IMG/VR virus record: IMGVR_UViG_3300005345_000001
Location: 1-64,000 of that record
DNA: 64,000 nucleotides
Strand: one strand, 5' to 3'
From: a virus
Lineage: Duplodnaviria; Caudoviricetes
Part shown: one piece after another, positions 1-64,000 of the stretch
Layout of the letters: each line of letters opens with the position of its first letter
How positions within the stretch are numbered: the stretch's first letter is position 1
Translations under genes and position numbers: made by a program
The notes under the pieces: generated by a model
Seen by the model: only the letters and a program-made list of their open reading frames with translations
Databases searched by the model: none
What the model was told of the DNA's origin: nothing

Positions 1-96
1 CGTTAACTGGGCCGCGATAGCCCGTCCCGTCTTAATCTTAGCCATGCGTATCTGTTCACTGCCCGATTCCAAGCGCCGCCGGTATTGTTCGTTCAT
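1..96 (-). CDS. Hypothetical protein, 5' part only (runs off the window)
   Basis: ATG at 96 on the minus strand; open frame MNEQYRRRLESGSEQIRMAKIKTGRAIAAQLT to the window edge. Confidence 0.4.
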   Translation of the reverse strand, partial: MNEQYRRRLESGSEQIRMAKIKTGRAIAAQLT

Positions 97-99
97 TGG

Positions 100-178
100 A
101 AAAACAAAAGGCGGTGAATAGCGGCTGACACTGGCTCGAATGGAGGGGGGGACCAGCATCTTACCACTATCACCGCCT
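100..178 (-). terminator. Long stem-loop plus U-tract (terminator- or attenuator-like) just upstream of the gene starting at 96
   Basis: aggcggtga (109-117) is the reverse complement of tcaccgcct (170-178); inner ctgg/ccag pair; minus strand continues TTTGTTTTT. Confidence 0.5.
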
Positions 179-182
179 AAGA

Positions 183-230
183 AATTAAAAGGGGCATGCG
201 CAATTGTCGGTGTGGCAAAGCGCATGCCCC
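183..230 (-). terminator. Intrinsic terminator
   Basis: 11-bp perfect stem ggggcatgcgc (191-201) / gcgcatgcccc (220-230), followed on the minus strand by TTTTAATTT. Confidence 0.7.
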
Positions 231-234
231 GCTG

Positions 235-895
235 TACTGCTAATTCGACCTATTCACAGTCCACCCGTTGTGACCCTTCACCATTGCTAGGGTAGTATAC
301 TCTCCTCTTGGCGATCTACTCGTGTCATCCTGTCGGCATGACTTCTTAGCCCCGTCGCCGGGCAGCGTGCCTGATTGATATGCTCTCCGCTTTCCATGCC
401 AGCCCATCCTTGACGCTAGCTCCGTCGCTCCCTGGACTGCGAGCCCCGTCTGTCCTGGCAAAACCCACCAGCCTTTCAACGCTGATAGGACACCGAAAAA
501 TTCATAGCTAGGCCCCTCTGCGAAGCCTCCAAAAGCAGTCATCTTAGCCAACGTGAGCTCGCCCTAAGGCGGCTGGGGCCCTACGTAGGTCGCGGCTAAC
601 GACCGTTCAAGCCAACCGTCAGCGGTAACAGGGAGCCAGTATCTGGGCTTTCACCCGTGACGACTCCTTGATCCTGCCTAAGTCTATCAATCCTCTGTAT
701 TCCCCCACGGTATCTCATTCTTAGGGGCCGTACAATCCAACCGTCAGATACTACAGGCGGTTGTCCTGCCTACCACACAACCCGTAACCGATTATGCGCG
801 CCCGTTTGTCTGGGCCGTGACCGCGCTGTTTTCGTGTACTCCCTTGCCCTATCACGATTGAATTCCCTGAGTTTAACAGGGTAAGAGGCAAGCTT
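235..895 (-). ncRNA. Candidate large structured ncRNA (possibly GOLLD/ROOL-class phage RNA)
   Basis: About 660 nt with no credible ORF; many nested helices, GNRA loops (GGGU-GAAA-GCCC at 645-656; CUA-GCAA-UGG at 281-290), G-U-rich stems; ends at the 183-230 terminator. Family not confirmed. Confidence 0.5.
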
Positions 896-982
896 TCTCC
901 GTTGTGTAGTTTTGTCTTTTCGCTGTGTGCTCCTTTGTCCCCCCGTATAACCTACGGAGGGACAGTGCGTATAAGCCTAGCC

Positions 983-1471
983 TTAGGCCTTGGCAGGCTC
1001 ACCGGCGGGTTTGTTGGCCCGTTTCGGACCATTCGCTGCCAACTGCTCCCGCGTCGCCTGCAAGGCAACCTGAGCCTCCGCCTTGTCCTTCTCCGCCTTG
1101 CTGGCCTTCCGGGTTTTCATCCCGTCCAACCAAAAGACCAAGATGTCAGGCATGAGACCGATGGACAGATCCCCCTTCGGCTCGCCGTGATCCGTGAATA
1201 CGCGCTGTTGCGCGTCATGCCAGGAAAGGAAGTCCAGCGGAGTACAGGTTTTCCCCGAAAACTCCACCGTGGTCTGCTCGCGCCAGCCCACTTCCTTCCC
1301 CTGCGCCTTCTTTTTCACGTCACCAAGCTTCGGATCCTTCTCCTTGCCTTGCACGTCATTGGCAGCGGACTGGCAAGCCAGCTCCGCTTGCTGAACGTCA
1401 TACCCGGCAGCCTTGATCATGGTCGCGATCTTGGCATGGAAGACAACGATCCGTTTGGTACTGATTTTCAT
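983..1471 (-). CDS. Hypothetical protein (Lys/Ala-rich)
   Basis: 162-aa ORF with ATG start, purine-rich upstream sequence and natural composition. Confidence 0.7.
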   Translation of the reverse strand: MKISTKRIVVFHAKIATMIKAAGYDVQQAELACQSAANDVQGKEKDPKLGDVKKKAQGKEVGWREQTTVEFSGKTCTPLDFLSWHDAQQRVFTDHGEPKGDLSIGLMPDILVFWLDGMKTRKASKAEKDKAEAQVALQATREQLAANGPKRANKPAGEPAKA

Positions 1472-2823
1472 GTTTCCCTTTTGTCCCCACTGTCACGGCC
1501 CAGCCTAGAACACGGGATCTATCACGTGGAAAGCTTAAGGCAATTCGCCTCGCTTCACGTGCCTATTCCGATCCCCATCCCCCAGTCAAACACGGTTTGA
1601 CCGGAAACCTAGCCTGCTAAAGCTAGATCAAGTGCCTTGCACTAAGGAGTGTTCTCCGCAAGTGCCTTGTCCAGAAGGACAAAGGAGCACACTGCTATTT
1701 GACATGCTGAGTCTATTCGCTCGCAGGAACGTTCCTCCCGTTCCTTTAACCAAGTGTGAATACAGGCCTTTTGCAGGCCGTTAAGCTTCACCGGGCAAAC
1801 CGTGATGCTTCACCGATGTTCCGCTGGGGAAGTGTCGCCAGAGTGTCTCGTTTCGCGTGTGCGCCGTTTCACCTGGGTGTTGAAGCTTTCGCAGTCCCGA
1901 CGTGAATCGACTGAGCGGAGGCTGGCCGCTGAAAGGGCCGAAGTCCGATCTGGTTCTATCATCCCGATTGCTATGGTAGGCAATCTAAAGGTGAGGCGAG
2001 GTTTATGCTCGCGTTGTTTCCAGCATTGAAGTTTGTCAAAGGTCGCTGACGGTCATAGGAGCCTATTCCCCGAGTCCAGGATGCCAGAGGCTGGCAGAGA
2101 CTGAACTCACCGTCGACAGGCATTGTCGTTGAGTCTACCTCAACAGTCAATAGCGAAGATACCCTGTGTTTACGGGGGTGAAATGAGATAGTGTAGGATC
2201 TACACACGCTAGGACAAGCTGTGTCTAATCCCCCTCCTACTGGGCAGTATACAAACTAGGTATAGTCGATTGGTATGGCTTAAGCTGTGTAAGCATAAAT
2301 CGTGCCCGTTTCAGAGTCTCCGCTTTCGTTCAGGTATGCTTTTTAGTTATACCTAGTTTCGCTGGTCTGCCGCCAGCTACAGCGGGAAATCCCTTCGCTA
2401 GGGAAACGGCAGAGCACACCACTAGCCTGCAATCGACTGGCCAACCGATAGCTTGCGCAAACCGTTGAGCCTGAGCAGTTCGCATGCCGACCCAGTGGGG
2501 GGAGCCGGGGGCCCGCCGGGGGGTCGCGGAACCATGTATAGGATCGCCTTCTCTACTCTGGCCAAATTGTATGTAACCAGGATGGGTTGGGAGCTGTCCG
2601 CAGGAGTGGCTTTTCCACCATTAGACCCAGTCTGTGACTGGCTCTGGCCTGGACTGGCTGGATTGCTCCTTTCCCTTAACAATCCCTATCCTAAGACACA
2701 GATCCAGACCCAGAATCAGACCCACTGTAGCGTGTTAGGGTTTCGTGAGCTTGCGTTAGTGAGCGTTAGCAACCGTTATCGAAATGCTTGACTGAGCAAG
2801 TGGGCGGGGTCATTCTGAGCGAG

Positions 2824-3192
2824 ATGTTTCAGCCACAGATCAAGCTAGAGCTACCAGCCTACGAGAATCGGAACGAGCTATTGTGGAGCGGCATCCGGAA
2901 TGTTCCTGGATGTTACGGCTGTTACAGCGACGAGTTCGAGTGGCTGTACATAGGGGCATCGAAGCGGCTTCTGGACAGAATCATGCAACGTTATGTGGAT
3001 CAGCATGATGGGCGAGGTAAGGGTTGGAAGTTAGGAGGCTGTATAGAATGGTATGTGGACATGCCGGCCGCGCACCTGGGGTGTCTTTTATACGTTTGGC
3101 GCACAGAGCATTACGTTAGGCTTGAGCGCATGCTTATCAGGAAATACGCCCCGATTTTCAACAAGGCCTTCAACCCGAACTATTGCAAATGA
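2824..3192 (+). CDS. GIY-YIG family nuclease
   Basis: PGCYGCY...LYIGAS..L..RI and ERMLIRKYAPIFN match the GIY-YIG pattern. ATG at 2824 preferred to TTG at 2788. Confidence 0.7.
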   Translation: MFQPQIKLELPAYENRNELLWSGIRNVPGCYGCYSDEFEWLYIGASKRLLDRIMQRYVDQHDGRGKGWKLGGCIEWYVDMPAAHLGCLLYVWRTEHYVRLERMLIRKYAPIFNKAFNPNYCK

Positions 3193-4013
3193 GTCAGCTA
3201 TACGCCCGGGTGTTCACGCAGATCCTGGATTCGTCGATTGCGGAGGATTTTGAGGCTAGGCATGTTTTCGAGGATTTCCTGAAGGTATGCACGATAGGGG
3301 AGCATGGTGGGATAGTGGACATAACGCGGAGTGCATTAGCGCGGAAGTTCAACATGCCGCTGGAGAATTTGAACAGGGCGATTGAGAAGCTAGAGGCGCC
3401 GGATCCGTCGAGCAGGAATGCAGAATTCGAAGGGCGGCGGATAGTGAGATTGGATGATCATCGGGACTGGGGGTGGAGGATCGTGAATTGGGCTGAGTAT
3501 GACAAGTTACGGACGCGGGCGGACACAGCGGCGAGGGTGGCGCGGCATACGGCCAGGAAAAGGGCCAAGGAGAAGGGGGAGGAGCCGCCGGAGGTGCCGG
3601 TTGGGAAATATCACCCAGCCACCGTGGAGGTATTGAATGCCATAAACCGCTTAACTGGGCGCAACTATCGACTTGTTGATGTCCATCTATCGACCATCTC
3701 GGCACGGCTTAAGGAGCCTGGCGTCAGTCGGGAGGGGGCGCTGTTGATGGTGGAACGGCAGTGTGCGCGGTGGAAGGGCACGGACATGGATAAGTATTTG
3801 AGGCCAGCGACGTTATTTGGGAAGGAAAAGTTCGATAATTACTATGCGGCCAAGGATGAACCGGTGAATGCTCCAGCTGCGGCTAGTGGGAGCCATTTTG
3901 TAGAGAGGCGGGAGGGATTAGAATTGCCGTTGATCACGTTTGAAGAATTTGCCAAGAAAGGCCAACCAAAGAAACCTTATGAACCCATCCCCCCAAGACA
4001 GCCTGAGGCCTGA
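3189..4013 (+). CDS. Phage replication initiator protein
   Basis: C-terminal LN..TGR.Y...I.ARL.E...W...M.KYLRP.TLF...F.NY motif typical of phage initiators; directly precedes a DnaC-like ATPase; ATGA overlap with the upstream gene. Confidence 0.85.
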   Translation: MSQLYARVFTQILDSSIAEDFEARHVFEDFLKVCTIGEHGGIVDITRSALARKFNMPLENLNRAIEKLEAPDPSSRNAEFEGRRIVRLDDHRDWGWRIVNWAEYDKLRTRADTAARVARHTARKRAKEKGEEPPEVPVGKYHPATVEVLNAINRLTGRNYRLVDVHLSTISARLKEPGVSREGALLMVERQCARWKGTDMDKYLRPATLFGKEKFDNYYAAKDEPVNAPAAASGSHFVERREGLELPLITFEEFAKKGQPKKPYEPIPPRQPEA

Positions 4014-4572
4014 AGAGCTGGACATGTTCAATCGGTTAAGACCGGACGCCCACATGAAGGGCTCAGGCGCCCCGCTAAGGCACCTGGCTGCCACGCTGCG
4101 GGGTTTTCCGGAGTGGGACAGGGGTCTGGCGGCCCTAAAGGCTAGGATTGGCACTGGCTTCCTTGTCTTGCTGACTGGGGACAGGGCGATTGGCAAGACG
4201 CAGATGGGGGTGGAACTGATTCGGACGATGGCGGACCGGGATAAGCCGGCTCGGTATACGACGTTGACGCGGTTTTTGATGGCGATAAAGGCGACATATC
4301 GACGGGATAGCGACAAATCGGAGGGGGACATCATGAAGTTTTACCGGAATTTTCCGCTGTTGGTCATCGATGAGATCTCCAAAGCCAGAGGCACAGAATG
4401 GGAGGAACAGCTTCTGTATGAGCTGATTAACAGCCGGTATGGGGATATGACGGACACGCTTCTCATCACTAACGCGACGACGGAGCAGCTGAAACGCACG
4501 GGTGATTCGCTGCTTAGCCGGCTCCAGCAGACAGGGGGGATTATCGAATGCAATTGGAGGCCATTCGCATGA
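3940..4572 (+). CDS. DnaC/IstB-like AAA+ helicase loader
   Basis: Walker A GDRAIGKT, Walker B LLVIDE, LINSRY and TLLITN motifs; follows the initiator. Start may be the Met at about 3979. Confidence 0.9.
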   Translation: MKNLPRKANQRNLMNPSPQDSLRPEELDMFNRLRPDAHMKGSGAPLRHLAATLRGFPEWDRGLAALKARIGTGFLVLLTGDRAIGKTQMGVELIRTMADRDKPARYTTLTRFLMAIKATYRRDSDKSEGDIMKFYRNFPLLVIDEISKARGTEWEEQLLYELINSRYGDMTDTLLITNATTEQLKRTGDSLLSRLQQTGGIIECNWRPFA

Positions 4573-5129
4573 GTGGGCGGGGTAAACATCCCAATTCGAT
4601 TGAGTGGGTTTATAGGCGGCGCCAGTATCTGCGGGGGGATCCTGATTATCATCGGTTTTGGTGGCACACAGCGGCCAACCAATGGGGCCGGCTACCACCC
4701 GATGAAGCGTCTGAGCCGGTGGAACGGCTGGACCCGGCCTGGCCAGTTTCAGTCAAGAGCAGTCCGGCCTGGGTGGAGGAAGATTGGCTGGCGTTTTTGG
4801 ACAAGGCGGAGGCAGCCGCATTTAGGGACAACGCTAAATATGGTAAAAACAAGCGGCCTCGTCCTCACAAGAATAGTGGTTGGGCAGCGGGATTGTCGGA
4901 AGGGGTGCGCCGGGGCGCCATCGCTCCAGTGCGGGATCTCTATCCACACACTAACCGTGATGAGCTAGAAGCTAACCGCCGTAACTTGGCCCGGATGCTG
5001 GCCTGTATCCGCCGGGGAGATTCTCCTACAAAACCGTTGCCTAGCCCAAAATGTGATCCGCTTCCGCAAGATTGGAGCACAAACTATCAACCGCCCTTGC
5101 TGGATGCAGAAGCCCGCGCAGATGGTTGA
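4569..5129 (+). CDS. Hypothetical protein
   Basis: ATGA overlap with the loader stop; 186-aa open frame. Confidence 0.55.
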   Translation: MSGRGKHPNSIEWVYRRRQYLRGDPDYHRFWWHTAANQWGRLPPDEASEPVERLDPAWPVSVKSSPAWVEEDWLAFLDKAEAAAFRDNAKYGKNKRPRPHKNSGWAAGLSEGVRRGAIAPVRDLYPHTNRDELEANRRNLARMLACIRRGDSPTKPLPSPKCDPLPQDWSTNYQPPLLDAEARADG

Positions 5130-5155
5130 AGTAGTGACCTGATAGAGGCCGTCCG

Positions 5156-5566
5156 CTATTTGTAGATCCAGACGTTGGTTAAGATCCACAGATTGGTGAG
5201 GTTGGTTATGTTGGTCCACGTGAGGTTGGTCATCACGACCGGAGAGTTGGTCCTAATCGCATAATCGACCCATTTGCTTTCCAGCCGTTTAATCTTGGTC
5301 ACGCTGGACACCTCGTCTGCGCTTAACAGTATATCGATGTCCTGCTCTTTGGCCACCAGGCGCCTGTTTCGTGTGACTGTGATGATCTCATACCGCTCCG
5401 TAGCAGGCCTGAATGGAGCCCCATCTATCGAGGGGTGAGTTTGGTGATAGATTAAAAGGTAAGGATTACGACGCAACTGAGCGCATGTTGAGCAGCCCGA
5501 TTCGTTGCTGCTCTCCACCACGTTAGTCACTAGCGTAACGATGATCGCGGCGAGGAAGTTTGTCAT
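5156..5566 (-). CDS. Small exported or membrane-anchored Thr-Asn-rich protein
   Basis: Hydrophobic N-terminus (FLAAIIVTLV); C-terminal MTNLTWTNITNLTNLWILTNVW. Confidence 0.65.
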   Translation of the reverse strand: MTNFLAAIIVTLVTNVVESSNESGCSTCAQLRRNPYLLIYHQTHPSIDGAPFRPATERYEIITVTRNRRLVAKEQDIDILLSADEVSSVTKIKRLESKWVDYAIRTNSPVVMTNLTWTNITNLTNLWILTNVWIYK

Positions 5567-5578
5567 GGGCTGTGTTGA

Positions 5579-5666
5579 ATTGAGCGCGGTGTTTCATTAG
5601 GTCCGGAGCCGATAGGTAGGCGAATACCCGTTGGCGGATCTCCCGCCACACCATGCCGCGCTCAAA
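5579..5666. other. Intergenic multibranch stem-loop
   Basis: Outer ttgagcgcgg/ccgcgctcaa inverted repeat with inner ggcgg/ccgcc hairpin. Confidence 0.45.
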
Positions 5667-5713
5667 GCCTTGCTAAGGGTCAGTTGTTCAGCGTAGAGAT
5701 TAACAGGAGGAGC

Positions 5714-6163
5714 CTAGCCGTCTCTTCTTGGCGCCGTTTGCGTTCGGCTTCTTCCTCCTCCTCTTGCTGCCGTTTCTTCTTTTCGTCGTCGTTCATAAGC
5801 CTGTTGTTTTAATAGATAACCAAAGGGCACGATCTGCAAAGGTTTACCGGTTTTCTTGGCGCGGCTGATTGTATCGGCGGTGCCTCGGGACAGGCCATCC
5901 CAGAAAGCCACGACCTGGTCGGCTTTCTCCACGATGACGGCGTTGCGTAATAGTCCGGCCTGTTTGCCGTTGTTGTGCCAATCAGCCCGATAAATGGCCA
6001 CCGGCACTTCTCTGGAGGCAGCCCAGCGGTGGGCCAGATAGTCGGCACCTTTGGCCCCACCGCTAATAAGCAGACTCACCGGCATGTAACTGTCGAGAAT
6101 CTCACAGAGCAGCGTGTAATCGGCAAAGCTGCGACTGCCGATGGCAGCTAATATCACGGACAA
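5714..6163 (-). CDS. DUF2493 / YspA-like SLOG family protein
   Basis: GSRSFADY...LISGGAKGAD.LA..WA...ADW...GK.AG..RN..IV...D.VVAFWDG.SRGT..TI signature. Confidence 0.85.
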   Translation of the reverse strand: MSVILAAIGSRSFADYTLLCEILDSYMPVSLLISGGAKGADYLAHRWAASREVPVAIYRADWHNNGKQAGLLRNAVIVEKADQVVAFWDGLSRGTADTISRAKKTGKPLQIVPFGYLLKQQAYERRRKEETAARGGGRSRTQTAPRRDG

Positions 6164-6238
6164 CAGTTAAACCGACGTGACGGAGTGACGTTGAGAGTGG
6201 CGCGAGGGTCTGGTGTATAGTTCATGGCTGTTTATGGA

Positions 6239-6463
6239 CTAGGATACCTCTCGATGCAACACTCTACGGCGCTTTCGCTTGTTCCACGAACCAACCGGCC
6301 AAGTCCTGATGGGCCCGTAGTAGTTCCAGGTGCGTTTCCGTTTGTCTTTCGTTTTCAATAGTTGCCCAGCGGCCGTGGTTTTAGTGGCGGCCTCGATGGG
6401 CTGGGCGCCACCGGGAGGGACTGCTACGCAACGCCACTTTTCGCACTCACGGCTTACGACCAC
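6239..6463 (-). CDS. Hypothetical basic protein
   Basis: 74-aa ORF co-oriented with its neighbours; no motif recognised. Confidence 0.35.
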   Translation of the reverse strand: MVVSRECEKWRCVAVPPGGAQPIEAATKTTAAGQLLKTKDKRKRTWNYYGPIRTWPVGSWNKRKRRRVLHREVS

Positions 6464-6547
6464 GCGGGACCGTAACTCAGGCTGCTAGTGTGATGATGCC
6501 CGATCAACAGGCTTGCGTAAATCCGAAAATTTACGGATGGTCGCTAC

Positions 6548-6913
6548 ATGCGCCGAAAATTGCCTCCACTTTGGGTGGGATGGTTCCTTTGTGCCCTGCT
6601 CATTAGTACCCCACTGGTTTCCTGTTCCTCCTGGAAGGCCACCACCTACAAAAGTGTGGGCTCAACCGTCATCACGGCCGACTCCGCCATGCGGGTCTGG
6701 GCTGTTTACGTGGCAGCCGGCAAAGCCACGGCCGATCGGGAAGCACAAGTGCGACTGGCTTATAACCGGTACCGCACCGCCATGAACGCCGTTATCGATG
6801 CGGGCAAAATCGCCACCACCGCCAACAACACCGCTGCCTTCGATGTGGCCATCGATGTGGCAAGTTCAGCTCAATCCAACTTGGTGGCGATCATCCGTCT
6901 GTTTACTAAATGA
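6548..6913 (+). CDS. Lipoprotein with helical mature part (possible lysis or spanin-like component)
   Basis: Basic N-terminus, hydrophobic core and lipobox LVSC; Ala-rich helical body. Confidence 0.65.
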   Translation: MRRKLPPLWVGWFLCALLISTPLVSCSSWKATTYKSVGSTVITADSAMRVWAVYVAAGKATADREAQVRLAYNRYRTAMNAVIDAGKIATTANNTAAFDVAIDVASSAQSNLVAIIRLFTK

Positions 6914-7107
6914 ATCCCGCCCTCATCATCACCATTATTCAAGCCGCTCTGGCTTTAGCCCCGCAACTGACCCAAGAGATTCGGCTCCTGCTCCAACGTG
7001 GCGACCCCTCCGCAGCCGATTGGGAAGCGCTGCGAGCCAGGTTAGGTAAATCCTACGACGATTACATTAACGAGGCGAAGTCGGCCAGGGGACCCATCTC
7101 TCGATAG
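6910..7107 (+). CDS. Small protein with hydrophobic N-terminus
   Basis: ATGA overlap with the lipoprotein gene; ALIITIIQAALALAP segment. Confidence 0.6.
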   Translation: MNPALIITIIQAALALAPQLTQEIRLLLQRGDPSAADWEALRARLGKSYDDYINEAKSARGPISR

Positions 7108-8014
7108 GCTCAGAGTTCTGCGTGGCGAATCGAAACTGAGGCGGATTATCCCCATACTGCTGGCTCCAACGCCAGTTGGTGATGGCCCAACGCACCCAGC
7201 CTAGCGCCCCACCGAATGGAGTGCGGAACGCCTCTTCGAATTTGCTGCTGTCTAACACCGCTTCACTGCGATGGACGTGCTCTTTTTCGAACTCCTCCTT
7301 GTCCCACAAAAACGCTGGAGTATCCCGCAGCCCAGCCTGGATTAGCAAATCCACCACATCGACCGTCCGTAACGCTCCCCGATTGGTGGCGTGATAAATG
7401 CCCGGTGGCCCTTTGTGTTCTTTGACCATTTCCAGGGAACGCATGGCAAATTCATGGAGGTACGTGACACTGTTGAGGCCATCCAAAATCATCCTGTGAT
7501 GCAAAAGCTTGAAGAGCCAGTTGCGCGGATGGTTGCGGGTATCAAAAGGCATCCGAATCCGGTAGATCCAAGCCCTGCAACCGCTGTCGTGCAGCTCATT
7601 TTCAGCTGCAATCTTGGTCTGAGCATAGAATTGCCCGTAATTATTGGGCTCATCCTCCTCTGTGAAGACTCCGGGCCCGGTAAAAACGCAGCCGCTGGAC
7701 ACGTGGATGAGGGAAACATCCCATTTCTTACAGATTTTACCCAATAACCGGACTGCTGTGACGTTGGCGGCGTAACATTCCTCCTTATTTCGCTCACAAT
7801 CGTCCACCGACCGGCCCGTATAGCCCGCCGCGTTGATGACCAGCTGTGGTTTAACCCCTTCGAAGACCCAATCGAGGTTGCTTTCGCGGGTGTAGTCGCT
7901 CCAATCACGCGAAAGGACGATTGGACGCAAGCCCAGCGAGTGGGCTGCTGCTAAATAGCCGCTGGCCACGTAGCCAGTACCCAAAACAATGATTTTCACC
8001 GGCTCATATACCAC
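7067..8014 (-). CDS. NDP-4-keto-6-deoxyglucose reductase, RmlD superfamily, resembling bifunctional 3,5-epimerase/4-reductase (NRS/ER type)
   Basis: GTGYVA dinucleotide motif, NAAGYTGRSVDDCE, SSGCVF, FYAQTK (YxxxK), RIRMPF, HPRNW, NSVTYLHE. Confidence 0.85.
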   Translation of the reverse strand: MVYEPVKIIVLGTGYVASGYLAAAHSLGLRPIVLSRDWSDYTRESNLDWVFEGVKPQLVINAAGYTGRSVDDCERNKEECYAANVTAVRLLGKICKKWDVSLIHVSSGCVFTGPGVFTEEDEPNNYGQFYAQTKIAAENELHDSGCRAWIYRIRMPFDTRNHPRNWLFKLLHHRMILDGLNSVTYLHEFAMRSLEMVKEHKGPPGIYHATNRGALRTVDVVDLLIQAGLRDTPAFLWDKEEFEKEHVHRSEAVLDSSKFEEAFRTPFGGALGWVRWAITNWRWSQQYGDNPPQFRFATQNSEPIERWVPWPTSPR

Positions 8015-8928
8015 TTAATGACTTCAGGAAGTCCAGAAGCCATCGATTCAAGCGGGCACCAGCCCAGTTCCTCCCGGATCTTGGTCGAATCAGGCGCGTA
8101 ACGGGTGTCATGCCCTTCCCTATCCTTCACAAAGTGCACCAAAGCCCGGTTAACTGGGTCAATCAGGTCACATAACCCGTAAATCAGGTCGATGTTGGCG
8201 CAAAGTTTCATCGTGCTGATGTTATAGACACTGCCTGCCCGGCCATGCACTAAAGCCGCCCAAAGAGCCCGGACATGGTCACTAACATGCATCCAATCCC
8301 GTACATTGCTGCCTTTCCCGTAAACGGGGATGCGTTTGGCCATCTTAATGGAGCGAATCACGACCGGGATCAGCTTCTCTGGATATTGATGGGTGCCGTA
8401 ATTATTTGATGAGCGGGTTATGACTGCATCTAGCCCATACGTACGCCGATAAGCCATCACTAACATCTCCCCAGCCGCCTTGCTGGCCGAGTACGGAGAG
8501 GATGGACGCAGTGGAGCAGTCTCATTACTAAATCCATGCGTCACCGACCCATACACTTCATCAGTCGACACGTAGAGCAGCCTCCCAACTTTGGCTGTCA
8601 TCATCGCCTTGAGCAGGTTATGGGTCCCGTTGATGTTGGAGCTGACAAAGATATCCGGGTTGTGAATCGATCGATCTACGTGACTCTCAGCAGCCAAGTG
8701 CACAACGTGAGTGATGTGGTGGTGAGTGAGTAGATCGGGCAGCATCGGATCGTTGACGTCCATGTGCACGAATTGATAATTCGGGTTCTCCGCGATGTCC
8801 TTCAGATTATCAGGGTTGGCTGCGTAGGTCAGCCGATCCAGATTGAGCACAAGCTCCGCTTCTTTGATGGCGTGTCGGATAAAATGAGATCCAATGAACC
8901 CCATGCCGCCGGTACAAAGTAGGTTCAT
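7996..8928 (-). CDS. rmlB: dTDP-glucose 4,6-dehydratase
   Basis: TGGMGFIGS, DRLTYA, HLAAESHVDRSI, STDEVYG, SPYSASKA, SNNYG.HQYPEKLIP, RDWMHVSDH. Confidence 0.97.
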   Translation of the reverse strand: MNLLCTGGMGFIGSHFIRHAIKEAELVLNLDRLTYAANPDNLKDIAENPNYQFVHMDVNDPMLPDLLTHHHITHVVHLAAESHVDRSIHNPDIFVSSNINGTHNLLKAMMTAKVGRLLYVSTDEVYGSVTHGFSNETAPLRPSSPYSASKAAGEMLVMAYRRTYGLDAVITRSSNNYGTHQYPEKLIPVVIRSIKMAKRIPVYGKGSNVRDWMHVSDHVRALWAALVHGRAGSVYNISTMKLCANIDLIYGLCDLIDPVNRALVHFVKDREGHDTRYAPDSTKIREELGWCPLESMASGLPEVIKWYMSR

Positions 8929-10466
8929 TAGAAGCTAGCCAGGACTAGGCCCGGCGAGGATTGTTTTTTAACGGCGTTGATCTGGGTAGTGCGCAACATG
9001 TCCATCGGCGCCTCCGCGATGATGGGATAAGAGAGGGAATCGAATGGATGTTTATGATCGTCTTCCTTGATGTATTCGGCTTCTGTGCCGCTCCGTAAAT
9101 TGGCGAACATAGCCCGGGTCTTAAACAACTGCGCCGATACGTGCAAGCGTTTCTGATAAAGCAATTCCCAGATTAACTTCACTTTGTCCCGGTTGGAGTT
9201 TCGATATTTGGGTGCTGGCTCCAATACAATTTGTCCGTCACTGGCCTCATAGGCGATGCCCGCCTCAGACGTCTCCGCTGCCGACCGTTCGCGGAAGGCG
9301 CTAGTGTCTGACCAGTGCCGCCATTTAAGCTCAATCTTGTGAGTCTTCTTATGATAATCGTTCCAGTGCGTGATCTTATCCATGACCGCCTCCACGAATT
9401 GGCGGATAGAGATGAACGTTCGAATCACCACTAACTCATCGACGATCGAAAAGCTCACCACCTTGCGTTTAGTCTCCGGGTCTTCAGTGATAATCTTCTC
9501 GATCACGTGGAAGCTGTGGTTTTTGCTTTCGCCCATATCCCAGCCACCCAATAGCACCGTGCAGTTGCTGGTTGGCACGATCACTTCTCGATCCTCTGGC
9601 AGACAATCGGCCTTCCCCACCACATGTGTCGCCTCATCCCATACATCGGAGAAATGGCCATCAGTGATGTCTTGTTCCCACAGACCAAGGATGAAGCGGG
9701 CTCGTAAACTTTTACGTTTGCTGTAGCGGCTCTCCAGTTCCTTGCGTTCCCGTGGATCAAGCTGAGGATTGTCATCGATCATGACTAAGATCCGGTGCAG
9801 GCAGGCGCGGAAATATTCGTCTTCACCGTCCTCCGTTGGTTTATCCTTAAACTTAAACCATTTGTCGTGGATCCAATTGTTGGTGCCGCTATCGGGTGGG
9901 TTACAATCGCAGATGATCTGATGCTCCTCATACCTCACCTGCGGGCTCATGCGCAGCGCGTCGCAGAAAATGTTAAATGCATGATCATCGCAATACTGGT
10001 CGAACTCACTTAACCAAAACATGGAGTAAGCCGGCCCTTTGAACTTGGCCTCTACTTCAGAGGAATGTTCCAAGGAATGGCATTGGATCTCTGAGATCGA
10101 TCCGTGCCGATTGCGGATACGCACAAAGCTCATCTTGGAGTCACCGGTCGTCTTGGGTCCCTCGGTGACCTTGAAGCCGTAACAGCCCTTCTCCCATTCA
10201 ACTAACATCTTACCCAGCAACACCCACACGCCCGCGCTCTTGGCGTTCTTGATGGTCTTAGTGACGATGCCAATCATGGCGCCATTGACGTCAAAGGCGT
10301 GCCGCAAAATCTTGTGCAAGATCCCAAAGGTTTTACCGCTCTTACGTGGACCGTGTACCAACAGGTAACGGTGATAGTTGTTGAAGATTTCTAACTGCTT
10401 AAGGTTCATCGACGGCAGCCACACGCCTGGCTCGTAGATAAAACCTTTGTCATTTACTTTAATCAT
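8928..10466 (-). CDS. terL: Terminase large subunit
   Basis: Walker A HGPRKSGKT, Walker B-like FWLSE, coupling motif CNP, DNPQL, nuclease GWDMG and HPFDSLSY. Confidence 0.92.
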   Translation of the reverse strand: MIKVNDKGFIYEPGVWLPSMNLKQLEIFNNYHRYLLVHGPRKSGKTFGILHKILRHAFDVNGAMIGIVTKTIKNAKSAGVWVLLGKMLVEWEKGCYGFKVTEGPKTTGDSKMSFVRIRNRHGSISEIQCHSLEHSSEVEAKFKGPAYSMFWLSEFDQYCDDHAFNIFCDALRMSPQVRYEEHQIICDCNPPDSGTNNWIHDKWFKFKDKPTEDGEDEYFRACLHRILVMIDDNPQLDPRERKELESRYSKRKSLRARFILGLWEQDITDGHFSDVWDEATHVVGKADCLPEDREVIVPTSNCTVLLGGWDMGESKNHSFHVIEKIITEDPETKRKVVSFSIVDELVVIRTFISIRQFVEAVMDKITHWNDYHKKTHKIELKWRHWSDTSAFRERSAAETSEAGIAYEASDGQIVLEPAPKYRNSNRDKVKLIWELLYQKRLHVSAQLFKTRAMFANLRSGTEAEYIKEDDHKHPFDSLSYPIIAEAPMDMLRTTQINAVKKQSSPGLVLASF

Positions 10467-10491
10467 GGCTAATGGTTGTCTTGCTCTTACT

Positions 10492-10734
10492 ATGCCTACT
10501 CAAGTCATATTTGACATGACAGAACCAGACACCAAAGCGCTGATCGATGGCTGGGCCGATAATACCGAATACACTGTCAGTATCAGATTAAAGACCGGGG
10601 CAGGCGAAAATCGTAACGTCGCTCAAGCATTGGAGGTGACCGATGAGTCGGCAGGGGAAGAGTCGGAGCCAGCGCCCGTAGAGGAACCGGCGGCCCCACC
10701 AACTGCCAAACCGGTGGCTGAGCCAGCTTACTAA
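10492..10734 (+). CDS. Small acidic Pro/Glu-rich protein
   Basis: First ORF of the rightward virion operon; ends 1 nt before the portal start. ATG at 10492 chosen to avoid overlap with terL. Confidence 0.55.
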   Translation: MPTQVIFDMTEPDTKALIDGWADNTEYTVSIRLKTGAGENRNVAQALEVTDESAGEESEPAPVEEPAAPPTAKPVAEPAY

Positions 10735-10735
10735 C

Positions 10736-13213
10736 GTGTCTGTTCCTATTCAGCGGCTAATTTCCAAGCACAAGCTTGACCCAGACAGCTTAAAGGCAGC
10801 GTTCGATCACAAGTCCTTAGAGAAGCGTCCTCAGGTCAAGAAGCTCGTCGAAGCGATCCGGGACGTTATCCGAGATGGCATTAACCGTAACCGCACCGAC
10901 TATCGCCTCTATAAAGCGATGGATTGGAGTTATGACCAACCTTTCTACCAGGTCTCCTACACCCAGCTGCGCGGGCTCATGTCTAGCCAGCCCGATGACA
11001 ATAAGGTGTTGGAGACCGTTAATTCCTGGGGCTTATCTCATCTGCTCCCGGATATCTTAGATGCGGACGGCAAAGTCTGTTGCGGGGCCAACGGCAGGCC
11101 GCTCAAGGCTGTTAATCTGCCGGTATTTTTCCAGGTGTTTGTGCCTGTGTGCATGGCCTATATCACCATTCGCTGGGCCAAACTATTCAATGACCGAAAC
11201 CTTAATCCGCTCTACAAATATGAGCCGGTTCAATACACCAAAGAGAACCGGTTTCGTTGCGAGGTGTTGACCCAGATCGTGCAGCGGATGGCCACGCAGT
11301 TTGATTATAAGTCAGATCTGAGGCAGACTATCCTGCAAACCCTCCTCTACGGATTCTGCATAAACTTCCCCAGGGAGGCGTGGTTTGTCGAGAAGCAGCT
11401 GGACGAAAGCGGGGATGAACAGATCGTGCGCGAAGGGCTGCGCTTCAACATGCCCCATCCTTCCCGCATCTATTACGATCTCTATCATCGGCTCTCCTCG
11501 CTTAATTCCAACTCCGGCTGTGAATATGCCGGCTACTGGGAGTTGTGCCGCTACAAAGACATCCACGATAACGAGCTCTATTGGAACAAGGACGCCATCG
11601 GCTTTGGCGCCCTGTCCTGGTTTGATATCGGCGTCAGTGACTTCCTGGATCACGTCTTCCCCTGCACCTTAAAATTCCCCAATGTTAACAGTGCCGGCGG
11701 CGGGGTGGGCCCACTGGACCGACAGCATGAGGCGGCCTCAACCTATGGGCAGGGCGATTTCAACGCCGCCACGCTGCTCACCCAACATTTCCAGCGCATT
11801 ATCCCGGCTGACTACGGGCTGGGTGATTACAAATATCCTGTCTGGTTTAGGTTCGTTTACGCCAGCGATACCGCTGTTATTTGGGCTGAGCCGTTGGCCT
11901 TTGATCGGCTCCCCACCTATGCCTACGACGCGGACTTCAACCGTTCCCGTTTCCGATCACTGGCGCTAGAGATCATGCCCTTCCAGGATCATGTCGGGAA
12001 TCTGTTGTCCCAATGGATCCTGGCCGTCAAAGAAAACCTCATCAACCCGGTCTTCTACGATAAGGATAAGATCCCCGCTGAATATTTGAAGCGGCTCCAG
12101 AACCTGGGCCAGAAGATGTATAACGGCCGGCTCTTTATCCCCTATTCCGGCACTGAGACCTTGCGCATGAAGGTCGACCAACGGGAGGCGTTCTACGTGC
12201 CGCCATTCAGCCACCATCAGACAGGCGAAGTGGCTACGCTTATCTCTGGGGTGCTGTCCATGTTGGACCGGGTCATGCAGCTCTCGCCCCAAGAGATTGG
12301 GCAGGCGGCTCAACACGAACAGACCGCTGAAGAAACCCGCGTCATCTCCCAAAACACTTCTACCCGCGTCACCTTTACAGGCTCATTCATCGATGATGGC
12401 GATTACGCCAAGAAGGTCGCCATCTACGACGCTACCATGGCCCATGCCGATGATGAGGTGACAGTAGGCATCAGCTCGTCACTGGCCGCTACCGATGCGG
12501 AGTTTAAGAAGTTGTTGGATTCGGTCGGTTTTACGATCCAGGACGATACCACTTACGATCCGGAAAATCCCGATGCCATGCGTTCGGTTAAAGGCAAGAA
12601 GTCAGCGCTCAAATTGGAGTCATTCGCCTCAACGCGAGATGCCAGCGACCGCATTGATAATCCGGCTATCGCCGACGCGATGAGTAAGATCTTCTTGGCT
12701 GTCGCCAATAATCCTGTGCTCATCCAGGCTATCGGTCCAATGCAGTTAGTCGAGTTACTCAATCAGATCATCACCACGACCGGCTTACCCAAAGAATTCA
12801 AGTTGAAGGGTAAGCAGGTGGATCTAAACGCTGGCCAAGAAGAACAGGCTAGCCAAGTCCAGGGAATGCTCAAAGAGTTCGCCGGCCAGATCCAGCAACT
12901 GGTCGCCTCCAAACAACAGGAGACTCTCCAAATCGCCGGCCAACAAGCCGAGCAGGCTGCCCAACAGGCCGCCGGGCAAGTGGCCCAGGTCATTGGACAA
13001 CAAGTGCAACAGGTGGCCCAACAAGCGGAGGCCGCCGGTCAACAAACCGCCCAGGCGTTGCAAGCGCAACAGGCCAAGATCGAAGAGCTTGGTCAGGCCA
13101 TCGATCAGTTAACCCAAGTCATCGACGCGGCTCAAGCCGGGATGGGAATGTTAGCCCAGCCTGCGCCTCCGCCGATGGTGCCGCCCGTGCCTGCCGGTCC
13201 TCTGATGGTATGA
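10736..13213 (+). CDS. Portal protein (probable)
   Basis: 825 aa at the head of the structural operon; TATE-like QTAEETR motif; long Gln/Ala coiled-coil C-terminus as in P22-type portal barrels. Confidence 0.75.
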   Translation: MSVPIQRLISKHKLDPDSLKAAFDHKSLEKRPQVKKLVEAIRDVIRDGINRNRTDYRLYKAMDWSYDQPFYQVSYTQLRGLMSSQPDDNKVLETVNSWGLSHLLPDILDADGKVCCGANGRPLKAVNLPVFFQVFVPVCMAYITIRWAKLFNDRNLNPLYKYEPVQYTKENRFRCEVLTQIVQRMATQFDYKSDLRQTILQTLLYGFCINFPREAWFVEKQLDESGDEQIVREGLRFNMPHPSRIYYDLYHRLSSLNSNSGCEYAGYWELCRYKDIHDNELYWNKDAIGFGALSWFDIGVSDFLDHVFPCTLKFPNVNSAGGGVGPLDRQHEAASTYGQGDFNAATLLTQHFQRIIPADYGLGDYKYPVWFRFVYASDTAVIWAEPLAFDRLPTYAYDADFNRSRFRSLALEIMPFQDHVGNLLSQWILAVKENLINPVFYDKDKIPAEYLKRLQNLGQKMYNGRLFIPYSGTETLRMKVDQREAFYVPPFSHHQTGEVATLISGVLSMLDRVMQLSPQEIGQAAQHEQTAEETRVISQNTSTRVTFTGSFIDDGDYAKKVAIYDATMAHADDEVTVGISSSLAATDAEFKKLLDSVGFTIQDDTTYDPENPDAMRSVKGKKSALKLESFASTRDASDRIDNPAIADAMSKIFLAVANNPVLIQAIGPMQLVELLNQIITTTGLPKEFKLKGKQVDLNAGQEEQASQVQGMLKEFAGQIQQLVASKQQETLQIAGQQAEQAAQQAAGQVAQVIGQQVQQVAQQAEAAGQQTAQALQAQQAKIEELGQAIDQLTQVIDAAQAGMGMLAQPAPPPMVPPVPAGPLMV

Positions 13214-13216
13214 ACT

Positions 13217-13471
13217 ATGGATACAAATATAGTGACTGCGATCGTGCAACAGAAGTCCACCAGCATCGAAGTAATTACCTTAATCTTAAACGCACTGGGC
13301 CCTGTCTTGGCGGCAATTGCTGCCTTCTTCGCCAGGTCCGCTGTCGCTGGTGTTAAAGAGGTGCACCTAGCCATTAACTCGCGGTTAGATCAATGGCTCC
13401 TACTGGAGCGCAAACAGGGAGTGGAAACGGGTCGGCAACAAGAGCGTGATGATGCAGCTAAGATCAAGTAA
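13217..13471 (+). CDS. Small single-TM membrane protein (holin-like candidate)
   Basis: ITLILNALGPVLAAIAAFFA hydrophobic segment with charged C-terminus. Confidence 0.5.
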   Translation: MDTNIVTAIVQQKSTSIEVITLILNALGPVLAAIAAFFARSAVAGVKEVHLAINSRLDQWLLLERKQGVETGRQQERDDAAKIK

Positions 13472-13774
13472 ATGGCCGAACCGATCGTAGTCACCTCAAT
13501 CCCCTGCGATCATAGCCAGAAGGCCGAGTTGGAGGCCCTCTTCTCCTCTACTGGCTATTCCCTATTAAAGCGGTTATTGGCTTCCCACTGCATCAAAGAA
13601 CAAGTTACAGCGGCCAATAAAGGGTTGTATGAGTCGGGGAGTGAGATAGCATCGAGCCAAGCTAAGCACCACCGCCAACGCGCCGAGTACATCAACGCCC
13701 TGTTAGATGTGCTTGACGATATTGAGGCAAAAGAGGATCAGTGGTTCTTAGTTAGCCTGGAATGTAAGCGCTAA
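13472..13774 (+). CDS. Hypothetical head-module protein
   Basis: 100-aa ORF abutting the previous gene, between portal and scaffold. Confidence 0.65.
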   Translation: MAEPIVVTSIPCDHSQKAELEALFSSTGYSLLKRLLASHCIKEQVTAANKGLYESGSEIASSQAKHHRQRAEYINALLDVLDDIEAKEDQWFLVSLECKR

Positions 13775-13910
13775 AACGTTATGCAAGATGTTAAAGCTGT
13801 TCATCAAAAATTGCCTTCTGCTTTTACAAATAGCCTTGAGTTCAACCTCCAAAATACAAAAAGGGGCAGGACTTTGGGCCCGGCGGAGGCTTTAACTTAA
13901 CACACTGGCC

Positions 13911-15440
13911 ATGCCCGATGATACCCAGGTAGTACCCGCCCAAACTACAGCAGATGCTCCACCTACTGCACCACCAACCGATTTACCGTTACCTACTCCG
14001 CCCCCTACGCCGGGCCCGGAGGATGATCCTAATCATCAGCTGGCGCTCCTAATTGCCAAGCGTAAGGAACGTAAAGCGCCCAAAGAAGAAGAGCCAGGCA
14101 AGGAGCCGCCCGGAGATAACGCCGAAGACAAGGCTAAAAAGCAGGAGAAGCTAGGGGATCTAATCGCTGATGCGCTTAAATTTAAGGGCAAGAAGCCCGA
14201 CGCCAAGAAGGAAGAACCCAAGGTAGAGCCTGAGCCTCCACCGCCCGAGCCGCCCAAAGCTCCACCGCCCGCTCCAAAGCCTGAGCCTACTGTCATCTCC
14301 AAGCGCAAGCCTACCGATCCGGATGAGCACGCTCGCGACATTGGTCAAGCGGCAGCAGCAGCAGCTACTGCTGCCGTGCAAGCGCTTCAGCCATCCTTCC
14401 AGCCACCGCCCAAGCCTGAGCCAGACCCAGGCGAAGCTCTTAAACCATCTGACCGACAGAAGTATGAGGTAGCTAAGTTCCTGGCGGCCTCCAATCCTCA
14501 TTACAAGGATGCCCCCAGGCTCATCTTAGATCAGACCCGGCGGGCCGAATCCTATGCCAGCCGCTGGGAATCGGCTAACCCAGGTAAAGCGTTTGATCCG
14601 GAAGACGAAGAGCATAACGCCTTTTACGACTCTATCGAAGAGCCCTGGAGCCCAATCGAGTTTGATGACGCTGTCGCCCGCATGCGCGAGGCCGCCATCG
14701 AGGAGAAAATCCAGAAGCGCTACGACGCAGAGTTAGCTACCATCAAGGAAGCCAATGCCCGACTTGAATTAACTGGCGAAGTAGACCGCCGCTACTCCCA
14801 GACGGCCGGCCAATTAGCCAAGGCGCTCAATGTCCACGATGTTATTTCCAGCGGGGGCATAGATAAGCTCGAAGAGCAAGACCCCATCACAGCCAAAGTC
14901 CTTATGCAGGTGCTTGGTGGTTTGCAGCCCTTGGTCGAAGCCATCGTCCAGATTGACGATCCTAAGGGCCGGATCAAGGTCGACATGCAAAACCCCGCTC
15001 ACCAACAGTGGGCTGCTGTCGTTCATGAAGGGGAAACTAGATCGATGGGTAAGCGCGATGAGCATGGCCGGCTCTTCGCCCGCCGGGCCGATTACTTGCG
15101 CATGAATCCGGCAGGTCAAGCCAGGCATTGGTTCCTTTCCACTGAACATATCTTGAAAGGAATTGTCGATGAAATCGCTCCGGCCATCACCGAACACGTG
15201 AAGAAAGAACGTGACGAACAGATCAAGATCGCTAAATCCTTGGGTTTTGTTCCGAAAACAGAAAGTCCGGATGCTAAAAATGGCGCTGCTGCTCCGCCCT
15301 CGTCGCCCCCGCCACCACCTGCTAAACCACCATCACCTACGGTAGGTGGTGGAGCTAAGATTGATGCATCCACTGGCGAGCCAAAAACAAAGGGCGCTAA
15401 ATTGACCGACGCGATAGCTGATACCCTCTGGGGACGATAG
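13911..15440 (+). CDS. Capsid scaffolding protein (probable)
   Basis: Pro/Lys/Glu-rich low-complexity ends, helical core, short conserved-looking tail (DAIADTLWGR); directly upstream of the capsid gene. Confidence 0.6.
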   Translation: MPDDTQVVPAQTTADAPPTAPPTDLPLPTPPPTPGPEDDPNHQLALLIAKRKERKAPKEEEPGKEPPGDNAEDKAKKQEKLGDLIADALKFKGKKPDAKKEEPKVEPEPPPPEPPKAPPPAPKPEPTVISKRKPTDPDEHARDIGQAAAAAATAAVQALQPSFQPPPKPEPDPGEALKPSDRQKYEVAKFLAASNPHYKDAPRLILDQTRRAESYASRWESANPGKAFDPEDEEHNAFYDSIEEPWSPIEFDDAVARMREAAIEEKIQKRYDAELATIKEANARLELTGEVDRRYSQTAGQLAKALNVHDVISSGGIDKLEEQDPITAKVLMQVLGGLQPLVEAIVQIDDPKGRIKVDMQNPAHQQWAAVVHEGETRSMGKRDEHGRLFARRADYLRMNPAGQARHWFLSTEHILKGIVDEIAPAITEHVKKERDEQIKIAKSLGFVPKTESPDAKNGAAAPPSSPPPPPAKPPSPTVGGGAKIDASTGEPKTKGAKLTDAIADTLWGR

Positions 15441-15497
15441 CTTATTCAGACGCCTTTAGTTGCTAGGTAATTAAGCCGCAGCTAGGCGCTTTGAATA

Positions 15498-17219
15498 ATG
15501 GCTATCAGCGCTAATATCTTCGAAAAATGTCTGCCGGCTATCGGCAACAACATCGCCGCCTGCGGTGCCGTAACCCTGTGCGACATCATTACCGCAGAGA
15601 GCGATGAGCTAACCAACATCTTCACCGATGGGTCCGGCCATTTCCGCGACATGCGCGCTCTGTTGGCCACCCAGTTTGAAATCAAGGCCTGCGGCGCCCG
15701 CACCAATGGACTCTACGACTTCCTGATGTCCAACAAGCGGATGATGGGCAATAAGAAGATCGTGACCCCGCTGGGCCCTGGCAACTCCGAGATAGCCCCC
15801 TTCATCCTGGCCCACCAACATTCTGTCATCAACGCGGAGTATTGGAGCTTAAAGAATCTGTTCAATAGCGGTGGCAACAACTACACCCTCCATGTTAATT
15901 CCAGGGCTTCCATCCCGCTGACGACCGAGTGGTTCGTGCCGGGCATGAACATCTATGTCAATGCCAGGTCAGCGGCCGGCACTGCCTTGCGCGGCTCATT
16001 CCTGGTCGTGGCATCCCAGGTCAGCACCTTTGGTGGAGCAGCCACCATCATGATCACGGCAACCGGCCAGAACGATACCTTGGGCTGGGTGGCTAAGTCA
16101 GCTTTCACCGGGTTCACCGGCGGCTCGCCTCTCTCGGCGGGTGTGGTGGTTCGCGGATCAGCCAATGTCCAGGACGTGGAGCGCTGGTGCTACAACCGGC
16201 CTGCCCTAAACGATCGTAAGCACGTGCCGTTCTGGTTTGAGACCGATCGTTACACCATGTGCACCGATCAGCTCTATGAGGCCTACTTCAAGCGGCTCCA
16301 ACAGGGCAACGAATACTTTAAGCTCTTCGGCGATGTCGACGCTACCCAGCGCAATAAGCAGTTGGGCGACATCTTCCAGCGGGAATGGATCAACAAATTC
16401 TTCTGGAACAAACGCATCTCCACTAACCAAACCCTCGGCAGCTATCGGTCACTGGCCGAAGTCACGACCTGGAGCAATGCCACCCAGGGCCTTTACCTTC
16501 CAGGAGAAGGTCGCTGCGTCGGTCGCAAAGCTAATGCGGTCGGAGTCTATGAGCAATTGGCAGAATGCGGGCAGGTCTTTGATTTGCAGAATCAGCAGCT
16601 CAACTTGGTCGAGCTGTTCGAAAACTTGATCTACCCAATCTGGCGCGCCCGTGGCGACCAGGGTATCCCCAACGATGTTATCGAGATCTTCACCGATTCA
16701 TTCACTGCCAGCCAGTTCCAGCGCGGTATGATCGAATACTATGACACCCGCTCAGACGGTCTGGCTCGGTTCATGATCGATACCAAGCAGGTTATGAGCG
16801 GCAAGATGGGCCAACTCGGGTTTAACTATGACGAGTATCGGCTCCAATATCCGCAGGTCACTATCCGGATCGTAACCAACAACTTCTTCGACGACTTCGC
16901 TACCGCGATGCAGTTGGAAAATGTAGGTTCCGCCGGCCGGTTCCTCTGGATCTTGGACTTTACCTCCATCTATCCGGGGATCATCACTAGCAACTCCAAG
17001 AAGCATACTACTGGAGACATCGAGAAGTTGGCGGCTATCGACCAGGACTACGCCTGCGTGATGGAGAATCCAACCCAGGAGATTAGCCTTAACTCACTCA
17101 CATGGACCGCCGTCGTAGAGTGCACCGCTACCAGTGCGATTGTTGAGAACTTCGACATTACTCGAATTCCCAAGGGTGACGCTGGCCAGAGCCCATATAC
17201 TGATTTGTATCAAGTCTAG
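15498..17219 (+). CDS. Major capsid protein (probable)
   Basis: 573 aa after the scaffold, strongly biased codon usage, followed by a strong terminator. Confidence 0.7.
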   Translation: MAISANIFEKCLPAIGNNIAACGAVTLCDIITAESDELTNIFTDGSGHFRDMRALLATQFEIKACGARTNGLYDFLMSNKRMMGNKKIVTPLGPGNSEIAPFILAHQHSVINAEYWSLKNLFNSGGNNYTLHVNSRASIPLTTEWFVPGMNIYVNARSAAGTALRGSFLVVASQVSTFGGAATIMITATGQNDTLGWVAKSAFTGFTGGSPLSAGVVVRGSANVQDVERWCYNRPALNDRKHVPFWFETDRYTMCTDQLYEAYFKRLQQGNEYFKLFGDVDATQRNKQLGDIFQREWINKFFWNKRISTNQTLGSYRSLAEVTTWSNATQGLYLPGEGRCVGRKANAVGVYEQLAECGQVFDLQNQQLNLVELFENLIYPIWRARGDQGIPNDVIEIFTDSFTASQFQRGMIEYYDTRSDGLARFMIDTKQVMSGKMGQLGFNYDEYRLQYPQVTIRIVTNNFFDDFATAMQLENVGSAGRFLWILDFTSIYPGIITSNSKKHTTGDIEKLAAIDQDYACVMENPTQEISLNSLTWTAVVECTATSAIVENFDITRIPKGDAGQSPYTDLYQV

Positions 17220-17245
17220 GTTGTCCGTTTGGGTTCATTGGGTTG

Positions 17246-17283
17246 CCCCGGGGTTGTCCTTGCAACCCCGGGGTGATTCTTTT
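17246..17283 (+). terminator. Intrinsic terminator after the capsid gene
   Basis: 11-bp stem ccccggggttg (17246-17256) / caaccccgggg (17263-17273), then tgattctttt. Confidence 0.75.
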
Positions 17284-17772
17284 ATGGGTCTAGCAATGCG
17301 CAAGTTCTATTCCAAAGAGATCCCAGAGTCACCGGTCTATGTAGCGGGCCATCCGCTGGTCTTTGATGTACTTGAAACTGAAGATGCCGCGCTCATAGCC
17401 GAATTAGATAAGTGCGTCGCCCGTGGTGTAGGTGGGGTGATGACTATTACCCAGGAACAGTTCGAGGTGGAGGTAAAAAAAAAGAGCAACGGACAATTAT
17501 CAAACGGCAGCTTGAGGCCAAAGCAGCAGAGACAAGAGTTGTCAGCAATGCAATTGGCCGGTCTGCGTGCTGTGGAGGGCGCCGGTAAAGTTAGTCAGTT
17601 TGCCAGGCCACAACAGCCCACCGCCAACCCTCACAACCGACACGGCTTACCAGTTAGCGGCAATGCGCCTGGCCCTATCCCGGCGCTGCCAGACCCAATC
17701 GAGGTTCCTACCCCGGAATCTTTCGGGCCCATCTCCAAGCCCCCGACTGCCAAGGCTAAGGATGTCCAATGA
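17284..17772 (+). CDS. Hypothetical virion-module protein containing an A9 slippery run
   Basis: ATG at 17284 just after the terminator; stop overlaps the next start (ATGA). Confidence 0.65.
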   Translation: MGLAMRKFYSKEIPESPVYVAGHPLVFDVLETEDAALIAELDKCVARGVGGVMTITQEQFEVEVKKKSNGQLSNGSLRPKQQRQELSAMQLAGLRAVEGAGKVSQFARPQQPTANPHNRHGLPVSGNAPGPIPALPDPIEVPTPESFGPISKPPTAKAKDVQ

Positions 17773-18785
17773 TCGAGTACCAACCTTTCGCGCTCTTCTT
17801 GTCCACCGTCCAACGGCTGGTGGCTCCCGAAGATTTGGGCGAGGAGTTGACTCCGTTCTTTCGCGATCAAGTCGGTAACGCCCTGGCCGATATCCAGACC
17901 CTCATCCCTTGGTTTAGGAACTTCAACGTCAATGCCTATACCAAGGAAGACGTGGAAGAGTTCTGTTCGGCTAGCATCTTCACCGGGCCGGTGGGTAAAA
18001 TTACCCAACTCTTCGCCTATACCCCAGGTCGGGAGTGCAAGAAGTACTACTACAAACGGGTCAGCACCTCTGCCTTGGATTGTTGGCTGGAGCGGCAGCG
18101 CTGTGTCCAATGCACGTTCACCCCGCCGCCGACCCATATTTATGATACTCCCTATTGCAACTACGTCATCTTGGGAGAAGTCGCCTGTAATCCCCCTTAT
18201 CTCAATGGAACCGAGGACACCTGCCGATTCACCAGTCTGGACGACGACAATCGAATATTTGCAGTTGGACCAGATTACCGCGTTTACGCTGCCCCTCGAT
18301 TCCCCTGTGGCTACAGCCTGTTCATGCAATGGCAGGGGATTCGGCGCAAATGGGAGAACATTGATCTAGTTCCAGTTGACCAACAACTGCGTGAAGCGGT
18401 GGTCAATTATGTCGAGCACAAGATTGCCCTCAAGGAGCGCAACTCAGTCTCCATGACCGAGTATTACTCGCTCTATGCGGTCAACCTGCGCATGCTCAAA
18501 TACCGCTATCACGACGAGCAAGACACTGAACTGGAGCGGGACTGCACTTCGGCCATCGAGCAGCTGATGTCAGCCTTCGCGCCGGCTTACGGACTGTATG
18601 GGGTGGGGGCCGGTCTGGGGGTTGGCGATTATATCTACAGTATCTCTGGTGGAGGCATCATCCAGGTCTATACGGGCGCGACACCACCAACTACCCCGGA
18701 TGACCCCACCCAAGCGGCTGTCTTTTATCCTACGGGCGGAGGCTCCATCCAGCAGTGGGACATTCCAAGTCAGACCTGGGTATGA
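17769..18785 (+). CDS. Head-tail adaptor / tail tubular A-like protein (probable)
   Basis: Position after the capsid gene; helical N- and C-parts around a beta core (...QLREAVVNYVEHK...); 10 Cys; Gly-rich C-terminal extension. Confidence 0.5.
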   Translation: MIEYQPFALFLSTVQRLVAPEDLGEELTPFFRDQVGNALADIQTLIPWFRNFNVNAYTKEDVEEFCSASIFTGPVGKITQLFAYTPGRECKKYYYKRVSTSALDCWLERQRCVQCTFTPPPTHIYDTPYCNYVILGEVACNPPYLNGTEDTCRFTSLDDDNRIFAVGPDYRVYAAPRFPCGYSLFMQWQGIRRKWENIDLVPVDQQLREAVVNYVEHKIALKERNSVSMTEYYSLYAVNLRMLKYRYHDEQDTELERDCTSAIEQLMSAFAPAYGLYGVGAGLGVGDYIYSISGGGIIQVYTGATPPTTPDDPTQAAVFYPTGGGSIQQWDIPSQTWV

Positions 18786-20293
18786 GAGCGCTGCTGGCCA
18801 TCCTCTTCATGTTGCTGGCGATTATGTCGCAGGCCGCCACATTCGTGTCGGACGGTTCGGACACCGATGTGCAGGCCAAGATTGATTCTGCCTCCGATGG
18901 GGACACTGTCACTATTCCGGTCGGCAACTTTGACTGGGACACCACAGTCACCATTTCTGGCAAAGGCATCCATCTGAAGGGGGTGGATGGTGGCTGGATA
19001 TCAGGCTGGAGCCGGTCCAGCGTTCTCATCGACATCGGACTCAAAACTTTCACCACTCAGACTGGGCTCAAGTGGACCGTTGGAGATGAAATTGGTGCCT
19101 ACTACGTCGCCAATGGCGCGCCCTTAAGCATGTTCGGCACCGTGGATAGCTATTCAGGTTCTACCTTGGTCATCAATGTCACCATTGCCAATGGCACTAC
19201 GACGAAAGCAGCCTGGGTCTTTGTCCATGCTGGCACTAGCTCAGTGACGTTTAACACCGGAACTTCCACTGGCTTAAGCATTACCGAAGACACCACCCAC
19301 AACGTTGAGGTAAGCCAGTTACATTTCATCGGTGGAGTGTTCCAGACCAGTGGCGCCATGATTAAGTGGAACAATACTTCCGGTGGAAAACCCATCCTGT
19401 GGCATGACAACCGCATTACTGGCACTGAGAACGACATAGCGTTGCGGGTGGAAACCAACCGTGGGGTCATCTGGAGCAATTACTGGGACAGCACTTTCTA
19501 CGGTGGCGAAGGCGACAACAACGCCGCGCCAGACTGCTCCATGATGCAGCATAAGCCGGCTAGCCTGACGACTTCCTGGACCACAGCCGACACGCTTGGC
19601 CAAAACGATACCGATGGCACTGGCAACCTCTACATCGAAGACAGCGTGTGGGTGGGGACGTCGCTGCAAAGCTTTGACGTCGATGAGATGGCCCGCACCG
19701 TTATCCGCCATTCCCTGATGGACAATAGCGGTGGGACCAGTCACGGCCGGGATACTGGCACTGGCCTGCGCCACTTCCAGTTCTATAAGAATACCACTTT
19801 GTTCGATAACCTCGGCGTGGACAGCTACCCACTGGACTACCTGTTCTTCATCCGAGGCGGTACCGGTATCGTCTGTAGCAATTCTATCGAGGACATTACC
19901 TCCGGCCAATGGGGGAACAAGACTGAGATGAAACAGCAGATCCAGGCGTTACGCCGTTCATGCGCAAACGATTGCTGTTGGAACAGTGGCTGGCCACAGC
20001 CTCAACAGATTGGCCAAAGCCATAATGGCAGTTCGATGTTCAACGACCCGCTCTATTACTGGCAAAACAGTGCCGCCATGGCCATTGCTAATGTCGATTA
20101 TGCCCCTGACGGGTGCGGTGGTGGCCCGGCCATGAGCACCTATTGTATCGAAGGCCGAGATTTCACTAATGCCACCAAGACTGGTTGGGCACCCTACACT
20201 TACCCACACACCCTGCGAGGCGCCCAAGCCCCAGAAGGGCCGGCAGTGCTCGCCCAAAAGGTAAGAGCTTTGAAAATACCACTACGAAGATGA
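18782..20293 (+). CDS. Signal-peptide-bearing protein with pectin-lyase-like beta-helix
   Basis: MRALLAILFMLLAIMSQA signal; DVQAKIDSASDGDTVTIPVG is typical of beta-helix N-caps; ATGA coupling at both ends. Confidence 0.7.
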   Translation: MRALLAILFMLLAIMSQAATFVSDGSDTDVQAKIDSASDGDTVTIPVGNFDWDTTVTISGKGIHLKGVDGGWISGWSRSSVLIDIGLKTFTTQTGLKWTVGDEIGAYYVANGAPLSMFGTVDSYSGSTLVINVTIANGTTTKAAWVFVHAGTSSVTFNTGTSTGLSITEDTTHNVEVSQLHFIGGVFQTSGAMIKWNNTSGGKPILWHDNRITGTENDIALRVETNRGVIWSNYWDSTFYGGEGDNNAAPDCSMMQHKPASLTTSWTTADTLGQNDTDGTGNLYIEDSVWVGTSLQSFDVDEMARTVIRHSLMDNSGGTSHGRDTGTGLRHFQFYKNTTLFDNLGVDSYPLDYLFFIRGGTGIVCSNSIEDITSGQWGNKTEMKQQIQALRRSCANDCCWNSGWPQPQQIGQSHNGSSMFNDPLYYWQNSAAMAIANVDYAPDGCGGGPAMSTYCIEGRDFTNATKTGWAPYTYPHTLRGAQAPEGPAVLAQKVRALKIPLRR

Positions 20294-23200
20294 GAAGATT
20301 ACTCGCAGCTGTTTGTGCGCTACTTTGTTTTGCTAGCGTGCTGTTTGGGGCCAACCCGTCCTATACATCATTCCTTGGAACCAACGGAATCATCATCACG
20401 TCCAATCCTCCACAGGGCTTTATCATCATCGACGGCAGGGCGTTGACCAATGGCTTTGTGTCAGGTGTCGGAGATCAGGTTTGGACCAATGATGTAGGGG
20501 TAATTTACACGATTGTTGACCCATCTCGAATTCAGTTCCTGACCAACAGAATTTTTGGCCGACTGATTCGGGCTGATGGGACCAACACTGTCTTTGGGAG
20601 CAATGCGTTGCCCCCTAATGTTGGAGCTGTAAATAGCGTAGCCATAGGTAGTGACGCATTGAGCCGTTCTAGTGGTGGCGAAAATGTGGCCATTGGACAT
20701 AGAGCTTTGGCTACTAATTCTAGTGGTCTAAACAACGTGGCGGTTGGGTATAGGGCAATGGAGTTCAACGATATTAGTGAGGACAATGTGGCGTTAGGAT
20801 ATTCCGCCCTTCGCGAATTCACAACTGGTCATCAGAATACGGCTCTTGGGGCAGCATCAATGGTCCATTTGACCACTTCGTATGATGGTACAGCGGTTGG
20901 ATATGGAGCCATGGATAAACTGGAGGGCATTGGAAATACTGCTCTTGGATCTAGGGCCATTAGTGGTGGTCTAGGTGGAGGCAATTACAACTTGGTCGCG
21001 GGGAATCAGGCGATGTTTAACAGCGACCGATTGGAGGGAAATGTAGCACTTGGAGGATTTGCACTCACTGGCATTGACGACCTGACAAACGTGGTTGCTA
21101 TCGGATATCAAGCCACGGCCATCTCCGGTGGATTAACCAACGCCGTTGGGATTGGGGCCCTTACTCGCATCACCGCAGACAACCAGATGATGCTTGGGAC
21201 CAACATCACCCGGTATGTGTTCAGGAATGTGGATTATACATTCCCATCGGCCAATGGGGCAGCGGGAACTGCCCTCACCAACAATGGCGCCGGCATCTTG
21301 GGTTGGGGAACCGTGGCTGGTAGCGGTGGCACGGTGGCATTTTCGGACCTGATATGGACCAACGACAATGGCACGCTCAAGCCAGTCGCTTTCCCGACCA
21401 ACGTGCTGTTACGGGTGAACGTCCCTGATAACGGAACCGGCACCAATTACTACTTCGACAGTCGGGTTTACCGGACAAATGCAACCAGCAAATTGTTCGC
21501 TATCTACAACGGCGGCAGCAACGCCGTCACGGTCGGCCCCTATGGCGGGCTGTTTATGGGTCGCGGTAATCCCACCCCATTCCCAGGCGTAGTCCTTTAC
21601 GGCATATACGATACGGCTCTTGGCGAGACCAACCAGCAGGAGATTTTTACCATGAGCCAGAATAGCGCTGTGGGCTACAACGGCGCCGCCGACCTGATCG
21701 TCGACACCAATTATGGGGCCATAATCCTGTTCGCCAATAAGGAGGGCGGAACCAAGTTTAGCCGGTTTGCCATCCAGGCTGGGGCCGGAATCAACCCACA
21801 AGATTTTAACACCTTCTCGATGCAGGCGCTGGTCGATGGGGCGACCTACTTCCAGGTGGACCCCAACTTCACACTACTTACCCCGACCAATTATTTGTTC
21901 AGCAGCAGCGTTCGTATCACCAACATCCATACCCTGCTGTCGCTCCAAAACAGCAATTTCCCGGTGCTTGAAGTGGACGGTGTGGGCGATCTAAGACTAA
22001 TCAAGAAGATCCCTTACCAGTGGCCCAGCGCCCAAGGTGCGGCCGGCACAGCTCTGACCAACAATGGTTCTGGCATTCTGGGATGGGGCGCAGTGGCTTC
22101 GGGCGGCGGTCTTACCTTTGCCGACCTTATCTGGACCAACAACACCGATACCATCTATCCCTACGTCCATAGTAACCGCATCCATTTCGGCACCTCTGCC
22201 ACCAATGGAGCCCGCCTTAATCTTGAGTGGTATGCGCCGCGTCGGTCATTTCGTGTTGGTCAGCTATCCACGGGCATTGGAAGCGATTATTGGGATGTGA
22301 CAAACCTTGGCATAGGGTCGGTGTCATTTGGTTCCAACAACCTTGCTGGTGGATATATGAGCGCAGTGTTGAGTGGGTACGGAAACATAATCCCGACCAA
22401 TTACATCTATTCTGTAATCGTTGGAGGTACTGAGAACTTATTTGCTGAATCCAGTGCAAGTGGGCGCAACATAATTGGAGGAGGCAGTAAGAACCAAATG
22501 GACCCAGGCGCAAGCAATTGCGTTATTGTAGGCGGATTTAGGAATAGGATTCTCACTGATGCGTTTATGAGTTCCATGGTTGGTGGAGCGGACAATATTT
22601 CTCGCATGCGCTATGGCTCTATTGGTGGAGGATCTGGAAACGAGACAAGGGGCATCGGTTCTGTGGTTGGAGGTGGGTTAAACAATATTTCAGGAGAGTC
22701 AACGGTGGATGGTTTAACCACGATTGGTGGTGGTAGCCAAAACAGTATACATGAGGATTATGGAACCATTGGTGGTGGTTTTGGCAATTTCCTTCAAAGT
22801 TCTGCGTTGTATGGAACTATTGGTGGTGGCCGGGGTAATGTGTCCGATGCAATCAGCGGCACCATTGCCGGAGGCTCTCTGAATAACATTGATGGCTTTG
22901 CCCAGTATGGAGTTATTTCTGGTGGCTACACTAATTTTATTGGCAACCCAGGAGCGGGTGGTTCCCACTTTAGTTTCATCCCTGGTGGTGTTTCCAACAA
23001 GATAAGTGGCGCTATAATGGCCGCAGCCATTGGATCATTTCAGACGAACACCTTAGATAAAACCATCCTGCTTGGCACCACCAACAACAACCGGGTGATG
23101 GTCTCCACGACCAATCTGAATTTGCTGGAGGACATGACCATCCTGATGACCAATGGCGCTGGAGCCGGGAAGGTGCTCACCTCTGATGCGAACGGCAAGG

Positions 23201-26200
23201 GAACCTGGGGTACTGCCAGTGCGGGCAGCGGAACCTTCACGAACATATTCAGCCCAACTCTCTCTAACGCCACTATCAAGCCGTTGGTGGTGGGGCTTGG
23301 AACGGCGGCTGGCGCGACTAATACCACTGGCGAGATTAGGGGCATTGAGGCCGGTGCAAACATCACGATCACGCCCAATGGCAGCAACTACGTCATCTCG
23401 TCCACTGCCAATTTCGTGTCCTTAAGCACAACCAATGCGACGAGCAAACCGCTGACAAACAGCTATGCGTCAGGCGTCCTGACGATGTTTGGCATTGAAC
23501 AGGGTAGTGGCCAAGCTATCACGGTTAACGCTTCCAACATTGTCGTTGGGATCGATTGGGCACAGGTGGCAAGCACCACCAATGTCGTTGGAGTGTCTAA
23601 TTGGGTGAATTCCGTGTCCAACTACGTCACGGCAGCTACCAATTCGGCCTCGGTTACCAACTGGATTACACAACGCCAACCCGCCAATGCTGTTCTTTCT
23701 AATCTGGTTGGCACGGTAGCAAAGAACGTCACTAATGTGGTCTCTCTCAGCACGACGAACGCGACAAGTAAGCCGCTCACAAATAGCTATACGTCGGGTG
23801 TGCTGACGATTTTCGGAATTGAACAGGGCAGCGGTCAGGCCATCACGATGAACGCTTCCAACATCTTAGTCGCGATAGATTGGGCGCAGACGGCAAGCAC
23901 GACTAACGTGGTGGGAGTGTCCAACTGGGTGAACTCGGTTTCCAATTATGTCACGGCTGCCACAAACAGCGCCAGCGTCACCAATTGGATCACCCAACGC
24001 CAACCCGCCAGCCAAACCCTTACCAACCTTTCTGGCACTGGCGCCATTACCAACGTGTTCAGTGCGTCGCTTAGCAACGCTACGATGAAACCGGTGGTGT
24101 TCCCGTCTGCCAACAACTTCGCCACTAATTATACGGGCAGATTCTTTGGGTTGGAGCAGGGAGCTAACGTCACTTTGACCCCAAATGGGAGCAACATCGT
24201 TATCGCTTCGTCTGGTAGCGGAGGGTCTAGCCTTACGACCAATGCGAACCAATTCGGCGCTTCGGTGGAGTTAACCATCAAAGATGCACCGTTGCTGACC
24301 AATGCGATTCATTATGGTGCTGGATTCTTGGGCTCTTTCACCAACGTCTGGACTGCGCCTCAGTTCCTGGGTACCAATGTGGTATTTGATGGTACCAATT
24401 CGTCTTGGTTCCAATTCAATCCAGCGACTGGACCACAGACCAACTACGTATTCACCAACATCCAAGCTGGCCAGACGATTGTGGTAAAAACATACGTCAC
24501 CAACGGGACCACTGTCAGGCTATGGGCCAACACGACTGAAATCCCGGCTAGTTGGTATATCGGCAACAACGGAAGTGCGGCCAACATCAACAGCAATGCG
24601 CCCTCAGTGGTTTATGTCAGCCGAGACTCTCTGGTGCCAGCCACCAACGTCTTGATCTGGACCCGAGACTTCGATGTCACAGCGGGATATGGGTTAATCT
24701 ATGCCACCAATTTCGTAGCAGGCATCGTGACCCAACAACTCCAGCAGATATTCCAACCTGGCAATGCGACACTCACCAATCTTGCTGGAACAGGAGCCGT
24801 CACCAACCTGTTTAGCCCGACTCTTTCCAACGGGACGATCAAGCCACTGGTGGTCGGTGTCGGAACGGCAGCGGGCGCTACCAACGTGACCGGAGAGATT
24901 CGCGGGCTTGAGGCTGGGGCTAACATAACCATCACTCCAAACGGAAGTAACTATGTCATCGCTTCTACAGGTGGTGGTGGGGTGGCGTTATCAGATTTGG
25001 TTTGGACCAATCGCGTCGGTGAATTGCTTCCAAACGCTTATCCAACCAACACTATCCTAAGCCCAACCAATGCGGGATTTAGGACTAATTTCTATTTTGG
25101 CAGCACCGAAACCAGAGCTGGTGGAACCAACAAAGTATTCAGGGTCTATAACGGAACAAACAACGCACTTACCGTAGGTGATGCTGGTATATTCATCGGG
25201 TCAGCTAACGGCACTCCTATCAATGGGCAAGCGATAAATGCCATTTATGACACATCTCTTGGGGATGCGCCAAGCAAGGCAATCAGCCTAACATCTCAAA
25301 ATAGCGCCGTTGGATTTAATTCATCGGCAGTCACCAGCGTTAGCACTAATTTTGCTAACACTGTATTGACCGCTGATCGAGATGGCACTGGGTTCATAAA
25401 TTTCACTCAAGTTATTGGACAAGATGCAACTTGGCTTAATTTCGATATGTATGTTCTGGCTCAGGATGCCGGAGGCACCATTATTAGACCATTCCAGTTT
25501 GACCCCGACTTCAGCCTGAGTCCGACAAGTTACCTATTTAATAGCACCATGCGGATTACCAACACGCACACTTTGATGTCGCTTCAGAATAGTAATACCC
25601 CGATGTTTGAGGTTAATGGCATCGGTGACCTGAAACTACTGAAACGCATCCCATACTCATGGCCAAATGCGCAGGGAGCGGCGCAAACGGTGTTAACCAA
25701 TGATGGGTCCGGCAATTTAGGTTGGGGCGCCGTATCAGCCAGTGGTGGGTCTGTAACATTTGCGGATATCGTATGGACCAATAAATCTGGAACCCTTTAC
25801 CCAATCGCATACCCGACCAATATAATTTTCAATCCAACTAACACTGTATCAGCCGCTGAACTAGCACGAGCAACCAATTTCCTATTTCAGACCAGCACTC
25901 GAAGGATCGGCGGAACCAATGTGCTGTTTGCGGTCTTTAACGGCGGGGCCAGCGCACTGGTCGTTGGCGATCAAGGAATAATGATTGGCTCGACCAACTA
26001 TATACCTGTCCCTCAGGCGGCAATTGATATCGCGTACGATACGGCCTTCGGGGTTGATAGTCCCGAGAAATCAGTCCTACTGACAACCTACAACAGCGTG
26101 GTTGGCTATAGCGGAAATGCCGAGATGCACGTCAGCACAAACTACGGTGATTTTAATGTGACCGCTAATAAGGAAGGCAATGGATTCGTGGAGTATTTCT

Positions 26201-27141
26201 TCAGAGCAGGAGGTGCAGGAACCGCTGTGGATTATAAGAATTTTGATGCCTATGTTCTGGTTCAGGATGAAGGAGCAACCATTATAACGCCTTACCAAAT
26301 CGATCCCGATTTCAGTCTGAGTCCTACCGGATACATCTTCGGTAGCACGATGCGCATTACCAATACCCATACGCTGATGAGCTTGCAGAATAGCAATACG
26401 CCGATGTTCGAAGTCAACGGCATTGGCGATCTGAAACTGCTCAAGCGCGTGGCTTATTCCTGGCCCAGTGCTCAGGGAGCCGCCCAAACTGTTCTTACCA
26501 ATGATGGGTCGGGCAACCTTGGGTGGGGAGCAGTAGCAGCTAGCGGTGGAGGGCTGGCCACAAACGCCAATCAATTTGGGGCCAATACTACGCTCTCGAT
26601 CAAGGAGGGCGTGCTTCTGACAAACATTATGCTCTATCCATCCAACCTGACCAGTCCAGCCTCGATTGCGACTGCCAGCGTTGGAAGTATGACTAACCTG
26701 ATAGAGTGGAGACAGACCAATGGCGCATTGGCGCTACTGATCAGCTCCAATGGTCTTTATAACATATCCGTTCCCCTTCTCCACTCCAACGCCGTTGCAT
26801 TTAGGACCAACAATATCGACTTCAAATTGGCTCAGTGGCAGACGTTTAGTAACGCACTCAAAACCAATTTGGTCCTCCAGCTAACCAACTGTAATGATGG
26901 CGTCACACATACGTTAAATGCTTTCGGTTCTGGAAGACTTGGGAATGGAACAACCAATGCATGGCAATTGCTTTGCACCGTCGCCTCTGGTAACACCATC
27001 TATTGGCCTCCAGGATCTACCAATGGAAATTTCGATGTGCTGGTTAACAGCAATCAGGTGGTTACGTTCACATTCCAGCAAGTGTTCAACACCAACATAT
27101 TCGCATCCTATCTGGTGCGAGAGGGGATAGGGGCAAACTGA
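20290..27141 (+). CDS. Giant (2283 aa) signal-peptide-bearing fibre/adhesin-like protein
   Basis: Likely start at ATG 20290 (MRRLLAAVCALLCFASVLFG); YadA-head-like NxAxG repeats, IGGG-x-N repeats, internal domain triplication; no C-terminal beta-barrel anchor. Confidence 0.8.
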   Translation: MRRLLAAVCALLCFASVLFGANPSYTSFLGTNGIIITSNPPQGFIIIDGRALTNGFVSGVGDQVWTNDVGVIYTIVDPSRIQFLTNRIFGRLIRADGTNTVFGSNALPPNVGAVNSVAIGSDALSRSSGGENVAIGHRALATNSSGLNNVAVGYRAMEFNDISEDNVALGYSALREFTTGHQNTALGAASMVHLTTSYDGTAVGYGAMDKLEGIGNTALGSRAISGGLGGGNYNLVAGNQAMFNSDRLEGNVALGGFALTGIDDLTNVVAIGYQATAISGGLTNAVGIGALTRITADNQMMLGTNITRYVFRNVDYTFPSANGAAGTALTNNGAGILGWGTVAGSGGTVAFSDLIWTNDNGTLKPVAFPTNVLLRVNVPDNGTGTNYYFDSRVYRTNATSKLFAIYNGGSNAVTVGPYGGLFMGRGNPTPFPGVVLYGIYDTALGETNQQEIFTMSQNSAVGYNGAADLIVDTNYGAIILFANKEGGTKFSRFAIQAGAGINPQDFNTFSMQALVDGATYFQVDPNFTLLTPTNYLFSSSVRITNIHTLLSLQNSNFPVLEVDGVGDLRLIKKIPYQWPSAQGAAGTALTNNGSGILGWGAVASGGGLTFADLIWTNNTDTIYPYVHSNRIHFGTSATNGARLNLEWYAPRRSFRVGQLSTGIGSDYWDVTNLGIGSVSFGSNNLAGGYMSAVLSGYGNIIPTNYIYSVIVGGTENLFAESSASGRNIIGGGSKNQMDPGASNCVIVGGFRNRILTDAFMSSMVGGADNISRMRYGSIGGGSGNETRGIGSVVGGGLNNISGESTVDGLTTIGGGSQNSIHEDYGTIGGGFGNFLQSSALYGTIGGGRGNVSDAISGTIAGGSLNNIDGFAQYGVISGGYTNFIGNPGAGGSHFSFIPGGVSNKISGAIMAAAIGSFQTNTLDKTILLGTTNNNRVMVSTTNLNLLEDMTILMTNGAGAGKVLTSDANGKGTWGTASAGSGTFTNIFSPTLSNATIKPLVVGLGTAAGATNTTGEIRGIEAGANITITPNGSNYVISSTANFVSLSTTNATSKPLTNSYASGVLTMFGIEQGSGQAITVNASNIVVGIDWAQVASTTNVVGVSNWVNSVSNYVTAATNSASVTNWITQRQPANAVLSNLVGTVAKNVTNVVSLSTTNATSKPLTNSYTSGVLTIFGIEQGSGQAITMNASNILVAIDWAQTASTTNVVGVSNWVNSVSNYVTAATNSASVTNWITQRQPASQTLTNLSGTGAITNVFSASLSNATMKPVVFPSANNFATNYTGRFFGLEQGANVTLTPNGSNIVIASSGSGGSSLTTNANQFGASVELTIKDAPLLTNAIHYGAGFLGSFTNVWTAPQFLGTNVVFDGTNSSWFQFNPATGPQTNYVFTNIQAGQTIVVKTYVTNGTTVRLWANTTEIPASWYIGNNGSAANINSNAPSVVYVSRDSLVPATNVLIWTRDFDVTAGYGLIYATNFVAGIVTQQLQQIFQPGNATLTNLAGTGAVTNLFSPTLSNGTIKPLVVGVGTAAGATNVTGEIRGLEAGANITITPNGSNYVIASTGGGGVALSDLVWTNRVGELLPNAYPTNTILSPTNAGFRTNFYFGSTETRAGGTNKVFRVYNGTNNALTVGDAGIFIGSANGTPINGQAINAIYDTSLGDAPSKAISLTSQNSAVGFNSSAVTSVSTNFANTVLTADRDGTGFINFTQVIGQDATWLNFDMYVLAQDAGGTIIRPFQFDPDFSLSPTSYLFNSTMRITNTHTLMSLQNSNTPMFEVNGIGDLKLLKRIPYSWPNAQGAAQTVLTNDGSGNLGWGAVSASGGSVTFADIVWTNKSGTLYPIAYPTNIIFNPTNTVSAAELARATNFLFQTSTRRIGGTNVLFAVFNGGASALVVGDQGIMIGSTNYIPVPQAAIDIAYDTAFGVDSPEKSVLLTTYNSVVGYSGNAEMHVSTNYGDFNVTANKEGNGFVEYFFRAGGAGTAVDYKNFDAYVLVQDEGATIITPYQIDPDFSLSPTGYIFGSTMRITNTHTLMSLQNSNTPMFEVNGIGDLKLLKRVAYSWPSAQGAAQTVLTNDGSGNLGWGAVAASGGGLATNANQFGANTTLSIKEGVLLTNIMLYPSNLTSPASIATASVGSMTNLIEWRQTNGALALLISSNGLYNISVPLLHSNAVAFRTNNIDFKLAQWQTFSNALKTNLVLQLTNCNDGVTHTLNAFGSGRLGNGTTNAWQLLCTVASGNTIYWPPGSTNGNFDVLVNSNQVVTFTFQQVFNTNIFASYLVREGIGAN
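21346..26532 (+). repeat. Three copies of a ~250-aa domain (about 21346-22092, 24994-25731, 25765-26532) inside the fibre gene
   Basis: Each runs from D(L/I)xWTN to RITNxHTLxSLQNSNxPxxEVxGxGDLxLxKxxxYxWPxAQGAAxTxLTNxGSGxLGWG. Confidence 0.85.
23416..24009 (+). repeat. Tandem pair of 90-aa repeats (23416-23685 and 23740-24009; period 324 nt)
   Basis: VSLSTTNATSKPLTNSY...TNWITQRQPA occurs twice, near-identical in protein. Confidence 0.9.
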
Positions 27142-27854
27142 TGAAGTGGCTATTATTACTCTTAAGTTGTTTGGGCTGTTGCGGCCAACAGGCTACGGTC
27201 GGCCTGTCCGTTCGTGCGCTAGGCTCATCGGCCAACACTGCCAACGATACCAGCGAAGCGACCGGCTCTTATACGCCACAGATCGGCACTGAACTGATCG
27301 CCATCGTCATCAACACGAAAGCTGCCACCCCCGACCAGCCTAACTTGGTTGGCAATGGCTTAACCTGGACGGAGCTTTTCGATACCAATTATCTAACGGA
27401 TCATCGGCTCACGATTTGGTATGCCAAGTGCGGGTCGGGAGCCTTTGCCGGTCCATTGACAGCCGATACTGGCGCCACCTCTCAGACCGGCTGGGCCTTG
27501 GCTGTGGTGGAGGTGAGCGGGGCAGTGATCACCGGGGTCAATGGCCTGACCGGATTGCGTCAAAATGTTAACGCAAACGTCTCGGCTGGCACCACCATTA
27601 CGGCGACCTTTGCTGCACTTGGCAAACGGACGCTATGCATTGGGCTAGTGGGCGGTAACCTCAACGGAACGGCGAATACTGCGGAAGCTGGCTGGACAGA
27701 GATTGTTGATGTGGCCTTCAACACCCCAGCCACAGAGCTAACCATCGTATATCAGGCAAAGAATGCCGATACGACCTGTGCGGTTTCCAATGCCGGCGCA
27801 TTCAGTGGGTGCATTGTAGGCATCGAGATGGTTCAGGTTGGTAATTTCCCATGA
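27141..27854 (+). CDS. Signal-peptide-bearing beta-rich protein
   Basis: MKWLLLLLSCLGCCG N-terminus; TGATG overlap with the fibre gene; Ala/Gly/Thr-rich beta pattern. Confidence 0.7.
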   Translation: MKWLLLLLSCLGCCGQQATVGLSVRALGSSANTANDTSEATGSYTPQIGTELIAIVINTKAATPDQPNLVGNGLTWTELFDTNYLTDHRLTIWYAKCGSGAFAGPLTADTGATSQTGWALAVVEVSGAVITGVNGLTGLRQNVNANVSAGTTITATFAALGKRTLCIGLVGGNLNGTANTAEAGWTEIVDVAFNTPATELTIVYQAKNADTTCAVSNAGAFSGCIVGIEMVQVGNFP

Positions 27855-28666
27855 GAATACTACTGGCATTACTGTTGAGTGTGGTTGCTGCCAAAGCTGA
27901 TTGGTTCGGGACTGGTAATCTAAACACCTATTTCTGCGGTCCGAACATGACCAACTCAATGAATGTGCTGAGCAACAGCATCACCATTGCCGTTTGGCTC
28001 AGAATTCGAGATACTGGTACTGGGCTGGAACAAAAGAATGTGTTCTTTTCCAAAGGCCGATTGGACTTCACTGCCAGCTGTAATTATCTGCTGCGCATTT
28101 CTGGCAGCAAATTCGAATTCGATTATACCGACCAAGTTGGTGGGCTGCACACGTATCAGTCCTCTTCGACGATTATCTGGACCAATCGCCTCCGATTCGT
28201 TGCACTTACATTCACCTACGGAACGGCTGGATCATCAATGCAAATGTATTTGGATGGCGCCCCCATCTCAGGATCGTGGACCAGTGGGAACGGAAACAGT
28301 AATAGCCTCCCAAACCAGCACGAATTTAGCCTTTCAGGACCCACGGCGCAGGTGGTTGGAGGTGGGATTTTAATGGGTGAACAAGGCCCGGTCATGGCCT
28401 GGCGCACAAATCTTAGTAGCACTCAAATTCAGATGCTTTATAAAACACGTGTAGCTGGGTTGCCTTATGTTATCTATCCACAGCATTGCGTGCTAAACAT
28501 TGATTGGAGCAATATTCGGTATGGTCAAGACATGGAGTCTAGTCAACGAATTCCGAGTCGTGTCCCTTGGGGTCAGTTCGTGTCTAACGCTATCCCACGA
28601 TTCGGTCAAAGCAGCAGCGGCAATCCGCTCGGAAGCCAGTTAATGTCATTTTGGCCAAACGAATAA
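27851..28666 (+). CDS. Signal-peptide-bearing LamG / concanavalin-A-like lectin-fold protein
   Basis: MRILLALLLSVVAAKA signal; ITIAVWLR, FFSKG, FVALTF, QMYLDG match LamG-like strands. Confidence 0.8.
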   Translation: MRILLALLLSVVAAKADWFGTGNLNTYFCGPNMTNSMNVLSNSITIAVWLRIRDTGTGLEQKNVFFSKGRLDFTASCNYLLRISGSKFEFDYTDQVGGLHTYQSSSTIIWTNRLRFVALTFTYGTAGSSMQMYLDGAPISGSWTSGNGNSNSLPNQHEFSLSGPTAQVVGGGILMGEQGPVMAWRTNLSSTQIQMLYKTRVAGLPYVIYPQHCVLNIDWSNIRYGQDMESSQRIPSRVPWGQFVSNAIPRFGQSSSGNPLGSQLMSFWPNE

Positions 28667-28676
28667 CATCATCCAA

Positions 28677-29333
28677 ATGCCATCACCCGTTTCACCCACC
28701 CAATTCTGTGACGCCGTTCCAGCGGCCAACGCCGACCTGTGCGTCAAGATGTCCAAATTCCTGGGCATCCCACAGCTGCTCTGTGATTTGTTCGGCTGGA
28801 TGCTCAATACCGACCGATCCATCAGCCAGACGTTTAAGGAGGAGGTGGCCACCTTTAGCACCCCAACGGGTATGATTGCTTACTCACTTACCCTAAATAT
28901 GGGGCCGGGCTGGATCTTGGCCGATGGCAGCGATATCTCCCGCACGACCTACGCCAATCTCTTCGCCGCCATCGGCACCCGCTACGGCGTTGGGGACGGC
29001 AGCACCACCTTCGGATTACCCGATTTACGTGGCCGCTCTCCAATTGGCGCCGGTCAAGGCACCGGATTATCCAATCGCGACATCAATACCGTCAACGTGG
29101 GCGAAGAGCGCCATACCCAAACGGAGGCCGAATTAGCCACCCATCGCCACGATTACAACACTACCGACAGCCAGCAAATCCTGGTGCAACAGGCAGTGGG
29201 AAAGATCAACGACATCAACCGAAGCGGGTCGCTTGATTATGCTTTTGCCGATCCAATGGAGACCACGGGTGACAGTGAGCCCTTCAACGTCATTCACCCA
29301 TGTATTATCGCTTATCCGTTTATCAAGATCTAA
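28677..29333 (+). CDS. Phage tail collar domain protein
   Basis: GWILADGSDISRTTYANLFAAIGTRYGVGDGSTTFGLPDLRGR, GEERHTQTEAELATH, and PCIIAYPFIK. Confidence 0.92.
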   Translation: MPSPVSPTQFCDAVPAANADLCVKMSKFLGIPQLLCDLFGWMLNTDRSISQTFKEEVATFSTPTGMIAYSLTLNMGPGWILADGSDISRTTYANLFAAIGTRYGVGDGSTTFGLPDLRGRSPIGAGQGTGLSNRDINTVNVGEERHTQTEAELATHRHDYNTTDSQQILVQQAVGKINDINRSGSLDYAFADPMETTGDSEPFNVIHPCIIAYPFIKI

Positions 29334-29344
29334 GATGACCCGCG

Positions 29345-31492
29345 ATGTCAGACTTCAAGACGATCAAGCTAAGACCCATGACGGGCGTGTTCGACACGCT
29401 CTCAAGCGCAGATGAGATTGGCTTTGGTAATTGGCGCGTAGTTAAAAACGCTGTTACCCGCTCCACTCGAAACCGTAATCGGTCTGGTGGCTGGCGTCGC
29501 CTGTTCGCTGACGACGATCCATACAACAACCAGGACCTTCACGACCAGTTAACGACCCGGCTGGGCTACTACGATTCTTTCGAAGAGCACGTCATGGGTG
29601 GTGGAGGCCTGCATGGCTACATCTACGCCTACTTCACTGGAGTCTATCAGGAGCCCACCACCTTCGCCTATCCTCCAGCATCGGGTCCATTTTCTCCGGT
29701 TTATGTCGGGGATTTCCCGGAGATGCTCTATGGCCCGTGCACAATCTTCTACCCATACGTGGGGTATCCTTATCGGTTCATCCAGCGCCCTGATTTGCCC
29801 GACAGCCTGACGACGGGCGCCCCGTTCAACTACCTGGATTCCTACGTGTACACATCCTGCCAGGTGGAGTATCCAGGGGATCTAGTTGCGGGCTACCCAT
29901 ACGGGCCGCAGACGCCCGTCTATGACCCCCTCTTTGCCTACGACCACGAGTATTGCGGAGATTATCTGTGGAGCCGGCCTGGATGCCGGGAAGCTATCAC
30001 GATGTTAACCGAAGTGGTCACCGCCCAGGGCCGCAAACTGGTGGCCGCAACCATGTCCAGAGTTTATGAATTCAATCAATCAGCAGGGAATTGGCGGATA
30101 TTGGCCGATGGACTGGGTAATTCCGGATACACGACCGAACAGTGCGGGTGCAACAGCGTTCGAGGAATGGCCGCTACCATTGGAGAATACCTTGTTTTCA
30201 CCAATAACTTCGATCCCCCATTTATCTACCAACTTGGAAGCGATTCTTCTGGCTGCGGGCTTCAGTCACTCCAACCGATCACAGACCTGGCAGTGCTTGG
30301 TATTACCCGAGCTGGCGGAGTGGTTACCTGGAAGGGATTCGTAATCTTCTTCGACATCACCGAAGCCGGCGTGCGCAGCGGCAGTACGATTATTTGGAGT
30401 GATCTGGAGGATCCCAATTCATTCATCGAAAGTGATACCAGTTTTGCCGGCCGGGCCACCACAGCGGTTGGAGAGACTATCCTGGCTGCCGCGCCCATCG
30501 GAAACTGGCTCATCCTTTACACCGATAAATCAATCATCCGGGTGTCCCTGGTCGGTGGGGAAGACGTGTTTAACTTCGAGGAGATTTATCGGGGTGGCAA
30601 CGCTCTGCGCTACAAGTATTCCCTGGTAAACGCTGGCGACGCCCACATTTATATGGGCGAGAGTGACATTTACATGTTCACTCAGTTCGATACCCGGCCG
30701 ATTAACGTGGAGTGGATCACTAGGGCCGCCGGCTTTGTCTATAACGGAATAGCTGAGGACGACGCCACCTATCAACGCATCAACAACGATGCCTGCAATC
30801 TGGTCACAGGCGGTTGGAACGAGAACACCCGCGAAGCATTCTTCTCTTGGCCAACCGGAGACAACATCTGTCCGGACGTCACGTTACGGCTTAACCTCAA
30901 ATTCAGCGCCGCTGACTTCATCGACCACGGCTTCACGGCTTTCTTGACCTTCCACCGGGACCAGCGGCCCACGGTGGGTGAATGGATGGAGACCCTGGGC
31001 ATCTGTCCACGTGGAAGCAAGGTGGCCACCGGCATCAAGGACGGGCCCGTGTGCCCAGATCCTAATCGGATAATAGAGCAGCCTGCGGATCCGGATGCGG
31101 AGCCCGAACCCGAGCCAGAGCCAGAGCCAGAAGACTGCGGGACGGATTGTTCCCAGATGCCCGTAACGCTTTACGCCCGGGATCTGATGCCAATGTATCA
31201 GGCGGGGCCGGAAGCGCTCGGTTGCCCAGCCTGGGACGGATCACTGGTGAATGCCGGAAGCCCTCCGTGCCAGTGGTTGAATTGGTGTTCTGGCCCAGTC
31301 GGTTTTGGTGGCATTGGTGTCATACTGTCAGGCGCGCCGGGTAACTGGTGGATCAGCATCTATCGAGGGGCCTCATTCGCTTCGTATCAGCTTACGCCAC
31401 AGGCCAATTGTCCGTATGGCACCTATAATTTGGCGGTTTCAACCTGGATAGACGGGCCTGCGGCTAGCTCAGTAGAAGTGACGATCGTTTGA
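29345..31492 (+). CDS. Tail nozzle / packaged-DNA stabilisation protein (P22 gp10 or T7 gp12-like), N-terminal piece
   Basis: Beta-propeller-like repeats (VFTNNFDPP, IIWSDLEDPNSF, LILYTDKSI), position before the ejection genes; ends with a PE linker and an extra domain. Confidence 0.65.
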   Translation: MSDFKTIKLRPMTGVFDTLSSADEIGFGNWRVVKNAVTRSTRNRNRSGGWRRLFADDDPYNNQDLHDQLTTRLGYYDSFEEHVMGGGGLHGYIYAYFTGVYQEPTTFAYPPASGPFSPVYVGDFPEMLYGPCTIFYPYVGYPYRFIQRPDLPDSLTTGAPFNYLDSYVYTSCQVEYPGDLVAGYPYGPQTPVYDPLFAYDHEYCGDYLWSRPGCREAITMLTEVVTAQGRKLVAATMSRVYEFNQSAGNWRILADGLGNSGYTTEQCGCNSVRGMAATIGEYLVFTNNFDPPFIYQLGSDSSGCGLQSLQPITDLAVLGITRAGGVVTWKGFVIFFDITEAGVRSGSTIIWSDLEDPNSFIESDTSFAGRATTAVGETILAAAPIGNWLILYTDKSIIRVSLVGGEDVFNFEEIYRGGNALRYKYSLVNAGDAHIYMGESDIYMFTQFDTRPINVEWITRAAGFVYNGIAEDDATYQRINNDACNLVTGGWNENTREAFFSWPTGDNICPDVTLRLNLKFSAADFIDHGFTAFLTFHRDQRPTVGEWMETLGICPRGSKVATGIKDGPVCPDPNRIIEQPADPDAEPEPEPEPEPEDCGTDCSQMPVTLYARDLMPMYQAGPEALGCPAWDGSLVNAGSPPCQWLNWCSGPVGFGGIGVILSGAPGNWWISIYRGASFASYQLTPQANCPYGTYNLAVSTWIDGPAASSVEVTIV

Positions 31493-31495
31493 GTT

Positions 31496-32827
31496 ATGGC
31501 CACCCTGTTACTGTTCATTCGCAATCCAGAGGAGGACATCAATTTCCCGGTCCATCCCAATTCTCTGTGTGCCATCCTGGCTGGTAAAACCCTGGATTTC
31601 TTCTGTGAGGATTGCGCTGTTCCGGCAACCTTCGTGGCAGCCTCAGCGGTGGACTTTGCGCTCAAGCAGCTGGAGGACGACATCTATTACCGGGAACGCC
31701 TCGCAACAGCACCGCCAGCCTGTGCTGATGTCCCATTCGCCACCGAGACTGGCCAAGATGAGGGCTTCACTGGCGGCGCGCTAGTGCTGGATCAATGGCT
31801 TCCGCTGTCGGCGGCGCATTGCTCTGGCATAAACTCGATAACCGGTTATCACATAGAGCTAGAAGATATGCCACTTAACCATGCCGTTTACGAACCAGGC
31901 CGGGATGTCATTTATGGCGTCAGTGGAGGTTACGTTTATAAACTAAACGCCACCACCGGAGAGAAGATTTCGTCCGCCAGGTTCTTTGAGAATCGGTTCT
32001 ACGATTCATACATCGCTTACTCCTCAATCACCGACAAGCTTTATGTGACAGCATGGATGAATGATCCTGGCAACGAGCCGGCGGCTATAAACCGTGTTAA
32101 ATGGATGTTCAAGCTCAATCCGGATACGCTGGCCGTTGATGGGACGTTCAATATATTCGCGTCAGGCGTTACAGTGGCGCACGAATACTTCGAATCTGGT
32201 CCACGGGAGATGGTGAGCGTCGCTGGAGATATTTATTTTCTGATGTTTGACAGATCACAGTCAAACAACGCTTGTTATCTAATGCGGTTTGATGTAGCAG
32301 GTGAAACCTGGGACAACTCGTCTTCCAATAATCGGAACATAGGATTTTCCCAGGGGCTTACGTATGATGCAGACAACAACGTAATTTGGGTATCTACGCA
32401 GCAGGGGGCTACTGCTCATGCCCCGGCTCCAGGAGTTACGCAGAGTGACACCGTTGATATCAGTGGAGTTAGCGACCCAATGGCGAAAGGTATTTGCTAT
32501 AGGTCTGGTCATCTTTACTTCACTCTTTGGCAGGGAACTACAATCGAGAGGTATAAAATCCAGAAGGTACGCATCAGCGATGACAATAACACCACTATAG
32601 ACTTGGGGGACACGGCGGCCACTCCTCGTAAAATACGGTACTGGTCCATTAACGACCGGATTTATGTGCCCACCTTTAATGCCAACACCGTGGTCATCAT
32701 CGACCCAACCACCGACACAGTTGAATCTACAAAGACCGGGTTTGATTCTCCAGTTGATGTCGTTTTCACACCAACCAAAGTCTGGGCTGTTCAACACGGA
32801 GCTCAAGGGCTTAAAGAGGTAATCTAA
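31496..32827 (+). CDS. Tail protein with C-terminal YVTN/WD-like beta-propeller
   Basis: DRIYVPTFNANTVVIIDPTTDTV and SPVDVVFTP are YVTN-like; in frame with the upstream gene. Confidence 0.65.
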   Translation: MATLLLFIRNPEEDINFPVHPNSLCAILAGKTLDFFCEDCAVPATFVAASAVDFALKQLEDDIYYRERLATAPPACADVPFATETGQDEGFTGGALVLDQWLPLSAAHCSGINSITGYHIELEDMPLNHAVYEPGRDVIYGVSGGYVYKLNATTGEKISSARFFENRFYDSYIAYSSITDKLYVTAWMNDPGNEPAAINRVKWMFKLNPDTLAVDGTFNIFASGVTVAHEYFESGPREMVSVAGDIYFLMFDRSQSNNACYLMRFDVAGETWDNSSSNNRNIGFSQGLTYDADNNVIWVSTQQGATAHAPAPGVTQSDTVDISGVSDPMAKGICYRSGHLYFTLWQGTTIERYKIQKVRISDDNNTTIDLGDTAATPRKIRYWSINDRIYVPTFNANTVVIIDPTTDTVESTKTGFDSPVDVVFTPTKVWAVQHGAQGLKEVI

Positions 32828-33423
32828 TGGCCTGCACCGTCGTCGAACTCAACTTGGTCGCAGGCGTGGACTACGATCTGGACCTAGCCGCTGGACGAAT
32901 CCGGTTCCGGTCCGATGGCCAGCTGGGTGCGCTTATCGATGCGGGTAACTTCTGTGGGCTGGTGGTCAATGCCTGTTGCCAGGACGCAAGCTGTGACCCT
33001 TACGGCCCATACGCCTGTGACCTGACCTGCTACGTCAGGGACGGCTACGACACCGTTATGCAGGAAGGCGCCGAAAACTACCGCACTGACGACGAAAAGA
33101 TGATCAAGATGGTGGGCGTTGAAGCTGAGCCACTGCCCTCATCCAGCCCGTTAGACCTTCAGGTCGACGTCGGTTTTGCGCCAACCCCAAACTGTTTCAC
33201 CTGGAAGGAAACCCGCGACTTGCCATTCGAATGTCAGACTGCCAAATCAGCTGCTCAGCACATTGCTGACCGCACCAGGCCTGATGGCACGTTTTATTAC
33301 CCAACCTGGCGTCGTGGCATTTACCTCTCTACTCGTTTCAGGATTTCTGGCGTCGGTGGCGCCGGCCAGTTCTCGGCCCTAAGCAAGATGATTAAAGGCT
33401 GGGGCCAACAGGATTCACCATAA
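32827..33423 (+). CDS. Tail protein resembling the C-terminal part of a nozzle protein
   Basis: Ends with a beta-sandwich-like pattern (IKMVGVE...RGIYLSTRFRISG); TAATG coupling; 9 Cys in 198 aa. Confidence 0.6.
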   Translation: MACTVVELNLVAGVDYDLDLAAGRIRFRSDGQLGALIDAGNFCGLVVNACCQDASCDPYGPYACDLTCYVRDGYDTVMQEGAENYRTDDEKMIKMVGVEAEPLPSSSPLDLQVDVGFAPTPNCFTWKETRDLPFECQTAKSAAQHIADRTRPDGTFYYPTWRRGIYLSTRFRISGVGGAGQFSALSKMIKGWGQQDSP

Positions 33424-33629
33424 TGGGAGACCCAATAGAATTATCGCGTAGATCGATCAGGCAAGAACTGATCACAGAAGTGCTGTTTGACCGGCTGCCC
33501 GAGCCCCCTGAGGAAATGCTCAGGCTCCCTGGAGTCAGGCGCTGGTTCTCTGCCATGCGCTTAGCCCGGGAGCGGGACATCCAAGCGCTGCACCGGCTCA
33601 TCCACAAGATTGAAGGGACCGGAGGATAA
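33423..33629 (+). CDS. Small hypothetical tail-module protein
   Basis: TAATG-coupled 68-aa ORF. Confidence 0.55.
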   Translation: MGDPIELSRRSIRQELITEVLFDRLPEPPEEMLRLPGVRRWFSAMRLARERDIQALHRLIHKIEGTGG

Positions 33630-33672
33630 TGGCCCCTTGCAAATCGAGCGTTAATCTGTAGAACTGCATCTT

Positions 33673-34482
33673 ATGGCTAATGGTGCTGGAGATATTGTAG
33701 GCGGTCTTGGCAGTTCGATCAGTTCCCTATTTGGCTCTCGGGCCGCCCCCAAGGCTTATCTCAATCGATACGCCCTCCCCACCGCCAAGCCGCTTGGTAA
33801 ATTTGGAGGGTCACTCCTTGGCGACATTGAGCCACTCTCCCGCGAAGCCGTCAGCGGTTATTTGGCCCAACAGCCCAAGCAACAGGCGTTAGCCGGACAG
33901 CAGGAGAACATCTTAAATACTCTCCTGGCACGCAGACTGAACGCTGACCCAACACAGCTCTTGCGGGATGTGGGCAACACCGCCTTCGGATTCATTGATC
34001 CGAATGTAATTACGCCGCTGGCAAGGTTCGACGTTAACCAGGATATCCTCATGCGACGGGCCCGGGGCCTCAGTCCCGCCGCTAGCGATTCCACAGCGGA
34101 ACGTTTGCGCAACGCCCGCATTGCCAGCGGCAGATACTATGACACCGCCCAACAGGCTTATTCGGCCCTCCCTCGTCTTTATGGGGAGGCGTTCGGCCAA
34201 GGCTTATCCAATGAGGCCGCTGCCGCTGGACTTACTCCACAAATTTCTGCTGCTTATGAAGGGGTGGCTGCTCGGCCCTGGAACGCCATCAATCAACGCA
34301 TCTCTTCGGCCACCGGCGCCAGCGACGCCGCCAGTCGCGCCATCCAAGGCGTACTTGCTGCCACCCAAGGCTACAAGCAACCGCAGAACTGGGCGGATCG
34401 TTTGGGTGCGGCCAGTCAGGGCATCGGCCAGGCGTTGGGCGGAGTAGCTGGTTTGGCCGGAGGCGGTGGTGGCGGATTGTGA
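33673..34482 (+). CDS. DNA ejection / pilot protein
   Basis: Gly/Ala/Ser-rich amphipathic ends (GAGDIVGGLGSSISSLFG; GIGQALGGVAGLAGGGGGGL), Gln/Ala-rich core, no Cys; follows the nozzle. Confidence 0.7.
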   Translation: MANGAGDIVGGLGSSISSLFGSRAAPKAYLNRYALPTAKPLGKFGGSLLGDIEPLSREAVSGYLAQQPKQQALAGQQENILNTLLARRLNADPTQLLRDVGNTAFGFIDPNVITPLARFDVNQDILMRRARGLSPAASDSTAERLRNARIASGRYYDTAQQAYSALPRLYGEAFGQGLSNEAAAAGLTPQISAAYEGVAARPWNAINQRISSATGASDAASRAIQGVLAATQGYKQPQNWADRLGAASQGIGQALGGVAGLAGGGGGGL

Positions 34483-34832
34483 TCCATAGGCACGACAAGT
34501 GCATCGGCATAACGCTCTGGAAATGGGGCCATTTCCAAATCGAATTATGGTGCGTCCCATCTATGGAGACAATCGAGTCACATTGTCATCCATCGATTGA
34601 CTCTACGCTCATCTTCCTGTTTGGAAGAATGTTCGGTCGAATTGGCGAAAGACAGGGCTGGGTGAGCAATGCCGATTGCCTTCGCAGATTCGCTATTCCG
34701 GCCGGGATAGAGCACTCAGCTACAACTGCTAAATTCACTGCCTTCCTTAACATAGAAAGATGGCGCGCTGGCAGCAATGTCACGAGTGCATCGGTTGATT
34801 TTCGGGTTTCCAAGTCTCGTTGCGACGAATGA
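34479..34832 (+). CDS. Cupin-like protein
   Basis: HCHP and IPAGIEH match the two cupin motifs; GTGA overlap with the pilot gene. Confidence 0.55.
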   Translation: MIHRHDKCIGITLWKWGHFQIELWCVPSMETIESHCHPSIDSTLIFLFGRMFGRIGERQGWVSNADCLRRFAIPAGIEHSATTAKFTAFLNIERWRAGSNVTSASVDFRVSKSRCDE

Positions 34833-35304
34833 ATCCAATAGTCCCTTTCGACACGCCGTATATCATGGCAAGCTCTCGATAACTACGCCTGTTCGCTCTT
34901 ATGGCAATCACTTGTTTCCAGGTAAGTTTAGAGTTGGGACAAAGCTCCCCAGTTTTGCCGTTAAAATGTGTCTTCCATCGACCTTTCGAAATTGCATCCC
35001 GGAGATTTGAGCTCTGGTTCCCAGTCCACAGATGATCTGGATTCACGCAGTCACCTCTGTCTCCATCTGGACAATTGTGGTGGACCTGATGTCCTTCTGG
35101 AATTGGCCCCACATTGAGGATGTAGCTTATGCGATGAACCCCCATGGTTCCACGGCCGACACCAATGGCCCAATGTCGGTTGTGCTTCCCGCCATCAAAG
35201 AGCCAACAGCCGTTGGTTTTGGTCACACGCCGCCAGAACTTGGCTGGGATAGTAGTATTAAGCCCTTGAGCAGCGAGGTAGTCGGAAGTAATATTTGGCG
35301 GCAT
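34780..35304 (-). CDS. HNH homing endonuclease
   Basis: FWRRV.K..GCW, VHRISY, VHHNCPDGD..DCVNPDHL..G....N..D. Confidence 0.9.
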   Translation of the reverse strand: MPPNITSDYLAAQGLNTTIPAKFWRRVTKTNGCWLFDGGKHNRHWAIGVGRGTMGVHRISYILNVGPIPEGHQVHHNCPDGDRGDCVNPDHLWTGNQSSNLRDAISKGRWKTHFNGKTGELCPNSKLTWKQVIAIRANRRSYRELAMIYGVSKGTIGFIRRNETWKPENQPMHS

Positions 35305-35395
35305 ATCAAAAGATTCGTTTTTGATTTGTTAGCTCCGGTTCCGCTTCAACGGGCCGGAGCATCCGTTTTAACCTGTCATCCGGAAGGGTCAAGGA

Positions 35396-36649
35396 ATTAA
35401 CACCAAAGTCCACATCCTGGCCAGTTGCCCAAATCCAAAGCTCATCGATTACACAACTCTTGTCTTTAAGACTCTGCGCGTTGGATTTCCCACTGCTGAC
35501 GTCGTGGTGTGGATGAATAAATTGGGACAAGTGGAGGAGTCCAAGGTGTCCCAAATCTGCGTGGACAACGACTACGACGCACAGGTCTGTGACTATGCTC
35601 ACCACGAATGGATCCAGATGCTGGCCACCACCGAGAAGCAACCATTCTGGATATCTGATACAGATATTTTGTATTACGAAAATATCGAGGAGCTGAAGCC
35701 TGATTCTGCTATAGCCGGCTGGCGCATCCCGGAGTGGAAGGACGAATTCACCCAGTGCATCACGCGGGCGCGTATCCATACCTGCCTGATGCACATCAAC
35801 CCGTTGACGCTAGCCAGCGCAATCGCCAGGTATAAGGAGAGCTTCAATCTAATGGATGACATCAATCCATTGCCGAACCTATTTGCTCCGATCTCTGTCC
35901 CATTTGGTAGACTGACCTATTTCTATGACGTCTGCGGGCTGCTCTATAACGCTGTCGGCGGTGAAGCGTTCTCCGATGAGATCAAAGAGAGGTGGTTCCA
36001 CTTTAACTTTGGGTCCATATCAGACCGCGTATTGCCACTGATCAAAGACGGCGATAAGATGGCAGCCGCCAGGGAGATGGTATTGCTAAACCCGCAGCTT
36101 GGACGTGGTGCCTGGAGGTTGCAGGAGGAATACTATGCCAACCGCCAAGTGATTTACGACGGCAAGAAGATAGAGGACACGATGAGCCAGGAGGATATGG
36201 AGCTAGCCAGGAAGTGGAACGTGGAGCTTTGCTGCGGCAATCAGGAGGCGATGCAGTTTTGCGATCTGTATCACCGATACGTGCATGGGATCGACGATCT
36301 CGTAGACGAAATGCAGGACGGTCGACCGACGATGAGCAAGGAACAGATCATAGACTTGTTCTTGCAGGCACTGATCCTCTACAACACGCCGTTCTTCGTT
36401 ACCTATCGAAACCTACTGTTCCCGGCAATTATACAGGTGACCAACATGTATCAGGATTCTGTCTCCTGGGAACGGTCGCCGAAAAGTCATTTACGCAAGA
36501 TAGCCGATGTGCTTCGCACTTGCGGTGGCGAAGTCTATTTCATGGTCGCGCTGATTACCGGAGGACCAGAGCACATGAATAGGATGTCGAAATTGATCAG
36601 GGAACGTGATTTTCTCTCCCAGCACGATCAGGATGGAAACCCTCTATGA
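35396..36649 (+). CDS. Fusion of a GT-A-like domain and a DDxxD isoprenoid-synthase-like domain
   Basis: N-part has DxD in WISDTDILYY; C-part has HGIDDLVDE in a helical domain. The frame is open from 35372; probable ATT start at 35396. Confidence 0.7.
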   Translation: MNTKVHILASCPNPKLIDYTTLVFKTLRVGFPTADVVVWMNKLGQVEESKVSQICVDNDYDAQVCDYAHHEWIQMLATTEKQPFWISDTDILYYENIEELKPDSAIAGWRIPEWKDEFTQCITRARIHTCLMHINPLTLASAIARYKESFNLMDDINPLPNLFAPISVPFGRLTYFYDVCGLLYNAVGGEAFSDEIKERWFHFNFGSISDRVLPLIKDGDKMAAAREMVLLNPQLGRGAWRLQEEYYANRQVIYDGKKIEDTMSQEDMELARKWNVELCCGNQEAMQFCDLYHRYVHGIDDLVDEMQDGRPTMSKEQIIDLFLQALILYNTPFFVTYRNLLFPAIIQVTNMYQDSVSWERSPKSHLRKIADVLRTCGGEVYFMVALITGGPEHMNRMSKLIRERDFLSQHDQDGNPL

Positions 36650-37147
36650 TTTCCAACGCTTAAAGGTTACGATATGTCCAATCATCTGCCGAGATACCCC
36701 AAACACCCTAGCCAGTTGCATCTGTGTGATTCCGCCTTCCCCGTAAACCGTCCTGATATTATCGACGTCACCCTGACTGAGCACTGACCACGGGCATCGC
36801 CCTTTATTGATCATATCCCAGGTGTTCTGTCTGGATGTTCCAAGCCAGAGATGTGATGGGTTGCAGCAGGCGCGATTATCGCACGAATGGCACACACATA
36901 ATCCATCAGGGATTTCTCCATTGTGGATAAGCCAGCTCAAAATGTGAGGCTTCATGGTCTGGAATCCACCGCGTTTAACTATACGACCGTATCCAAATGA
37001 ATCTTTACACCCAGTCCAATTCCAGCAGCCATCGGTCTTTTCTACGTGTTTCCAAAATCTATGTTCGATCGTGGCCGAACAGTGACGCTTAGCCAGAATG
37101 GGATTAGCGTGCATTGGGACAGAGGAAGTGGTAAACTCATGTTGCAT
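36644..37147 (-). CDS. HNH homing endonuclease
   Basis: FWKHVEKTDGCWNWTG, VCHSCDNRACCNPSHLWLGT...N..D, C-terminal HTH. Confidence 0.92.
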   Translation of the reverse strand: MQHEFTTSSVPMHANPILAKRHCSATIEHRFWKHVEKTDGCWNWTGCKDSFGYGRIVKRGGFQTMKPHILSWLIHNGEIPDGLCVCHSCDNRACCNPSHLWLGTSRQNTWDMINKGRCPWSVLSQGDVDNIRTVYGEGGITQMQLARVFGVSRQMIGHIVTFKRWKS

Positions 37148-37275
37148 AAGTCAGTCCTGTGATTTGTGCCGCGCCCCTGGATGCTTCAAACATCGCAGGG
37201 GCAATTAGCTTGTAGTGCAACGGAATCGGCGTAAAAAGTCAATCCTGTGATAAGCCAGCACAACCAAACATAATT

Positions 37276-38463
37276 ATGCCAAGTCCATTCGGGCCGATTC
37301 CATATAGGTCACCAGTGGCACCACCCGCCGATCCATATACGGGGTTAGGCTGGCCCATCCCAATGCCAAGACTCATGGCGCCGGAGTCCACTGGATTCCC
37401 GGTCCGACTGGGATGGTCTGAGGCGCCACCTCCAGCACCACCCGCGCCATCAGGATATATCGGTAACACATACCTCCCTGATTATAATGATTTGTATCCT
37501 ACGCCGATCCGACAGCCGCATTCAGCTGACTACTATGGGCCTGGCCCGGAAGTTTCTATTCCACCAGAGCCTGCGCTACCACCAGTTGCACCACCGCCTA
37601 ATGCTGGAAACATAGGAAACACCTACCTACCTAACTACGACGATGTCATGAACGAAGGCGTGAGAAGCGGTATCGCGACGCCACCTTTAGCTGCCCCCCC
37701 TTGGCTGGATCGAATCGCCGCTATGATGAGTGGAGCCGGTCACGGTCAGCAACTGTCTCCTCCTCCCTCTCGCCGTTACAGCTTGGGCATCCCAAAGACT
37801 GACTTCATCTATACCAATCCTGTCGCAGCGCAGCAGGCAGCCGCCAGTCTATCGGCACGACTTGGTTACGAGCAGCAGCAGGATCAAGGCTACCGGCAGT
37901 ACCTGATTGCACAGGAGCAGGCCAGGCAGGCAAACGCCAACCAGGCACAACGGCTGGCTGAGAACGAAAAGGATCGGGCCCTGCAACGGGAAGGCTTTGC
38001 CAGTTCCGAACGTAGCGCGGCCAATCGTGCTTACGGCTACAGCGACTTCGACCGCAGACAGGCGGCTAGAGAGAAGGAGTTGGCTGAACAGAAGCTCATC
38101 GCTGACCGGGCTAACTACAGAAGTGCGGTAGCTCTGGCTAATGCGCTTAATAGTTCGACAGTTCCACCGATCCAAAAGAATAAGACGGCCCTGGCCAATC
38201 CAGGCCTTGTGAACCTAGATCCATCTGGGAGATATGTTCCATCTATGCCCAATCCAGATCTAGCCGCTCCCGGGGTGACGACAATCGGCCAACTGCAAAG
38301 CGGCATTGCCGCTCGGCAACAGCAGATCCGTGACGCTGCTACTCCTCCGCCAGCATATCCCCAGCTTAATCCAGCTGCGCCTACCCCTGCACCTGCGCCG
38401 TCTGTCCCGTGGTATCAACGATGGTTTGGACATCCAACCGCACCACTCCAGGCTGCCCCATAA
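37276..38463 (+). CDS. Pro-rich ejection / internal virion protein
   Basis: Between the pilot and the giant protein; Pro-rich ends, Gln/Ala coiled-coil core, no Cys; internal duplicate IGNTYLPxYxD. Confidence 0.6.
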   Translation: MPSPFGPIPYRSPVAPPADPYTGLGWPIPMPRLMAPESTGFPVRLGWSEAPPPAPPAPSGYIGNTYLPDYNDLYPTPIRQPHSADYYGPGPEVSIPPEPALPPVAPPPNAGNIGNTYLPNYDDVMNEGVRSGIATPPLAAPPWLDRIAAMMSGAGHGQQLSPPPSRRYSLGIPKTDFIYTNPVAAQQAAASLSARLGYEQQQDQGYRQYLIAQEQARQANANQAQRLAENEKDRALQREGFASSERSAANRAYGYSDFDRRQAAREKELAEQKLIADRANYRSAVALANALNSSTVPPIQKNKTALANPGLVNLDPSGRYVPSMPNPDLAAPGVTTIGQLQSGIAARQQQIRDAATPPPAYPQLNPAAPTPAPAPSVPWYQRWFGHPTAPLQAAP

Positions 38464-41400
38464 ATGCCCCGCCTCGTCAATCTGGGTGAGGGCTACGGTG
38501 TAGTCGCTTGGCCTGACGAGGCTAGCGATGAGCAGATCGTTAATGACTACAACGCGCTGGAGTCGGAACGCCTTCGAGCTATCGAGGAAGGCAAGCTCGT
38601 CAATGCCCGTCTGGCCGATATCATGGAGAGCAATCGGCCCACCCTGGGCAAAACTCTCCTGCGCGGTGCACTTGGACTCAGAGAGGGCGCGGCTGGTATC
38701 ACTAAACAGGCTGTTGGTAATCTAGCCAGGAGCCTCGTTGTTCCGGAAGGTGGTTTACAGGTCAGCACCCGCCCAACCAATCCCATGGCTCCAGCTAGGT
38801 TGCTGGAGGAAGCTGGGAAAGGGTTGGCCGCAGAGGGCACAAAACAACTTGAGGAAGCCGAGTATGAAGGAGAGCGATTGGGTGGAGGATTGCCGGGCCA
38901 GATAGCGGGGACCGTCGGAACAATAGCCGGCGCCAGTGCGCCGGCCCTCTTGGCTGCTCCATTGGGCTTACCGGCTGCGGCTATCGCAGGAGGTGTTACC
39001 GCCTATGGCCCAACTGCTGAGCAATTCAAAGAACGGCTGATGCAGCTTAATCCTAACCTCTCAGAGGAGGAGGCTTACAGGAAGGCAGAAGGACCAGCTG
39101 GATTGGTGGCAGTGGCAACCGGCTTATTGACCAGAGCGTTCGGAGGAACCGAGCGGCTCATCGAACACATCACCCGCACCGGATTAAAGCAGCAAGGCGT
39201 TGAGTCACTCTTCAAGCAGGTATTCAAGGCCGCTTCATTGGAGGCGCCGGAGGAATTCACCCAACAGCTGGCCCAGGGTTACACCGAGAAAGCTTACATC
39301 GATCCAAACAAGCCGGTTGGCGAGATCTGGAACGAATCCGGGCTAGCCGCACTGGCTGGGTTCGGGTTGGGTGGAGCGACAGCCGGCGGCATCCTCATCT
39401 CGGCCAGGCTCGGTGGAGCCGCCGTGCAACGAATCGAAACAGCTCTCGAACCAGGGCGGCTGCGCCGGCAATCACGCCGCGCATCCGTAGAGAGAATCAA
39501 ACAAGCCATAGCAGAAAGAGAGGCTCAAGATGCCCAAGCAGCTCGAACAACAATTGAAGCGCCAAGCCAACAAGCACAAAGGCTGGAGCAAGAAGCGCAA
39601 GAACGCCTACGTGTACGGGGCGCTGAGGAAAACCGGGTGGAAGCCCAGCCGGGAGCGGTAACAGATCCGTGGGACCAGCTGAATCGCCAGTATGGTAAAT
39701 CGGACAATCCGTTAGCATCGGATAGTTTAGTTATCCAAAACGAACAGGGTGTTGTCTCCATACAGGGTCGAAGTATTGATGGGAATCTTGTTGAGGTTGG
39801 AAAATTTACACCGGAAGAAAGCGCTGAATGGATTGCAGCAGATGCGCTACCTAGAGCTGAAAGGCGCGCTGCACAAACCGCTATACGAAATCGAATTGCT
39901 CAACGGATGCTACAGCCAGCCCAGCCGGGAGCGGTAACGCCTCCGCCGTTGCCGACTCCACCTACTGCGCGCTTCCAGATCGGTGAGCGCGTGGGCATGG
40001 ACAACGGAATAACGGGGACAGTCCGTCCTGCGACAAAGTCTGGCTATGGGTTTGCTGTTGGCGACCCGGTTGTATTCGGCGATGGCACTGACGATCAATA
40101 CCCGCTCCACGAGATGTGGAAGCCGTTGGCCGATATAAAGCGCGAGATCGCTACTAAGCCGTTCAATCGGTTAGAGGCAGTAGCAGCTGTCCCGAGTTAT
40201 CCATTCATTCCTCCAGCACTTGTTGATCGAGCGCTCGCAACAATGGAGCGGCTGCACAACCGGCTAATCGATCGCGGGATTGACCCAGATACGTCCGCTG
40301 CTAACAGAGAACCAGAGCATCAACTGATGCAGCAGATCACTGGCTCGCTTGAGCGGCTTGGTCGGCAGAACAAATCGGTCCAGAAGAAGTATAAGCGCGC
40401 AAATGCCAAGACAGCAGCCGATGCGTTAGCCCAGGTTAATGAACGGTTGCAGGCGGCCGATGCCTTGCCAGCGCAACCCCCCGCAGGGACGGAGCTGCTC
40501 TCGCCGGCTCAACAGCGCATCCCAATTGAGATCCAGCGTGCCGATGGAACGCGGGTAAAGGGCGAGTTCAACGGTTACTACGATCTACGGTCTATGGGTC
40601 GTGGCACAGTTCCGTCCGTTGGATGGCTCAACGCGGAGGGCAAGATGACCCATGGCCTGTTGGGCGCAGGGGAGACCATCATCGGAACTGTTCCGACGTT
40701 CGAGGAATGGATGGCCAGCAAGCAGCAGCAGTCTCCATCCGATCTAAGGCGTCTGGAAGATTCCACCGCTTTTGGTATGGCCGGGCCAGAGTTTGGCACG
40801 GTTGACTGGCGTGCGTTTACGACGGAACACCCAAATGGAAACATCGTAGACTGGGCTAAACTCAGGGCTGAAGTGGAGTCTGGAAGGCTCAATGGTGGAG
40901 AAGCCGGCAATGCGTTATTGCTGCATTTTCTTAGACGCTCAGATCTGCATCCAGCCGAGATTGCCATTCTTGATGTGACGCCGGCTGATGTTGCCGGCAT
41001 TAGTGAAACCGGCACTGGATTCTATGGCAGGCATATATCCTACGAAGTCCTGCCATCGATGATACAAATAGTCGCCCGTGGGTTTCATGGTAACACGATC
41101 AGCCAGGCGGAGTTTGTCAGGACACTTAACCATGAGCTTACCCACAACAACATCACAGCCAAGTGGGAATCGGCATCGATGGATGTCAGACAAGACCTGG
41201 CGGATCTATTCTCATTCATCGTGGATAGGAGTAAGGGCACTGAATTCGAAAACCACAACCTGGTGAAGAATGCCGGGGAATTGCTAGCCGAAGCATTCTC
41301 CAACCCAGCCGTCCAGCGTTGGATGGCATCCTTAGATTATTCGATGCACGTCCGGCGCGACGAGCGGGGACGTCCCCTAATCCCGCCGCCACAGTTCCGC

Positions 41401-44400
41401 AAGTCAGTGTTCCGTCAGTTCTTGGAAATCGTTAAGCGCATTCTGCGCCTCCCGGATTTCCTCACCGACATGTTTGGCAATCGTGTGGAGACGATCACGG
41501 CATTGGATCAGGCAATTAACCTTGGCAATCAGTTAGAAGGGACGCGCCGTGTCGCGCCAAATACTCCAATCGTAAGTTATTCGCCGGCCACTCCGCCAGC
41601 TGCTCCCACTACTGGGCCTCCGCCAACCCCTCCACCCATCGAGGGCATGCAGGTGGCGGGAGGTGCAGCAGAGGTGGGGAGGATCGCTGAGGAGATTTAC
41701 GCCAAACGCGAGCAAGGCGCCGCCGCTCTGGAGGGCCTGGCTTTCGAACGGCGCCAATATCGGGTGGCTAAAGGAGAGCTCAAGCGCTTAGCCGGTATCG
41801 CCACCGGCCGCTTCATCACGGACGGTATCACCGCCGAGCAGCTGAAGGGTTATCCGGACCCAATGGAGAACGTCGGCATTGAGGAAGGCCAGATCAATGT
41901 GGGGCCGGATTTCGCCACCAAGCTCAATGCCGTCCAGGTGGACTTTAATCCGGCTAATGTCCACGACATGCAGGGGGAGCTGTTCTACGAGAATGCAGCC
42001 CATCGATTGGTCAAACTGCGGGACCGCATAAATAGTTTGGTCCAAGCGGCCAGTTATTACGAGATACTTAAGGTAGATCCGGATGAGCAGAAGAAACTGG
42101 CTGAGCAGATAGCCAAGCTCCAAGCCAAAGAGGCCATATTCGGTCAAGCCACCTGGAACGGGCAGAGTGTAGCCGAGCGGGCCGCTGAAATTGAGGCGAC
42201 CAACGCGCAACGTCAGGACCGATTCGCACAACGCAATGCCCTAGGCCTGGACCCCGTCATCGAATTCTTTGGCGATAACGTTGGTTCCTACCGGAACTTT
42301 TCCGATAAAGCACAAGCCGGATTGGCCATGGCGCAGGCGATTCAGGCCAATGCCCCACCCGACCAGGTGGCTGCCGCCGCTGCTCAAGTCCAGCAGTGGG
42401 TAACCCTCTCCACTGATGTACAGAATGCCATCCGCAATGGCTTCCCGCTCAACAAGGAACAGAAGGCTTCCATCTTCGCCGCCATAGCCAAAACATTCGA
42501 AGACTTCGATATCCAGCGTAACCGCATGCTGGAGCTTCAGAAGACAGAAGAGCCCAAGATTGCGGCCAGAATCGCTGACCTGCTCCGTAATATTACGGAT
42601 GCTAAAATAGAGTCGGGTTTATCGGAAGTCTTGCTGGCCGATGTCCGCGATACGCTCGAAGGGGAAATTGGGCGGACCGGCACCTTGGACTCCCAAGAGC
42701 GGGCGCAGGAATTAAAGAACCGCCTTTTTGCCATCCGTAGTTTTGCGGAATGGATGGGGCGCAACATCGAGACCAATCGCGCTCTGTTCGACGCGCTGGT
42801 CAGCCCGGTCGGACAGCGAGAATACGCCTTATCCGCCAACCAGAATTACGGCACTGACCCCAAGACAGTGGCCATGATTATCGCGGAGGCTAAGCGCAAC
42901 CCGGACTTCTCCTCTGCCGTCGTCAATCTCATCGAGGCCTCAGACAAGAAGTTGTTGCAGCTTCCGGTCGCCCAGCTTGAGCGCATCCAGGAACTGTTAG
43001 CCGAAGGAGACCCGGACGGGGCCAAAGCGGTGGCAGACAACCTTCAGAAGATGGCTCTGTCCAGGGCTTCAGCTGCCAACACTGCGGTGCGCTCGGCTAT
43101 GAAGGAATTGGATACCCTTCAGATCCAGCAAAAGACCCTGCTAGAGGGTAACGCCATGTTCAATGAAGTGGCAGCTCTCCCTGAGTATACGCAGATCCGT
43201 GACATCGTTAACGCTTCCCCCTACGGCCTGACCGAGCCGATGGTCGAACAGAATAACACGGCCACCACCTTCAAGCCATTCGGAACCAAAGAGACTGCCA
43301 ATCATCCAGGCCTGGTGCTGGGTGCGGCCGATGATTTCGTCCTTAAGGGTAAGTGGTTTAAGAAGGTCAATGCATGGCACCGGGCAGCGCAGGATTACGT
43401 CGATGAATATGACCAAAGGCTCACAGCTCACGTATCGGATCCGAAGGTTAATCCATCGCCTGAAGTGTTGGGCTATGACGCCGCTAAGGTCCGTGGATTG
43501 CGAGATGCGGTGGAACGCTTCGTCCCCGGCAGCTTCCTGGAAGCCTCGTTGCTTTCGGAGGAGAAGCGCTGGAAGGTGCCGGCCCTGATTCGTCACGCCT
43601 CCAAATGGTCCTGGTTCCGGCAGCACGACTTTGTCGCCAAGATGGTAGGTGGCATTGCTGGGACTGACCTGCGTGGCCGGCTGGGAGATTTCGTTAACCA
43701 TTTCCTGAAAGCTCGCCACGTCATCCAGAAGTATCAGGACATCCCCGACCTGATCAATAAGGCGATGAAGTCCCATCCGGAGGTGCAGCTTAACCTGGCC
43801 AACTACCGGGTGGTGTTCAACGAGCTGGCTCACTGGGGTCGTCAGTTCGGTTCTCCGGTCCGGGCCGGCTTTGTTCTGCCATTGTCCGGCACCATCGTCA
43901 CCAAAGAGGACATGGAACTCCTGCGGCAGGAGGTTGCTTTCGAAGAGGATCTGCGCCGCAACGTCACCGAGACTCGGCCGGTGGAAGGGGTGCGGCTCCA
44001 GGTCGGTAAGCGCACTCTGGTCCGGCCCGGCGCCTATGTGGGCGACCCTGGCAAGGGTCTTCCGCGCCATCTCAATCGTAAGGCTGATTCCTTCATCGCA
44101 GACATCCTCGCCGCCTACGGCACCAACACGGCTGGGTTTGATGTTAACGCTAATCCTCAAGATCCAATCATCGCTTTCTGGAATAAGCGGCTGCCGATGT
44201 TAACCCAGCATGTGCTGGATATTCGTCGGCAGGACCGGCTCATGCGCATCAGTCCGCAGATGCAACAGGCTTATCAGGACCTGGCCAACGAATGGATGGG
44301 GACGACGGGGAAAGCTCCAGCCCTTACCAGCTTCGAAGAGCTGGTAAATTTCCTAGTCGCCAAGTATCCCCACACCCCTGGCGTTAACACCCGAGACGAG

Positions 44401-47169
44401 GTGATGCGGGGATTAAACTCTGAGCTGCGCCAATATCGGGACGCTGCCAGCTCCATCAATGCCGATCGAGCGGAAGCCTCCCAGAGCCGTCACGGTCGGG
44501 TGACCATACCTTTCTCTGCCCAGAACGAGTTCACGCGCCCTGCGGCACAGCTGGAGCTTCCCAGCAGCCTCTACGATTATGGTGCCCTGACCCAAGGAGA
44601 GCACTTAGCCATCACCTCCCGGGCCAACCATGAACGGGTCGTGGCCTACGCCACCGCCGTGCAGCGGGCTGTTAACGAGTTACAGAACCGAGTCAATCGG
44701 GTCGAGGCCAAAGAGATTACCGAAGAGCAGGCTGCCCAATCTTACGGGGGCAACTTCAGCGAGTTGAAGGATGTGCTGGGGATCCTGCGCGCCATCCTGG
44801 ATGACTTCACCCAGGCCTACAAACTGGGCAATCCCGCTCTGACTCAAAGCGAATGGTATCGCGAGGGCTTTGGTGCAATGACTAGCGCAGTGCTAGCGCT
44901 GCCCACGGTGGGTATTCGCAACATGACGGGTGGCCAGTTCGAAACGTACCTGATGAGTCGGGCCATGGGCTTGGCTGGCCAGCGCTTAACGATGTGGCGT
45001 GCGCTCAAGAATATGGGTCGCACCGTGACCCGACTTGCTCTGAGCCTAGGTCATAGCGTCGCCAAACAGAGTGATGCGCTGGGAGGGCTGTTGACCGGCA
45101 AGGATCAGGAGACCTTCCAGAAGCTAGTCGAGAACATCGCCTCGATGCTCTTCCAGCCTGACTTCCGCGCCTCCGGGGAGCGCGTCAATCAGCTGGGCTA
45201 CGATACCCGCGACCGGCTTCTTAATCGCCTCTCACGCATCTGGCAGGACACAGCCGAAACAACTACCACAGAAGAGCTTGGGCATCCAGAGAGGACCAAG
45301 CGCCGCAAACTCATACTGGCTGGGCCCAAGGCGATCCGCGCCATCTTCGACAAGATTGGTGTCCAGCAATACGATCAAGCCATCAACGCCTCGCTCCTGA
45401 CTTATTCCGACTGGCTGTCCAAGCGGTTGGAGGAAGTGGCGATGAACTACGGATCCGCCAGAGAAGCGGCTGGCCTTACCCAGTTCGACGTCACTGATCC
45501 CAAGTGGCAGCTCCAGCCTCATGAATGGAGCGCTTTCAGGAGCAGCAAACAGAACGAAGATTCGTTGGCCCTGTTCCGAACCTTCCTTGAAGCCTCCGCT
45601 AACGCCGAAGGATTCCAGTTGGAGCGCAACCTGTGGCGTTACTATCAAGAAGCCAAGGCCGGTAATCACCCCAAGATATTCACAGACAATCAGTTCGATG
45701 CCGTCAGCCGCCGATTACTCTCTGAATTCAATGCTTCCACACCTGCCAACCGTGCCAGTGCCGCCGCCGGTAATCGGGTTATTCGCAACTTATTGACACT
45801 GCAAGGGTATACGTCTGATGGGCTTCTAAAACTTGTCAACAGTTTCGGCGCTGTCCGGGATCGCGGAGATCTGGCTCAGACCATGAGCAAGCTCCCTCAC
45901 CTGGCGACCCTGGCGTTGATGGCCGTTCTCATCGGGGCTTTCTCCCTATCCCTGACCGGCCAATGGGAGAAGACGATGCGAGGACGCATGCCCAGCATGG
46001 CCACTCCGCTGGACAAGGATTTCTACAGCAGTGTTGGCCGTTTCCTCAGCAACATCTCCAGCTTAGGCATGGCGCAGTTGTTCTATGTAGGAGACATCCT
46101 GTTACAGCTCAAAGGGGAGGTGGTGGGCAACCGTGGCTTTGATCCATTGGGTCGCGTGTTCCCCGTGTCCATTGTGCAGCGGGCCTGGCGCACGCTGGTA
46201 GGGATGTATAACACCGCTAAGAGCGGCCAGGCTGATGTCGGCCAGGTGTTGGCGCCCATGGCCGATTACGGTCGCAGCGTCATCCCGTATTGGGCTGAGG
46301 CGGAGAGGCTCTTCGGAGCCCAACAGTCACTGACCAAACAGACCGAGCGGCTCTACCGGACTGAGGGCAACTATCAGGAACTCCTGCCTGAAGCCCGCAT
46401 GGCATCGGCGGGCCCAAACTATCAGCCCACGACAATCATTCGCCGCGATCTGAGCGATGCCGTCTCTGCGCTCTTCGAGGCTCGGGAAGCTAAGGATTCC
46501 GTCAAAGCTCAAGCCGCCCTTCTGGAAGGCCAGCGGCAGATGAAGAAGCTGGAGGATTTTTACACCGCCAAATACGTGGCGCTGGGTGACGATGAACTCA
46601 CAGCTCGGGAGAAAGCGTCGCGGGACGTGTGGAACGATTATCAGAGTCTCAACCCAGTGGTAGCGGGGCTGTTAGGTAAACGGCCCACGCAAGCCCAATA
46701 CGAACTGTTGCAGAAGGGTCTCACTGGAGAACGTGGAGCGCTGGCCAAGAGAGGTGTCGAAGCCTGGCAGAATGGCGCCTGGGAATTGTTCGGCCGCGAA
46801 GGGGTGGTCAGCCGTGAGGACGTGGCGCTGGGCCGGGGAGGTGGCCAGGCCAAGGTTGCTCCAATCACTAGCCCCTACCAGATAATCGGTGTGGCCGGGG
46901 CCCCTCGTGACCGGGTGCGCGCCATCCAAATCGGTAACACCGGTTACCTGCGTCCGGCCCGTCCGGCTCGGCCCCTGCGTCCATTGCGCATTGGTGGACG
47001 CGCCACGTCCCGATCCCGATCTGGCGCCCGCCCGCCTCGGCCCGGTGGGGCCCGACCGGCTGGTGGCCCATCGGTGGTGCGCCCCAAAACCAGGCTGGGC
47101 CGGCTCCGGCGCTTGAACCGACGCATCAAAGGGCGTATGGGTCGCCGCCAGACTTATACGTTCGAATGA
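38464..47169 (+). CDS. Giant (2901 aa) ejection / polyvalent protein with zincin-like motif
   Basis: EAPEEFTQQ motif and Gly/Ala hydrophobic segments near the N-terminus, NHELTH...ELLAEAF metallopeptidase-like motif, no Cys seen, Arg-rich C-tail. Confidence 0.75.
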   Translation: MPRLVNLGEGYGVVAWPDEASDEQIVNDYNALESERLRAIEEGKLVNARLADIMESNRPTLGKTLLRGALGLREGAAGITKQAVGNLARSLVVPEGGLQVSTRPTNPMAPARLLEEAGKGLAAEGTKQLEEAEYEGERLGGGLPGQIAGTVGTIAGASAPALLAAPLGLPAAAIAGGVTAYGPTAEQFKERLMQLNPNLSEEEAYRKAEGPAGLVAVATGLLTRAFGGTERLIEHITRTGLKQQGVESLFKQVFKAASLEAPEEFTQQLAQGYTEKAYIDPNKPVGEIWNESGLAALAGFGLGGATAGGILISARLGGAAVQRIETALEPGRLRRQSRRASVERIKQAIAEREAQDAQAARTTIEAPSQQAQRLEQEAQERLRVRGAEENRVEAQPGAVTDPWDQLNRQYGKSDNPLASDSLVIQNEQGVVSIQGRSIDGNLVEVGKFTPEESAEWIAADALPRAERRAAQTAIRNRIAQRMLQPAQPGAVTPPPLPTPPTARFQIGERVGMDNGITGTVRPATKSGYGFAVGDPVVFGDGTDDQYPLHEMWKPLADIKREIATKPFNRLEAVAAVPSYPFIPPALVDRALATMERLHNRLIDRGIDPDTSAANREPEHQLMQQITGSLERLGRQNKSVQKKYKRANAKTAADALAQVNERLQAADALPAQPPAGTELLSPAQQRIPIEIQRADGTRVKGEFNGYYDLRSMGRGTVPSVGWLNAEGKMTHGLLGAGETIIGTVPTFEEWMASKQQQSPSDLRRLEDSTAFGMAGPEFGTVDWRAFTTEHPNGNIVDWAKLRAEVESGRLNGGEAGNALLLHFLRRSDLHPAEIAILDVTPADVAGISETGTGFYGRHISYEVLPSMIQIVARGFHGNTISQAEFVRTLNHELTHNNITAKWESASMDVRQDLADLFSFIVDRSKGTEFENHNLVKNAGELLAEAFSNPAVQRWMASLDYSMHVRRDERGRPLIPPPQFRKSVFRQFLEIVKRILRLPDFLTDMFGNRVETITALDQAINLGNQLEGTRRVAPNTPIVSYSPATPPAAPTTGPPPTPPPIEGMQVAGGAAEVGRIAEEIYAKREQGAAALEGLAFERRQYRVAKGELKRLAGIATGRFITDGITAEQLKGYPDPMENVGIEEGQINVGPDFATKLNAVQVDFNPANVHDMQGELFYENAAHRLVKLRDRINSLVQAASYYEILKVDPDEQKKLAEQIAKLQAKEAIFGQATWNGQSVAERAAEIEATNAQRQDRFAQRNALGLDPVIEFFGDNVGSYRNFSDKAQAGLAMAQAIQANAPPDQVAAAAAQVQQWVTLSTDVQNAIRNGFPLNKEQKASIFAAIAKTFEDFDIQRNRMLELQKTEEPKIAARIADLLRNITDAKIESGLSEVLLADVRDTLEGEIGRTGTLDSQERAQELKNRLFAIRSFAEWMGRNIETNRALFDALVSPVGQREYALSANQNYGTDPKTVAMIIAEAKRNPDFSSAVVNLIEASDKKLLQLPVAQLERIQELLAEGDPDGAKAVADNLQKMALSRASAANTAVRSAMKELDTLQIQQKTLLEGNAMFNEVAALPEYTQIRDIVNASPYGLTEPMVEQNNTATTFKPFGTKETANHPGLVLGAADDFVLKGKWFKKVNAWHRAAQDYVDEYDQRLTAHVSDPKVNPSPEVLGYDAAKVRGLRDAVERFVPGSFLEASLLSEEKRWKVPALIRHASKWSWFRQHDFVAKMVGGIAGTDLRGRLGDFVNHFLKARHVIQKYQDIPDLINKAMKSHPEVQLNLANYRVVFNELAHWGRQFGSPVRAGFVLPLSGTIVTKEDMELLRQEVAFEEDLRRNVTETRPVEGVRLQVGKRTLVRPGAYVGDPGKGLPRHLNRKADSFIADILAAYGTNTAGFDVNANPQDPIIAFWNKRLPMLTQHVLDIRRQDRLMRISPQMQQAYQDLANEWMGTTGKAPALTSFEELVNFLVAKYPHTPGVNTRDEVMRGLNSELRQYRDAASSINADRAEASQSRHGRVTIPFSAQNEFTRPAAQLELPSSLYDYGALTQGEHLAITSRANHERVVAYATAVQRAVNELQNRVNRVEAKEITEEQAAQSYGGNFSELKDVLGILRAILDDFTQAYKLGNPALTQSEWYREGFGAMTSAVLALPTVGIRNMTGGQFETYLMSRAMGLAGQRLTMWRALKNMGRTVTRLALSLGHSVAKQSDALGGLLTGKDQETFQKLVENIASMLFQPDFRASGERVNQLGYDTRDRLLNRLSRIWQDTAETTTTEELGHPERTKRRKLILAGPKAIRAIFDKIGVQQYDQAINASLLTYSDWLSKRLEEVAMNYGSAREAAGLTQFDVTDPKWQLQPHEWSAFRSSKQNEDSLALFRTFLEASANAEGFQLERNLWRYYQEAKAGNHPKIFTDNQFDAVSRRLLSEFNASTPANRASAAAGNRVIRNLLTLQGYTSDGLLKLVNSFGAVRDRGDLAQTMSKLPHLATLALMAVLIGAFSLSLTGQWEKTMRGRMPSMATPLDKDFYSSVGRFLSNISSLGMAQLFYVGDILLQLKGEVVGNRGFDPLGRVFPVSIVQRAWRTLVGMYNTAKSGQADVGQVLAPMADYGRSVIPYWAEAERLFGAQQSLTKQTERLYRTEGNYQELLPEARMASAGPNYQPTTIIRRDLSDAVSALFEAREAKDSVKAQAALLEGQRQMKKLEDFYTAKYVALGDDELTAREKASRDVWNDYQSLNPVVAGLLGKRPTQAQYELLQKGLTGERGALAKRGVEAWQNGAWELFGREGVVSREDVALGRGGGQAKVAPITSPYQIIGVAGAPRDRVRAIQIGNTGYLRPARPARPLRPLRIGGRATSRSRSGARPPRPGGARPAGGPSVVRPKTRLGRLRRLNRRIKGRMGRRQTYTFE
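39642..39938 (+). repeat. Exact 21-nt direct repeat (39642-39662 and 39918-39938)
   Basis: agcccagccgggagcggtaac twice, 276 nt apart, in frame (AQPGAVT). Confidence 0.9.
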
Positions 47170-47745
47170 TTAGTTGGATCGGGAAAAGTCGCCGTATAGT
47201 TCCTTGGCTTTCGCGGCATAGGCAGCGTGGGCTTCTTCCGGCGTGGCAAATGTCCCGAGAGGTATCTGCTTGCCTCCGTATCCAATCTGGGCGCGGAAGC
47301 GGTTCCGCTTCATTGATACGCCTTTCGGCAATTGGGCATGCTTGCGATGCACGTGGGCTTTCTGGTTGGCCGCATTCTGGACCCGCGTGGCAAGGCGGAG
47401 ATTAGTCCATACGTTGTTCAGTCGGTTACAGTCCTTATGATCTACCTCAAACCCGGCCGGGATATCCACGCCCATTAAAACAAACGCCAGCCGATGGGCT
47501 CTAAACATTGTAGTCTTTCCGTTTATCACCAACCTGATCTCCAGACATCCGGGAAATCCGCGCTTGCTTGCCGCTTTATGTCCGGCCGGTTTCCCTGCGA
47601 ATCTATACGTGAAGGTCCGCCATGCACGTTCATTTATGAAATGCGAACGCGGCCTTTCCTTCCAGCAAAACTGTCCCGTTTGAGGATCATAGCTGAGGCA
47701 TTGGTTTAGATATTGCGCTGGCGGAAGTGGAGTGGTCTTCTTCAT
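47170..47745 (-). CDS. HNH endonuclease with AP2 domain
   Basis: YDPQTGQF.WK, AHRLAF, VDHKDCNRLNNVWTNLRLAT..QN, FRAQI...LGTF.T.EEAH.AY. Confidence 0.92.
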   Translation of the reverse strand: MKKTTPLPPAQYLNQCLSYDPQTGQFCWKERPRSHFINERAWRTFTYRFAGKPAGHKAASKRGFPGCLEIRLVINGKTTMFRAHRLAFVLMGVDIPAGFEVDHKDCNRLNNVWTNLRLATRVQNAANQKAHVHRKHAQLPKGVSMKRNRFRAQIGYGGKQIPLGTFATPEEAHAAYAAKAKELYGDFSRSN

Positions 47746-48488
47746 TGGTGGCTAATTTAGCGTTCACCATTTCTTCCTACAGATTGACGTCGTTTGTCCA
47801 GCTTGGGTTGGCTCAATTCAGACAATTATCACCCGAAAGCCCGCTGCTTGTGTCAGATGACAGGTCTCATGAGTCTGATGAGATTAAGCGGATATCGGAA
47901 CAATACGGCGCCAATTATAAGTGTTCGCGTGTTCGACGATCTCATTTCGGCGGCGATTTTCAGGGCCTCGTCAATGCGCTGGCTTTCGCAGAGGCGGCTG
48001 GCGCGGACGTTGGGATTAAAGTTTCCCAGCGGTTCATCTTCCGGCGACCAGAATCTATCGAAGTCATTAAGCGGGCATTCGCTGACCCCAATATCTGCGT
48101 GGCTACACCTGGCCAGCCAGCCAAAGGCGGGGCGTTCGCCAAATTCACCACGCTCTCTGATATTGTGGCAATTCGGGTGGGCAGCATAACCCCAGAGGAT
48201 TTGCTCCAAATGTACCGGGGCCGGCTGATACGGGAGAAGGTGCCGTGGGCTTCCTTCATCGAGTGCGCCGTCGATGACCTTCATCACAGCAAGTTCCCGG
48301 GCAGGACGGTGAAGATGCCTGAGCTAACCAATCCGGTCGGAGACCCCATTTATTTACGCCGCTACCAAGCCACCGAACAGCAGTATCGCAACCTGGCCCT
48401 GACCCATGGCCTGAACGGTATCTATCCCACCAACGAATGGGGCCAGATCGAAGGCCGTCGTTACATGTGCAGGCCGGTGGTAGTTTAA
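47727..48488 (+). CDS. GT-A-fold glycosyltransferase-like protein
   Basis: TISSY...LLVSDDRS...GANY resembles the GT2 N-terminal pattern; no canonical DxD (GIKVSQRF at that position). Confidence 0.5.
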   Translation: MEWSSSLVANLAFTISSYRLTSFVQLGLAQFRQLSPESPLLVSDDRSHESDEIKRISEQYGANYKCSRVRRSHFGGDFQGLVNALAFAEAAGADVGIKVSQRFIFRRPESIEVIKRAFADPNICVATPGQPAKGGAFAKFTTLSDIVAIRVGSITPEDLLQMYRGRLIREKVPWASFIECAVDDLHHSKFPGRTVKMPELTNPVGDPIYLRRYQATEQQYRNLALTHGLNGIYPTNEWGQIEGRRYMCRPVVV

Positions 48489-48856
48489 GGTCGCTTCACC
48501 AGGCGCACAAAGAACTTCCCCGTCCAAGGCAGCCCTGGACCGCTGGTGTAAACCACCGTGCTAGTGGCATCGGTCCACTGGGTCATGTTGGTGCTCCACT
48601 GTGGCACCCAGCCCGGCTCGATTGGTGTCGGCCAGTAAGCGGCAAAGACGAGCGGCTCCTGCGGTTGAGCCACTGTGAGCACGGGACCAGAGGCAGCCGT
48701 GAATGGCGTGGCTGATGCCAAACGCTGCGCGACAAATGATTTAGGTGCAATCGCTACAGGCCGGTCGCTGGGTGGCGGCACTGGTAACTTTTTGCGTGGG
48801 GTAGTTTGGCAACCAATAAGGACGAACAGAGCCAGCGGAACAATAAAGGTTTTCAT
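48485..48856 (-). CDS. Lipoprotein
   Basis: MKTFIVPLALFVLIGC lipobox; C-terminal WSTNMTQW...KFFVRL. Confidence 0.75.
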   Translation of the reverse strand: MKTFIVPLALFVLIGCQTTPRKKLPVPPPSDRPVAIAPKSFVAQRLASATPFTAASGPVLTVAQPQEPLVFAAYWPTPIEPGWVPQWSTNMTQWTDATSTVVYTSGPGLPWTGKFFVRLVKRP

Positions 48857-48859
48857 AGG

Positions 48860-49414
48860 TCAATTGAAGCGTGCGAACTCACCGAACAGTTCCTTAGCCT
48901 TCGCGCAGTAAGCCGCGTGGGCATCGGCTGAACTGTGGAAGGTCCCAAGCGGTATCCTGACTCCATTAACGCAAATAGAAGATCGGAATGTTTTTCCGTC
49001 CGTGTATACTCCCTTTGGAAGCGCATGCTTTCGGGCCCGATTGGATACTTTGTTCTGAGCGTTCTGGCTGATTGTTGCCAGACGAAGATTGGACCACTTG
49101 TTGTTAAATGGATTGCCGTCTTTATGGTCCGGAATCATCCCCGACGGAATGATAACGCCCATCAGCATGAATGCTATCCTGGCCGCGTTAATCTCATGCG
49201 GCCTACCACTTTTAGTTATAGAAATCCTGATGGCATGACGACGGCCTCTACAATAGTGCTGGCTGCCTGCTATCTTTCCAGCTTGTCGGCAGTTGGTTTT
49301 AACCCAGCATGCTATAGTCGGAAAGTGGTGTCGTGGGCGCTCCTTCCAATGGCAGACGCCAGTCTCCGGATCATACGTTAGGCATTCAACAATATACTCA
49401 ATGGACAGACTCAT
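48860..49414 (-). CDS. HNH endonuclease with AP2 domain (paralogue of 47170-47745)
   Basis: YDPETG...WK, PDHKDGNPFNNKWSNLRLAT..QN, LGTF....AH.AY..KAKELFGEFARFN. Confidence 0.92.
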   Translation of the reverse strand: MSLSIEYIVECLTYDPETGVCHWKERPRHHFPTIACWVKTNCRQAGKIAGSQHYCRGRRHAIRISITKSGRPHEINAARIAFMLMGVIIPSGMIPDHKDGNPFNNKWSNLRLATISQNAQNKVSNRARKHALPKGVYTDGKTFRSSICVNGVRIPLGTFHSSADAHAAYCAKAKELFGEFARFN

Positions 49415-50571
49415 GTGAAGTTTAAGTGTTGAGGGGGCTGACTATCTGGAATCGGAGTTGGCATGCCATCGATAACATCGCCTATGAAATCCACTTGATC
49501 GCTAAAGACACAATTAGGGCAGATGTCATCTTCAATCACCTGCCGGATGGGCTGAGAATAGAGTTCACCCACTTTATCCCATGCGCATACGGCCCACTGA
49601 CTTCCGAATTTGTGGCCAGCAGTTTTGTTGAGCACGACCGAATCACATGGATATACAAGCCCATTGGCGTTTAGGCATGGCCGTGTATAAACCTTGGCGC
49701 ACTTATGTCTCGGCTGACGTGGCGGCTTGAACTGACTGAATACTCTATCCGGGTCAATCCGGTTGGCCATGGCTTGCAGTTGCGCGTGGCGTTTTGGGAT
49801 GAGCTCGGGTTGGAGGCAGTTGCAGAGCAGTCTTACATATTCTGGCGCATGGTTCTCAACGTAGGCTGAGATCTGCTCCTCGATCCATGGCAGTCGATCC
49901 TCGACCATGACGACCTTTCGGTTCTCCATCGGCGTGCGGATGTCCTCAGGCGTCGACACCCAACCATGCTTATGCGAAGGCTCTTCGTAGGAGTCGCTCA
50001 TGATCCAGCTGAACCCAAGCGTGGTCTTAGATGGATCGATGGATGGCACGTAGACAGTGCGTTCTGGATGATCAAGGCCAGCCATGGAGATGCGAATCCA
50101 AGTGAAGTAATCCAACACATTGGGATGCGCCGTCTTCCATCCTGTTCGGTATTGCTTGCCGGACGGAAACAGCGGGCCGGTCATATCGTAATGCACTAGC
50201 GGCATGCCATTAGTGATGAGAGCCAGCTCCACTCCTCGGTCGTGGATGCTCTGGGCTAAGCCATTGAAATCAGTCTTGGTTTCTGGGCAGCGATAAAGCA
50301 GCGGATTTCCTCCGCCGGAGAGCGTCACCGATTTAAGGCCCAGGGGACAAAGCTGGTCCAAAAATCCATTGATGATGCGGATGGGGAGAACATCACCCGG
50401 ACGCTCTCCGACAGAACAAAACGAACACTTAGCATTGCAGATATCAGTGGGGGCGATCCAACAACTGATGGGCGTGCCACGCTTATTGCGCAGTTGCTCC
50501 ATGGCCTCCTGGTGCCAGAACAACTTCTCGCCAGTGGACGTAAATGACGTCGATAGCGATGGGGTTAGCAT
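49411..50571 (-). CDS. Radical SAM enzyme with SPASM/twitch-like C-terminus
   Basis: CNAKCSFC (CxxxCxxC), SGGGNPLL, ITNG, then CAKVY..PCLNANGLVYPC...CPNC. Start 50571 inferred from TAATG coupling. Confidence 0.9.
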   Translation of the reverse strand: MLTPSLSTSFTSTGEKLFWHQEAMEQLRNKRGTPISCWIAPTDICNAKCSFCSVGERPGDVLPIRIINGFLDQLCPLGLKSVTLSGGGNPLLYRCPETKTDFNGLAQSIHDRGVELALITNGMPLVHYDMTGPLFPSGKQYRTGWKTAHPNVLDYFTWIRISMAGLDHPERTVYVPSIDPSKTTLGFSWIMSDSYEEPSHKHGWVSTPEDIRTPMENRKVVMVEDRLPWIEEQISAYVENHAPEYVRLLCNCLQPELIPKRHAQLQAMANRIDPDRVFSQFKPPRQPRHKCAKVYTRPCLNANGLVYPCDSVVLNKTAGHKFGSQWAVCAWDKVGELYSQPIRQVIEDDICPNCVFSDQVDFIGDVIDGMPTPIPDSQPPQHLNFT

Positions 50572-50840
50572 TATCCTCCCTGCACCGTCGTGATTGCGGA
50601 TTGCAACAGCCATCCCTTGCGCTGATAACGCTCCCTCATGATGGGCGCTGGCGCATTCATGCCCAGTGCGTTGGCACGGTTGAGGAAGTCACGGCGGTTA
50701 CGGGTGGAGAAACCCGTGGCGGTGTTAACCATCAGCCCGCGATTGTTTTTACGGTTTAGGCGCAGGGTCTTTAGATCTTGCACGCGCTGGCCCTGGTCGA
50801 TAGTTCGGAGACGATATACCACTTCAGCCATATCACCCAC
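50571..50840 (-). CDS. Small basic hypothetical protein
   Basis: Stop is coupled to the radical SAM start. Confidence 0.5.
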   Translation of the reverse strand: MGDMAEVVYRLRTIDQGQRVQDLKTLRLNRKNNRGLMVNTATGFSTRNRRDFLNRANALGMNAPAPIMRERYQRKGWLLQSAITTVQGG

Positions 50841-50848
50841 TCAATCAC

Positions 50849-51544
50849 TTGACGCGGGCCAGGGCAACTCAAATACTGGCCTCCGTGCAAAGCCCATACG
50901 ATGAGGAGTATTTCCTGCGTGGCAAACAATCTGGTAAATCCTTGTACGAGAACTATCGCTGGCTCCCAGATTTAACCATACCCATGGCCAGGCGGATGAT
51001 TGAGCATTGTGGCATTGCGATGGATGACACCGTTCTGGATTTTGGCTGTAGCCGTGGGTATCTGGTTAAGGCGATGAGGGAGATTGGCTTCTGTGCCTAC
51101 GGGCAGGACATATCCGATTGGGCTATCGCCAATTGCGATCCTGACGTGACTCAATACGTATCGGTCCAACGGCCAGCGATTAAGCCAGACTGGATCATTG
51201 CCAAGGATGTCCTGGAGCACCTGACATCGGGAGAACTGCTGGCCACGCTGGAGACATTCGGCGCAATGGCCAACAAAGGGATCTTTGTGGTGGTGCCACT
51301 ATCCAATGACGGGAAGCTATATGTCGTGCCAGAATACGAAGAGGACGTAACGCACAAGCAGAGGCTCAGCCTGCTCTTTTGGGTCAGCGTCTTCCACACC
51401 GTGCTGAAAGATATCAGCTGGGAAATTTCTTCACGCTATCGCATCGAGGGCATCAAAGATAATTACGCCCACTTCCCACGCGGCAACGGCTTCATCACCT
51501 GTAGGCGTATCATTTCGCGCACCACAGGATCGTCGAAAACTTAA
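50849..51544 (+). CDS. Class I SAM-dependent methyltransferase
   Basis: VLDFGCSRG motif I, GQDIS, DWIIAKDVLEH. Confidence 0.88.
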   Translation: MTRARATQILASVQSPYDEEYFLRGKQSGKSLYENYRWLPDLTIPMARRMIEHCGIAMDDTVLDFGCSRGYLVKAMREIGFCAYGQDISDWAIANCDPDVTQYVSVQRPAIKPDWIIAKDVLEHLTSGELLATLETFGAMANKGIFVVVPLSNDGKLYVVPEYEEDVTHKQRLSLLFWVSVFHTVLKDISWEISSRYRIEGIKDNYAHFPRGNGFITCRRIISRTTGSSKT

Positions 51545-52121
51545 GTCGATTTAACTGAGAGCGCAGCGCATCCACCACCGCCTGCCGGGACCGGTCTTGA
51601 CCGATTGCAACCTTGAACCCATCAAGGGTAAAGCCAGCCTTTAGCACAAGGCAGCGCAGGGAATCGAAGGTCAGCAGCTGCTTGTGCTCGCGGTGGAACA
51701 GGGCATAATCGAAGAACCGCGTGTAATGGGAGTCCTGCCATGCTCCGGAGATGCTCTCACCAAACAGTTCGATAGCTCGCTCTCTGGTATCCTTTTCGTA
51801 GACAGACAGGAAGTAACTGGCGTCAGGGACTGACACAACCAATAGTCCTCCGGGTTTGAGCACACGCCGGCAATCTTCGAGAACCGTAACCGCATCGAAG
51901 CAGTTAAAGTGCTCGACGACATGCTGGATTAACACCCCATCGAAGATGTCCTGGAACGGCATCGGACCAGCCAATAGCGTGTGCTCAACGTAGTTGTGCT
52001 CCTTGTCCAGGTTGGTTCGCTCAGGCGTCCCAACATCCAGATGCTTACGCAACTCATCCAGGTTGATCCATGTTGCGTCCTGTGGGCGCTGTCCGCCACA
52101 GCCTACGTTGAGCAGCTTCAT
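51510..52121 (-). CDS. SAM-dependent methyltransferase (type 11-like)
   Basis: LNVGCG, WINLD, HVVEH, RVLKPGG.L.VSVPD. Confidence 0.88.
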   Translation of the reverse strand: MKLLNVGCGGQRPQDATWINLDELRKHLDVGTPERTNLDKEHNYVEHTLLAGPMPFQDIFDGVLIQHVVEHFNCFDAVTVLEDCRRVLKPGGLLVVSVPDASYFLSVYEKDTRERAIELFGESISGAWQDSHYTRFFDYALFHREHKQLLTFDSLRCLVLKAGFTLDGFKVAIGQDRSRQAVVDALRSQLNRLKFSTILWCAK

Positions 52122-53362
52122 GTTAGCTCGAAGATGTGTGCTAGCAGGTTGGTGTTGATTGGGTATTGGCTAGGCCTAATCCATTGCTCGTAATGGCGCT
52201 TGGCATTGCCAGAGACGTGTTCGTGCAAGCTCTCATTAACGGTGCCGAAGTCGTGGTCCAAGATGTCCATCTCCTCTGAGAACGTCAGGTAATGTTCTCC
52301 GTCTGACATCTCCGGGAAATACTTTTGGTCGTTGGTGCGCTCCGGCAAGATGTTCAGCGCTCCGGCAGAGGCGCCCTGCCAGAACCGCTGCGGCATGTAG
52401 ATGGAGTGGATCCACTTTAAGTCAGATGTGAAGGCGATGCGGGCCAGCATTTCCTGGTGAGCCTTGTCGGTGATCCAATTGCCGTTTAGGAGCGTCTCCA
52501 TCTCCTTCATATCTATGGGGCCGTGCTTCTTGCTGAACTGTTCAGCCATCCAATAGAATGAACGCGGGCAGCGATTGTTCCAGAAGCCAAGGTTTTCCAA
52601 GCTCCACGTCTTATTGCCAGCATACGCTGGAGAAGTGCATAGGTCGGAAGCGTATTCGATATAGTCCGCTCTATTTCCACCCGCCTTGTAGATCGCCCTA
52701 CAATAGTCGCAGAAGCGGAACTGTGGGTTCATGGCGTCAGAGAAATAAAACCCAAGCATCATGCCAGAGTTACAGTCCAACTTGCCAAGCCGCATGAGGA
52801 ACATGGCCAGGATGATTCGCCGGGCATGCCCACCACCACGCAAGAGAACCTTCTGGCTACGTTGCGACCATGGCGTCCACGGGATGTCTGGTATTGGCTC
52901 CCATGGAACATAAGGCAGGGACTCTAGCCGGCCAGCCGTCAGCAGAAAGTGATACACCTCCCACTCCTTCTCCGGCAGGAATGGACAAGGCACCGGGCGA
53001 ATAGTGAAGTCTGGGTCGACGACGAAGTCGGTGCTGTCGTTATGAATCGGAAGCCCACTGACCATGAATATCCTGTCGATAAGACCGATGCTCGGCGCAT
53101 AGCGGATAGCATTGGAGAAGTAGGAGGAGTCAGTGACATTGAACGTGGCGATGCGACAGCCGTTGTTCTTTAGCTTCAGGATGCGTTCTTCACTCAGATG
53201 GTCGGTTAAGATGACAACCGTAGCATCCTTGGCCTGGTCCAGGTTGGTGCACTCCTCTACCTTGATCGCGTGATCCCTGGCATAGGCCCGCATCGGATCG
53301 AAGAACATCCGACTGGCGTATTCGTTGTGGTAAGGCTTTGGATCGTAAACGAGATACGTCAT
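52118..53362 (-). CDS. Glycosyltransferase-like protein (CgeB / Glyco_trans_1_2-like C-terminus)
   Basis: PQRFWQGASAG.L......YFPEM.DGEHYLTF resembles the GT-B C-domain. Start 53362 inferred from ATGA overlap. Confidence 0.55.
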   Translation of the reverse strand: MTYLVYDPKPYHNEYASRMFFDPMRAYARDHAIKVEECTNLDQAKDATVVILTDHLSEERILKLKNNGCRIATFNVTDSSYFSNAIRYAPSIGLIDRIFMVSGLPIHNDSTDFVVDPDFTIRPVPCPFLPEKEWEVYHFLLTAGRLESLPYVPWEPIPDIPWTPWSQRSQKVLLRGGGHARRIILAMFLMRLGKLDCNSGMMLGFYFSDAMNPQFRFCDYCRAIYKAGGNRADYIEYASDLCTSPAYAGNKTWSLENLGFWNNRCPRSFYWMAEQFSKKHGPIDMKEMETLLNGNWITDKAHQEMLARIAFTSDLKWIHSIYMPQRFWQGASAGALNILPERTNDQKYFPEMSDGEHYLTFSEEMDILDHDFGTVNESLHEHVSGNAKRHYEQWIRPSQYPINTNLLAHIFELT

Positions 53363-53835
53363 TTGGTGTTTAACGTGGCGTGGATTCGGGATATATGGCG
53401 TAAGAACTGATGCATCGTAAGATCGCGTTTCATCCAATTGCAGAGCCGGCAGCATGGCACTACGTTCCGGCGAGTGTAATCCTTGGCATTATCAATCCTA
53501 TCCAAGCCAGAGCATGACCACGGCAACGGACCCCCACAATAGTGGCACGGCAGCTTGATCAAATTAGAGAATGTGCGGAAGCCAATGTTCCAAATAAATC
53601 CTCGCCTGGAAGCTAGCCTTATACTCCTAAGCCAGCGTGAACGTGGCTTGGCGTCCGATCGTTTCCTAACAGCTTCGCACTGATCGTGACGACGCTTACG
53701 GAACTCCTGATGATAGCGACGTGCATGTTTTAAGTTGCGTTTCCTCCAGATGCGATGCATCCGTGTTCGGTATGTCCTAAGCTTAACGCGATTCTTCTTC
53801 CACCACGCTGCGCGAGTTGCGGCATATTGGGCCAT
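53359..53835 (-). CDS. HNH endonuclease
   Basis: CHYCG...GLDRIDNAKDYTRRNVVPCCRLCNWMK; Arg/Lys-rich N-terminus. Confidence 0.88.
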   Translation of the reverse strand: MAQYAATRAAWWKKNRVKLRTYRTRMHRIWRKRNLKHARRYHQEFRKRRHDQCEAVRKRSDAKPRSRWLRSIRLASRRGFIWNIGFRTFSNLIKLPCHYCGGPLPWSCSGLDRIDNAKDYTRRNVVPCCRLCNWMKRDLTMHQFLRHISRIHATLNTK

Positions 53836-54368
53836 TACTTAACTCCTTCCACATTCAATGACATGAGCATCCCGTGTGTCTTATCGAGGTGAGGTAAGAA
53901 GGCTTGACTGTAGTCATCGAACTCTTTGTGCTCGCTAACCTTCCAGTCCCATAGGCGGACATCCTTTAGGCCGGCTAACTCCATGTGTTCTTTGAGCGTG
54001 GGCCAATTGAACACGACGAAATGATTATTCTTCGGATGGTTCTGGCCGCCGTAGAGCAAGCCTAGCAGTTCCTTTAGCTCTCCCGTCTCGGCATATCGAG
54101 CGCAGATGGCGTCGAAGGATGGCACGGCCAGCCGCAATACCCCACCTGGCTTGAGCATGTCTGCCCAGTGATGGATGGTCGCCGTCACCATCCTCCGGTG
54201 CACATGCTCCAGGACGTGGCTGGCGTAGATGAGATCGAAGCTACCCGGGTCCCACGGCAGGCGCGTTAGGTCGCAGTAGAGATCTTGGTGATGAGTATCG
54301 AACAAGTCGATGTTGATGAAGCCGGGCAGATGCACCCGGCCGGCGCCGATATGGAGTTTCCTGGTCAT
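53835..54368 (-). CDS. SAM-dependent methyltransferase (type 11-like)
   Basis: LHIGAG, FINID, DLIYASHVLEH, LKPGGVLRLAVP. Confidence 0.9.
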   Translation of the reverse strand: MTRKLHIGAGRVHLPGFINIDLFDTHHQDLYCDLTRLPWDPGSFDLIYASHVLEHVHRRMVTATIHHWADMLKPGGVLRLAVPSFDAICARYAETGELKELLGLLYGGQNHPKNNHFVVFNWPTLKEHMELAGLKDVRLWDWKVSEHKEFDDYSQAFLPHLDKTHGMLMSLNVEGVK

Positions 54369-54988
54369 CCGATGAGCTTCTTGATCTCGTGGAAGATTTC
54401 AATCCTGCGCTGGATCCCAACCATGGTGAGGTGGGCGCACCAGTCGCCGGGCTGCCAGGGCTCTGGAACCTGCCCAGGACAAACCGCATCGGGCACAGCA
54501 TTGAACATGCGCCGTGGCCAAATGTTGATGAACAGCCCCTCTGGCTTGTTCTTCACCCACTCTTGCCATGGCCCTTGCTCCTGGAATGGTTTGTCACGCC
54601 AGTCTGGTTCCATCGCTAGTACTTCTTCAAACATTGGGATGCAGTCCTGGTGGGCTACCCAACCGCAAGCGGAGAACTGCCATGGGTCAACGGCATCAGT
54701 GCCCCAATCCTTGCTAGCCCAGAACCCATGTGCTGGGCTGACTGTCGGCGGCCTCTCTGGATTAGTTATCATCTGGTCGACATCTAGGTAGATGACACGC
54801 TCATAGTCCTTAAGCAGGTACAGCCCCCTGGCCACGCCAGTCCAGTAGATGTTCAGATCTCTCGGTGGATAGTTCCAAATGTGGTAAGCAATGTCATGTA
54901 TGGCGGCATAGCCCTTCATCAGCGGCACAGTTAAATCGGCCAGCTGTTGATAGCCACCATCGTAGCCGGTGAAGAGGATTGTTTTCAT
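54365..54988 (-). CDS. Glycosyltransferase, GT34/MNN10-like
   Basis: YA..H..., W.., VIYLDVD (DxD), EQ, FN and HL motifs. Start at ATG 54988 (ATGA overlap). Confidence 0.75.
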   Translation of the reverse strand: MKTILFTGYDGGYQQLADLTVPLMKGYAAIHDIAYHIWNYPPRDLNIYWTGVARGLYLLKDYERVIYLDVDQMITNPERPPTVSPAHGFWASKDWGTDAVDPWQFSACGWVAHQDCIPMFEEVLAMEPDWRDKPFQEQGPWQEWVKNKPEGLFINIWPRRMFNAVPDAVCPGQVPEPWQPGDWCAHLTMVGIQRRIEIFHEIKKLIG

Positions 54989-55731
54989 GGCGCCTGTCTG
55001 GTGAACATTGGTTCGCCTTTGCTCAGCCGTGCGTATTGGCTTTCGTTCCACTCCTTGTGCCCCGGCTGAGTGCGACGGAAATGCAAATGGAAGTGATCGT
55101 GAAACGGTCCACCCATATCATCCTGGGGATGGAACTCCGGGTCCTTGCCAGTGCGCCCATCGATAAGCCGCTCGTGCATCACGACGTTGGTCACGTAGTT
55201 AATCTCGGGCAGATTGCGCACGATGCGTAGTTGATGGTCGCGATTGTCTAACCAGTTCTGCGATGGATGCTTCATCGCAAAATCAAACCAATGCCGGCGC
55301 GTGGAGCGGATGGCCATGACGTGAGGATTGGCAATCAGGTTCTTGACGTGAGCGCCTTGGTTAATCACGTCGTCAGTCTTAATCACGGTTAGCTTCGGCT
55401 CCTGGAATTTGGGATAGGACTCACTGCCTTCACAACGCATGACGTTGATTAACGGATGAAAGCGTTCATCAGCATCCAGGATGAACGCCCAGCTGCATCC
55501 ACATTCATGGATGAGCCGGGTGCGGATAGCTCCAAAGCCACGATTGATGTCATCAAAGACAATGGTGGTTCCGAACTGTTCACACAGCTCGATGGTCCCG
55601 TCAGTAGACTTGGTCCCGCCTGGCCCGCTGTGGATGATGAAGAGGTTATCGAAATAGCGGGCGCCAGTCTCCAATAGGCCTCGCAGGGCAGGCGCGTCTT
55701 GGTACACGTTACAGCAAAGGGCGATACTCAT
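54985..55731 (-). CDS. Glycosyltransferase family 2 (WaaE/LgtF-like)
   Basis: STDGTIELC, GFGAIR, WAFILDADERF, QLRI, VHERL. Confidence 0.88.
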   Translation of the reverse strand: MSIALCCNVYQDAPALRGLLETGARYFDNLFIIHSGPGGTKSTDGTIELCEQFGTTIVFDDINRGFGAIRTRLIHECGCSWAFILDADERFHPLINVMRCEGSESYPKFQEPKLTVIKTDDVINQGAHVKNLIANPHVMAIRSTRRHWFDFAMKHPSQNWLDNRDHQLRIVRNLPEINYVTNVVMHERLIDGRTGKDPEFHPQDDMGGPFHDHFHLHFRRTQPGHKEWNESQYARLSKGEPMFTRQAP

Positions 55732-56231
55732 TAACGAATGAACTCGTGGCGAGTGGTTAAGCTTTTCTTAGGAAATTCTGGATGAGAGCAATCCGGACAT
55801 GTCCAGCCGTGTTTTACTGACTTGTTAATCCCTGTTTGTTTCATGTGGAAAACCCCACAACAAGTCAGGCATTGAATATACCAAACATGTTCGTAGCATC
55901 GCTTTATTCGCATGCCGCGTGGTGACCAGCCTTCACCGACCCACCATGCGGGCTTTGTTTGTCGGCGTTGGCATCTGTGAATTCCATTATCCCTTCGCTC
56001 GCAGTACCCGATGACAACAACTCCTGAAAATTTCTGGCCGATCCTATTATCAACTCCTGTTGGGGGTTGTTTAGTCAAATCCACCCACGCTCTACTGCTG
56101 ATAATCGAGTTCAGTTGGGCCAGTGCAGGTTCGGCCTCTGGACACTTGGCCCACCACGGGGACTTCATTAGCAGCTTGGCGGCTTGATAGTTTGCGGGCT
56201 TTCTAACGATATCCGACGCAAGAACACTCAT
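55731..56231 (-). CDS. Cys-rich protein resembling the N-terminal domain of HNH/AP2 endonucleases, nuclease domain absent
   Basis: IGQKFSGVVVIG, WYIQCLTCCG, TCPDC. Confidence 0.5.
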   Translation of the reverse strand: MSVLASDIVRKPANYQAAKLLMKSPWWAKCPEAEPALAQLNSIISSRAWVDLTKQPPTGVDNRIGQKFSGVVVIGYCERRDNGIHRCQRRQTKPAWWVGEGWSPRGMRIKRCYEHVWYIQCLTCCGVFHMKQTGINKSVKHGWTCPDCSHPEFPKKSLTTRHEFIR

Positions 56232-56992
56232 AGATCAGGCAATTCCACTTCGTTCTTCCACCAGTGTGTTACCCCCTTGCGGAACACCAAACAGTTGGGA
56301 CCGGCGGGCCACACCTCTAGCAGGATGTTCTTCTTTAACCCCTCCGCGATGGCGTGTGGGCAGGATTGGTTACCGACGAATAGGTCAGCCCCGGCGATGA
56401 CCTTGGCTGCTTCATAGAGGTTCTCGGTTGGGTGATGAGGCACCTCGCCACACGTTAGGCAGAACACCCGATGCTCCTCTGGGGTGCCGACGAACACAGC
56501 TTGGCTGGCATACTTGCGCCACACCTTGTGCCACGGGAAGGTTGGGTGGTGATAAACATGATGGGATGCCCGCCCTGGTCCCGCCCGTGAGATCACCACT
56601 GGCGCCACCCGCTTTGGCGTCACCGTTAGCCAGGCCTCATCCATGACGCTATGTGGTAGGCCGTGCGCCTCAGCCATCCAGTGGCTCAGATGTTTCTCCA
56701 GGAACGGGCCAGCCATGTGTGGCTTACGCAGCACGTCATGCATTCTTGCCCTGAAGTCGTTCAGATTATAATGGGCGCGTTCTCGCCTCCATTCGCGCAC
56801 ATCGTTGATATAGGGTTGGGCTTTGAATAGTAAATCTATCCCGCACCATTTATCCGGTGTGAGCATCACTCGTGTGTAGCTGGCTGCTTCAATCAAATAA
56901 TCGCCACCACCGAAGGCGCGAACGATCGGGAGCGTAAATACGCAATCGCCCAGATCCCCCGCACAGCGAAATGTCAGGATGTCACGAGACAT
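56228..56992 (-). CDS. Glycosyltransferase family 9 (heptosyltransferase-like)
   Basis: GDLGDCVFTLP and NLYEAAKVIAGADLFVGNQSCPHAIAEGL. Confidence 0.8.
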   Translation of the reverse strand: MSRDILTFRCAGDLGDCVFTLPIVRAFGGGDYLIEAASYTRVMLTPDKWCGIDLLFKAQPYINDVREWRRERAHYNLNDFRARMHDVLRKPHMAGPFLEKHLSHWMAEAHGLPHSVMDEAWLTVTPKRVAPVVISRAGPGRASHHVYHHPTFPWHKVWRKYASQAVFVGTPEEHRVFCLTCGEVPHHPTENLYEAAKVIAGADLFVGNQSCPHAIAEGLKKNILLEVWPAGPNCLVFRKGVTHWWKNEVELPDL

Positions 56993-57455
56993 ATTGTATC
57001 TCGTTGAGCCTGGCTACTATCCTGCTAGTGCTATGGTCTGACACCATTGGGAACAACACGATGTTGGCGCCGACATCCAGCGCTGCTGCCACTTCCGCTT
57101 TGTCCAGCGTCTCCATCGTATACGACCCGCCCTTCACCCAGTAATTGGGCTGCACCAATTTGATGGCGCCATCGACCCGGTCGCTATCGATGATGAACAC
57201 ATGCCGCACTGCCTGGAAGGCAGCCACAACTCGGCAACGGTCATGCTCGTTGTTAATCGGACGGCTTGGCCCTTTGAGTCGGGCGACCGCCGCATCACTG
57301 TTGATGCCAACGAACACCGCACCCAATGAAGCAGCATGCTCAAAGAGCGCGACGTGGCCCACGTGGATGATATCAAAACAGCCGCTCACCAGCACGACCC
57401 ATTGATAGTCCTGCGCCTTCTCGGCGATGTGCCGGCCGGAGAGCAGCTTGCTCAT
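56982..57455 (-). CDS. HldE/RfaE domain II-like nucleotidyltransferase (heptose-1-phosphate adenylyltransferase type)
   Basis: GCFDIIHVGH, VGINSD..V.RLKG..RPI....R, VKGG.Y, HSTS.I. Confidence 0.92.
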   Translation of the reverse strand: MSKLLSGRHIAEKAQDYQWVVLVSGCFDIIHVGHVALFEHAASLGAVFVGINSDAAVARLKGPSRPINNEHDRCRVVAAFQAVRHVFIIDSDRVDGAIKLVQPNYWVKGGSYTMETLDKAEVAAALDVGANIVLFPMVSDHSTSRIVARLNEIQYVS

Positions 57456-57700
57456 ATCGACTGGACATCCAGTGCTCGTGGCCCCTTTTCGTTATTGGCG
57501 GGCGTAAACGTGACAGCCTGCGATTCGTGCAGGCTCCGATATCCACCATCGGTCCCGGCGATGGCGCTGTAGTGAACGAAGTATTCGTTGTTGTTGTGGT
57601 CCAGGATGAAGCCAAAGCCCTTCTTGTTGTCGAACCATTTGACAACGCCATACATACGTTCGGCGGGCTGGCCCATGTTCAACTGTGATCGCTTTGCCAT
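57452..57700 (-). CDS. csp: Cold-shock domain protein
   Basis: GVVKWFDNKKGFGFI (RNP1), YFVHYSAI (RNP2), GYRSL.E.Q.V.F, KGPRA..V. Confidence 0.95.
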   Translation of the reverse strand: MAKRSQLNMGQPAERMYGVVKWFDNKKGFGFILDHNNNEYFVHYSAIAGTDGGYRSLHESQAVTFTPANNEKGPRALDVQSI

Positions 57701-58044
57701 TTGGGGCTGGTGGGTTTGTTTGAGCGAACCTTGCTGGGCCCTATGACCCAGCATTCATCGCAGTTCACCGTGACGAAATCTTTGCCGCCTTTCTTCCCCA
57801 TCAGGAAATGGTAGCCGTGGGCCCGACCATGGCGGATGTCACCGATGGTGAAGATGAGGCCGTAGTTGATGTTCTCGTTATTGATGATTTGCACCACATC
57901 GTTAATAGAAGGCTCCTGGCGGAGGGAGGAGGACGGTGGGCTTGGACGCGGGGAGCGCAATCGTCGTGGTGTCGGAGTAGGTGGGCTTTCTGGCGGCATC
58001 GGCATCGCCGTGGGAATAGGATCCGGAAGCATAATCGAATGCAT
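57679..58044 (-). CDS. Hypothetical protein with Pro-rich N-terminus overlapping the recombinase 3' end
   Basis: Globular C-part (INDVVQI...CWVIG) fills the gap before csp; start uncertain. Confidence 0.5.
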   Translation of the reverse strand: MHSIMLPDPIPTAMPMPPESPPTPTPRRLRSPRPSPPSSSLRQEPSINDVVQIINNENINYGLIFTIGDIRHGRAHGYHFLMGKKGGKDFVTVNCDECWVIGPSKVRSNKPTSPKWQSDHS

Positions 58045-58987
58045 TTTGGAGTGTGTCTTGGAGGGAGCGACGGTCCGGTTGTAGGTACATCAAGGCCGTG
58101 CGCATACTTTTGTGGCCAGTCATCGTGCAGATGAGGCTGTGCTGGCCACCGGAATTAACGAGGTTAGAGATGAAGGTGTTGCGCAGATTCTGGAAGCTGC
58201 GTCCTTTGTGGCGAATTCCGCACTGCTTATAGAGACGGCGGAATTCCAGTTGGACCGTGCCACAATCATTCGCATCTGCCTCAAATAATCCAGGAGCATC
58301 CTGGTGAACGAAGTCAGTGATACCGTCGAAACGTTTGTAGTTGAGATGTTCTACGGCTTTAAGGCGAAGAAGCCAGTCGTGCACATCGGTGCCGGGAATG
58401 ATTGGGATACGACACAATCCATTGGCCCCGTGGTGGGCGAGTTTAATGCGATAATGATCGATGAAGCATGGGCCATTGTTATTGAGATGCACATCGCGCC
58501 AACGCAGGTAAGAGCAATCCCTCAGGCTCATCCCAGTCCGATAACCTAAAATCCACAGCCATAAATGCAGCTGCCAGCGCGGTTTGTTGGCTAAGAATGT
58601 TTTGAACTGTTCATATTCCTGGTGGGTCCAGAGTGGGTTAATGACGGGCGGCCGTGGCAACAACTTCACCGCCTTGGACATGTCGACGTAAACGTAGTGG
58701 CAATCATAAAGCCACTTGAGGAAGCTACGCACCTTGGTCGCAACCCGATTGTAACTGTTGCGATTGGGATACTTCTTGTGCAGGTGCTCGATGAACTCGC
58801 CCAGCACTTTATAGTCCAGCCGCTTGCCATCGGCAAACGGGATGAACTGGCGGGCGGCGTGGTTGTATTGTTCTTTGTGGGACTTGCTAATGATCAGCTT
58901 GGCGGTCATGTAGCGAGCCCACAGATATTTGCAGTCTACCTTCTTGGCGTAGGCTTGAACGACGGGGGCCAGAACTTCAATTGACAT
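57902..58987 (-). CDS. Tyrosine recombinase family protein with atypical catalytic motifs
   Basis: SAM-like N-domain (VRSFLKWL), TGMSLRD..YLRW.DV, FQNLRNTF..NL, TGHKS....MY. Confidence 0.85.
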   Translation of the reverse strand: MSIEVLAPVVQAYAKKVDCKYLWARYMTAKLIISKSHKEQYNHAARQFIPFADGKRLDYKVLGEFIEHLHKKYPNRNSYNRVATKVRSFLKWLYDCHYVYVDMSKAVKLLPRPPVINPLWTHQEYEQFKTFLANKPRWQLHLWLWILGYRTGMSLRDCSYLRWRDVHLNNNGPCFIDHYRIKLAHHGANGLCRIPIIPGTDVHDWLLRLKAVEHLNYKRFDGITDFVHQDAPGLFEADANDCGTVQLEFRRLYKQCGIRHKGRSFQNLRNTFISNLVNSGGQHSLICTMTGHKSMRTALMYLQPDRRSLQDTLQNAFDYASGSYSHGDADAARKPTYSDTTTIALPASKPTVLLPPPGAFY

Positions 58988-59333
58988 ACGACCTGGCTAT
59001 TCTTTTGATGAGTTTTGCGGTTTGTCCGTTTTTCTTTGACTTGGCCAGATGCCTCATCCGGTCAACGCCACCCCGACCCAACGCGCTTTTGATGAGCGTG
59101 CGATACTGATGGCGCTCGCTCCACTTCAGGCCGCAAGCTTCCATCCACTGGTCCACGTCATCTGCGTGACCGGCCCACGTGGAGGCTAACGACAACCGGG
59201 CAACCTTGCCCCGGCTCCAGCCGCTCCGCCTGGCCAACTCAACATCGGTAAAGCAGCCGGCACGGTCTTTGCGCTTGGCCATGATCCGGCAGATGTTGGG
59301 CGGCAAACGATCCAAGTCTTCCAGATGGGTCAT
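58977..59333 (-). CDS. Putative HTH DNA-binding protein
   Basis: TDVELARRSGWSRGKVARL helix-turn-helix pattern. Confidence 0.6.
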   Translation of the reverse strand: MTHLEDLDRLPPNICRIMAKRKDRAGCFTDVELARRSGWSRGKVARLSLASTWAGHADDVDQWMEACGLKWSERHQYRTLIKSALGRGGVDRMRHLAKSKKNGQTAKLIKRIARSYVN

Positions 59334-59386
59334 TGGCAGCGTCCTAACGTATTGTCTTTTGCAGGCAATGATGTCAAAGGTTTTCC

Positions 59387-60682
59387 ATGGATAACCGTAA
59401 AACTACGGACGAGCAACTCTTAACCCTCAACACTCTGGGGGACGTGGAACTGTGGTATGCCCAGGGCCAGGACGGTTCCTGGTCGCTGCCTGTTTACGTC
59501 CAGTGGATGGTCGACAGTTCAACCGGCAAAGATTACGGCTGCATCGATCCAGCCTGTGGCCTTTATTATTCCCAGCTGCTCACGCTGCGGGCGCTGTTCG
59601 AAGCGCACGAGCTGGCACACAAAGAGGACTGGTGGCTCCTGCCTCGTCGGGGGGCAGAGGCAGTGCTGCGCAAGGCGCCTGGCTGCACCGTCGCTTACTA
59701 TTACAAATGGCCCGACGCTGCCTGTCCGCTCATCCCGCCAAAGCGTCCACGCTTCCAGCATTTCATCCGGGAGGTGCCGGAGTCCAAGACGCCATGGCTC
59801 CCCAAACAATTCGTGCAGCACGTCGCCAAGACTCATTCCCTGCCCTCTGGGGTGGTGGGCCTGGTCATGGAAGCCATCGCCAAGGAGGCGCCCGAATGGA
59901 TGGTCAAGCAGCGCCAACACCTGGACTTGGGCTTCTGTCGGTTGATGGCTCTGCCTTTCCGGGTGAACTGGAAACAGATCGTGGCTTTCAAGTGCGACAA
60001 GTTTAAGCTGGGTGCGATCTTTAAGAAGCCTTCCGCCCAGATGCTGGCGGATTTAGAAACAATTGGCATGCCAAACATTCTTTGCTCGACCCACAACCTA
60101 GCCTTGAAACATGGTGGGCGACTGGACTATTGCTTGGAAGCCATCCCCTCGCCGGCCTTTGAAAAGGCCGTGGCAAAGATCGAAGAGCAGAGGATGGCCA
60201 CCGGCCCGTCGACATACATCGCGCTATTCGAAGATGCTGTTGAAAAACTCTATCGGCCTATTGTGTCGGCCCTGGCCTACTGGTGGAGCAAAGCTCGTGC
60301 GCCGTTTGCGGAGATTCGCCAAGGCGGTAGTGCTGGGGTCAATCGCTTATGGCCGGTTGGAGCCAAGCAGGTGGAAGTTCGCGGGATGGATCTGGCTTCA
60401 TTACCCGTCTGTGTTGTGGCGACTGATAGCCGTTTCAGTGTCCTGGGAGAAAAGAGTGACCCCGTCCTTATACAAGCGCAGGCTGATGCGGTGCAGAAAA
60501 TGCGTGATCTTTCACCGGCCACTGATGACTTGTGGAAATCCTCTAACTGGCGAGCGCGTCTACGAAAACGGGAAGCCCTCGCCAATGGGGTGCCTATGCT
60601 ACATGCCGATGAAAGCGCTGTTCCCGGGGAACCAGTGTTACTTATCCCTGAGAATTCCGGGGGAGGGATGGAGGGACCATGA
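59387..60682 (+). CDS. Hypothetical protein
   Basis: 431-aa ORF with natural composition; divergent from the HTH gene. Confidence 0.7.
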   Translation: MDNRKTTDEQLLTLNTLGDVELWYAQGQDGSWSLPVYVQWMVDSSTGKDYGCIDPACGLYYSQLLTLRALFEAHELAHKEDWWLLPRRGAEAVLRKAPGCTVAYYYKWPDAACPLIPPKRPRFQHFIREVPESKTPWLPKQFVQHVAKTHSLPSGVVGLVMEAIAKEAPEWMVKQRQHLDLGFCRLMALPFRVNWKQIVAFKCDKFKLGAIFKKPSAQMLADLETIGMPNILCSTHNLALKHGGRLDYCLEAIPSPAFEKAVAKIEEQRMATGPSTYIALFEDAVEKLYRPIVSALAYWWSKARAPFAEIRQGGSAGVNRLWPVGAKQVEVRGMDLASLPVCVVATDSRFSVLGEKSDPVLIQAQADAVQKMRDLSPATDDLWKSSNWRARLRKREALANGVPMLHADESAVPGEPVLLIPENSGGGMEGP

Positions 60683-61212
60683 CATCGGATGATAATGGAA
60701 ACGGGCAGGTACCTTTAGCCATCGTTCATCAGCAGGACCATGGACAGGCCATCGCCATCCGGGCCAAGGAACGGGCTGCCGCAGCCATGGTTAAGGCCAA
60801 GACTTTCGAACAGTTCGGGATGAAAGTCATCAGGGTGAAGGCCAAGGCAGAGGCGGCCATTGGCAAATATGCTCAGCAGATGGGCATTAAACAGATGGGC
60901 CACGGCAAGGTGGTGATTGTGGGGGATATCGCTCGGGAAGCTATTGATACGATCACCGACATTATCGAAGAGATGCGGGCCCGGGTGCCGCCGTGTGACC
61001 CGGAGATCATTTTGGAATTACTACAAACGCAGAGGGATTTCTCGCGGCTCCTTTTGGACACAGGCCAGGCGCATCTTCAGGCCGATCGCAATGCCAATGC
61101 AGCCAGCGATGCGGGCAAGATTGCTATTCCGTTTGCGCAGGGGACCCCGCTAATGGTAGCAATAGGCAAGAGCCCAACTGAAATCACGCAAGAAGTAGAG
61201 GATAAAACATGA
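60679..61212 (+). CDS. Hypothetical helical protein
   Basis: ATGA-coupled at both ends. Confidence 0.65.
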   Translation: MTSDDNGNGQVPLAIVHQQDHGQAIAIRAKERAAAAMVKAKTFEQFGMKVIRVKAKAEAAIGKYAQQMGIKQMGHGKVVIVGDIAREAIDTITDIIEEMRARVPPCDPEIILELLQTQRDFSRLLLDTGQAHLQADRNANAASDAGKIAIPFAQGTPLMVAIGKSPTEITQEVEDKT

Positions 61213-61532
61213 AACTATTACTGTTGGCGTTACTGGTGCCGGCCTGTTGTTTTGGTCACCTCTTCCAGATAGCATGGGACCCAAGTCCCAGTCCAGGCAT
61301 CAAACATTACATCGTGTTGATTGCTGTGGATGGAGGATCCTCTGGCGCTTATGGAACTACCCCGTCCACATCGTGGGTGGTGGATTTGGAGACTAATTCC
61401 TACACGGTGACCGTGAAGGCAGTGGGAACTAATGGTCAGGAATCGCTGCCATCCAATGCATGGAGGATTCCAAAACCAGCTGGGACGGTGCAGGGGAGCT
61501 ATGGGGTGTGGACGACGACGAACGCGCCATGA
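61209..61532 (+). CDS. Secreted fibronectin type III-like protein
   Basis: Signal MKLLLLALLVPACCFG; IAWDPSP...HYIV...YTVTVKAV...GQESLPSN. Confidence 0.8.
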   Translation: MKLLLLALLVPACCFGHLFQIAWDPSPSPGIKHYIVLIAVDGGSSGAYGTTPSTSWVVDLETNSYTVTVKAVGTNGQESLPSNAWRIPKPAGTVQGSYGVWTTTNAP

Positions 61533-61592
61533 GCAGAGGAGTGGAAGAATAGTCTTGCCGGTTGTATCACGGCCGGTCACCTTCAGTGCCAG

Positions 61593-61934
61593 ATGAGAGC
61601 TTTACTATCGGTGGGTTTTGCGCTCGTGGTGGCCAGCGCTGCCGCAGCGCAGTCAGTGTTGGAGATCCGTTGGCTGCCCAATCCGGTCAGTGACAGTAAC
61701 CAACTCTATCGGGTGTACGTTTCCACCAATTCCACCACCGTCTTCGGGCTAGCTGGAGGCACCACCGGCACCGTCTTTAGCATTACCAACGTGCCACCCG
61801 GTGTATATGGGGCATCCATTACTGCCTCCAATATCTGGGGCGAAACAGCCAAGAGCCCGCCGGTCTATACAGCTGGGCCAGCGATGGTTCCCAGTGTGCC
61901 ATCAGGGGTGAGTATCCTCATTAGGATCCAATGA
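61593..61934 (+). CDS. Secreted fibronectin type III-like protein
   Basis: Signal MRALLSVGFALVVASAAAA; IRW.PNP...YRVY...Y...ITASN..GET.KS. Confidence 0.8.
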   Translation: MRALLSVGFALVVASAAAAQSVLEIRWLPNPVSDSNQLYRVYVSTNSTTVFGLAGGTTGTVFSITNVPPGVYGASITASNIWGETAKSPPVYTAGPAMVPSVPSGVSILIRIQ

Positions 61935-62392
61935 AGCTCATCAAACAAGACAAGTCGCTCAAAGACATCATCATCAACATTTTTACCAGTTGCCATGGAC
62001 ATGGCCGGCGCAGGGCGGCTGTGTTTCACTTCAAGTTCGGCCTACCACAAAAGAAAGAAAACATACCTATGCCAACCACTGTAGAGATCACTAACGAACA
62101 GAAGGTCAAAGTGACCCTTGCGCCCGTCACCGATACGGGCAAGCCAGCGAAGCTGGACGGGTCCCCGTCCTGGGCCGTCATCACCGGCAACTCACAGGTC
62201 GTGGTAGCAGACGACGGATTGTCTGCTGACTTGATCAGTTCCGATGATCCGGGTGACACCCAGGTCCTGATTAAAGCCGACGCCAATCTTGGGGAGGGCG
62301 TGGAGGAAATCTCCGATACCATCACCCTGACGGTGATTGGTGCGACGGCTAAGAATCTTGGTGTGACGGTCGGGGCTCCGGAACCAAAATGA
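61931..62392 (+). CDS. Ig-like domain protein
   Basis: VKVTLAPV...PSW...VVVADDG.SA...G.TQVLIKA...ITLTV all-beta pattern. Confidence 0.65.
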   Translation: MKLIKQDKSLKDIIINIFTSCHGHGRRRAAVFHFKFGLPQKKENIPMPTTVEITNEQKVKVTLAPVTDTGKPAKLDGSPSWAVITGNSQVVVADDGLSADLISSDDPGDTQVLIKADANLGEGVEEISDTITLTVIGATAKNLGVTVGAPEPK

Positions 62393-62481
62393 TGTGTCCT
62401 CACTGCGGGAGGGAGCTGGCGCAAATTACGCCAACCCTCCTGCGGTGTGATCCCTGCCGCTACTCACACGGCGTGGCCCCT

Positions 62482-62805
62482 TCACACACGCTCGATGAGT
62501 ATGTCAGCGCCTTCGTCTCCGGCTGGCACACGGACAACACGGACAGATATCTCAGGGATCCAGCTGACGGAGTCGTCCAACGGCAGTGACAAGGCAATCC
62601 AGGATTGTCGATTGAGCCCCGTCTGCATCCCTTTCTCGCCGGTCAGAAACGTAGAGCGTAACTGTGACTCGAAACTGCGGATGCACTGAGCCATCCACTT
62701 TTGCCTTTCGGGTTTTGTGATGAGCTTTCTGCCCGTCCACTGCTTGCTGTTCTTGAAGGACGGGACGTGACCTAAGCCCCTCACGCTTAGCTTGATAGGC
62801 GGCAT
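62482..62805 (-). CDS. RusA-like protein, frame B (N- and C-terminal RusA motifs)
   Basis: VPSFKNSK...LITKP and LPLDDS.....V.V......GADILIE. Confidence 0.6.
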   Translation of the reverse strand: MPPIKLSVRGLGHVPSFKNSKQWTGRKLITKPERQKWMAQCIRSFESQLRSTFLTGEKGMQTGLNRQSWIALSLPLDDSVSWIPEISVRVVRVPAGDEGADILIERV

Positions 62806-62830
62806 AATCTTTCGCTGTCCAGCGGGCCAT
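62552..62830 (-). CDS. RusA-like protein, frame A (central catalytic-like motif)
   Basis: MARWTAKDYAAYQAKR start; VTVTLYVSDRRERDADGAQSTILDCL. Confidence 0.6.
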   Translation of the reverse strand: MARWTAKDYAAYQAKREGLRSRPVLQEQQAVDGQKAHHKTRKAKVDGSVHPQFRVTVTLYVSDRRERDADGAQSTILDCLVTAVGRLRQLDP

Positions 62831-62856
62831 TGGAACAGTAATATCCACTAAGTCCA

Positions 62857-63507
62857 ATGGCAGTTCCAATCGAAAGAGTGCGGGCGCAATGGCGTGCGGC
62901 GAACAGACGCTATCGAAAGCGGCATCCAGAACGTGGCCGTGAGCGCAGAAAACAATACAGCAAGGCGTGGAGACTTCGAAATCCAGAGAAGGCCAAAGCG
63001 GCTGACATGAGATGGCGACTAGCTAATCCAGATAGGGTTAAGGAATCAGCCCGTATTGCTGGTAAAAAGTGGCGCGCTAATAACTTGGAAAGAGCCAAGG
63101 CTATGTGCGCTAGGTGGCAGCGGTCCAATCGGGAATATGTTAACCGTAAAGAGCGCGAACGATGCGCAGCCGACCCGTCGTATCGGTTGGCGAGATGCCT
63201 TCGGTCTAGGATACGGCGGGTGTTGCGTCTGAGAGCTGCAACCAAACGGGATAATACCGCCGCCCTCACTGGTTGCTCGGTCCAATTCCTTATGGGACAC
63301 TTGGAGGCACGATTCCAGCCTGGGATGTCATGGGACAATTACGGCAACGTTTGGGAAGTCGATCATATATTCCCCTGTGCTATGTATGATCTGGCTGTCG
63401 ACTCTCAGCAACGAGCCTGCTTCCACTATACCAATCTTCAACCACTGTTCGTTAGTGATAACCGCAGGAAATACACCAAACTACCAAAGGTACCATTGTG
63501 TCAATAA
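62857..63507 (+). CDS. HNH endonuclease
   Basis: F.PGMSWDNYG..WEVDHIFPC...CFHYTNLQPL...DN.RK; basic helical repeats at the N-terminus. Confidence 0.9.
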   Translation: MAVPIERVRAQWRAANRRYRKRHPERGRERRKQYSKAWRLRNPEKAKAADMRWRLANPDRVKESARIAGKKWRANNLERAKAMCARWQRSNREYVNRKERERCAADPSYRLARCLRSRIRRVLRLRAATKRDNTAALTGCSVQFLMGHLEARFQPGMSWDNYGNVWEVDHIFPCAMYDLAVDSQQRACFHYTNLQPLFVSDNRRKYTKLPKVPLCQ

Positions 63508-63671
63508 GCCTCTTATTTTGGGTAATTTACATCCTCACCATAGTGTTCGCTATCATTGGCAACTGGCCACTCAATGCCGCTAATGCAAAGCCAACCGCCA
63601 TCTCGATTGTCATCTTGGTTTTGATTGGGCTATTGGGTTGGGCTCAGTTCGGTGCGGCGATACACCGTTAA
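63498..63671 (+). CDS. 57-aa two-TM membrane protein (not in the ORF track)
   Basis: GTG start; SISLLFWVIYILTIVFAIIGNW...TAISIVILVLIGLLGWAQFGAAIHR. Confidence 0.6.
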   Translation: MSISLLFWVIYILTIVFAIIGNWPLNAANAKPTAISIVILVLIGLLGWAQFGAAIHR

Positions 63672-64000
63672 CTCTTCGTATCGTCCGTGTCCCCTTCGAA
63701 GAAGTTGCTCTTGAGTTTATAGAGCGCGTCCTGATCGTTGTTAGAAACGGCTGAGGCGTAGCTTATGGTCTGGCTGCTCGTCTTGGCGAATGACCGGTGG
63801 ATGTTCTTGGCATCGGTGCGCAGCACATTGCTTACGCTCATGGTGCCGGCCGCCATACGGCTGGCTGCCGACCAGCCTTCCGTGCCAACGCCGATGTGAA
63901 CGAAGACCCAATCGTCTTCTTTCTCCCGACGTTTAATCTCCTGCTTAACCGTCGCCTCTGTCCACTCCGCGCTGGCATTCTCATAGCCATCGGTGAGTGT
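63668..64000 (-). CDS. vWA-domain protein, 3' part only
   Basis: Frame open from the window edge: TLTDGYENAS.EWT...VKQEI...W.FVHIG (TDGxEN motif). Confidence 0.75.
   Translation of the reverse strand, partial: TLTDGYENASAEWTEATVKQEIKRREKEDDWVFVHIGVGTEGWSAASRMAAGTMSVSNVLRTDAKNIHRSFAKTSSQTISYASAVSNNDQDALYKLKSNFFEGDTDDTKS

Follow-up and report, generated by a model that had tools for sequence, protein, structure and literature searches.

Tail fibres of tailed phages normally assemble in the cytoplasm. What, then, is the role of four consecutive genes that lie among the virion genes of a tailed phage, encode proteins of fibre, tailspike and lectin type, and each begin with a predicted Sec-type signal peptide? 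The locus lies in a window of 64,000 nucleotides (positions 1 to 64,000 of the IMG/VR record IMGVR_UViG_3300005345_000001, Caudoviricetes). The phage is temperate, podovirus-like and from soil, and its host is probably a diderm of the Verrucomicrobiota or Acidobacteriota. The reading preferred here, with a probability of about 0.4, is that the genes form a cassette of Sec-exported receptor-binding-type proteins that join the particle at lysis as optional appendages.

Organisation of the locus

The features of the locus, all on the + strand, are as follows.

17240-17279, +: stem-loop of 18 bp followed by a T-run, directly 3' of the major capsid gene; likely an attenuator preceding the adaptor, cassette and tail genes
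17769-18785, +: putative head-to-tail adaptor, 338 aa, named solely by position; stop codon overlapping that of the P0001 start in ATGA
18630-18782, +: C-terminal extension of the adaptor with a module of ~40 aa; candidate docking site for exported fibres
18782-20293, +: P0001, 503 aa; signal peptide and a right-handed parallel beta-helix across the entire mature protein; polysaccharide depolymerase-like
20290-27141, +: P0002, 2283 aa; signal peptide, conserved post-signal module and giant mosaic fibre
27141-27854, +: P0003, 237 aa; signal peptide (or possibly a weak lipobox), double beta-sandwich
27851-28666, +: P0004, 271 aa; signal peptide (cleavage AKA↓DW), LamG/concanavalin-like lectin domain
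28677-29333, +: collar-domain fibre protein, 218 aa, signal-less, kept in all siblings (PF07484)
29345-31492, +: nozzle-like tail protein (phrog_3287; nozzle gp16 of PDB 8zkk, E=6e-4)

The translational coupling of the four genes (18782-28666) claimed in the initial annotation can be read directly in the sequence as four overlaps: ATGA at 18782-18785, ATGA at 20290-20293, TGATG at 27139-27143 and ATGA at 27851-27854. Apart from the stem-loop at 17240-17279, no promoter-like or terminator-like site stands out between 13000 and 32000 and, since none stands out internally, transcription of the late genes probably runs on through the cassette. The adaptor is conserved at 56-82% across ~20 sibling contigs; its label retains the support of position, while Pfam, PHROG, NCBIfam and PDB give no match. 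The collar gene is confirmed as such by PF07484 and T4 gp12-type matches, and its product is a candidate for the core virion receptor-binding protein.

Signal peptides and export

Signals were called by rule, a Sec signal being defined by a charged n-region, an uncharged h-region of ~7-15 residues or more, and small residues at -3 and -1. All four N-termini have Lys or Arg at positions 2-3 and an h-region of 12-18 uncharged residues, with a mean Kyte-Doolittle value of ~3.0-3.6. The predicted cleavage sites are SQA↓A in P0001 (signal at aa 1-18, nt 18782-18835), LFG↓A in P0002 (aa 1-20), CCG↓Q in P0003 and AKA↓D in P0004; the first and last are canonical, P0002 has Leu at -3, and the CCG of P0003 is unusual. 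When the lipobox consensus [LVI][ASTVI][GAS]C at the signal end is applied to P0003, LLSC at 7-10 comes too early and CLGC at 10-13 puts the Cys at -3. A P0003 homologue on contig L099 reads LSCLSCVA↓QEA, and cleavage by signal peptidase I past residue 15 suits both sequences. The same genome also encodes small lipobox and signal ORFs at 6548-6913 and 48485-48856.

A survey of relatives, suggested earlier as a check on the signal peptides, finds them kept in three families. A signal-like N-terminus occurs in 89 of 104 P0001 homologues by the rule-based scan, in 11 of 12 proteins with the P0002 N-module by eye (the remaining one has an internal transmembrane segment), and in 11 of 12 members of the LamG family, where the remaining one is truncated. 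This conservation and the rule-based check bear out the four signals, which, as judged from the sequences, exceed chance.

That the signal-like N-termini are artefacts of gene calling or chance is very improbable. Applied laxly, the rules pick out 16 of 100 ORFs of the genome, and the longest ORFs of P0001 and P0002 begin upstream, at GTG 18755 and TTG 20185. However, the start Met is shared by homologues, conservation does not reach into the upstream extensions, and the feature recurs across dozens of independent contigs; for practical purposes the conservation data refute this reading. It is also unlikely, though less so, that the N-termini stay uncleaved and serve as inner-membrane signal anchors, or as structural or oligomerisation helices, with particle assembly taking place at the membrane or cytoplasmically. 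In a second, unrelated phage lineage, the giant protein P0109 and the giants encoded upstream in L001 and L002 have a cytoplasmic coiled-coil of ~70 residues ahead of the hydrophobic segment (type II topology); this would fit such a role, as would the Leu at -3 of P0002 and the CCG c-region of P0003, which are non-ideal signal peptidase I sites. Yet the h-regions, rich in Leu, extend over a short 12-18 residues, and P0001 and P0004 have canonical sites. In every family conservation sets in exactly past the predicted site, whereas the hydrophobic stretch ahead of it drifts in sequence and varies in length; in orthologue pairs the signal region is ~50% identical, against 91% for the whole protein. 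Two signal-less P0001 homologues (P0028 and P0031) begin exactly at the predicted mature N-terminus, and both AF2 models show the N-terminal helix as a low-confidence start ahead of a high-confidence domain. Predicted export of the cassette proteins is thus well supported: each of these receptor-binding-type proteins has a conserved secretion signal at its start, and their maturation therefore probably takes place outside the cytoplasm.

The exported proteins

The beta-helix fold claimed for P0001 is borne out by its AF2 model, a single right-handed beta-helix (pLDDT 86.6, pTM 0.88), and by structural matches. Residues 17-490 align at Z 20-24 with RbmB, alginate lyase/epimerase, polygalacturonases and the catalytic domains of tailspikes, the values reaching ~24 for polysaccharide lyases and tailspike catalytic domains; individual scores are 24.1 for RbmB, 20.0 for VexL, 18.9 for WceF and 18.8 for AlgG, and Foldseek E-values are as low as 7e-8. 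At the sequence level P0001 has no Pfam or PHROG match and scores 19.8 bits against TIGR03805 (cut-off 141.5), and PF13229 is annotated on some homologues only. The model suggests a polysaccharide depolymerase-like enzyme. No N-terminal particle-binding or anchor domain is present in P0001: the helix begins at about residue 18, right past the signal, and the tailspikes that it matches align only from their residues 185-562 onward. P0001 therefore probably works as a free enzyme on host glycan or is carried by the fibre. Most of its bacterial homologues have a signal, and one chromosomal homologue sits in a Wzx/Wzy/GT glycan locus of an Acidobacteriaceae MAG.

P0002 carries, directly past its signal, the conserved module ANPSYTSFLGTNGIIITSNPPQGFIIIDGRALTNG (aa 21-55, nt 20350-20454), beyond which the giant fibre is a mosaic with abundant Gly, Thr and Asn. 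Within a set of 12 P0002-type proteins of 263-1693 aa, 10 have a signal and ANPSYEAFLGTNGIIITSNPPQG.IIDGR, diverging beyond it; in P0110 and P0113 the signal is there without the post-signal module, and P0109 has the internal transmembrane segment. Proteins of this type thus appear to evolve like tail fibres, with a constant N-module and mosaic shafts. The YadA-like heads proposed for P0002 did not hold up: no Pfam match is found with the whole protein (E<=0.01, S74 included) or with five segments (E<=1), and the sole PDB sequence match is UspA1 at E=0.26. As noted previously, neither an autotransporter barrel nor a lipobox is seen in the giant protein.

P0003 is predicted to be a double beta-sandwich from a large unnamed family. 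On L099 a homologue of 83% identity lies directly 3' of a giant fibre gene, and the last 161 aa of that fibre are 75% identical to the end of P0002; P0003 is thus passed on together with the C-terminal tip of the fibre. The LamG assignment of P0004 is upheld by PF13385 (32 bits against a cut-off of 27.6, E=1.7e-7), which is also annotated on 10 of its 12 homologues.

A variable slot and a mobile cassette

The description of this region as the tail-fibre slot of the virion operon holds insofar as the junction between adaptor and collar is a variable fibre slot; the slot is not fixed in content. It is a fibre slot because in about five siblings (L007, L110, L113, L101/L102 and L115) it is filled by conventional fibre genes that encode no signal. 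Seven siblings, among them the nearest one, L011, have nothing in it, which makes the cassette dispensable for the virion. One sibling, L100, carries a second signal-peptide fibre with a LamG protein, likewise ATGA-coupled to the adaptor. Related cassettes occur inside a glycan cluster, flanked by genes for a radical SAM protein and a lipoprotein (L096), and adjoining an integrase (L003). In an unrelated lineage (L001, L002, L014, L015, L099, L122 and L128), the same kinds of signal-peptide proteins lie right past the head genes, interleaved with signal-less fibres, and P0001 is 91-92% identical between lineages with unrelated capsid genes. The empty slots of siblings and the cassettes in the glycan cluster and by the integrase mark the cassette proteins as accessory and mobile; by sequence comparison, the four genes are a horizontally mobile cassette.

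A candidate docking module on the adaptor

The module at the adaptor C-terminus spans ~40 aa and reads QVYtG..PP..PDDPT..A.fYP.GGGS.QQWD.....W[VIL]. The extension with the module is present in the window and in L100, L011, L103 and L106, and absent from the adaptors of L005, L007, L008, L009, L101, L107, L110, L113, L115 and L116. In the unrelated lineage the same module is carried by proteins of 86-89 aa whose genes lie next to those of signal-peptide fibres. Overall the module occurs in fusion with three kinds of N-terminal part (the adaptor, a fibre-type N-terminus with KITQLP and a small MACDPN domain), and in several records lies <=10 nt upstream of a signal-peptide 'ANPxY' gene. The fibre N-module also occurs in 13 of 16 IMG/VR records with the docking-like module, including all six that are >=99% complete. 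Within the lineage, a cassette fills the slot for two of four extension-bearing adaptors with a readable slot, against none of ~13 without the extension, a link that is only marginal and, because of shared ancestry, confounded. L011 has the module and no cassette was found in 44 kb of its sequence. These patterns hint that the adaptor module could be a virion docking site for the exported fibres.

Do the exported proteins join the particle?

On the preferred reading, the cassette proteins would be exported, processed and folded in the periplasm, and would meet cytoplasm-built particles once holin and lysis merge the compartments. The mature N-terminal module of the fibre would then dock on the ~40-residue adaptor module to give optional extra appendages beside the core collar fibre, P0001 acting as a free enzyme or as a passenger on the fibre. 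A tailed phage would in this way build part of its receptor-binding apparatus outside the cytoplasm, with docking through a portable 40-residue module that sits on the adaptor here and on small virion-binding proteins elsewhere. Such joining past lysis is plausible, if tentative. Indirect support for it comes from the docking-like module, which is carried by virion proteins and accompanies the exported fibres; against it stand the lack of a particle-binding domain in P0001 and the existence of secreted P0001 homologues encoded on chromosomes.

About as likely is free or cell-surface action, in which the exported proteins never enter the virion and are cargo acting on the envelope of infected or lysogenic cells, or of their neighbours. 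P0001 would then trim the exopolysaccharide or capsule of the host, either within the periplasm or outside it, P0002 would be displayed on the surface through its conserved N-module or shed, and the LamG and beta-sandwich proteins would bind glycan; the benefit may be that receptors are destroyed or masked, that progeny are released, that other phages are excluded or that lysogens adhere. Members of all three families typically have signal peptides, and the signal-bearing bacterial P0001 homologues, one within a Wzx/Wzy cluster, and the exported beta-helix enzymes of glycan loci among its structural matches (WceF, RbmB, VexL and AlgG) point the same way. So do the seven empty slots, the cassettes ahead of a lipoprotein gene and by an integrase, and L015, which continues with an OMP beta-barrel and an S8 protease. 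A precedent for such a plan (signal, conserved N-domain and phage-like fibre on the cell surface) is provided by the MAT fibres (PMC10769870). However, in this phage as well as L100 and the second lineage, the genes are translationally coupled to virion genes and lack a promoter of their own, and display has no obvious use on a cell about to lyse. The fibre family is found only on phage-sized contigs (<=56 kb), and the contigs found with the LamG family do not exceed 81 kb. No cell-anchoring signal (barrel, lipobox or a sorting motif such as PEP-CTERM) is seen in the cassette proteins, and fibre-type evolution and the adjacent docking-like module on virion proteins would be left unexplained.

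Significance and comparison with known systems

Cytoplasmic assembly of fibres is assumed in host-range prediction, in the engineering of receptor-binding proteins and in phage annotation pipelines, and a literature search gave no report of exported or extracytoplasmic-maturing fibres for tailed phages. Sets of fibre, depolymerase and lectin genes with conserved secretion signals turn up repeatedly in soil and groundwater metagenomes, in phages of at least two unrelated lineages, with exchange of cassette-type genes between unrelated lineages at up to 92% identity. If the proteins do join virions, a new assembly route would follow, with the adaptor C-terminal module and the ANPSY N-module as the candidate docking pair. 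If they do not, phages of Verrucomicrobiota- or Acidobacteriota-type hosts would carry large secreted fibre and enzyme cargo in their late operons, a form of phage-driven envelope remodelling that would itself be new. In both cases the P0001 family, with a member in a chromosomal glycan locus as well, offers a reservoir of predicted exported glycan-active enzymes yet to be characterised.

Tailed phages do make envelope proteins that use host Sec or Lol signals, such as SAR and Sec endolysins, spanins and T5 Llp-type lipoproteins. These are small lysis or exclusion proteins, whereas the cassette encodes fibre, tailspike and lectin types of 237-2283 aa in the virion operon. The inovirus coat proteins pIII and pVIII have cleaved Sec signals and are added to the particle outside the cytoplasm; however, inoviruses extrude filamentous particles through the envelope, and the phage here is tailed and packages by terminase. 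Classical tailspikes and fibres (P22 gp9, CBA120 TSP1-4, Klebsiella and Acinetobacter depolymerases, T4 gp37/gp38-type fibre and partner pairs) share with the cassette the catalytic beta-helix fold, a variable slot by the tail genes, mosaic exchange among phages, and inheritance of the fibre tip with the downstream gene. Unlike the cassette proteins, classical tailspikes and fibres have no signal peptide, assemble in the cytoplasm and have an N-terminal particle-binding domain before the helix.

Closer in export are WceF, RbmB, VexL and AlgG, which, like P0001, combine an export signal with a single right-handed beta-helix and a place in glycan loci, where P0001 has a homologue; P0001 differs in being phage-encoded and coupled to virion genes. 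WceF has a Tat signal and is trimeric (PMC7949094). The mosaic adhesive trimer (MAT) fibres of Bdellovibrio bacteriovorus consist of a signal, a conserved N-domain of ~130 aa that is proposed to anchor the fibre at the surface, a shaft like that of phage tail fibres and swappable tips, with an S74 chaperone-protease on 13 of 21 (PMC10769870). The P0002 family resembles them in architecture only (signal, conserved N-module, variable distal parts): MAT fibres are encoded on the chromosome and presented by the predator on its own cell, whereas the giant fibre described here is phage-borne, lies among virion genes and has a module of ~35 aa.

Organization of the cassette region

The virus record is a single contig of 80,506 bp, and the window covers its first 64 kb. 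The cassette of signal-bearing proteins lies among the late genes as follows.

8928-10466, minus strand: large terminase, T4-type
Plus strand: large capsid-region operon
17240-17279: perfect-looking 18 bp stem-loop, then the T-run TTTTAT, directly 3' of the major capsid gene
17769-18785: putative adaptor gene, named by position
18782-20293, plus strand: P0001, beta-helix protein
20290-27141, plus strand: P0002, giant fibre protein
27141-27854, plus strand: P0003, double beta-sandwich protein
27851-28666, plus strand: P0004, LamG protein
28677-29333: collar-domain fibre gene
29345-31492: nozzle-like gene (PDB 8zkk gp16 nozzle, E=6e-4)
Further genes in the record: a 2901-aa protein, a glycan-enzyme cluster and an integrase

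The four coupled genes described in the initial annotation are present, with overlaps and N-termini as given there. Their start Met codons are common to the cassette proteins and their homologues, so the longer GTG and TTG reading frames do not represent the real starts. The stem-loop probably acts as a partial terminator, fixing how much the capsid gene is expressed relative to the tail genes. A search for a promoter-like or terminator-like site separating the cassette from the late genes found none.

A variable slot and a mobile cassette

About 20 sibling contigs have capsid, putative adaptor, collar and nozzle genes in common. The adaptor-collar junction is empty in seven of these (L005, L008, L009, L010, L011, L114 and L117), among them the closest sibling, L011 (80-94% amino acid identity), where it reads TAA-GCT-ATG. 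In about five others (L007, L110, L113, L101/L102 and L115) the junction is occupied by an ordinary fibre gene of 350-500 aa without a signal, which upholds the proposal that the cassette occupies a fibre slot. The proposed survey of relatives for signal peptides at this locus had a divided outcome, since neither of these groups has them but one sibling, L100, does: its slot holds a 735-aa fibre gene with a signal and the ANPSY module, ATGA-coupled to the adaptor as in the window, and then a signal-bearing LamG gene. Because the contents of the junction differ in this way among siblings, it is best regarded as a variable fibre slot, with the signal-peptide cassette as one optional occupant.

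Cassette families are also found at other locations. In sibling L096, signal-bearing beta-helix, fibre and LamG genes lie between the radical SAM and lipoprotein genes of a glycan cluster, and in sibling L003 a fibre-N-like, a P0001-like and one more signal protein adjoin the integrase region. In a second lineage with unrelated capsid genes (L001, L002, L014, L015, L099, L122 and L128), cassette families directly follow the head genes, interleaved with signal-less fibres. P0001 is 91-92% identical to its second-lineage counterparts, so the two lineages have exchanged it recently. The cassette is accessory and mobile.

Some further variation was noted. In L015 (20498-23517) the signal-peptide cassette extends further, to genes for a 173-aa OMP beta-barrel protein (PF13505) and an S8 subtilisin-like protease of 830 aa. 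Insertions of about 0.6 kb lie within or just before the nozzle gene in siblings (L005:4888-5576, L008:9251-9894, L009:11937-12604, L011:10654-11319, L010:1200-1803) and are missing from the window; they mark another place where the tail module varies. Four small window ORFs have HNH/homing-endonuclease-like N-termini, with motifs such as YDPETG..CHWKERPR and GCW:

34780-35304, minus strand
36644-37147, minus strand
47170-47745, minus strand
48860-49414, minus strand; at the exact place of the signal-peptide cassette in sibling L096

Signal peptides

Signals were called by a rule-based scan and by conservation across homologues. By the rules of the scan, all four cassette proteins start with a basic n-region and then a h-region that is rich in Leu and 12-18 residues long. 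The residues at -3/-1 are canonical in P0001 (SQA/A) and P0004 (AKA/D), and less typical in P0002 (LFG/A, Leu at -3) and P0003 (CCG/Q). The same scan finds signals in 89 of 104 P0001 homologues, and the family can be aligned exactly from the predicted cleavage site onward (...A/ATI.A.SC...VQ.AI..A..GDTV.IP, slash at the site); the few signal-less homologues (P0028, on another phage contig, and P0031) start at the position of the predicted mature N-terminus. The family sharing the fibre N-module, the conserved stretch after the P0002 signal, comprises 12 proteins of 263-1693 aa. A signal is at the start of 11, followed in 10 by ANPSYEAFLGTNGIIITSNPPQG.IIDGR, and the twelfth, the second-lineage giant fibre protein P0109, has a cytoplasmic coiled-coil and then a TM segment. 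The LamG family (12 proteins, all about 270 aa) shows a signal and then AKA/DW..G.

When orthologues are compared, about half of the signal is conserved and its length varies, and the mature protein is 64-92% identical. Such drift ahead of a conserved mature part would be the usual behaviour of true signal peptides; that the hydrophobic N-termini are uncleaved membrane anchors seems quite improbable. The predicted export of the cassette proteins is thus well supported by these sequence patterns. The giant fibres of the second lineage (L001:5130-10004, L002:5241-9953 and P0109) carry a coiled-coil of about 70 N-terminal residues ahead of a hydrophobic segment, an arrangement that predicts type II membrane topology and not a cleaved signal.

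The cassette proteins and the host

P0001 is confidently modelled as one right-handed beta-helix (residues 18-489, pLDDT 86.6), bearing out the fold originally assigned. Secreted glycan enzymes are among its structural matches, with Z 19-24 for RbmB, alginate lyase/epimerases, polygalacturonases, VexL, AlgG and WceF. The LamG assignment also stands, for P0004, and that of YadA-like heads is not confirmed. P0002 has no library match. P0001-P0003 have no family in the PHROG, Pfam, NCBIfam or PADLOC libraries, so that known defence or exclusion families are not supported. Enrichment of N-x-S/T sequons in P0002 was considered and rejected: the 46 observed, against 43.5 expected from Asn/Ser/Thr content, make the apparent saturation a composition effect.

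P0003 is confidently modelled as a double beta-sandwich (pLDDT 93.9). Its best match among PDB structures, the Tuc2009 RBP head, has a Z of 7.3, below the meaningful level, leaving no clear solved relative. It belongs to a large, unnamed family (807 matches) whose members may or may not have signals, and whose domain also occurs within RHS-toxin, T9SS-sorted and LamG-containing proteins. In L099 the C-terminal 161 residues of a giant fibre (75% identity) travel together with the next gene, a P0003 homologue (83%), a co-inheritance that resembles, at the sequence level, that of a fibre tip and a partner protein. IMG/VR pattern scans for P0003 and the LamG protein gave no new genomic context.

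The phage DNA, terminase and P0001 had no match among GenBank phages. Bacterial homologues of P0001 come mostly from MAGs of Verrucomicrobiota (Chthoniobacteraceae 39%, Udaeobacter) and Acidobacteriota, and these closest relatives are the only pointer to the host. The capsid protein, used to look for a prophage or host in GTDB genomes, gave no match, and bacterial loci with P0001 homologues share with the phage only generic sugar and methyl-transfer enzymes. Small ORFs with a lipobox (LVSC, LIGC) or Sec-type signal point to a diderm host and to further phage proteins targeted to the envelope:

6548-6913, plus strand, window
48485-48856, minus strand, window; lipoprotein conserved (57%) in L096, directly after its cassette
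61593-61934, plus strand, window
64091-64441, minus strand, rest of the genome
64659-64889, minus strand, rest of the genome

A candidate docking module

The adaptors of the window phage, L100, L011, L103 and L106 are extended at the C-terminus, and the extension finishes with a conserved module of about 40 residues; the extension is missing from at least 10 sibling adaptors. In the second lineage this module is found as the C-terminal half of proteins of 86-89 aa, where it is joined to either a canonical fibre-type N-terminus (MADKKITQLP...) or a Cys-rich MACDPN domain, and in several genomes these proteins end 10 nt or less from a signal-peptide ANPxY gene. The fibre N-module is present in 13 of 16 IMG/VR records with the docking module, among them all six with a completeness of 99% or more; the other three are fragments. 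This pattern fits a candidate portable connector that may hold exported fibres on the particle. The module-fibre link is confounded by shared ancestry, and within the window phage's lineage the association is only marginal.

Small Cys-rich MACDPN...LLC domains recur among second-lineage post-capsid genes (L122:9839-10099 and 13265-13501; L128:9318-10120; L001:4020-4268 and 4762-5157), fused at times to fn3-like parts or to the docking module. In L129 an HNH/homing-endonuclease-like gene adjoins a docking-module protein.

Fate of the predicted exported proteins

Exported fibres could dock on particles after lysis, held there by the candidate portable connector of about 40 residues. Such docking is physically plausible, since the cytoplasm and periplasm are already connected through holin lesions by the time the envelope bursts, and docking of the cassette proteins on virions is given a probability of about 0.4. 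No description of tailed-phage fibres with signal peptides came up in a full-text literature search, though the coverage was partial and this is weak evidence of absence. Many phage tailspikes have catalytic domains that match the P0001 fold as well; in these tailspikes the aligned part begins after an N-terminal particle-binding region, which P0001 lacks. The cassette proteins may instead act free or displayed on a surface, a reading only a little less probable than docking, to which two bacterial systems are relevant. A 2.87-Mb contig has a bacterial P0001 homologue within a Wzx/Wzy/glycosyltransferase cluster, the same arrangement as that of Pantoea WceF, a Tat-exported, tailspike-like protein (PMC7949094). 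The architectural precedent for free or displayed action is provided by the MAT fibres of Bdellovibrio, which are alike in architecture to the exported cassette fibres (PMC10769870).

Follow-up and report, generated by a model that had tools for sequence, protein, structure and literature searches.

What does a phage gain from an enzyme-like fusion protein encoded in the midst of its virion genes, and on which molecule could such a protein act? The chemistry of internal virion proteins during genome delivery is poorly understood, and it is unusual for enzymes to hold a fixed slot in a virion/ejection block, and their presence suggests that the internal proteins of the virion may be covalently tailored. 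The locus analyzed here lies in a window of 64,000 nucleotides (the whole stretch of DNA under study) from a soil phage; hundreds of uncultured relatives encode a protein of this kind among their virion genes too.

The two-domain gene and its start codon

Positions 35396-36649 of the plus strand form a single open frame of 417 codons followed by a stop. The translated frame contains FWISDTDILYY (S87-D88-T89-D90) and, at residues 285–305, AMQFCDLYHRYVHGIDDLVDE; both motifs quoted in the initial annotation of this DNA, SDTD and the Asp motif of the C-terminal domain (C-domain), are thus present. The gene and its surroundings are arranged as follows.

34479..34832, plus strand: small cupin of 117 aa with invariant H35, H37 and H79, the usual upstream partner of genes for the N-terminal domain (N-domain) and the C-domain
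34780..35304, minus strand: HNH endonuclease gene (PF13392 at 6.9e-7), between the cupin gene and the enzyme gene
35382..35388, plus strand: Shine-Dalgarno-like GGAAGGG, read from the sequence, 7 nt upstream of ATT 35396
35396..36649, plus strand: two-domain enzyme gene, an open frame with ~65 full-length homologues and a probable start at ATT 35396
36644..37147, minus strand: second HNH endonuclease gene (PF13392 at 3.4e-12, phrog_1872 at 2e-30), between the enzyme gene and the gene for a 395-aa protein
37276..38463, plus strand: gene for a Pro-rich 395-aa protein, with homologues in loci L001 and L002, in a slot conserved by synteny across loci
38464..47169, plus strand: gene for a giant 2901-aa protein, from the ORF list; a giant gene occupies the same slot in most loci with enough contig
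47170-47745: third HNH gene, after the giant gene

The public gene call for this frame is a 378-aa protein (P0002) starting at ATG 35513. The call is judged too short because ~65 homologues of 410–420 aa, 45–75% identical to the window protein, cover 98–100% of the 417-aa frame. A scan of the whole frame found no ATG, GTG or TTG 5' of GTG 35504, and an in-frame TAA at 35369-35371 precedes it. In the alignment, homologues open with M-(x)1-3-V-H-I-L where the window has ATT-AAC-ACC-AAA-GTC-CAC (I-N-T-K-V-H); the start of P0048, M-T-T-K-V-H-I-L, aligns with I-N-T-K-V-H-I-L of the window. Codons 5–36 differ from those of the relative L001 by 13 synonymous and 3 non-synonymous changes, all located 5' of the first canonical start, and in the structural model these codons form the first strand and helix of the N-domain fold. 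Since the homologous Met aligns there, and since the codons that follow are mostly synonymous with those of L001 and form part of the N-domain fold, the gene most likely starts at ATT 35396. The coordinate 35396 given in the initial annotation thus implies a start at ATT.

In L001 the stop of the cupin gene (110 aa) and the ATG of the enzyme gene overlap as ATGA with no insert between them, and the second HNH gene is missing from the corresponding place. Comparison of the two sequences indicates that an HNH endonuclease gene split the cupin/enzyme junction in the window phage, as a result of which the enzyme gene now most likely starts at ATT. A 122-aa ORF on the plus strand (35032-35400), whose ‘ATTAA’ overlap hinted at translational coupling, was dropped, as it runs antisense to the HNH gene and is without homologues. 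A terminator-like hairpin at 35343-35360 was not above shuffled expectation.

The N-domain adopts a predicted GT-A fold

35396..36145, plus strand: N-domain, residues 1–250, predicted GT-A fold, GT8-like
35657..35665, plus strand: DxD motif D88-T89-D90, invariant in alignments A1 (26 full-length sequences), A2 (106 N-domain homologues) and A5 (20 sequences)

The AlphaFold2 model of the N-terminal half (residues 1–262, built from a 106-sequence alignment) has a pLDDT of 96.3 and an alpha/beta organization of the Rossmann-like alpha/beta/alpha kind. Foldseek returned 284 PDB matches at E 1e-3 or better, led by the catalytic domain of UGGT (E 4e-7), a Porphyromonas glycosyltransferase and GlyE, followed by glycogenin and sugar nucleotidyltransferases. 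Protein glycosyltransferases are well represented among the nearest structures (UGGT, GlyE, glycogenin, Skp1 GalT, XXYLT1, ColGalT1), LgtC and WbbM, both LPS enzymes, are further GT8-like neighbours, and the GT-A neighbours comprise the effector glycosyltransferases LtpM, YeGT and one from Legionella. Residues G30, F31, D88, D90, D178 and H202 are invariant across the 106 N-domain relatives. H202, a candidate for the C-terminal His that serves as third metal ligand in GT8 enzymes, lies within an invariant ‘HFNFG’, after which the KPW of the GT8 signature H-x2-G-x2-KPW is absent. No Pfam or NCBIfam family, and hence no curated glycosyltransferase model such as PF01501, matched the N-domain at E 0.1 or better.

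A GT-A fold nearest to the retaining GT8-type glycosyltransferases is well supported by the model. The fold and the DxD motif are shared with GT8-type enzymes (LgtC 1g9r, glycogenin 3u2t, GlyE 5gvv, the C-domain of WbbM 6u4b) and with the related GT24 enzyme UGGT (6fsn/7zll), whereas sequence identity to these structures is just 7–12% and the phage domain lacks the KPW after the His. Unlike GT8-type enzymes, the phage N-domain is fused or adjacent to a C-domain and a cupin in a phage virion operon.

The C-domain resembles isoprenoid synthases in architecture

36191..36646, plus strand: C-domain, residues 266–417, compact eight-helix domain, phrog_21390, with predicted isoprenoid-synthase-like topology
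36284..36307, plus strand: H297-x2-D300-D301-x2-D304, where helix 2 reaches its C-terminus; invariant in A1, conservation of 90% or more in A4
36443..36472, plus strand: second cluster of polar residues (N350...D354-S355...W358-E359), at the C-terminus of the fifth helix, a long one
36605..36628, plus strand: third cluster of polar residues (R404-D405...Q409-H410-D), where the last helix ends; invariant in A1

The model of the C-terminal half (residues 250–417, AlphaFold2, 84 sequences) has a pLDDT of 95.2 and consists of eight helices, in agreement with the all-helical region noted in the initial annotation. By DSSP, the DDxxD motif sits at the end of a helix spanning residues 34–55 of the domain model and is followed by a G-R-P-T loop. 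Conservation of the Asp motif, also claimed at the outset, holds for H297, D300, D301 and D304, each invariant or at least 90% conserved. S355, W358 and E359 are invariant in A1, and A3 or A4 shows near-invariance of D105, S106, W109 and E110 (numbered within the C-domain); R367, D371 and R374 (R..D..R) are further conserved polar residues. Three parallel helices carry conserved polar residues at their C-termini, and the antiparallel helix that runs between them carries such residues at its N-terminus; all of them are therefore predicted to line one mouth of the helix bundle, a layout shared with the Mg2+-diphosphate site of isoprenoid synthases.

Structural comparison points in the same direction. 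Nearly all of the best ~50 Foldseek matches of the C-terminal half are trans-prenyltransferases (E 0.1–0.6, probability up to 0.99, TM 0.5–0.6), with no match at E 1e-3 or better. Isoprenoid (trans-prenyl) diphosphate synthases were also the best structural matches in two VIA-align runs; the VIA-align search covered 48,161 chains. These matches span 145–155 of the 168 residues, compared with 70–76 for unrelated helical proteins. The nearest structures are the trans-isoprenyl diphosphate synthases yeast GGPPS (2e8v), octaprenyl-PP synthases (3tc1/5zlf), the small subunit of heptaprenyl-PP synthase (9kp1_A/5h9d) and MoeN5 (5b00); MazG/dUTPase-type all-alpha NTP pyrophosphatases, HD domains and heme-oxygenase-like di-iron folds are absent among the best 50. 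The nearest named clusters in a protein-language-model search were a G6PD cluster (0.81), then DUF2600, PF00348 and PF07307 (weak, 0.79).

Sequence profiles gave a different picture. No PF00348 match was found in the C-domain by Pfam search, and a PF00348 search of the phage genome returned nothing while all 14 control genomes matched. The aligner hhalign detected nothing significant between the C-domain profile and E. coli IspA or IspB (probability up to 2.4%), and the probability against a 15-sequence polyprenyl-synthase profile, built from loci L116–L128, was 0.4%. Prenyl synthases of PF00348 comprise ~300 residues and ten or more helices, whereas the C-domain comprises ~150 residues and eight helices; unlike them, it lacks a second DDxxD and any sequence-profile similarity. 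In alignments A1 and A4, neither a second DDxxD nor an NSE/DTE triad is present, and N-x3-D-S-x3-E and R-D-x3-Q-H-D do not have the canonical spacing.

The evidence gives moderate support to a C-domain that is isoprenoid-synthase-like in architecture without being a member of that family. A terpenoid-synthase fold had been set beforehand as a test of the initial annotation, and the outcome is divided: isoprenoid synthases are the best structural matches, but neither a Foldseek match at E 1e-3 nor a profile match was obtained. Set against what we take to be the positions of the first Asp-rich motif in T. maritima octaprenyl-PP synthase and yeast GGPPS, the DDxxD would, by alignment offsets, fall about on that motif. 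The DDxxD and its G-R-P-T loop are much like the first Asp-rich motif and RRG-x-P-T of IspA. Judged by the alignment end-points, the R404-D405...Q409-H410 cluster would roughly coincide with the second Asp-rich motif in IspB of E. coli.

ComQ of Bacillus provides a functional precedent for a single motif: in this enzyme of the isoprenoid-synthase type the first Asp-rich motif is the only one retained, and a tryptophan of the ComX peptide is prenylated without chain elongation (PMC5331326). The phage C-domain likewise has a single DDxxD; ComQ, however, is full-size and recognizably homologous to FPP/GGPP synthases, and differs from the phage domain on both counts. Next to the phage enzyme gene, no precursor resembling ComX was found.

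Fusions, split genes and stand-alone domains

The phrog_21390 profile matches C-domain residues 266–399 with an E of 5.5e-12 (profile positions 4–133 of 153), and a stand-alone 155-aa protein of locus L013 matches it with an E of 7.3e-15. This family carries no annotation, and the GT-A fusion lies outside its 153-position profile. An exhaustive HMMER search of a library clustered at 50% identity recovered 774 cluster representatives at E 1e-3 or better, most of them stand-alone N-domains of ~250 aa; others are stand-alone C-domains of ~150 aa or full-length fusions. One protein (P0207) is fused in the reverse order, C-N, and P0209 and P0233 are tandem C-C proteins. The IMG/VR loci comprise N-C fusions, adjacent overlapping N and C genes, genes in the order C then N, a large C-only clade and N-only loci. 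In four loci (L091, L096, L106 and L111) an insert of ~240 residues separates the N- and C-domains. It matches the lipocalin-like PF17186 above the cut-off in L106 (33 bits) and below threshold in L091, and L096 and L111 have a similar N-insert-C layout.

The suspicion that the fusion might be a missed stop or an assembly artefact is dispelled by sequence comparison: ~65 homologues are fused, and split and reversed forms recur. None of the three grounds for refutation named in the initial annotation, which concern the C-domain fold, the Asp motif and the authenticity of the fusion, was borne out, and its interpretation is partly supported. The N-C and C-N fusions, the adjacent genes in both orders and the N-lipocalin-C proteins argue that the two domains are functionally linked. 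The linkage does not appear to be an obligatory coupling of two activities, since many phages have just one of the two domains, be it C or N.

The family is almost confined to uncultured phages and is without annotation in Pfam, NCBIfam, PHROGs and the PDB. Neither tblastn nor megablast matched the window protein or region to any of 50,697 phage records, so that the fused protein occurs in no cultured phage among them; the N-only proteins of L085 and L075 also matched no cultured phage record. The C-only protein of L013 has one match in a cultured phage, a gene annotated as hypothetical in Achromobacter phage CF418P1. Sequence profiles from Pfam, NCBIfam and the PDB returned nothing for the whole protein or for either domain, and an iterated HMM search for divergent C-domains among the genes following N-only genes yielded no new members.

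A cupin partner and a fixed place in the virion operon

The small cupin is a neighbour of the C-domain gene in most C-bearing loci, with 46 matching places found by tblastn among the loci fetched to that point. In alignment A6 H35, H37 and H79 are invariant and two cupin motifs are present. Pfam matches are weak (Cupin_2 in 6 of 15 members, PCO_ADO in 3 of 15), and the PDB profile matches are to quercetinase and Cupin_2 proteins, with E of 1e-5 to 1e-3. The 117-aa phage partner thus shares two motifs and three His with small metal cupins (Cupin_2; quercetinase 1y3t/2h0v; the thiol dioxygenases PCO and ADO), to which its matches are weak (E 1e-5 to 1e-3). Gene order and fusion patterns indicate that the three-His cupin, the GT-A domain and the C-domain make up a combinatorial cassette, found fused, split, reordered or partial.

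In ~95 viral loci an N and/or C gene lies directly 5' of a gene for 300–830 aa with a low-complexity N-terminus, and a giant gene of 1000–2900 aa comes next in most of the loci whose contig is long enough to show it. Achromobacter phage CF418P1 has the same gene order, with a giant gene in the slot. The initial annotation had mentioned stand-alone relatives of ~150 aa beside pilot genes, and both phrog_21390 and the locus survey agree that such relatives lie next to the large, presumably internal genes. It also placed the enzyme gene between the pilot gene and the other ejection genes; the window shows a fixed place directly 5' of the genes for the 395-aa and 2901-aa proteins, to which no family name could be given. 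From their size, position and composition, the downstream products are probably internal or ejection-type proteins. Neither Pfam nor PHROG provides a family annotation for the 300–830-aa and giant genes neighbouring the cassette, the 2901-aa protein included. BLAST detected no homology between the 395-aa and 2901-aa proteins and the L013 proteins in the equivalent positions, and no acceptor motif common to the downstream proteins, which are very diverse, was seen at either terminus. The cassette occurs on many shorter viral contigs as well, including complete-looking ones of ~40 kb.

Cellular relatives of the N-domain

The C-domain patterns have no relative in 185,579 species genomes, and in genome assemblies the C-domain is found only fused to an N-domain on two MAG contigs, and otherwise on viral contigs. 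N-domain relatives occur in MAGs of many phyla. At two loci (L103 and L108) the N-domain homologue lies directly upstream of 1–4 short peptide genes, followed by a radical-SAM/SPASM enzyme; the peptides share a leader (..YSKEELEE..RPHG) and have a Cys/Gly-rich core. In two Microcoleus genomes (L105 and L107) the homologue adjoins C39-peptidase ABC exporters, and in a Caulobacteraceae locus (L099) it lies two genes from a polyprenyl synthase, an arrangement that may be due to chance. These cellular settings are of the RiPP type and suggest that the family glycosylates peptides; the homologues in RiPP context are ~29–31% identical to the phage N-domain.

Candidate functions of the cassette

We tentatively favour a reading in which the cassette tailors a virion or ejection protein encoded in its own operon; it falls short of an even chance. 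The reading fits the inference of the initial annotation, but the link to the phage's glycan cluster proposed there found no direct support. The cassette would be a tailoring kit for this protein, most likely one of the downstream internal or ejection-type proteins. The GT-A domain is predicted to transfer a sugar from an NDP-sugar, and the C-domain to ionize or bind a diphosphate-bearing donor through Mg2+ held by the DDxxD; a prenyl diphosphate would be the likeliest donor, with ComQ as precedent. The cupin may oxidize or otherwise prepare the acceptor. Tailoring is favoured because of the translational coupling (ATGA) in the virion operon, the N-domain relatives in peptide-modification clusters and the ComQ precedent. 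For the N-domain, it is plausible that the acceptor is a peptide or protein, as many of its nearest structures are protein glycosyltransferases and its cellular homologues lie beside RiPP precursors or exporters. Observations that run against tailoring are the profile-profile probability of 0.4%, the half size of the C-domain and its lack of a second DDxxD, the absence of a common acceptor motif in the diverse downstream proteins, the many phages in which one of the two domains occurs without the other, and the modest identity (just ~29–31%) of the RiPP homologues. The more specific proposal that a widespread cassette of uncultured podovirus-like phages attaches prenyl groups and sugars to internal or ejection proteins, which would thereby become membrane-active while the genome is delivered, is decidedly doubtful.

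Alternatively, the acceptor could be a lipid carrier: the C-domain would bind a polyprenyl phosphate or diphosphate (e.g., host undecaprenyl-P/PP or a linked glycan intermediate), and the GT-A domain would add a sugar, diverting or altering host envelope glycan synthesis late in infection. An isoprenoid-synthase-like fold with a DDxxD would suit this role, as would the lipocalin-like insert between the N- and C-domains (PF17186, L106), lipocalin-like domains being typical of small-hydrophobic-ligand binders. LgtC and WbbM among the GT8-like neighbours and the polyprenyl synthase two genes from the L099 homologue could be read likewise, although the latter neighbourhood may be fortuitous. The protein, however, has no transmembrane segment or signal, and the complete phage genome encodes no polyprenyl synthase, initiating phosphoglycosyl transferase or Wzx flippase; the missing polyprenyl-carrier pathway argues against this route, which also leaves the fixed place in the virion operon unexplained, and we consider it unlikely. 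A second reading, which we rate as similarly unlikely, treats the likeness to isoprenoid synthases as a common helical arrangement and the C-domain as a metal enzyme acting on another phosphate or diphosphate (a nucleotide, an NDP-sugar or pyrophosphate), or as a non-isoprenoid metalloenzyme working with the cupin. It would account for the missing PF00348 signal, the half-size domain and a commonest partner that is a metal cupin, not the GT-A domain. Yet Foldseek, VIA-align and the language-model search each rank isoprenoid-synthase families first or among the first named, the isoprenoid-synthase matches cover about twice as many residues as the unrelated helical ones (145–155 versus 70–76 of 168), and the helix-end DDxxD with its G-R-P-T loop resembles the first motif of IspA.

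The place of the gene within a block of presumed internal virion genes would also fit a packaged effector, loaded into the capsid and ejected, whose GT-A domain glycosylates a host protein with host UDP-sugar while the C-domain has a role in packaging, regulation or association with membranes. Such use of host UDP-sugar on host proteins is known from bacterial GT-A toxins and effectors, and LtpM, the Legionella glucosyltransferase and YeGT are among the GT-A neighbours. We hold such an effector to be improbable: the enzyme-like invariant residues of the C-domain and the cupin partner would have no explanation, and the ATT-only start in the window phage suggests low expression. The constant position among structural genes might even suggest that the domains are structural or assembly parts of the internal core, descended from enzymes and no longer catalytic. 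The DxD, the His, the DDxxD, the Arg/Asp/His clusters and the three cupin His are nevertheless invariant across relatives at 25–45% identity, and invariant catalytic-type residues among distant relatives form the pattern of an active site, not of a scaffold; a purely structural role is thus very improbable.

Relation to known systems

Both folds are individually of known kinds. A half-size domain with a single DDxxD, its pairing with a cupin and a GT8-like domain, and a fixed slot before the large, presumably internal virion genes were absent from the results of the Pfam, PHROG, NCBIfam, PDB and literature searches. A full-text literature search for phage isoprenoid-synthase or terpene-synthase enzymes retrieved nothing relevant. 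To our knowledge, a prenylating cassette, if confirmed, would be the first bacteriophage protein prenylation system described, and its C-domain would mark out a minimal class I prenyl-transfer fold of half size. If the C-domain does handle prenyl diphosphates, it would represent a minimal isoprenoid-synthase fold of ~150 residues with one DDxxD. Such a fold would bear on the origin of the full-size fold by duplication, and natural tandem C-C proteins (P0209, P0233) exist. The N-domain homologues beside Cys/Gly-rich precursors point to an undescribed family of RiPP glycosyltransferases.

A minus-strand gene at the cupin/enzyme junction

The virion operon is encoded on the plus strand, and three HNH (PF13392) endonuclease genes lie inside it on the minus strand.

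34479-34832, plus strand, cupin of 117 aa with three invariant His
34780-35304, minus strand, HNH endonuclease gene 1 (PF13392)
35032-35400, plus strand, 122-aa ORF, its stop overlapping the ATT of the enzyme gene as ATTAA
36644-37147, minus strand, HNH endonuclease gene 2 (PF13392)
47170-47745, minus strand, HNH endonuclease gene 3 (PF13392)

The cupin has weak matches to the quercetinase, Cupin_2 and thiol-dioxygenase (PCO/ADO) families, and across viral loci the gene for the isoprenoid-synthase-like C-domain usually adjoins a cupin gene. HNH gene 1 sits exactly at the cupin/enzyme junction, at the point where relatives show an ATGA stop/start overlap; through it, the ATG of the enzyme gene is lost and the C-terminus of the cupin is changed. 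Across codons 1–36 of the enzyme gene, in the frame from 35396, there is no canonical start codon, and the likely start is the ATT at 35396, with GGAAGGG upstream. The public gene call begins at 35513, and in the resulting 378-aa database protein the GT-A fold is missing its first strand and its first helix. The 122-aa ORF is probably not a gene, because it runs antisense to the HNH gene and no homologues of it were found.

Variant domain architectures

In four loci, proteins of 596–743 aa have the order N-domain, insert of ~240 residues, C-domain.

L091, 9671-11902, N-insert-C protein
L096, 9986-11920, N-insert-C protein
L106, 2250-4223, N-insert-C protein
L111, 9998-11788, N-insert-C protein

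The L106 insert matches the lipocalin-like family PF17186, as does that of L091, below the cut-off. Two database proteins of ~305 aa (P0209, P0233) carry a tandemly duplicated C-domain, a length that approaches a full isoprenoid synthase.

Peptide clusters with N-domain homologues

Two loci with cellular N-domain homologues, L103 and L108, encode short peptides.

L108, 10795-10947, short peptide gene
L103, 10800-10988, 11115-11264, 11337-11561 and 11620-11817, short peptide genes

The peptides share a leader (..YSKEELEE..RPHG) and have Cys/Gly-rich cores, and their genes have the N-domain homologue on one side and a radical-SAM/SPASM enzyme on the other. The arrangement appears to be a RiPP cluster of an undescribed kind that includes a predicted GT8-like glycosyltransferase.

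Downstream proteins

Downstream of the enzyme gene, a proline-rich 395-aa protein (37276-38463, plus strand) repeats G-N-(I/T)-G-N-T-Y-L-P-(D/N)-Y at approximately residues 59–75 and 109–122. In the viral locus L013, the C-only gene is followed by a giant protein of 1601 aa (11876-16681), whose C-terminal region has a hit at E 3e-35 to phrog_2579, a family annotated as ‘ParB C-terminal domain’.

Follow-up and report, generated by a model that had tools for sequence, protein, structure and literature searches.

Interleaved RusA-like elements in two overlapping reading frames of a soil phage: a candidate two-chain, dual-coded resolvase

A pair of overlapping open reading frames in a soil phage genome, here called ORF A and ORF B, probably encodes a RusA-like resolvase made of two chains that are read from the same DNA. 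This reading draws on comparison of related loci and on structure modelling. As judged from aligned homologues, both frames are kept open, selection alternates between them along the gene, and the bases at the junctions between selected segments are constrained by both frames. We infer that both ORFs are translated, that their chains assemble and that the resulting complex is a nuclease. There is a reasonably good prospect that one small enzyme fold is built here from two interdigitating polypeptides, its elements laid out in the order A-B-A-B in almost completely overlapping frames of one 350-nt stretch with out-of-frame linkers between them, and that this arrangement is stably inherited in a large family of uncultivated phages. 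The enzyme family is a known one, and the coding architecture appears to be new. Our search of the literature returned only unrelated papers and none that reports such interleaved coding of RusA or of any other enzyme, and to our knowledge interleaved two-frame coding of one fold is known nowhere else.

The window, that is, the whole stretch of DNA analyzed, comprises 64,000 nucleotides (positions 1 to 64,000 of IMG/VR record IMGVR_UViG_3300005345_000001) and belongs to an 80.5-kb viral genome with direct terminal repeats and a G+C content of about 54%. The ORF pair lies on the minus strand and is flanked on both sides by plus-strand ORFs; the features of the locus are listed in Table 1. An earlier note, made from the letters of the window alone, had described two same-strand ORFs with a 254-nt overlap, and its coordinates, overlap length and quoted peptide strings were all confirmed. 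The overlap extends from 62805 to 62552, with A in phase B+2 (equivalent to -1) and the two start codons 25 nt apart. An alternative start for A is the in-frame TTG at 62869, upstream of its ATG, and A stops 9 codons beyond its beta2-alpha2 block.

Table 1. Features of the A/B locus, given in window positions.
Feature	Position	Strand	Content
ORF B	62805 (ATG) to 62482 (stop)	-	107 aa + stop; beta1, PSFKNSK loop, alpha1, ~25-aa "shadow" linker (residues 50-74), PLDDS, beta3-beta4
ORF A	62830 (ATG) to 62552 (stop)	-	92 aa + stop; N-terminal motif, ~32-aa "shadow" linker (residues 18-49), RusA-like beta2-alpha2
Frame-A N-terminal motif M-A-R-W-T-A-K-D-Y-A-A-Y-Q-A-K-R	62780..62830	-	contains B's ATG (62805); conserved in the frame-A alignment
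Segment 1, selected in frame B	62659..62796	-	B residues 4-49: beta1, G-H-V-P-S-F-K-N-S-K loop, helix alpha1
Segment 2, selected in frame A	62582..62683	-	A residues 50-83: strand beta2, catalytic helix alpha2
Segment 3, selected in frame B	62485..62583	-	B residues 75-107: P-L-D-D-S, beta3, beta4
B-to-A junction, dual constraint	62659..62683	-	B helix end R-S-F-E-S-Q-L and A strand start H-P-Q-F-R-V-T-V on the same bases

In the window copy, no clear Shine-Dalgarno sequence precedes the ATG of either A or B, and a scan for promoters and terminators yielded nothing useful. A plus-strand ORF of 216 aa (62857-63507) diverges from the pair, its ATG lying 26 nt from that of A, so that a promoter of the A/B pair, if there is one, would lie inside this ORF. 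The 216-aa ORF contains HNH-like text (E-V-D-H-I ... N) and has no Pfam match at E<=0.01. Two small plus-strand ORFs, 61209-61532 (107 aa) and 61593-61934 (113 aa), have signal-peptide-like N termini and no Pfam match, and a Pfam search of six neighboring ORFs gave no matches. At related loci (designated by L numbers), the neighbors of the gene pair include DUF3799, which we take to be a YqaJ/PD-(D/E)XK-like family, an N6/N4 DNA methyltransferase and an HNH_3 endonuclease (L080:1-300, L109:1082-1704, L111:1281-1677). These neighbors fit a DNA replication or recombination module.

The arrangement recurs widely. The exact B protein of the window was found in separate samples, on 24 contigs or more. 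Full-length homologues of B number 55 (40-67% identity), and the alternation of frames was found in 38 distinct related loci. Our main comparison is a codon alignment of 26 nonredundant homologues (40-67% identity). At every homologous locus for which the DNA was fetched, the +2 frame is open too, with an ATG upstream of the B start and a stop soon after a conserved block that reads H-P-K-F-R-V-T-V-T-L-x-V-S-D-x-R-R-R-D-x-D-G-A-L-S-T-L-L-D-C-L-V-x-A. The frame-A N-terminal motif appears in relatives as M-x-R-W-T-x-x-x-Y-x-x-Y, the x at position 2 also being given as P. Among 27 loci, each frame is opened by ATG or, more rarely, by GTG or TTG, and in almost all loci B has its own ATG directly before beta1.

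A word-index search with frame A as the query returned nothing, and an exhaustive profile search was needed to reach the frame-A family. This search gave 405 representative proteins at E<=1e-3, of which 311 also passed E<=1e-10, indicating that the family is large. Twelve further loci were reached through frame A, eight of them viral and found by the frame-A profile only and four found through frame-A proteins predicted by gene callers. All 12 carry both ORFs, and the openness of B is therefore not a matter of ascertainment through B. The layout of the window is present in 10 or 11 of these 12; the locus L109 has a variant layout with both ORFs open. On contig ERZ1370068 (locus L107, positions ~1001-1318), frame-A shadow text stands in frame with frame-B text, an arrangement that is probably assembly indel noise and not a separate layout. 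One suggestion of the earlier note, overprinting in progress, has the wrong tense: the layout is old, and it has stayed stable in a family that counts 405 representative clusters.

The frame in which the DNA is conserved changes along the gene. In the 26 homologues, mean pairwise BLOSUM scores by column are higher in B than in A over columns 33-85 (beta1 to the end of alpha1), much higher in A over columns 86-119 (34 codons), and much higher in B over columns 120-154 (from P-L-D-D-S onward). Entropy by codon position, a measure that is free of alignment scoring, was calculated for the same 26 homologues and gave, in B numbering, 0.99/0.66/1.41 in segment 1, 0.60/1.32/0.95 in segment 2 and 1.00/0.77/1.56 in segment 3. 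The most variable codon position is thus the third position of B in segments 1 and 3 (1.41 and 1.56 bits) and the third position of A in segment 2 (1.32 bits). The N-terminal motif of A gave 1.11/0.82/1.36 in frame-A positions (17 loci), a frame-A periodicity which argues that a protein is selected in frame A there. Since this motif is conserved too, the conserved text alternates A-B-A-B and not only B-A-B; the B-A-B distribution of motifs given in the earlier note stood, but the note had missed the frame-A motif upstream of B's ATG. In the A block, D63, R67, D68, G71 and D78 are invariant and D70 is nearly so (at least 90% conserved), and D77 and D78 of B, at the L-D-D position, are invariant in 54 sequences.

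Interruption of one of the frames by stops in homologues, an outcome that the earlier note had set against its own proposal, was not observed. Across segment 1, frame A contains no stop in any of the 26 loci, against 78 stops in the third frame, and across segment 2 frame B contains none in any of the 26, against 35; both ORFs are likewise present in the 12 loci reached through frame A. When the synonymous codons of B were resampled in segment 1, the probability that A stays open was 0.22-0.64 per sequence, and equivalent resampling in segment 2 gave 0.05-0.48 for B; the respective products, 10^-9.5 and 10^-17, overstate independence because the homologues are related, with wobble positions largely randomized at such divergence. 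Dual coding implies two frames that both stay open under purifying selection as relatives diverge, each with a start of its own, and the locus shows this pattern.

E. coli RusA and the Rus proteins of lambdoid phages (PF05866; 1q8r, 2h8c, 2h8e) have their elements in the same order as the A/B locus: beta1, P-S-x-N loop, alpha1, beta2, R-D-x-D helix, DD, beta3 and beta4. The size (~105-120 aa), the phage setting and the acidic residues are also shared. RusA forms a homodimer and cleaves Holliday junctions in a Mg-dependent manner. In RusA, these elements form a single chain, whereas at the A/B locus they are distributed over two overlapping ORFs, and no single ORF at the locus holds all of them. 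The acidic triad of E. coli RusA consists of D70, D72 and D91. By alignment, D70 and D72 correspond to D68 and D70 of A, and D91 corresponds to D77/D78 of B, so that the triad lies on two ORFs, as the earlier note had claimed in placing the first two catalytic Asp residues in frame A and the third in frame B. The A/B locus differs from RusA at the position of Lys76, which is Ser74 of A in the 1q8r register and S/T/E/D in most of 27 homologues, with G in one. The E. coli protein presumably lacks the N-terminal motif of frame A.

The A/B locus also lies below the Pfam threshold. PF05866 (gathering threshold, 22.8 bits) matched neither A, B nor the read-through chimera P0056, neither ORF reaches any Pfam family, and a six-frame search of the whole phage genome with PF05866 found no match. 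Frame A matched the RusA-like profile phrog_34 over residues 48-83 with an E value of 0.0014-0.002, as did 7 of 27 A homologues at E<=0.01 (best, 9.7e-5), and the chimera scored E 0.011 against RusA-like PHROG profiles. The nearest ESM-Atlas clusters of frame A are RusA clusters (score 0.90, 179 shared features), 80% of whose members carry PF05866. Frame A is also in register with 1q8r at R-D-x-D, in a PDB profile match that is weak (E 0.96). Frame B alone had no match in Pfam, in PHROGs or, searched as a profile, among PDB sequences, and it had no meaningful ESM-Atlas neighbor; the chimera gave only noise against PDB sequences. The matches of A to phrog_34 and in the ESM Atlas, together with the 38 loci, take the splitting of RusA motifs over two frames, which the earlier note had proposed, beyond chance.

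More distant relatives connect the locus to conventional genes. The proteins L001-L057 are encoded by single ORFs of ~120-130 aa whose alternative frames are full of stops, so that, unlike in the A/B locus, no second frame is open. They belong to RusA-like phrog_1682 (E down to 8e-21) and match Pfam RusA weakly (12.9-18.4 bits). Their N terminus reads V-P-S-S-K-N-S-K-Q-W-T-G-K, against V-P-S-F-K-N-S-K-Q-W-T-G-R in B, and profile alignment spans their full length once the frame-A block is spliced in: in hhalign, a chimera profile (B1+A2+B3) aligned to them over 89 columns (probability, 96%; E 3e-9), whereas a B-only profile aligned over the first 29 columns only. At the level of sequence profiles, the A/B locus is thus homologous to single-frame RusA-like proteins. 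Segment-wise hhalign of the A block against the marine single-frame family was only weakly positive (P of 0.033; the remaining two frames gave 0.77 and 0.9), and we give it no weight. Three of the single-frame RusA-like proteins, L003, L030 and L032, have a conserved C-terminal extension of ~80 aa (~200 aa in total).

An AF2 model of B alone, built with 54 homologues, had a pLDDT of 76.6, with low values at ~51-80 and a contiguous run below 50 at 60-75. This low region roughly coincides with the conserved block of A. The best PDB matches of the B model were to RusA and were not significant (E 1.2). The read-through chimera P0056, built by reference with three four-letter steps, was modeled as beta-alpha-beta-alpha-beta-beta with a pLDDT of only 66; its top PDB matches were 1q8r, 2h8c and 2h8e (E 6e-4, TM 0.48), and OmpA-like domains scored similarly. 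Prediction of the A+B complex, a check that the earlier note had listed, gave an ipSAE of 0.70 (runs, 0.49, 0.70 and 0.72) versus 0.00 for the best of three controls. Because structures of RusA have been solved, and split folds often pass such predictions through resemblance to the solved single chain, part of this score may reflect the known fold. According to the tool, 58 of 80 solved complexes and 2 of 110 mismatched pairs attain this ipSAE mark. Contact agreement among the runs was at least 70%, and the partner pLDDT was 51-58. In the model, beta2 of A (50-62) pairs with beta4 (99-105) and beta3 (90-91) of B, and the A helix (68-88) lies on alpha1 of B, at B 42. What the complex prediction shows is a fit of the pieces to a RusA-like module; it does not show binding in the cell.

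Two variant loci have a different division of the elements. In L069 (1916-2344), frame A has the N-terminal motif, beta2-alpha2 and also beta3-beta4, and B is short, ending soon after alpha1; the A ORF of this locus matches PHROG 34 at E 2e-8. In L109 (601-1104), frame A has the same three parts, and B continues as an unconserved tail. A single indel that moved beta3-beta4 between the chains would be neutral only if both products act jointly. This point bears on a reading that we consider unlikely, in which compensating indels disrupted an ancestral RusA gene and the two ORFs, both translated, do not rebuild a nuclease but were kept for separate or regulatory roles, for example, with one product as a DNA-binding fragment and the other as its partner or inhibitor. 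Selection on both frames would be expected under such a history, and both the Ser at the position of Lys76 and the failure to reach Pfam RusA agree with a departure from the resolvase role. The acidic active-site residues of both chains, however, are invariant or nearly so throughout the family, and the retained segments complement one another exactly within one fold, in a model that places them together. The variant layout, moreover, shifts beta3-beta4 between chains without loss, and recombination genes such as DUF3799 are among the neighbors at related loci.

The junctions between frames bear on a further reading, in which three programmed frameshifts, from A to B (+1) after the N-terminal motif, from B to A (-1) after alpha1 and again from A to B (+1) after alpha2, would yield a single polypeptide, an ordinary single-chain RusA-like protein. 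We regard it as improbable. The conserved segments do follow one another along the DNA with alternating frames, as shift sites would give, and the version that resembles RusA is the read-through chimera. The B-to-A junction has T-TTC in 19 of the 26 loci, where the P-site tRNA-Phe could slip back by one base, but the other 7 have T-ATC, which does not allow re-pairing. In the 26 loci, there is no conserved slippery heptamer (X-XXY-YYZ) or homopolymer at either frame change, and A-AAA-AAG is found in only two, upstream of the junction. At the T[TA]TC itself, an aromatic residue in A (F/Y) covaries with F/I in B, and the alternation between TTTC and TATC is what a combination of aromatic residue in A and hydrophobic residue in B would give, and does not fit a slip site.

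The functional segments overlap by ~25 nt at the B-to-A junction, and there the wobble positions of A at the codons for F45, Q48 and L49 of B are invariant (26/26), compared with mostly 1.3-1.9 bits in the middle of segment 2. At the A-to-B junction, the conserved Ala83 codon of A shares two bases with the Pro75 codon of B, the two preceding codons being free in both frames; this junction has no stop and no conserved hungry codon, and the codons on either side of it vary. Selected segments that overlap and are constrained by both frames would not be expected of shift sites, an unused frame would have no reason to stay open and yet is open in all loci, and B almost always has its own ATG just ahead of beta1. 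Together with the lack of a conserved shift site, these observations disfavor triple frameshifting, and we know of no precedent for three efficient shifts within one 350-nt gene. The earlier note had offered a single +1 recoding event near CTT GTC ACT, a reading that is not supported. That stretch is variable among homologues and has no conserved slippery site, three shifts and not one would be needed, and the unused frames would again have no reason to stay open. Conserved text does change frame within one gene in dnaX, in prfB and in the phage tail chaperones G/GT. Those genes have a single shift, tied to a slippery or hungry site that is conserved, and their zero frame closes shortly beyond it. 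The A/B locus, in contrast, changes frame three times, has no conserved site and keeps both frames open.

Comparative data have already refuted the reading that the layout comes from sequencing or assembly indels or from a decaying pseudogene, with one frame or neither real: two compensating indels would mimic it in a single sequence, and the related contig L107 looks indel-scrambled, but the same sequence stands on at least 24 independent contigs, the layout recurs at 40-67% identity in 38 distinct loci with coding periodicity in both frames, and the family runs to hundreds of representative clusters, so that we give this reading almost no credence. A single contiguous RusA ORF in close relatives, which the earlier note had named as the sign of sequencing indels, was not found: independent assemblies gave identical B proteins, and a word-index search with the chimera retrieved B-type proteins only, with scores below B's own, and no close single-frame homologue.

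Three narrower ideas were also considered. Transcriptional slippage or editing is unlikely, as the junctions lack homopolymer runs in the window and in most homologues. An internal start of A at the NTG in the K-V-D-G stretch was rejected, as this codon is an automatic by-product of the invariant Trp-Met of B; it also fails on the openness of A across segment 1 and on the selected N-terminal motif. A role of the N-terminal motif of frame A as a mere RNA signal for the start of B is ruled out by its frame-A codon periodicity.

Of the three readings that the earlier note had offered, a dual-coded two-chain enzyme fits best. In this model, one mRNA would be translated in two overlapping frames into two polypeptides that together form a RusA-like structure-specific nuclease. 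Chain B would contribute beta1, the PSxKN loop, alpha1, a linker and the DD motif with beta3-beta4, and chain A would begin with the short N-terminal motif and, beyond a linker, add beta2 and the catalytic helix alpha2 that carries the D-x-D pair. Each linker would be the out-of-frame reading of the partner chain's conserved segment. Strand beta2 of A would insert into the sheet of B, with alpha2 of A packing on alpha1 of B, and the RusA-type alpha/beta module rebuilt in this way would have an acidic site composed of two Asp residues from A and an Asp of the DD motif of B. By analogy with RusA, the module may pair into an (AB)2 assembly that resolves Holliday junctions or branched phage DNA.

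Two proteins are encoded by the same DNA in different frames in lambda Rz/Rz1 and in the overlaps of phiX174, and the Rz and Rz1 products form one complex. In those systems, however, each frame encodes a complete fold and one of the two is usually an overprinted novelty, whereas the frames of the A/B locus encode complementary, interleaved parts of a single ancestral fold. If there are indeed two chains, almost every base of the gene would be selected in one frame or specify a linker in the other, and a compensated frameshift need not kill a gene, given translation of both frames and assembly of the products. The locus would then offer a natural system for fragment complementation, for co-translational assembly from one mRNA and for the limits of dual coding, and a synthetic copy of this small gene in E. 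coli could test the two-chain reading directly. Standard gene callers report just one ORF of the pair and label it hypothetical, and a whole clade of phage junction resolvases would thus be absent from annotations.
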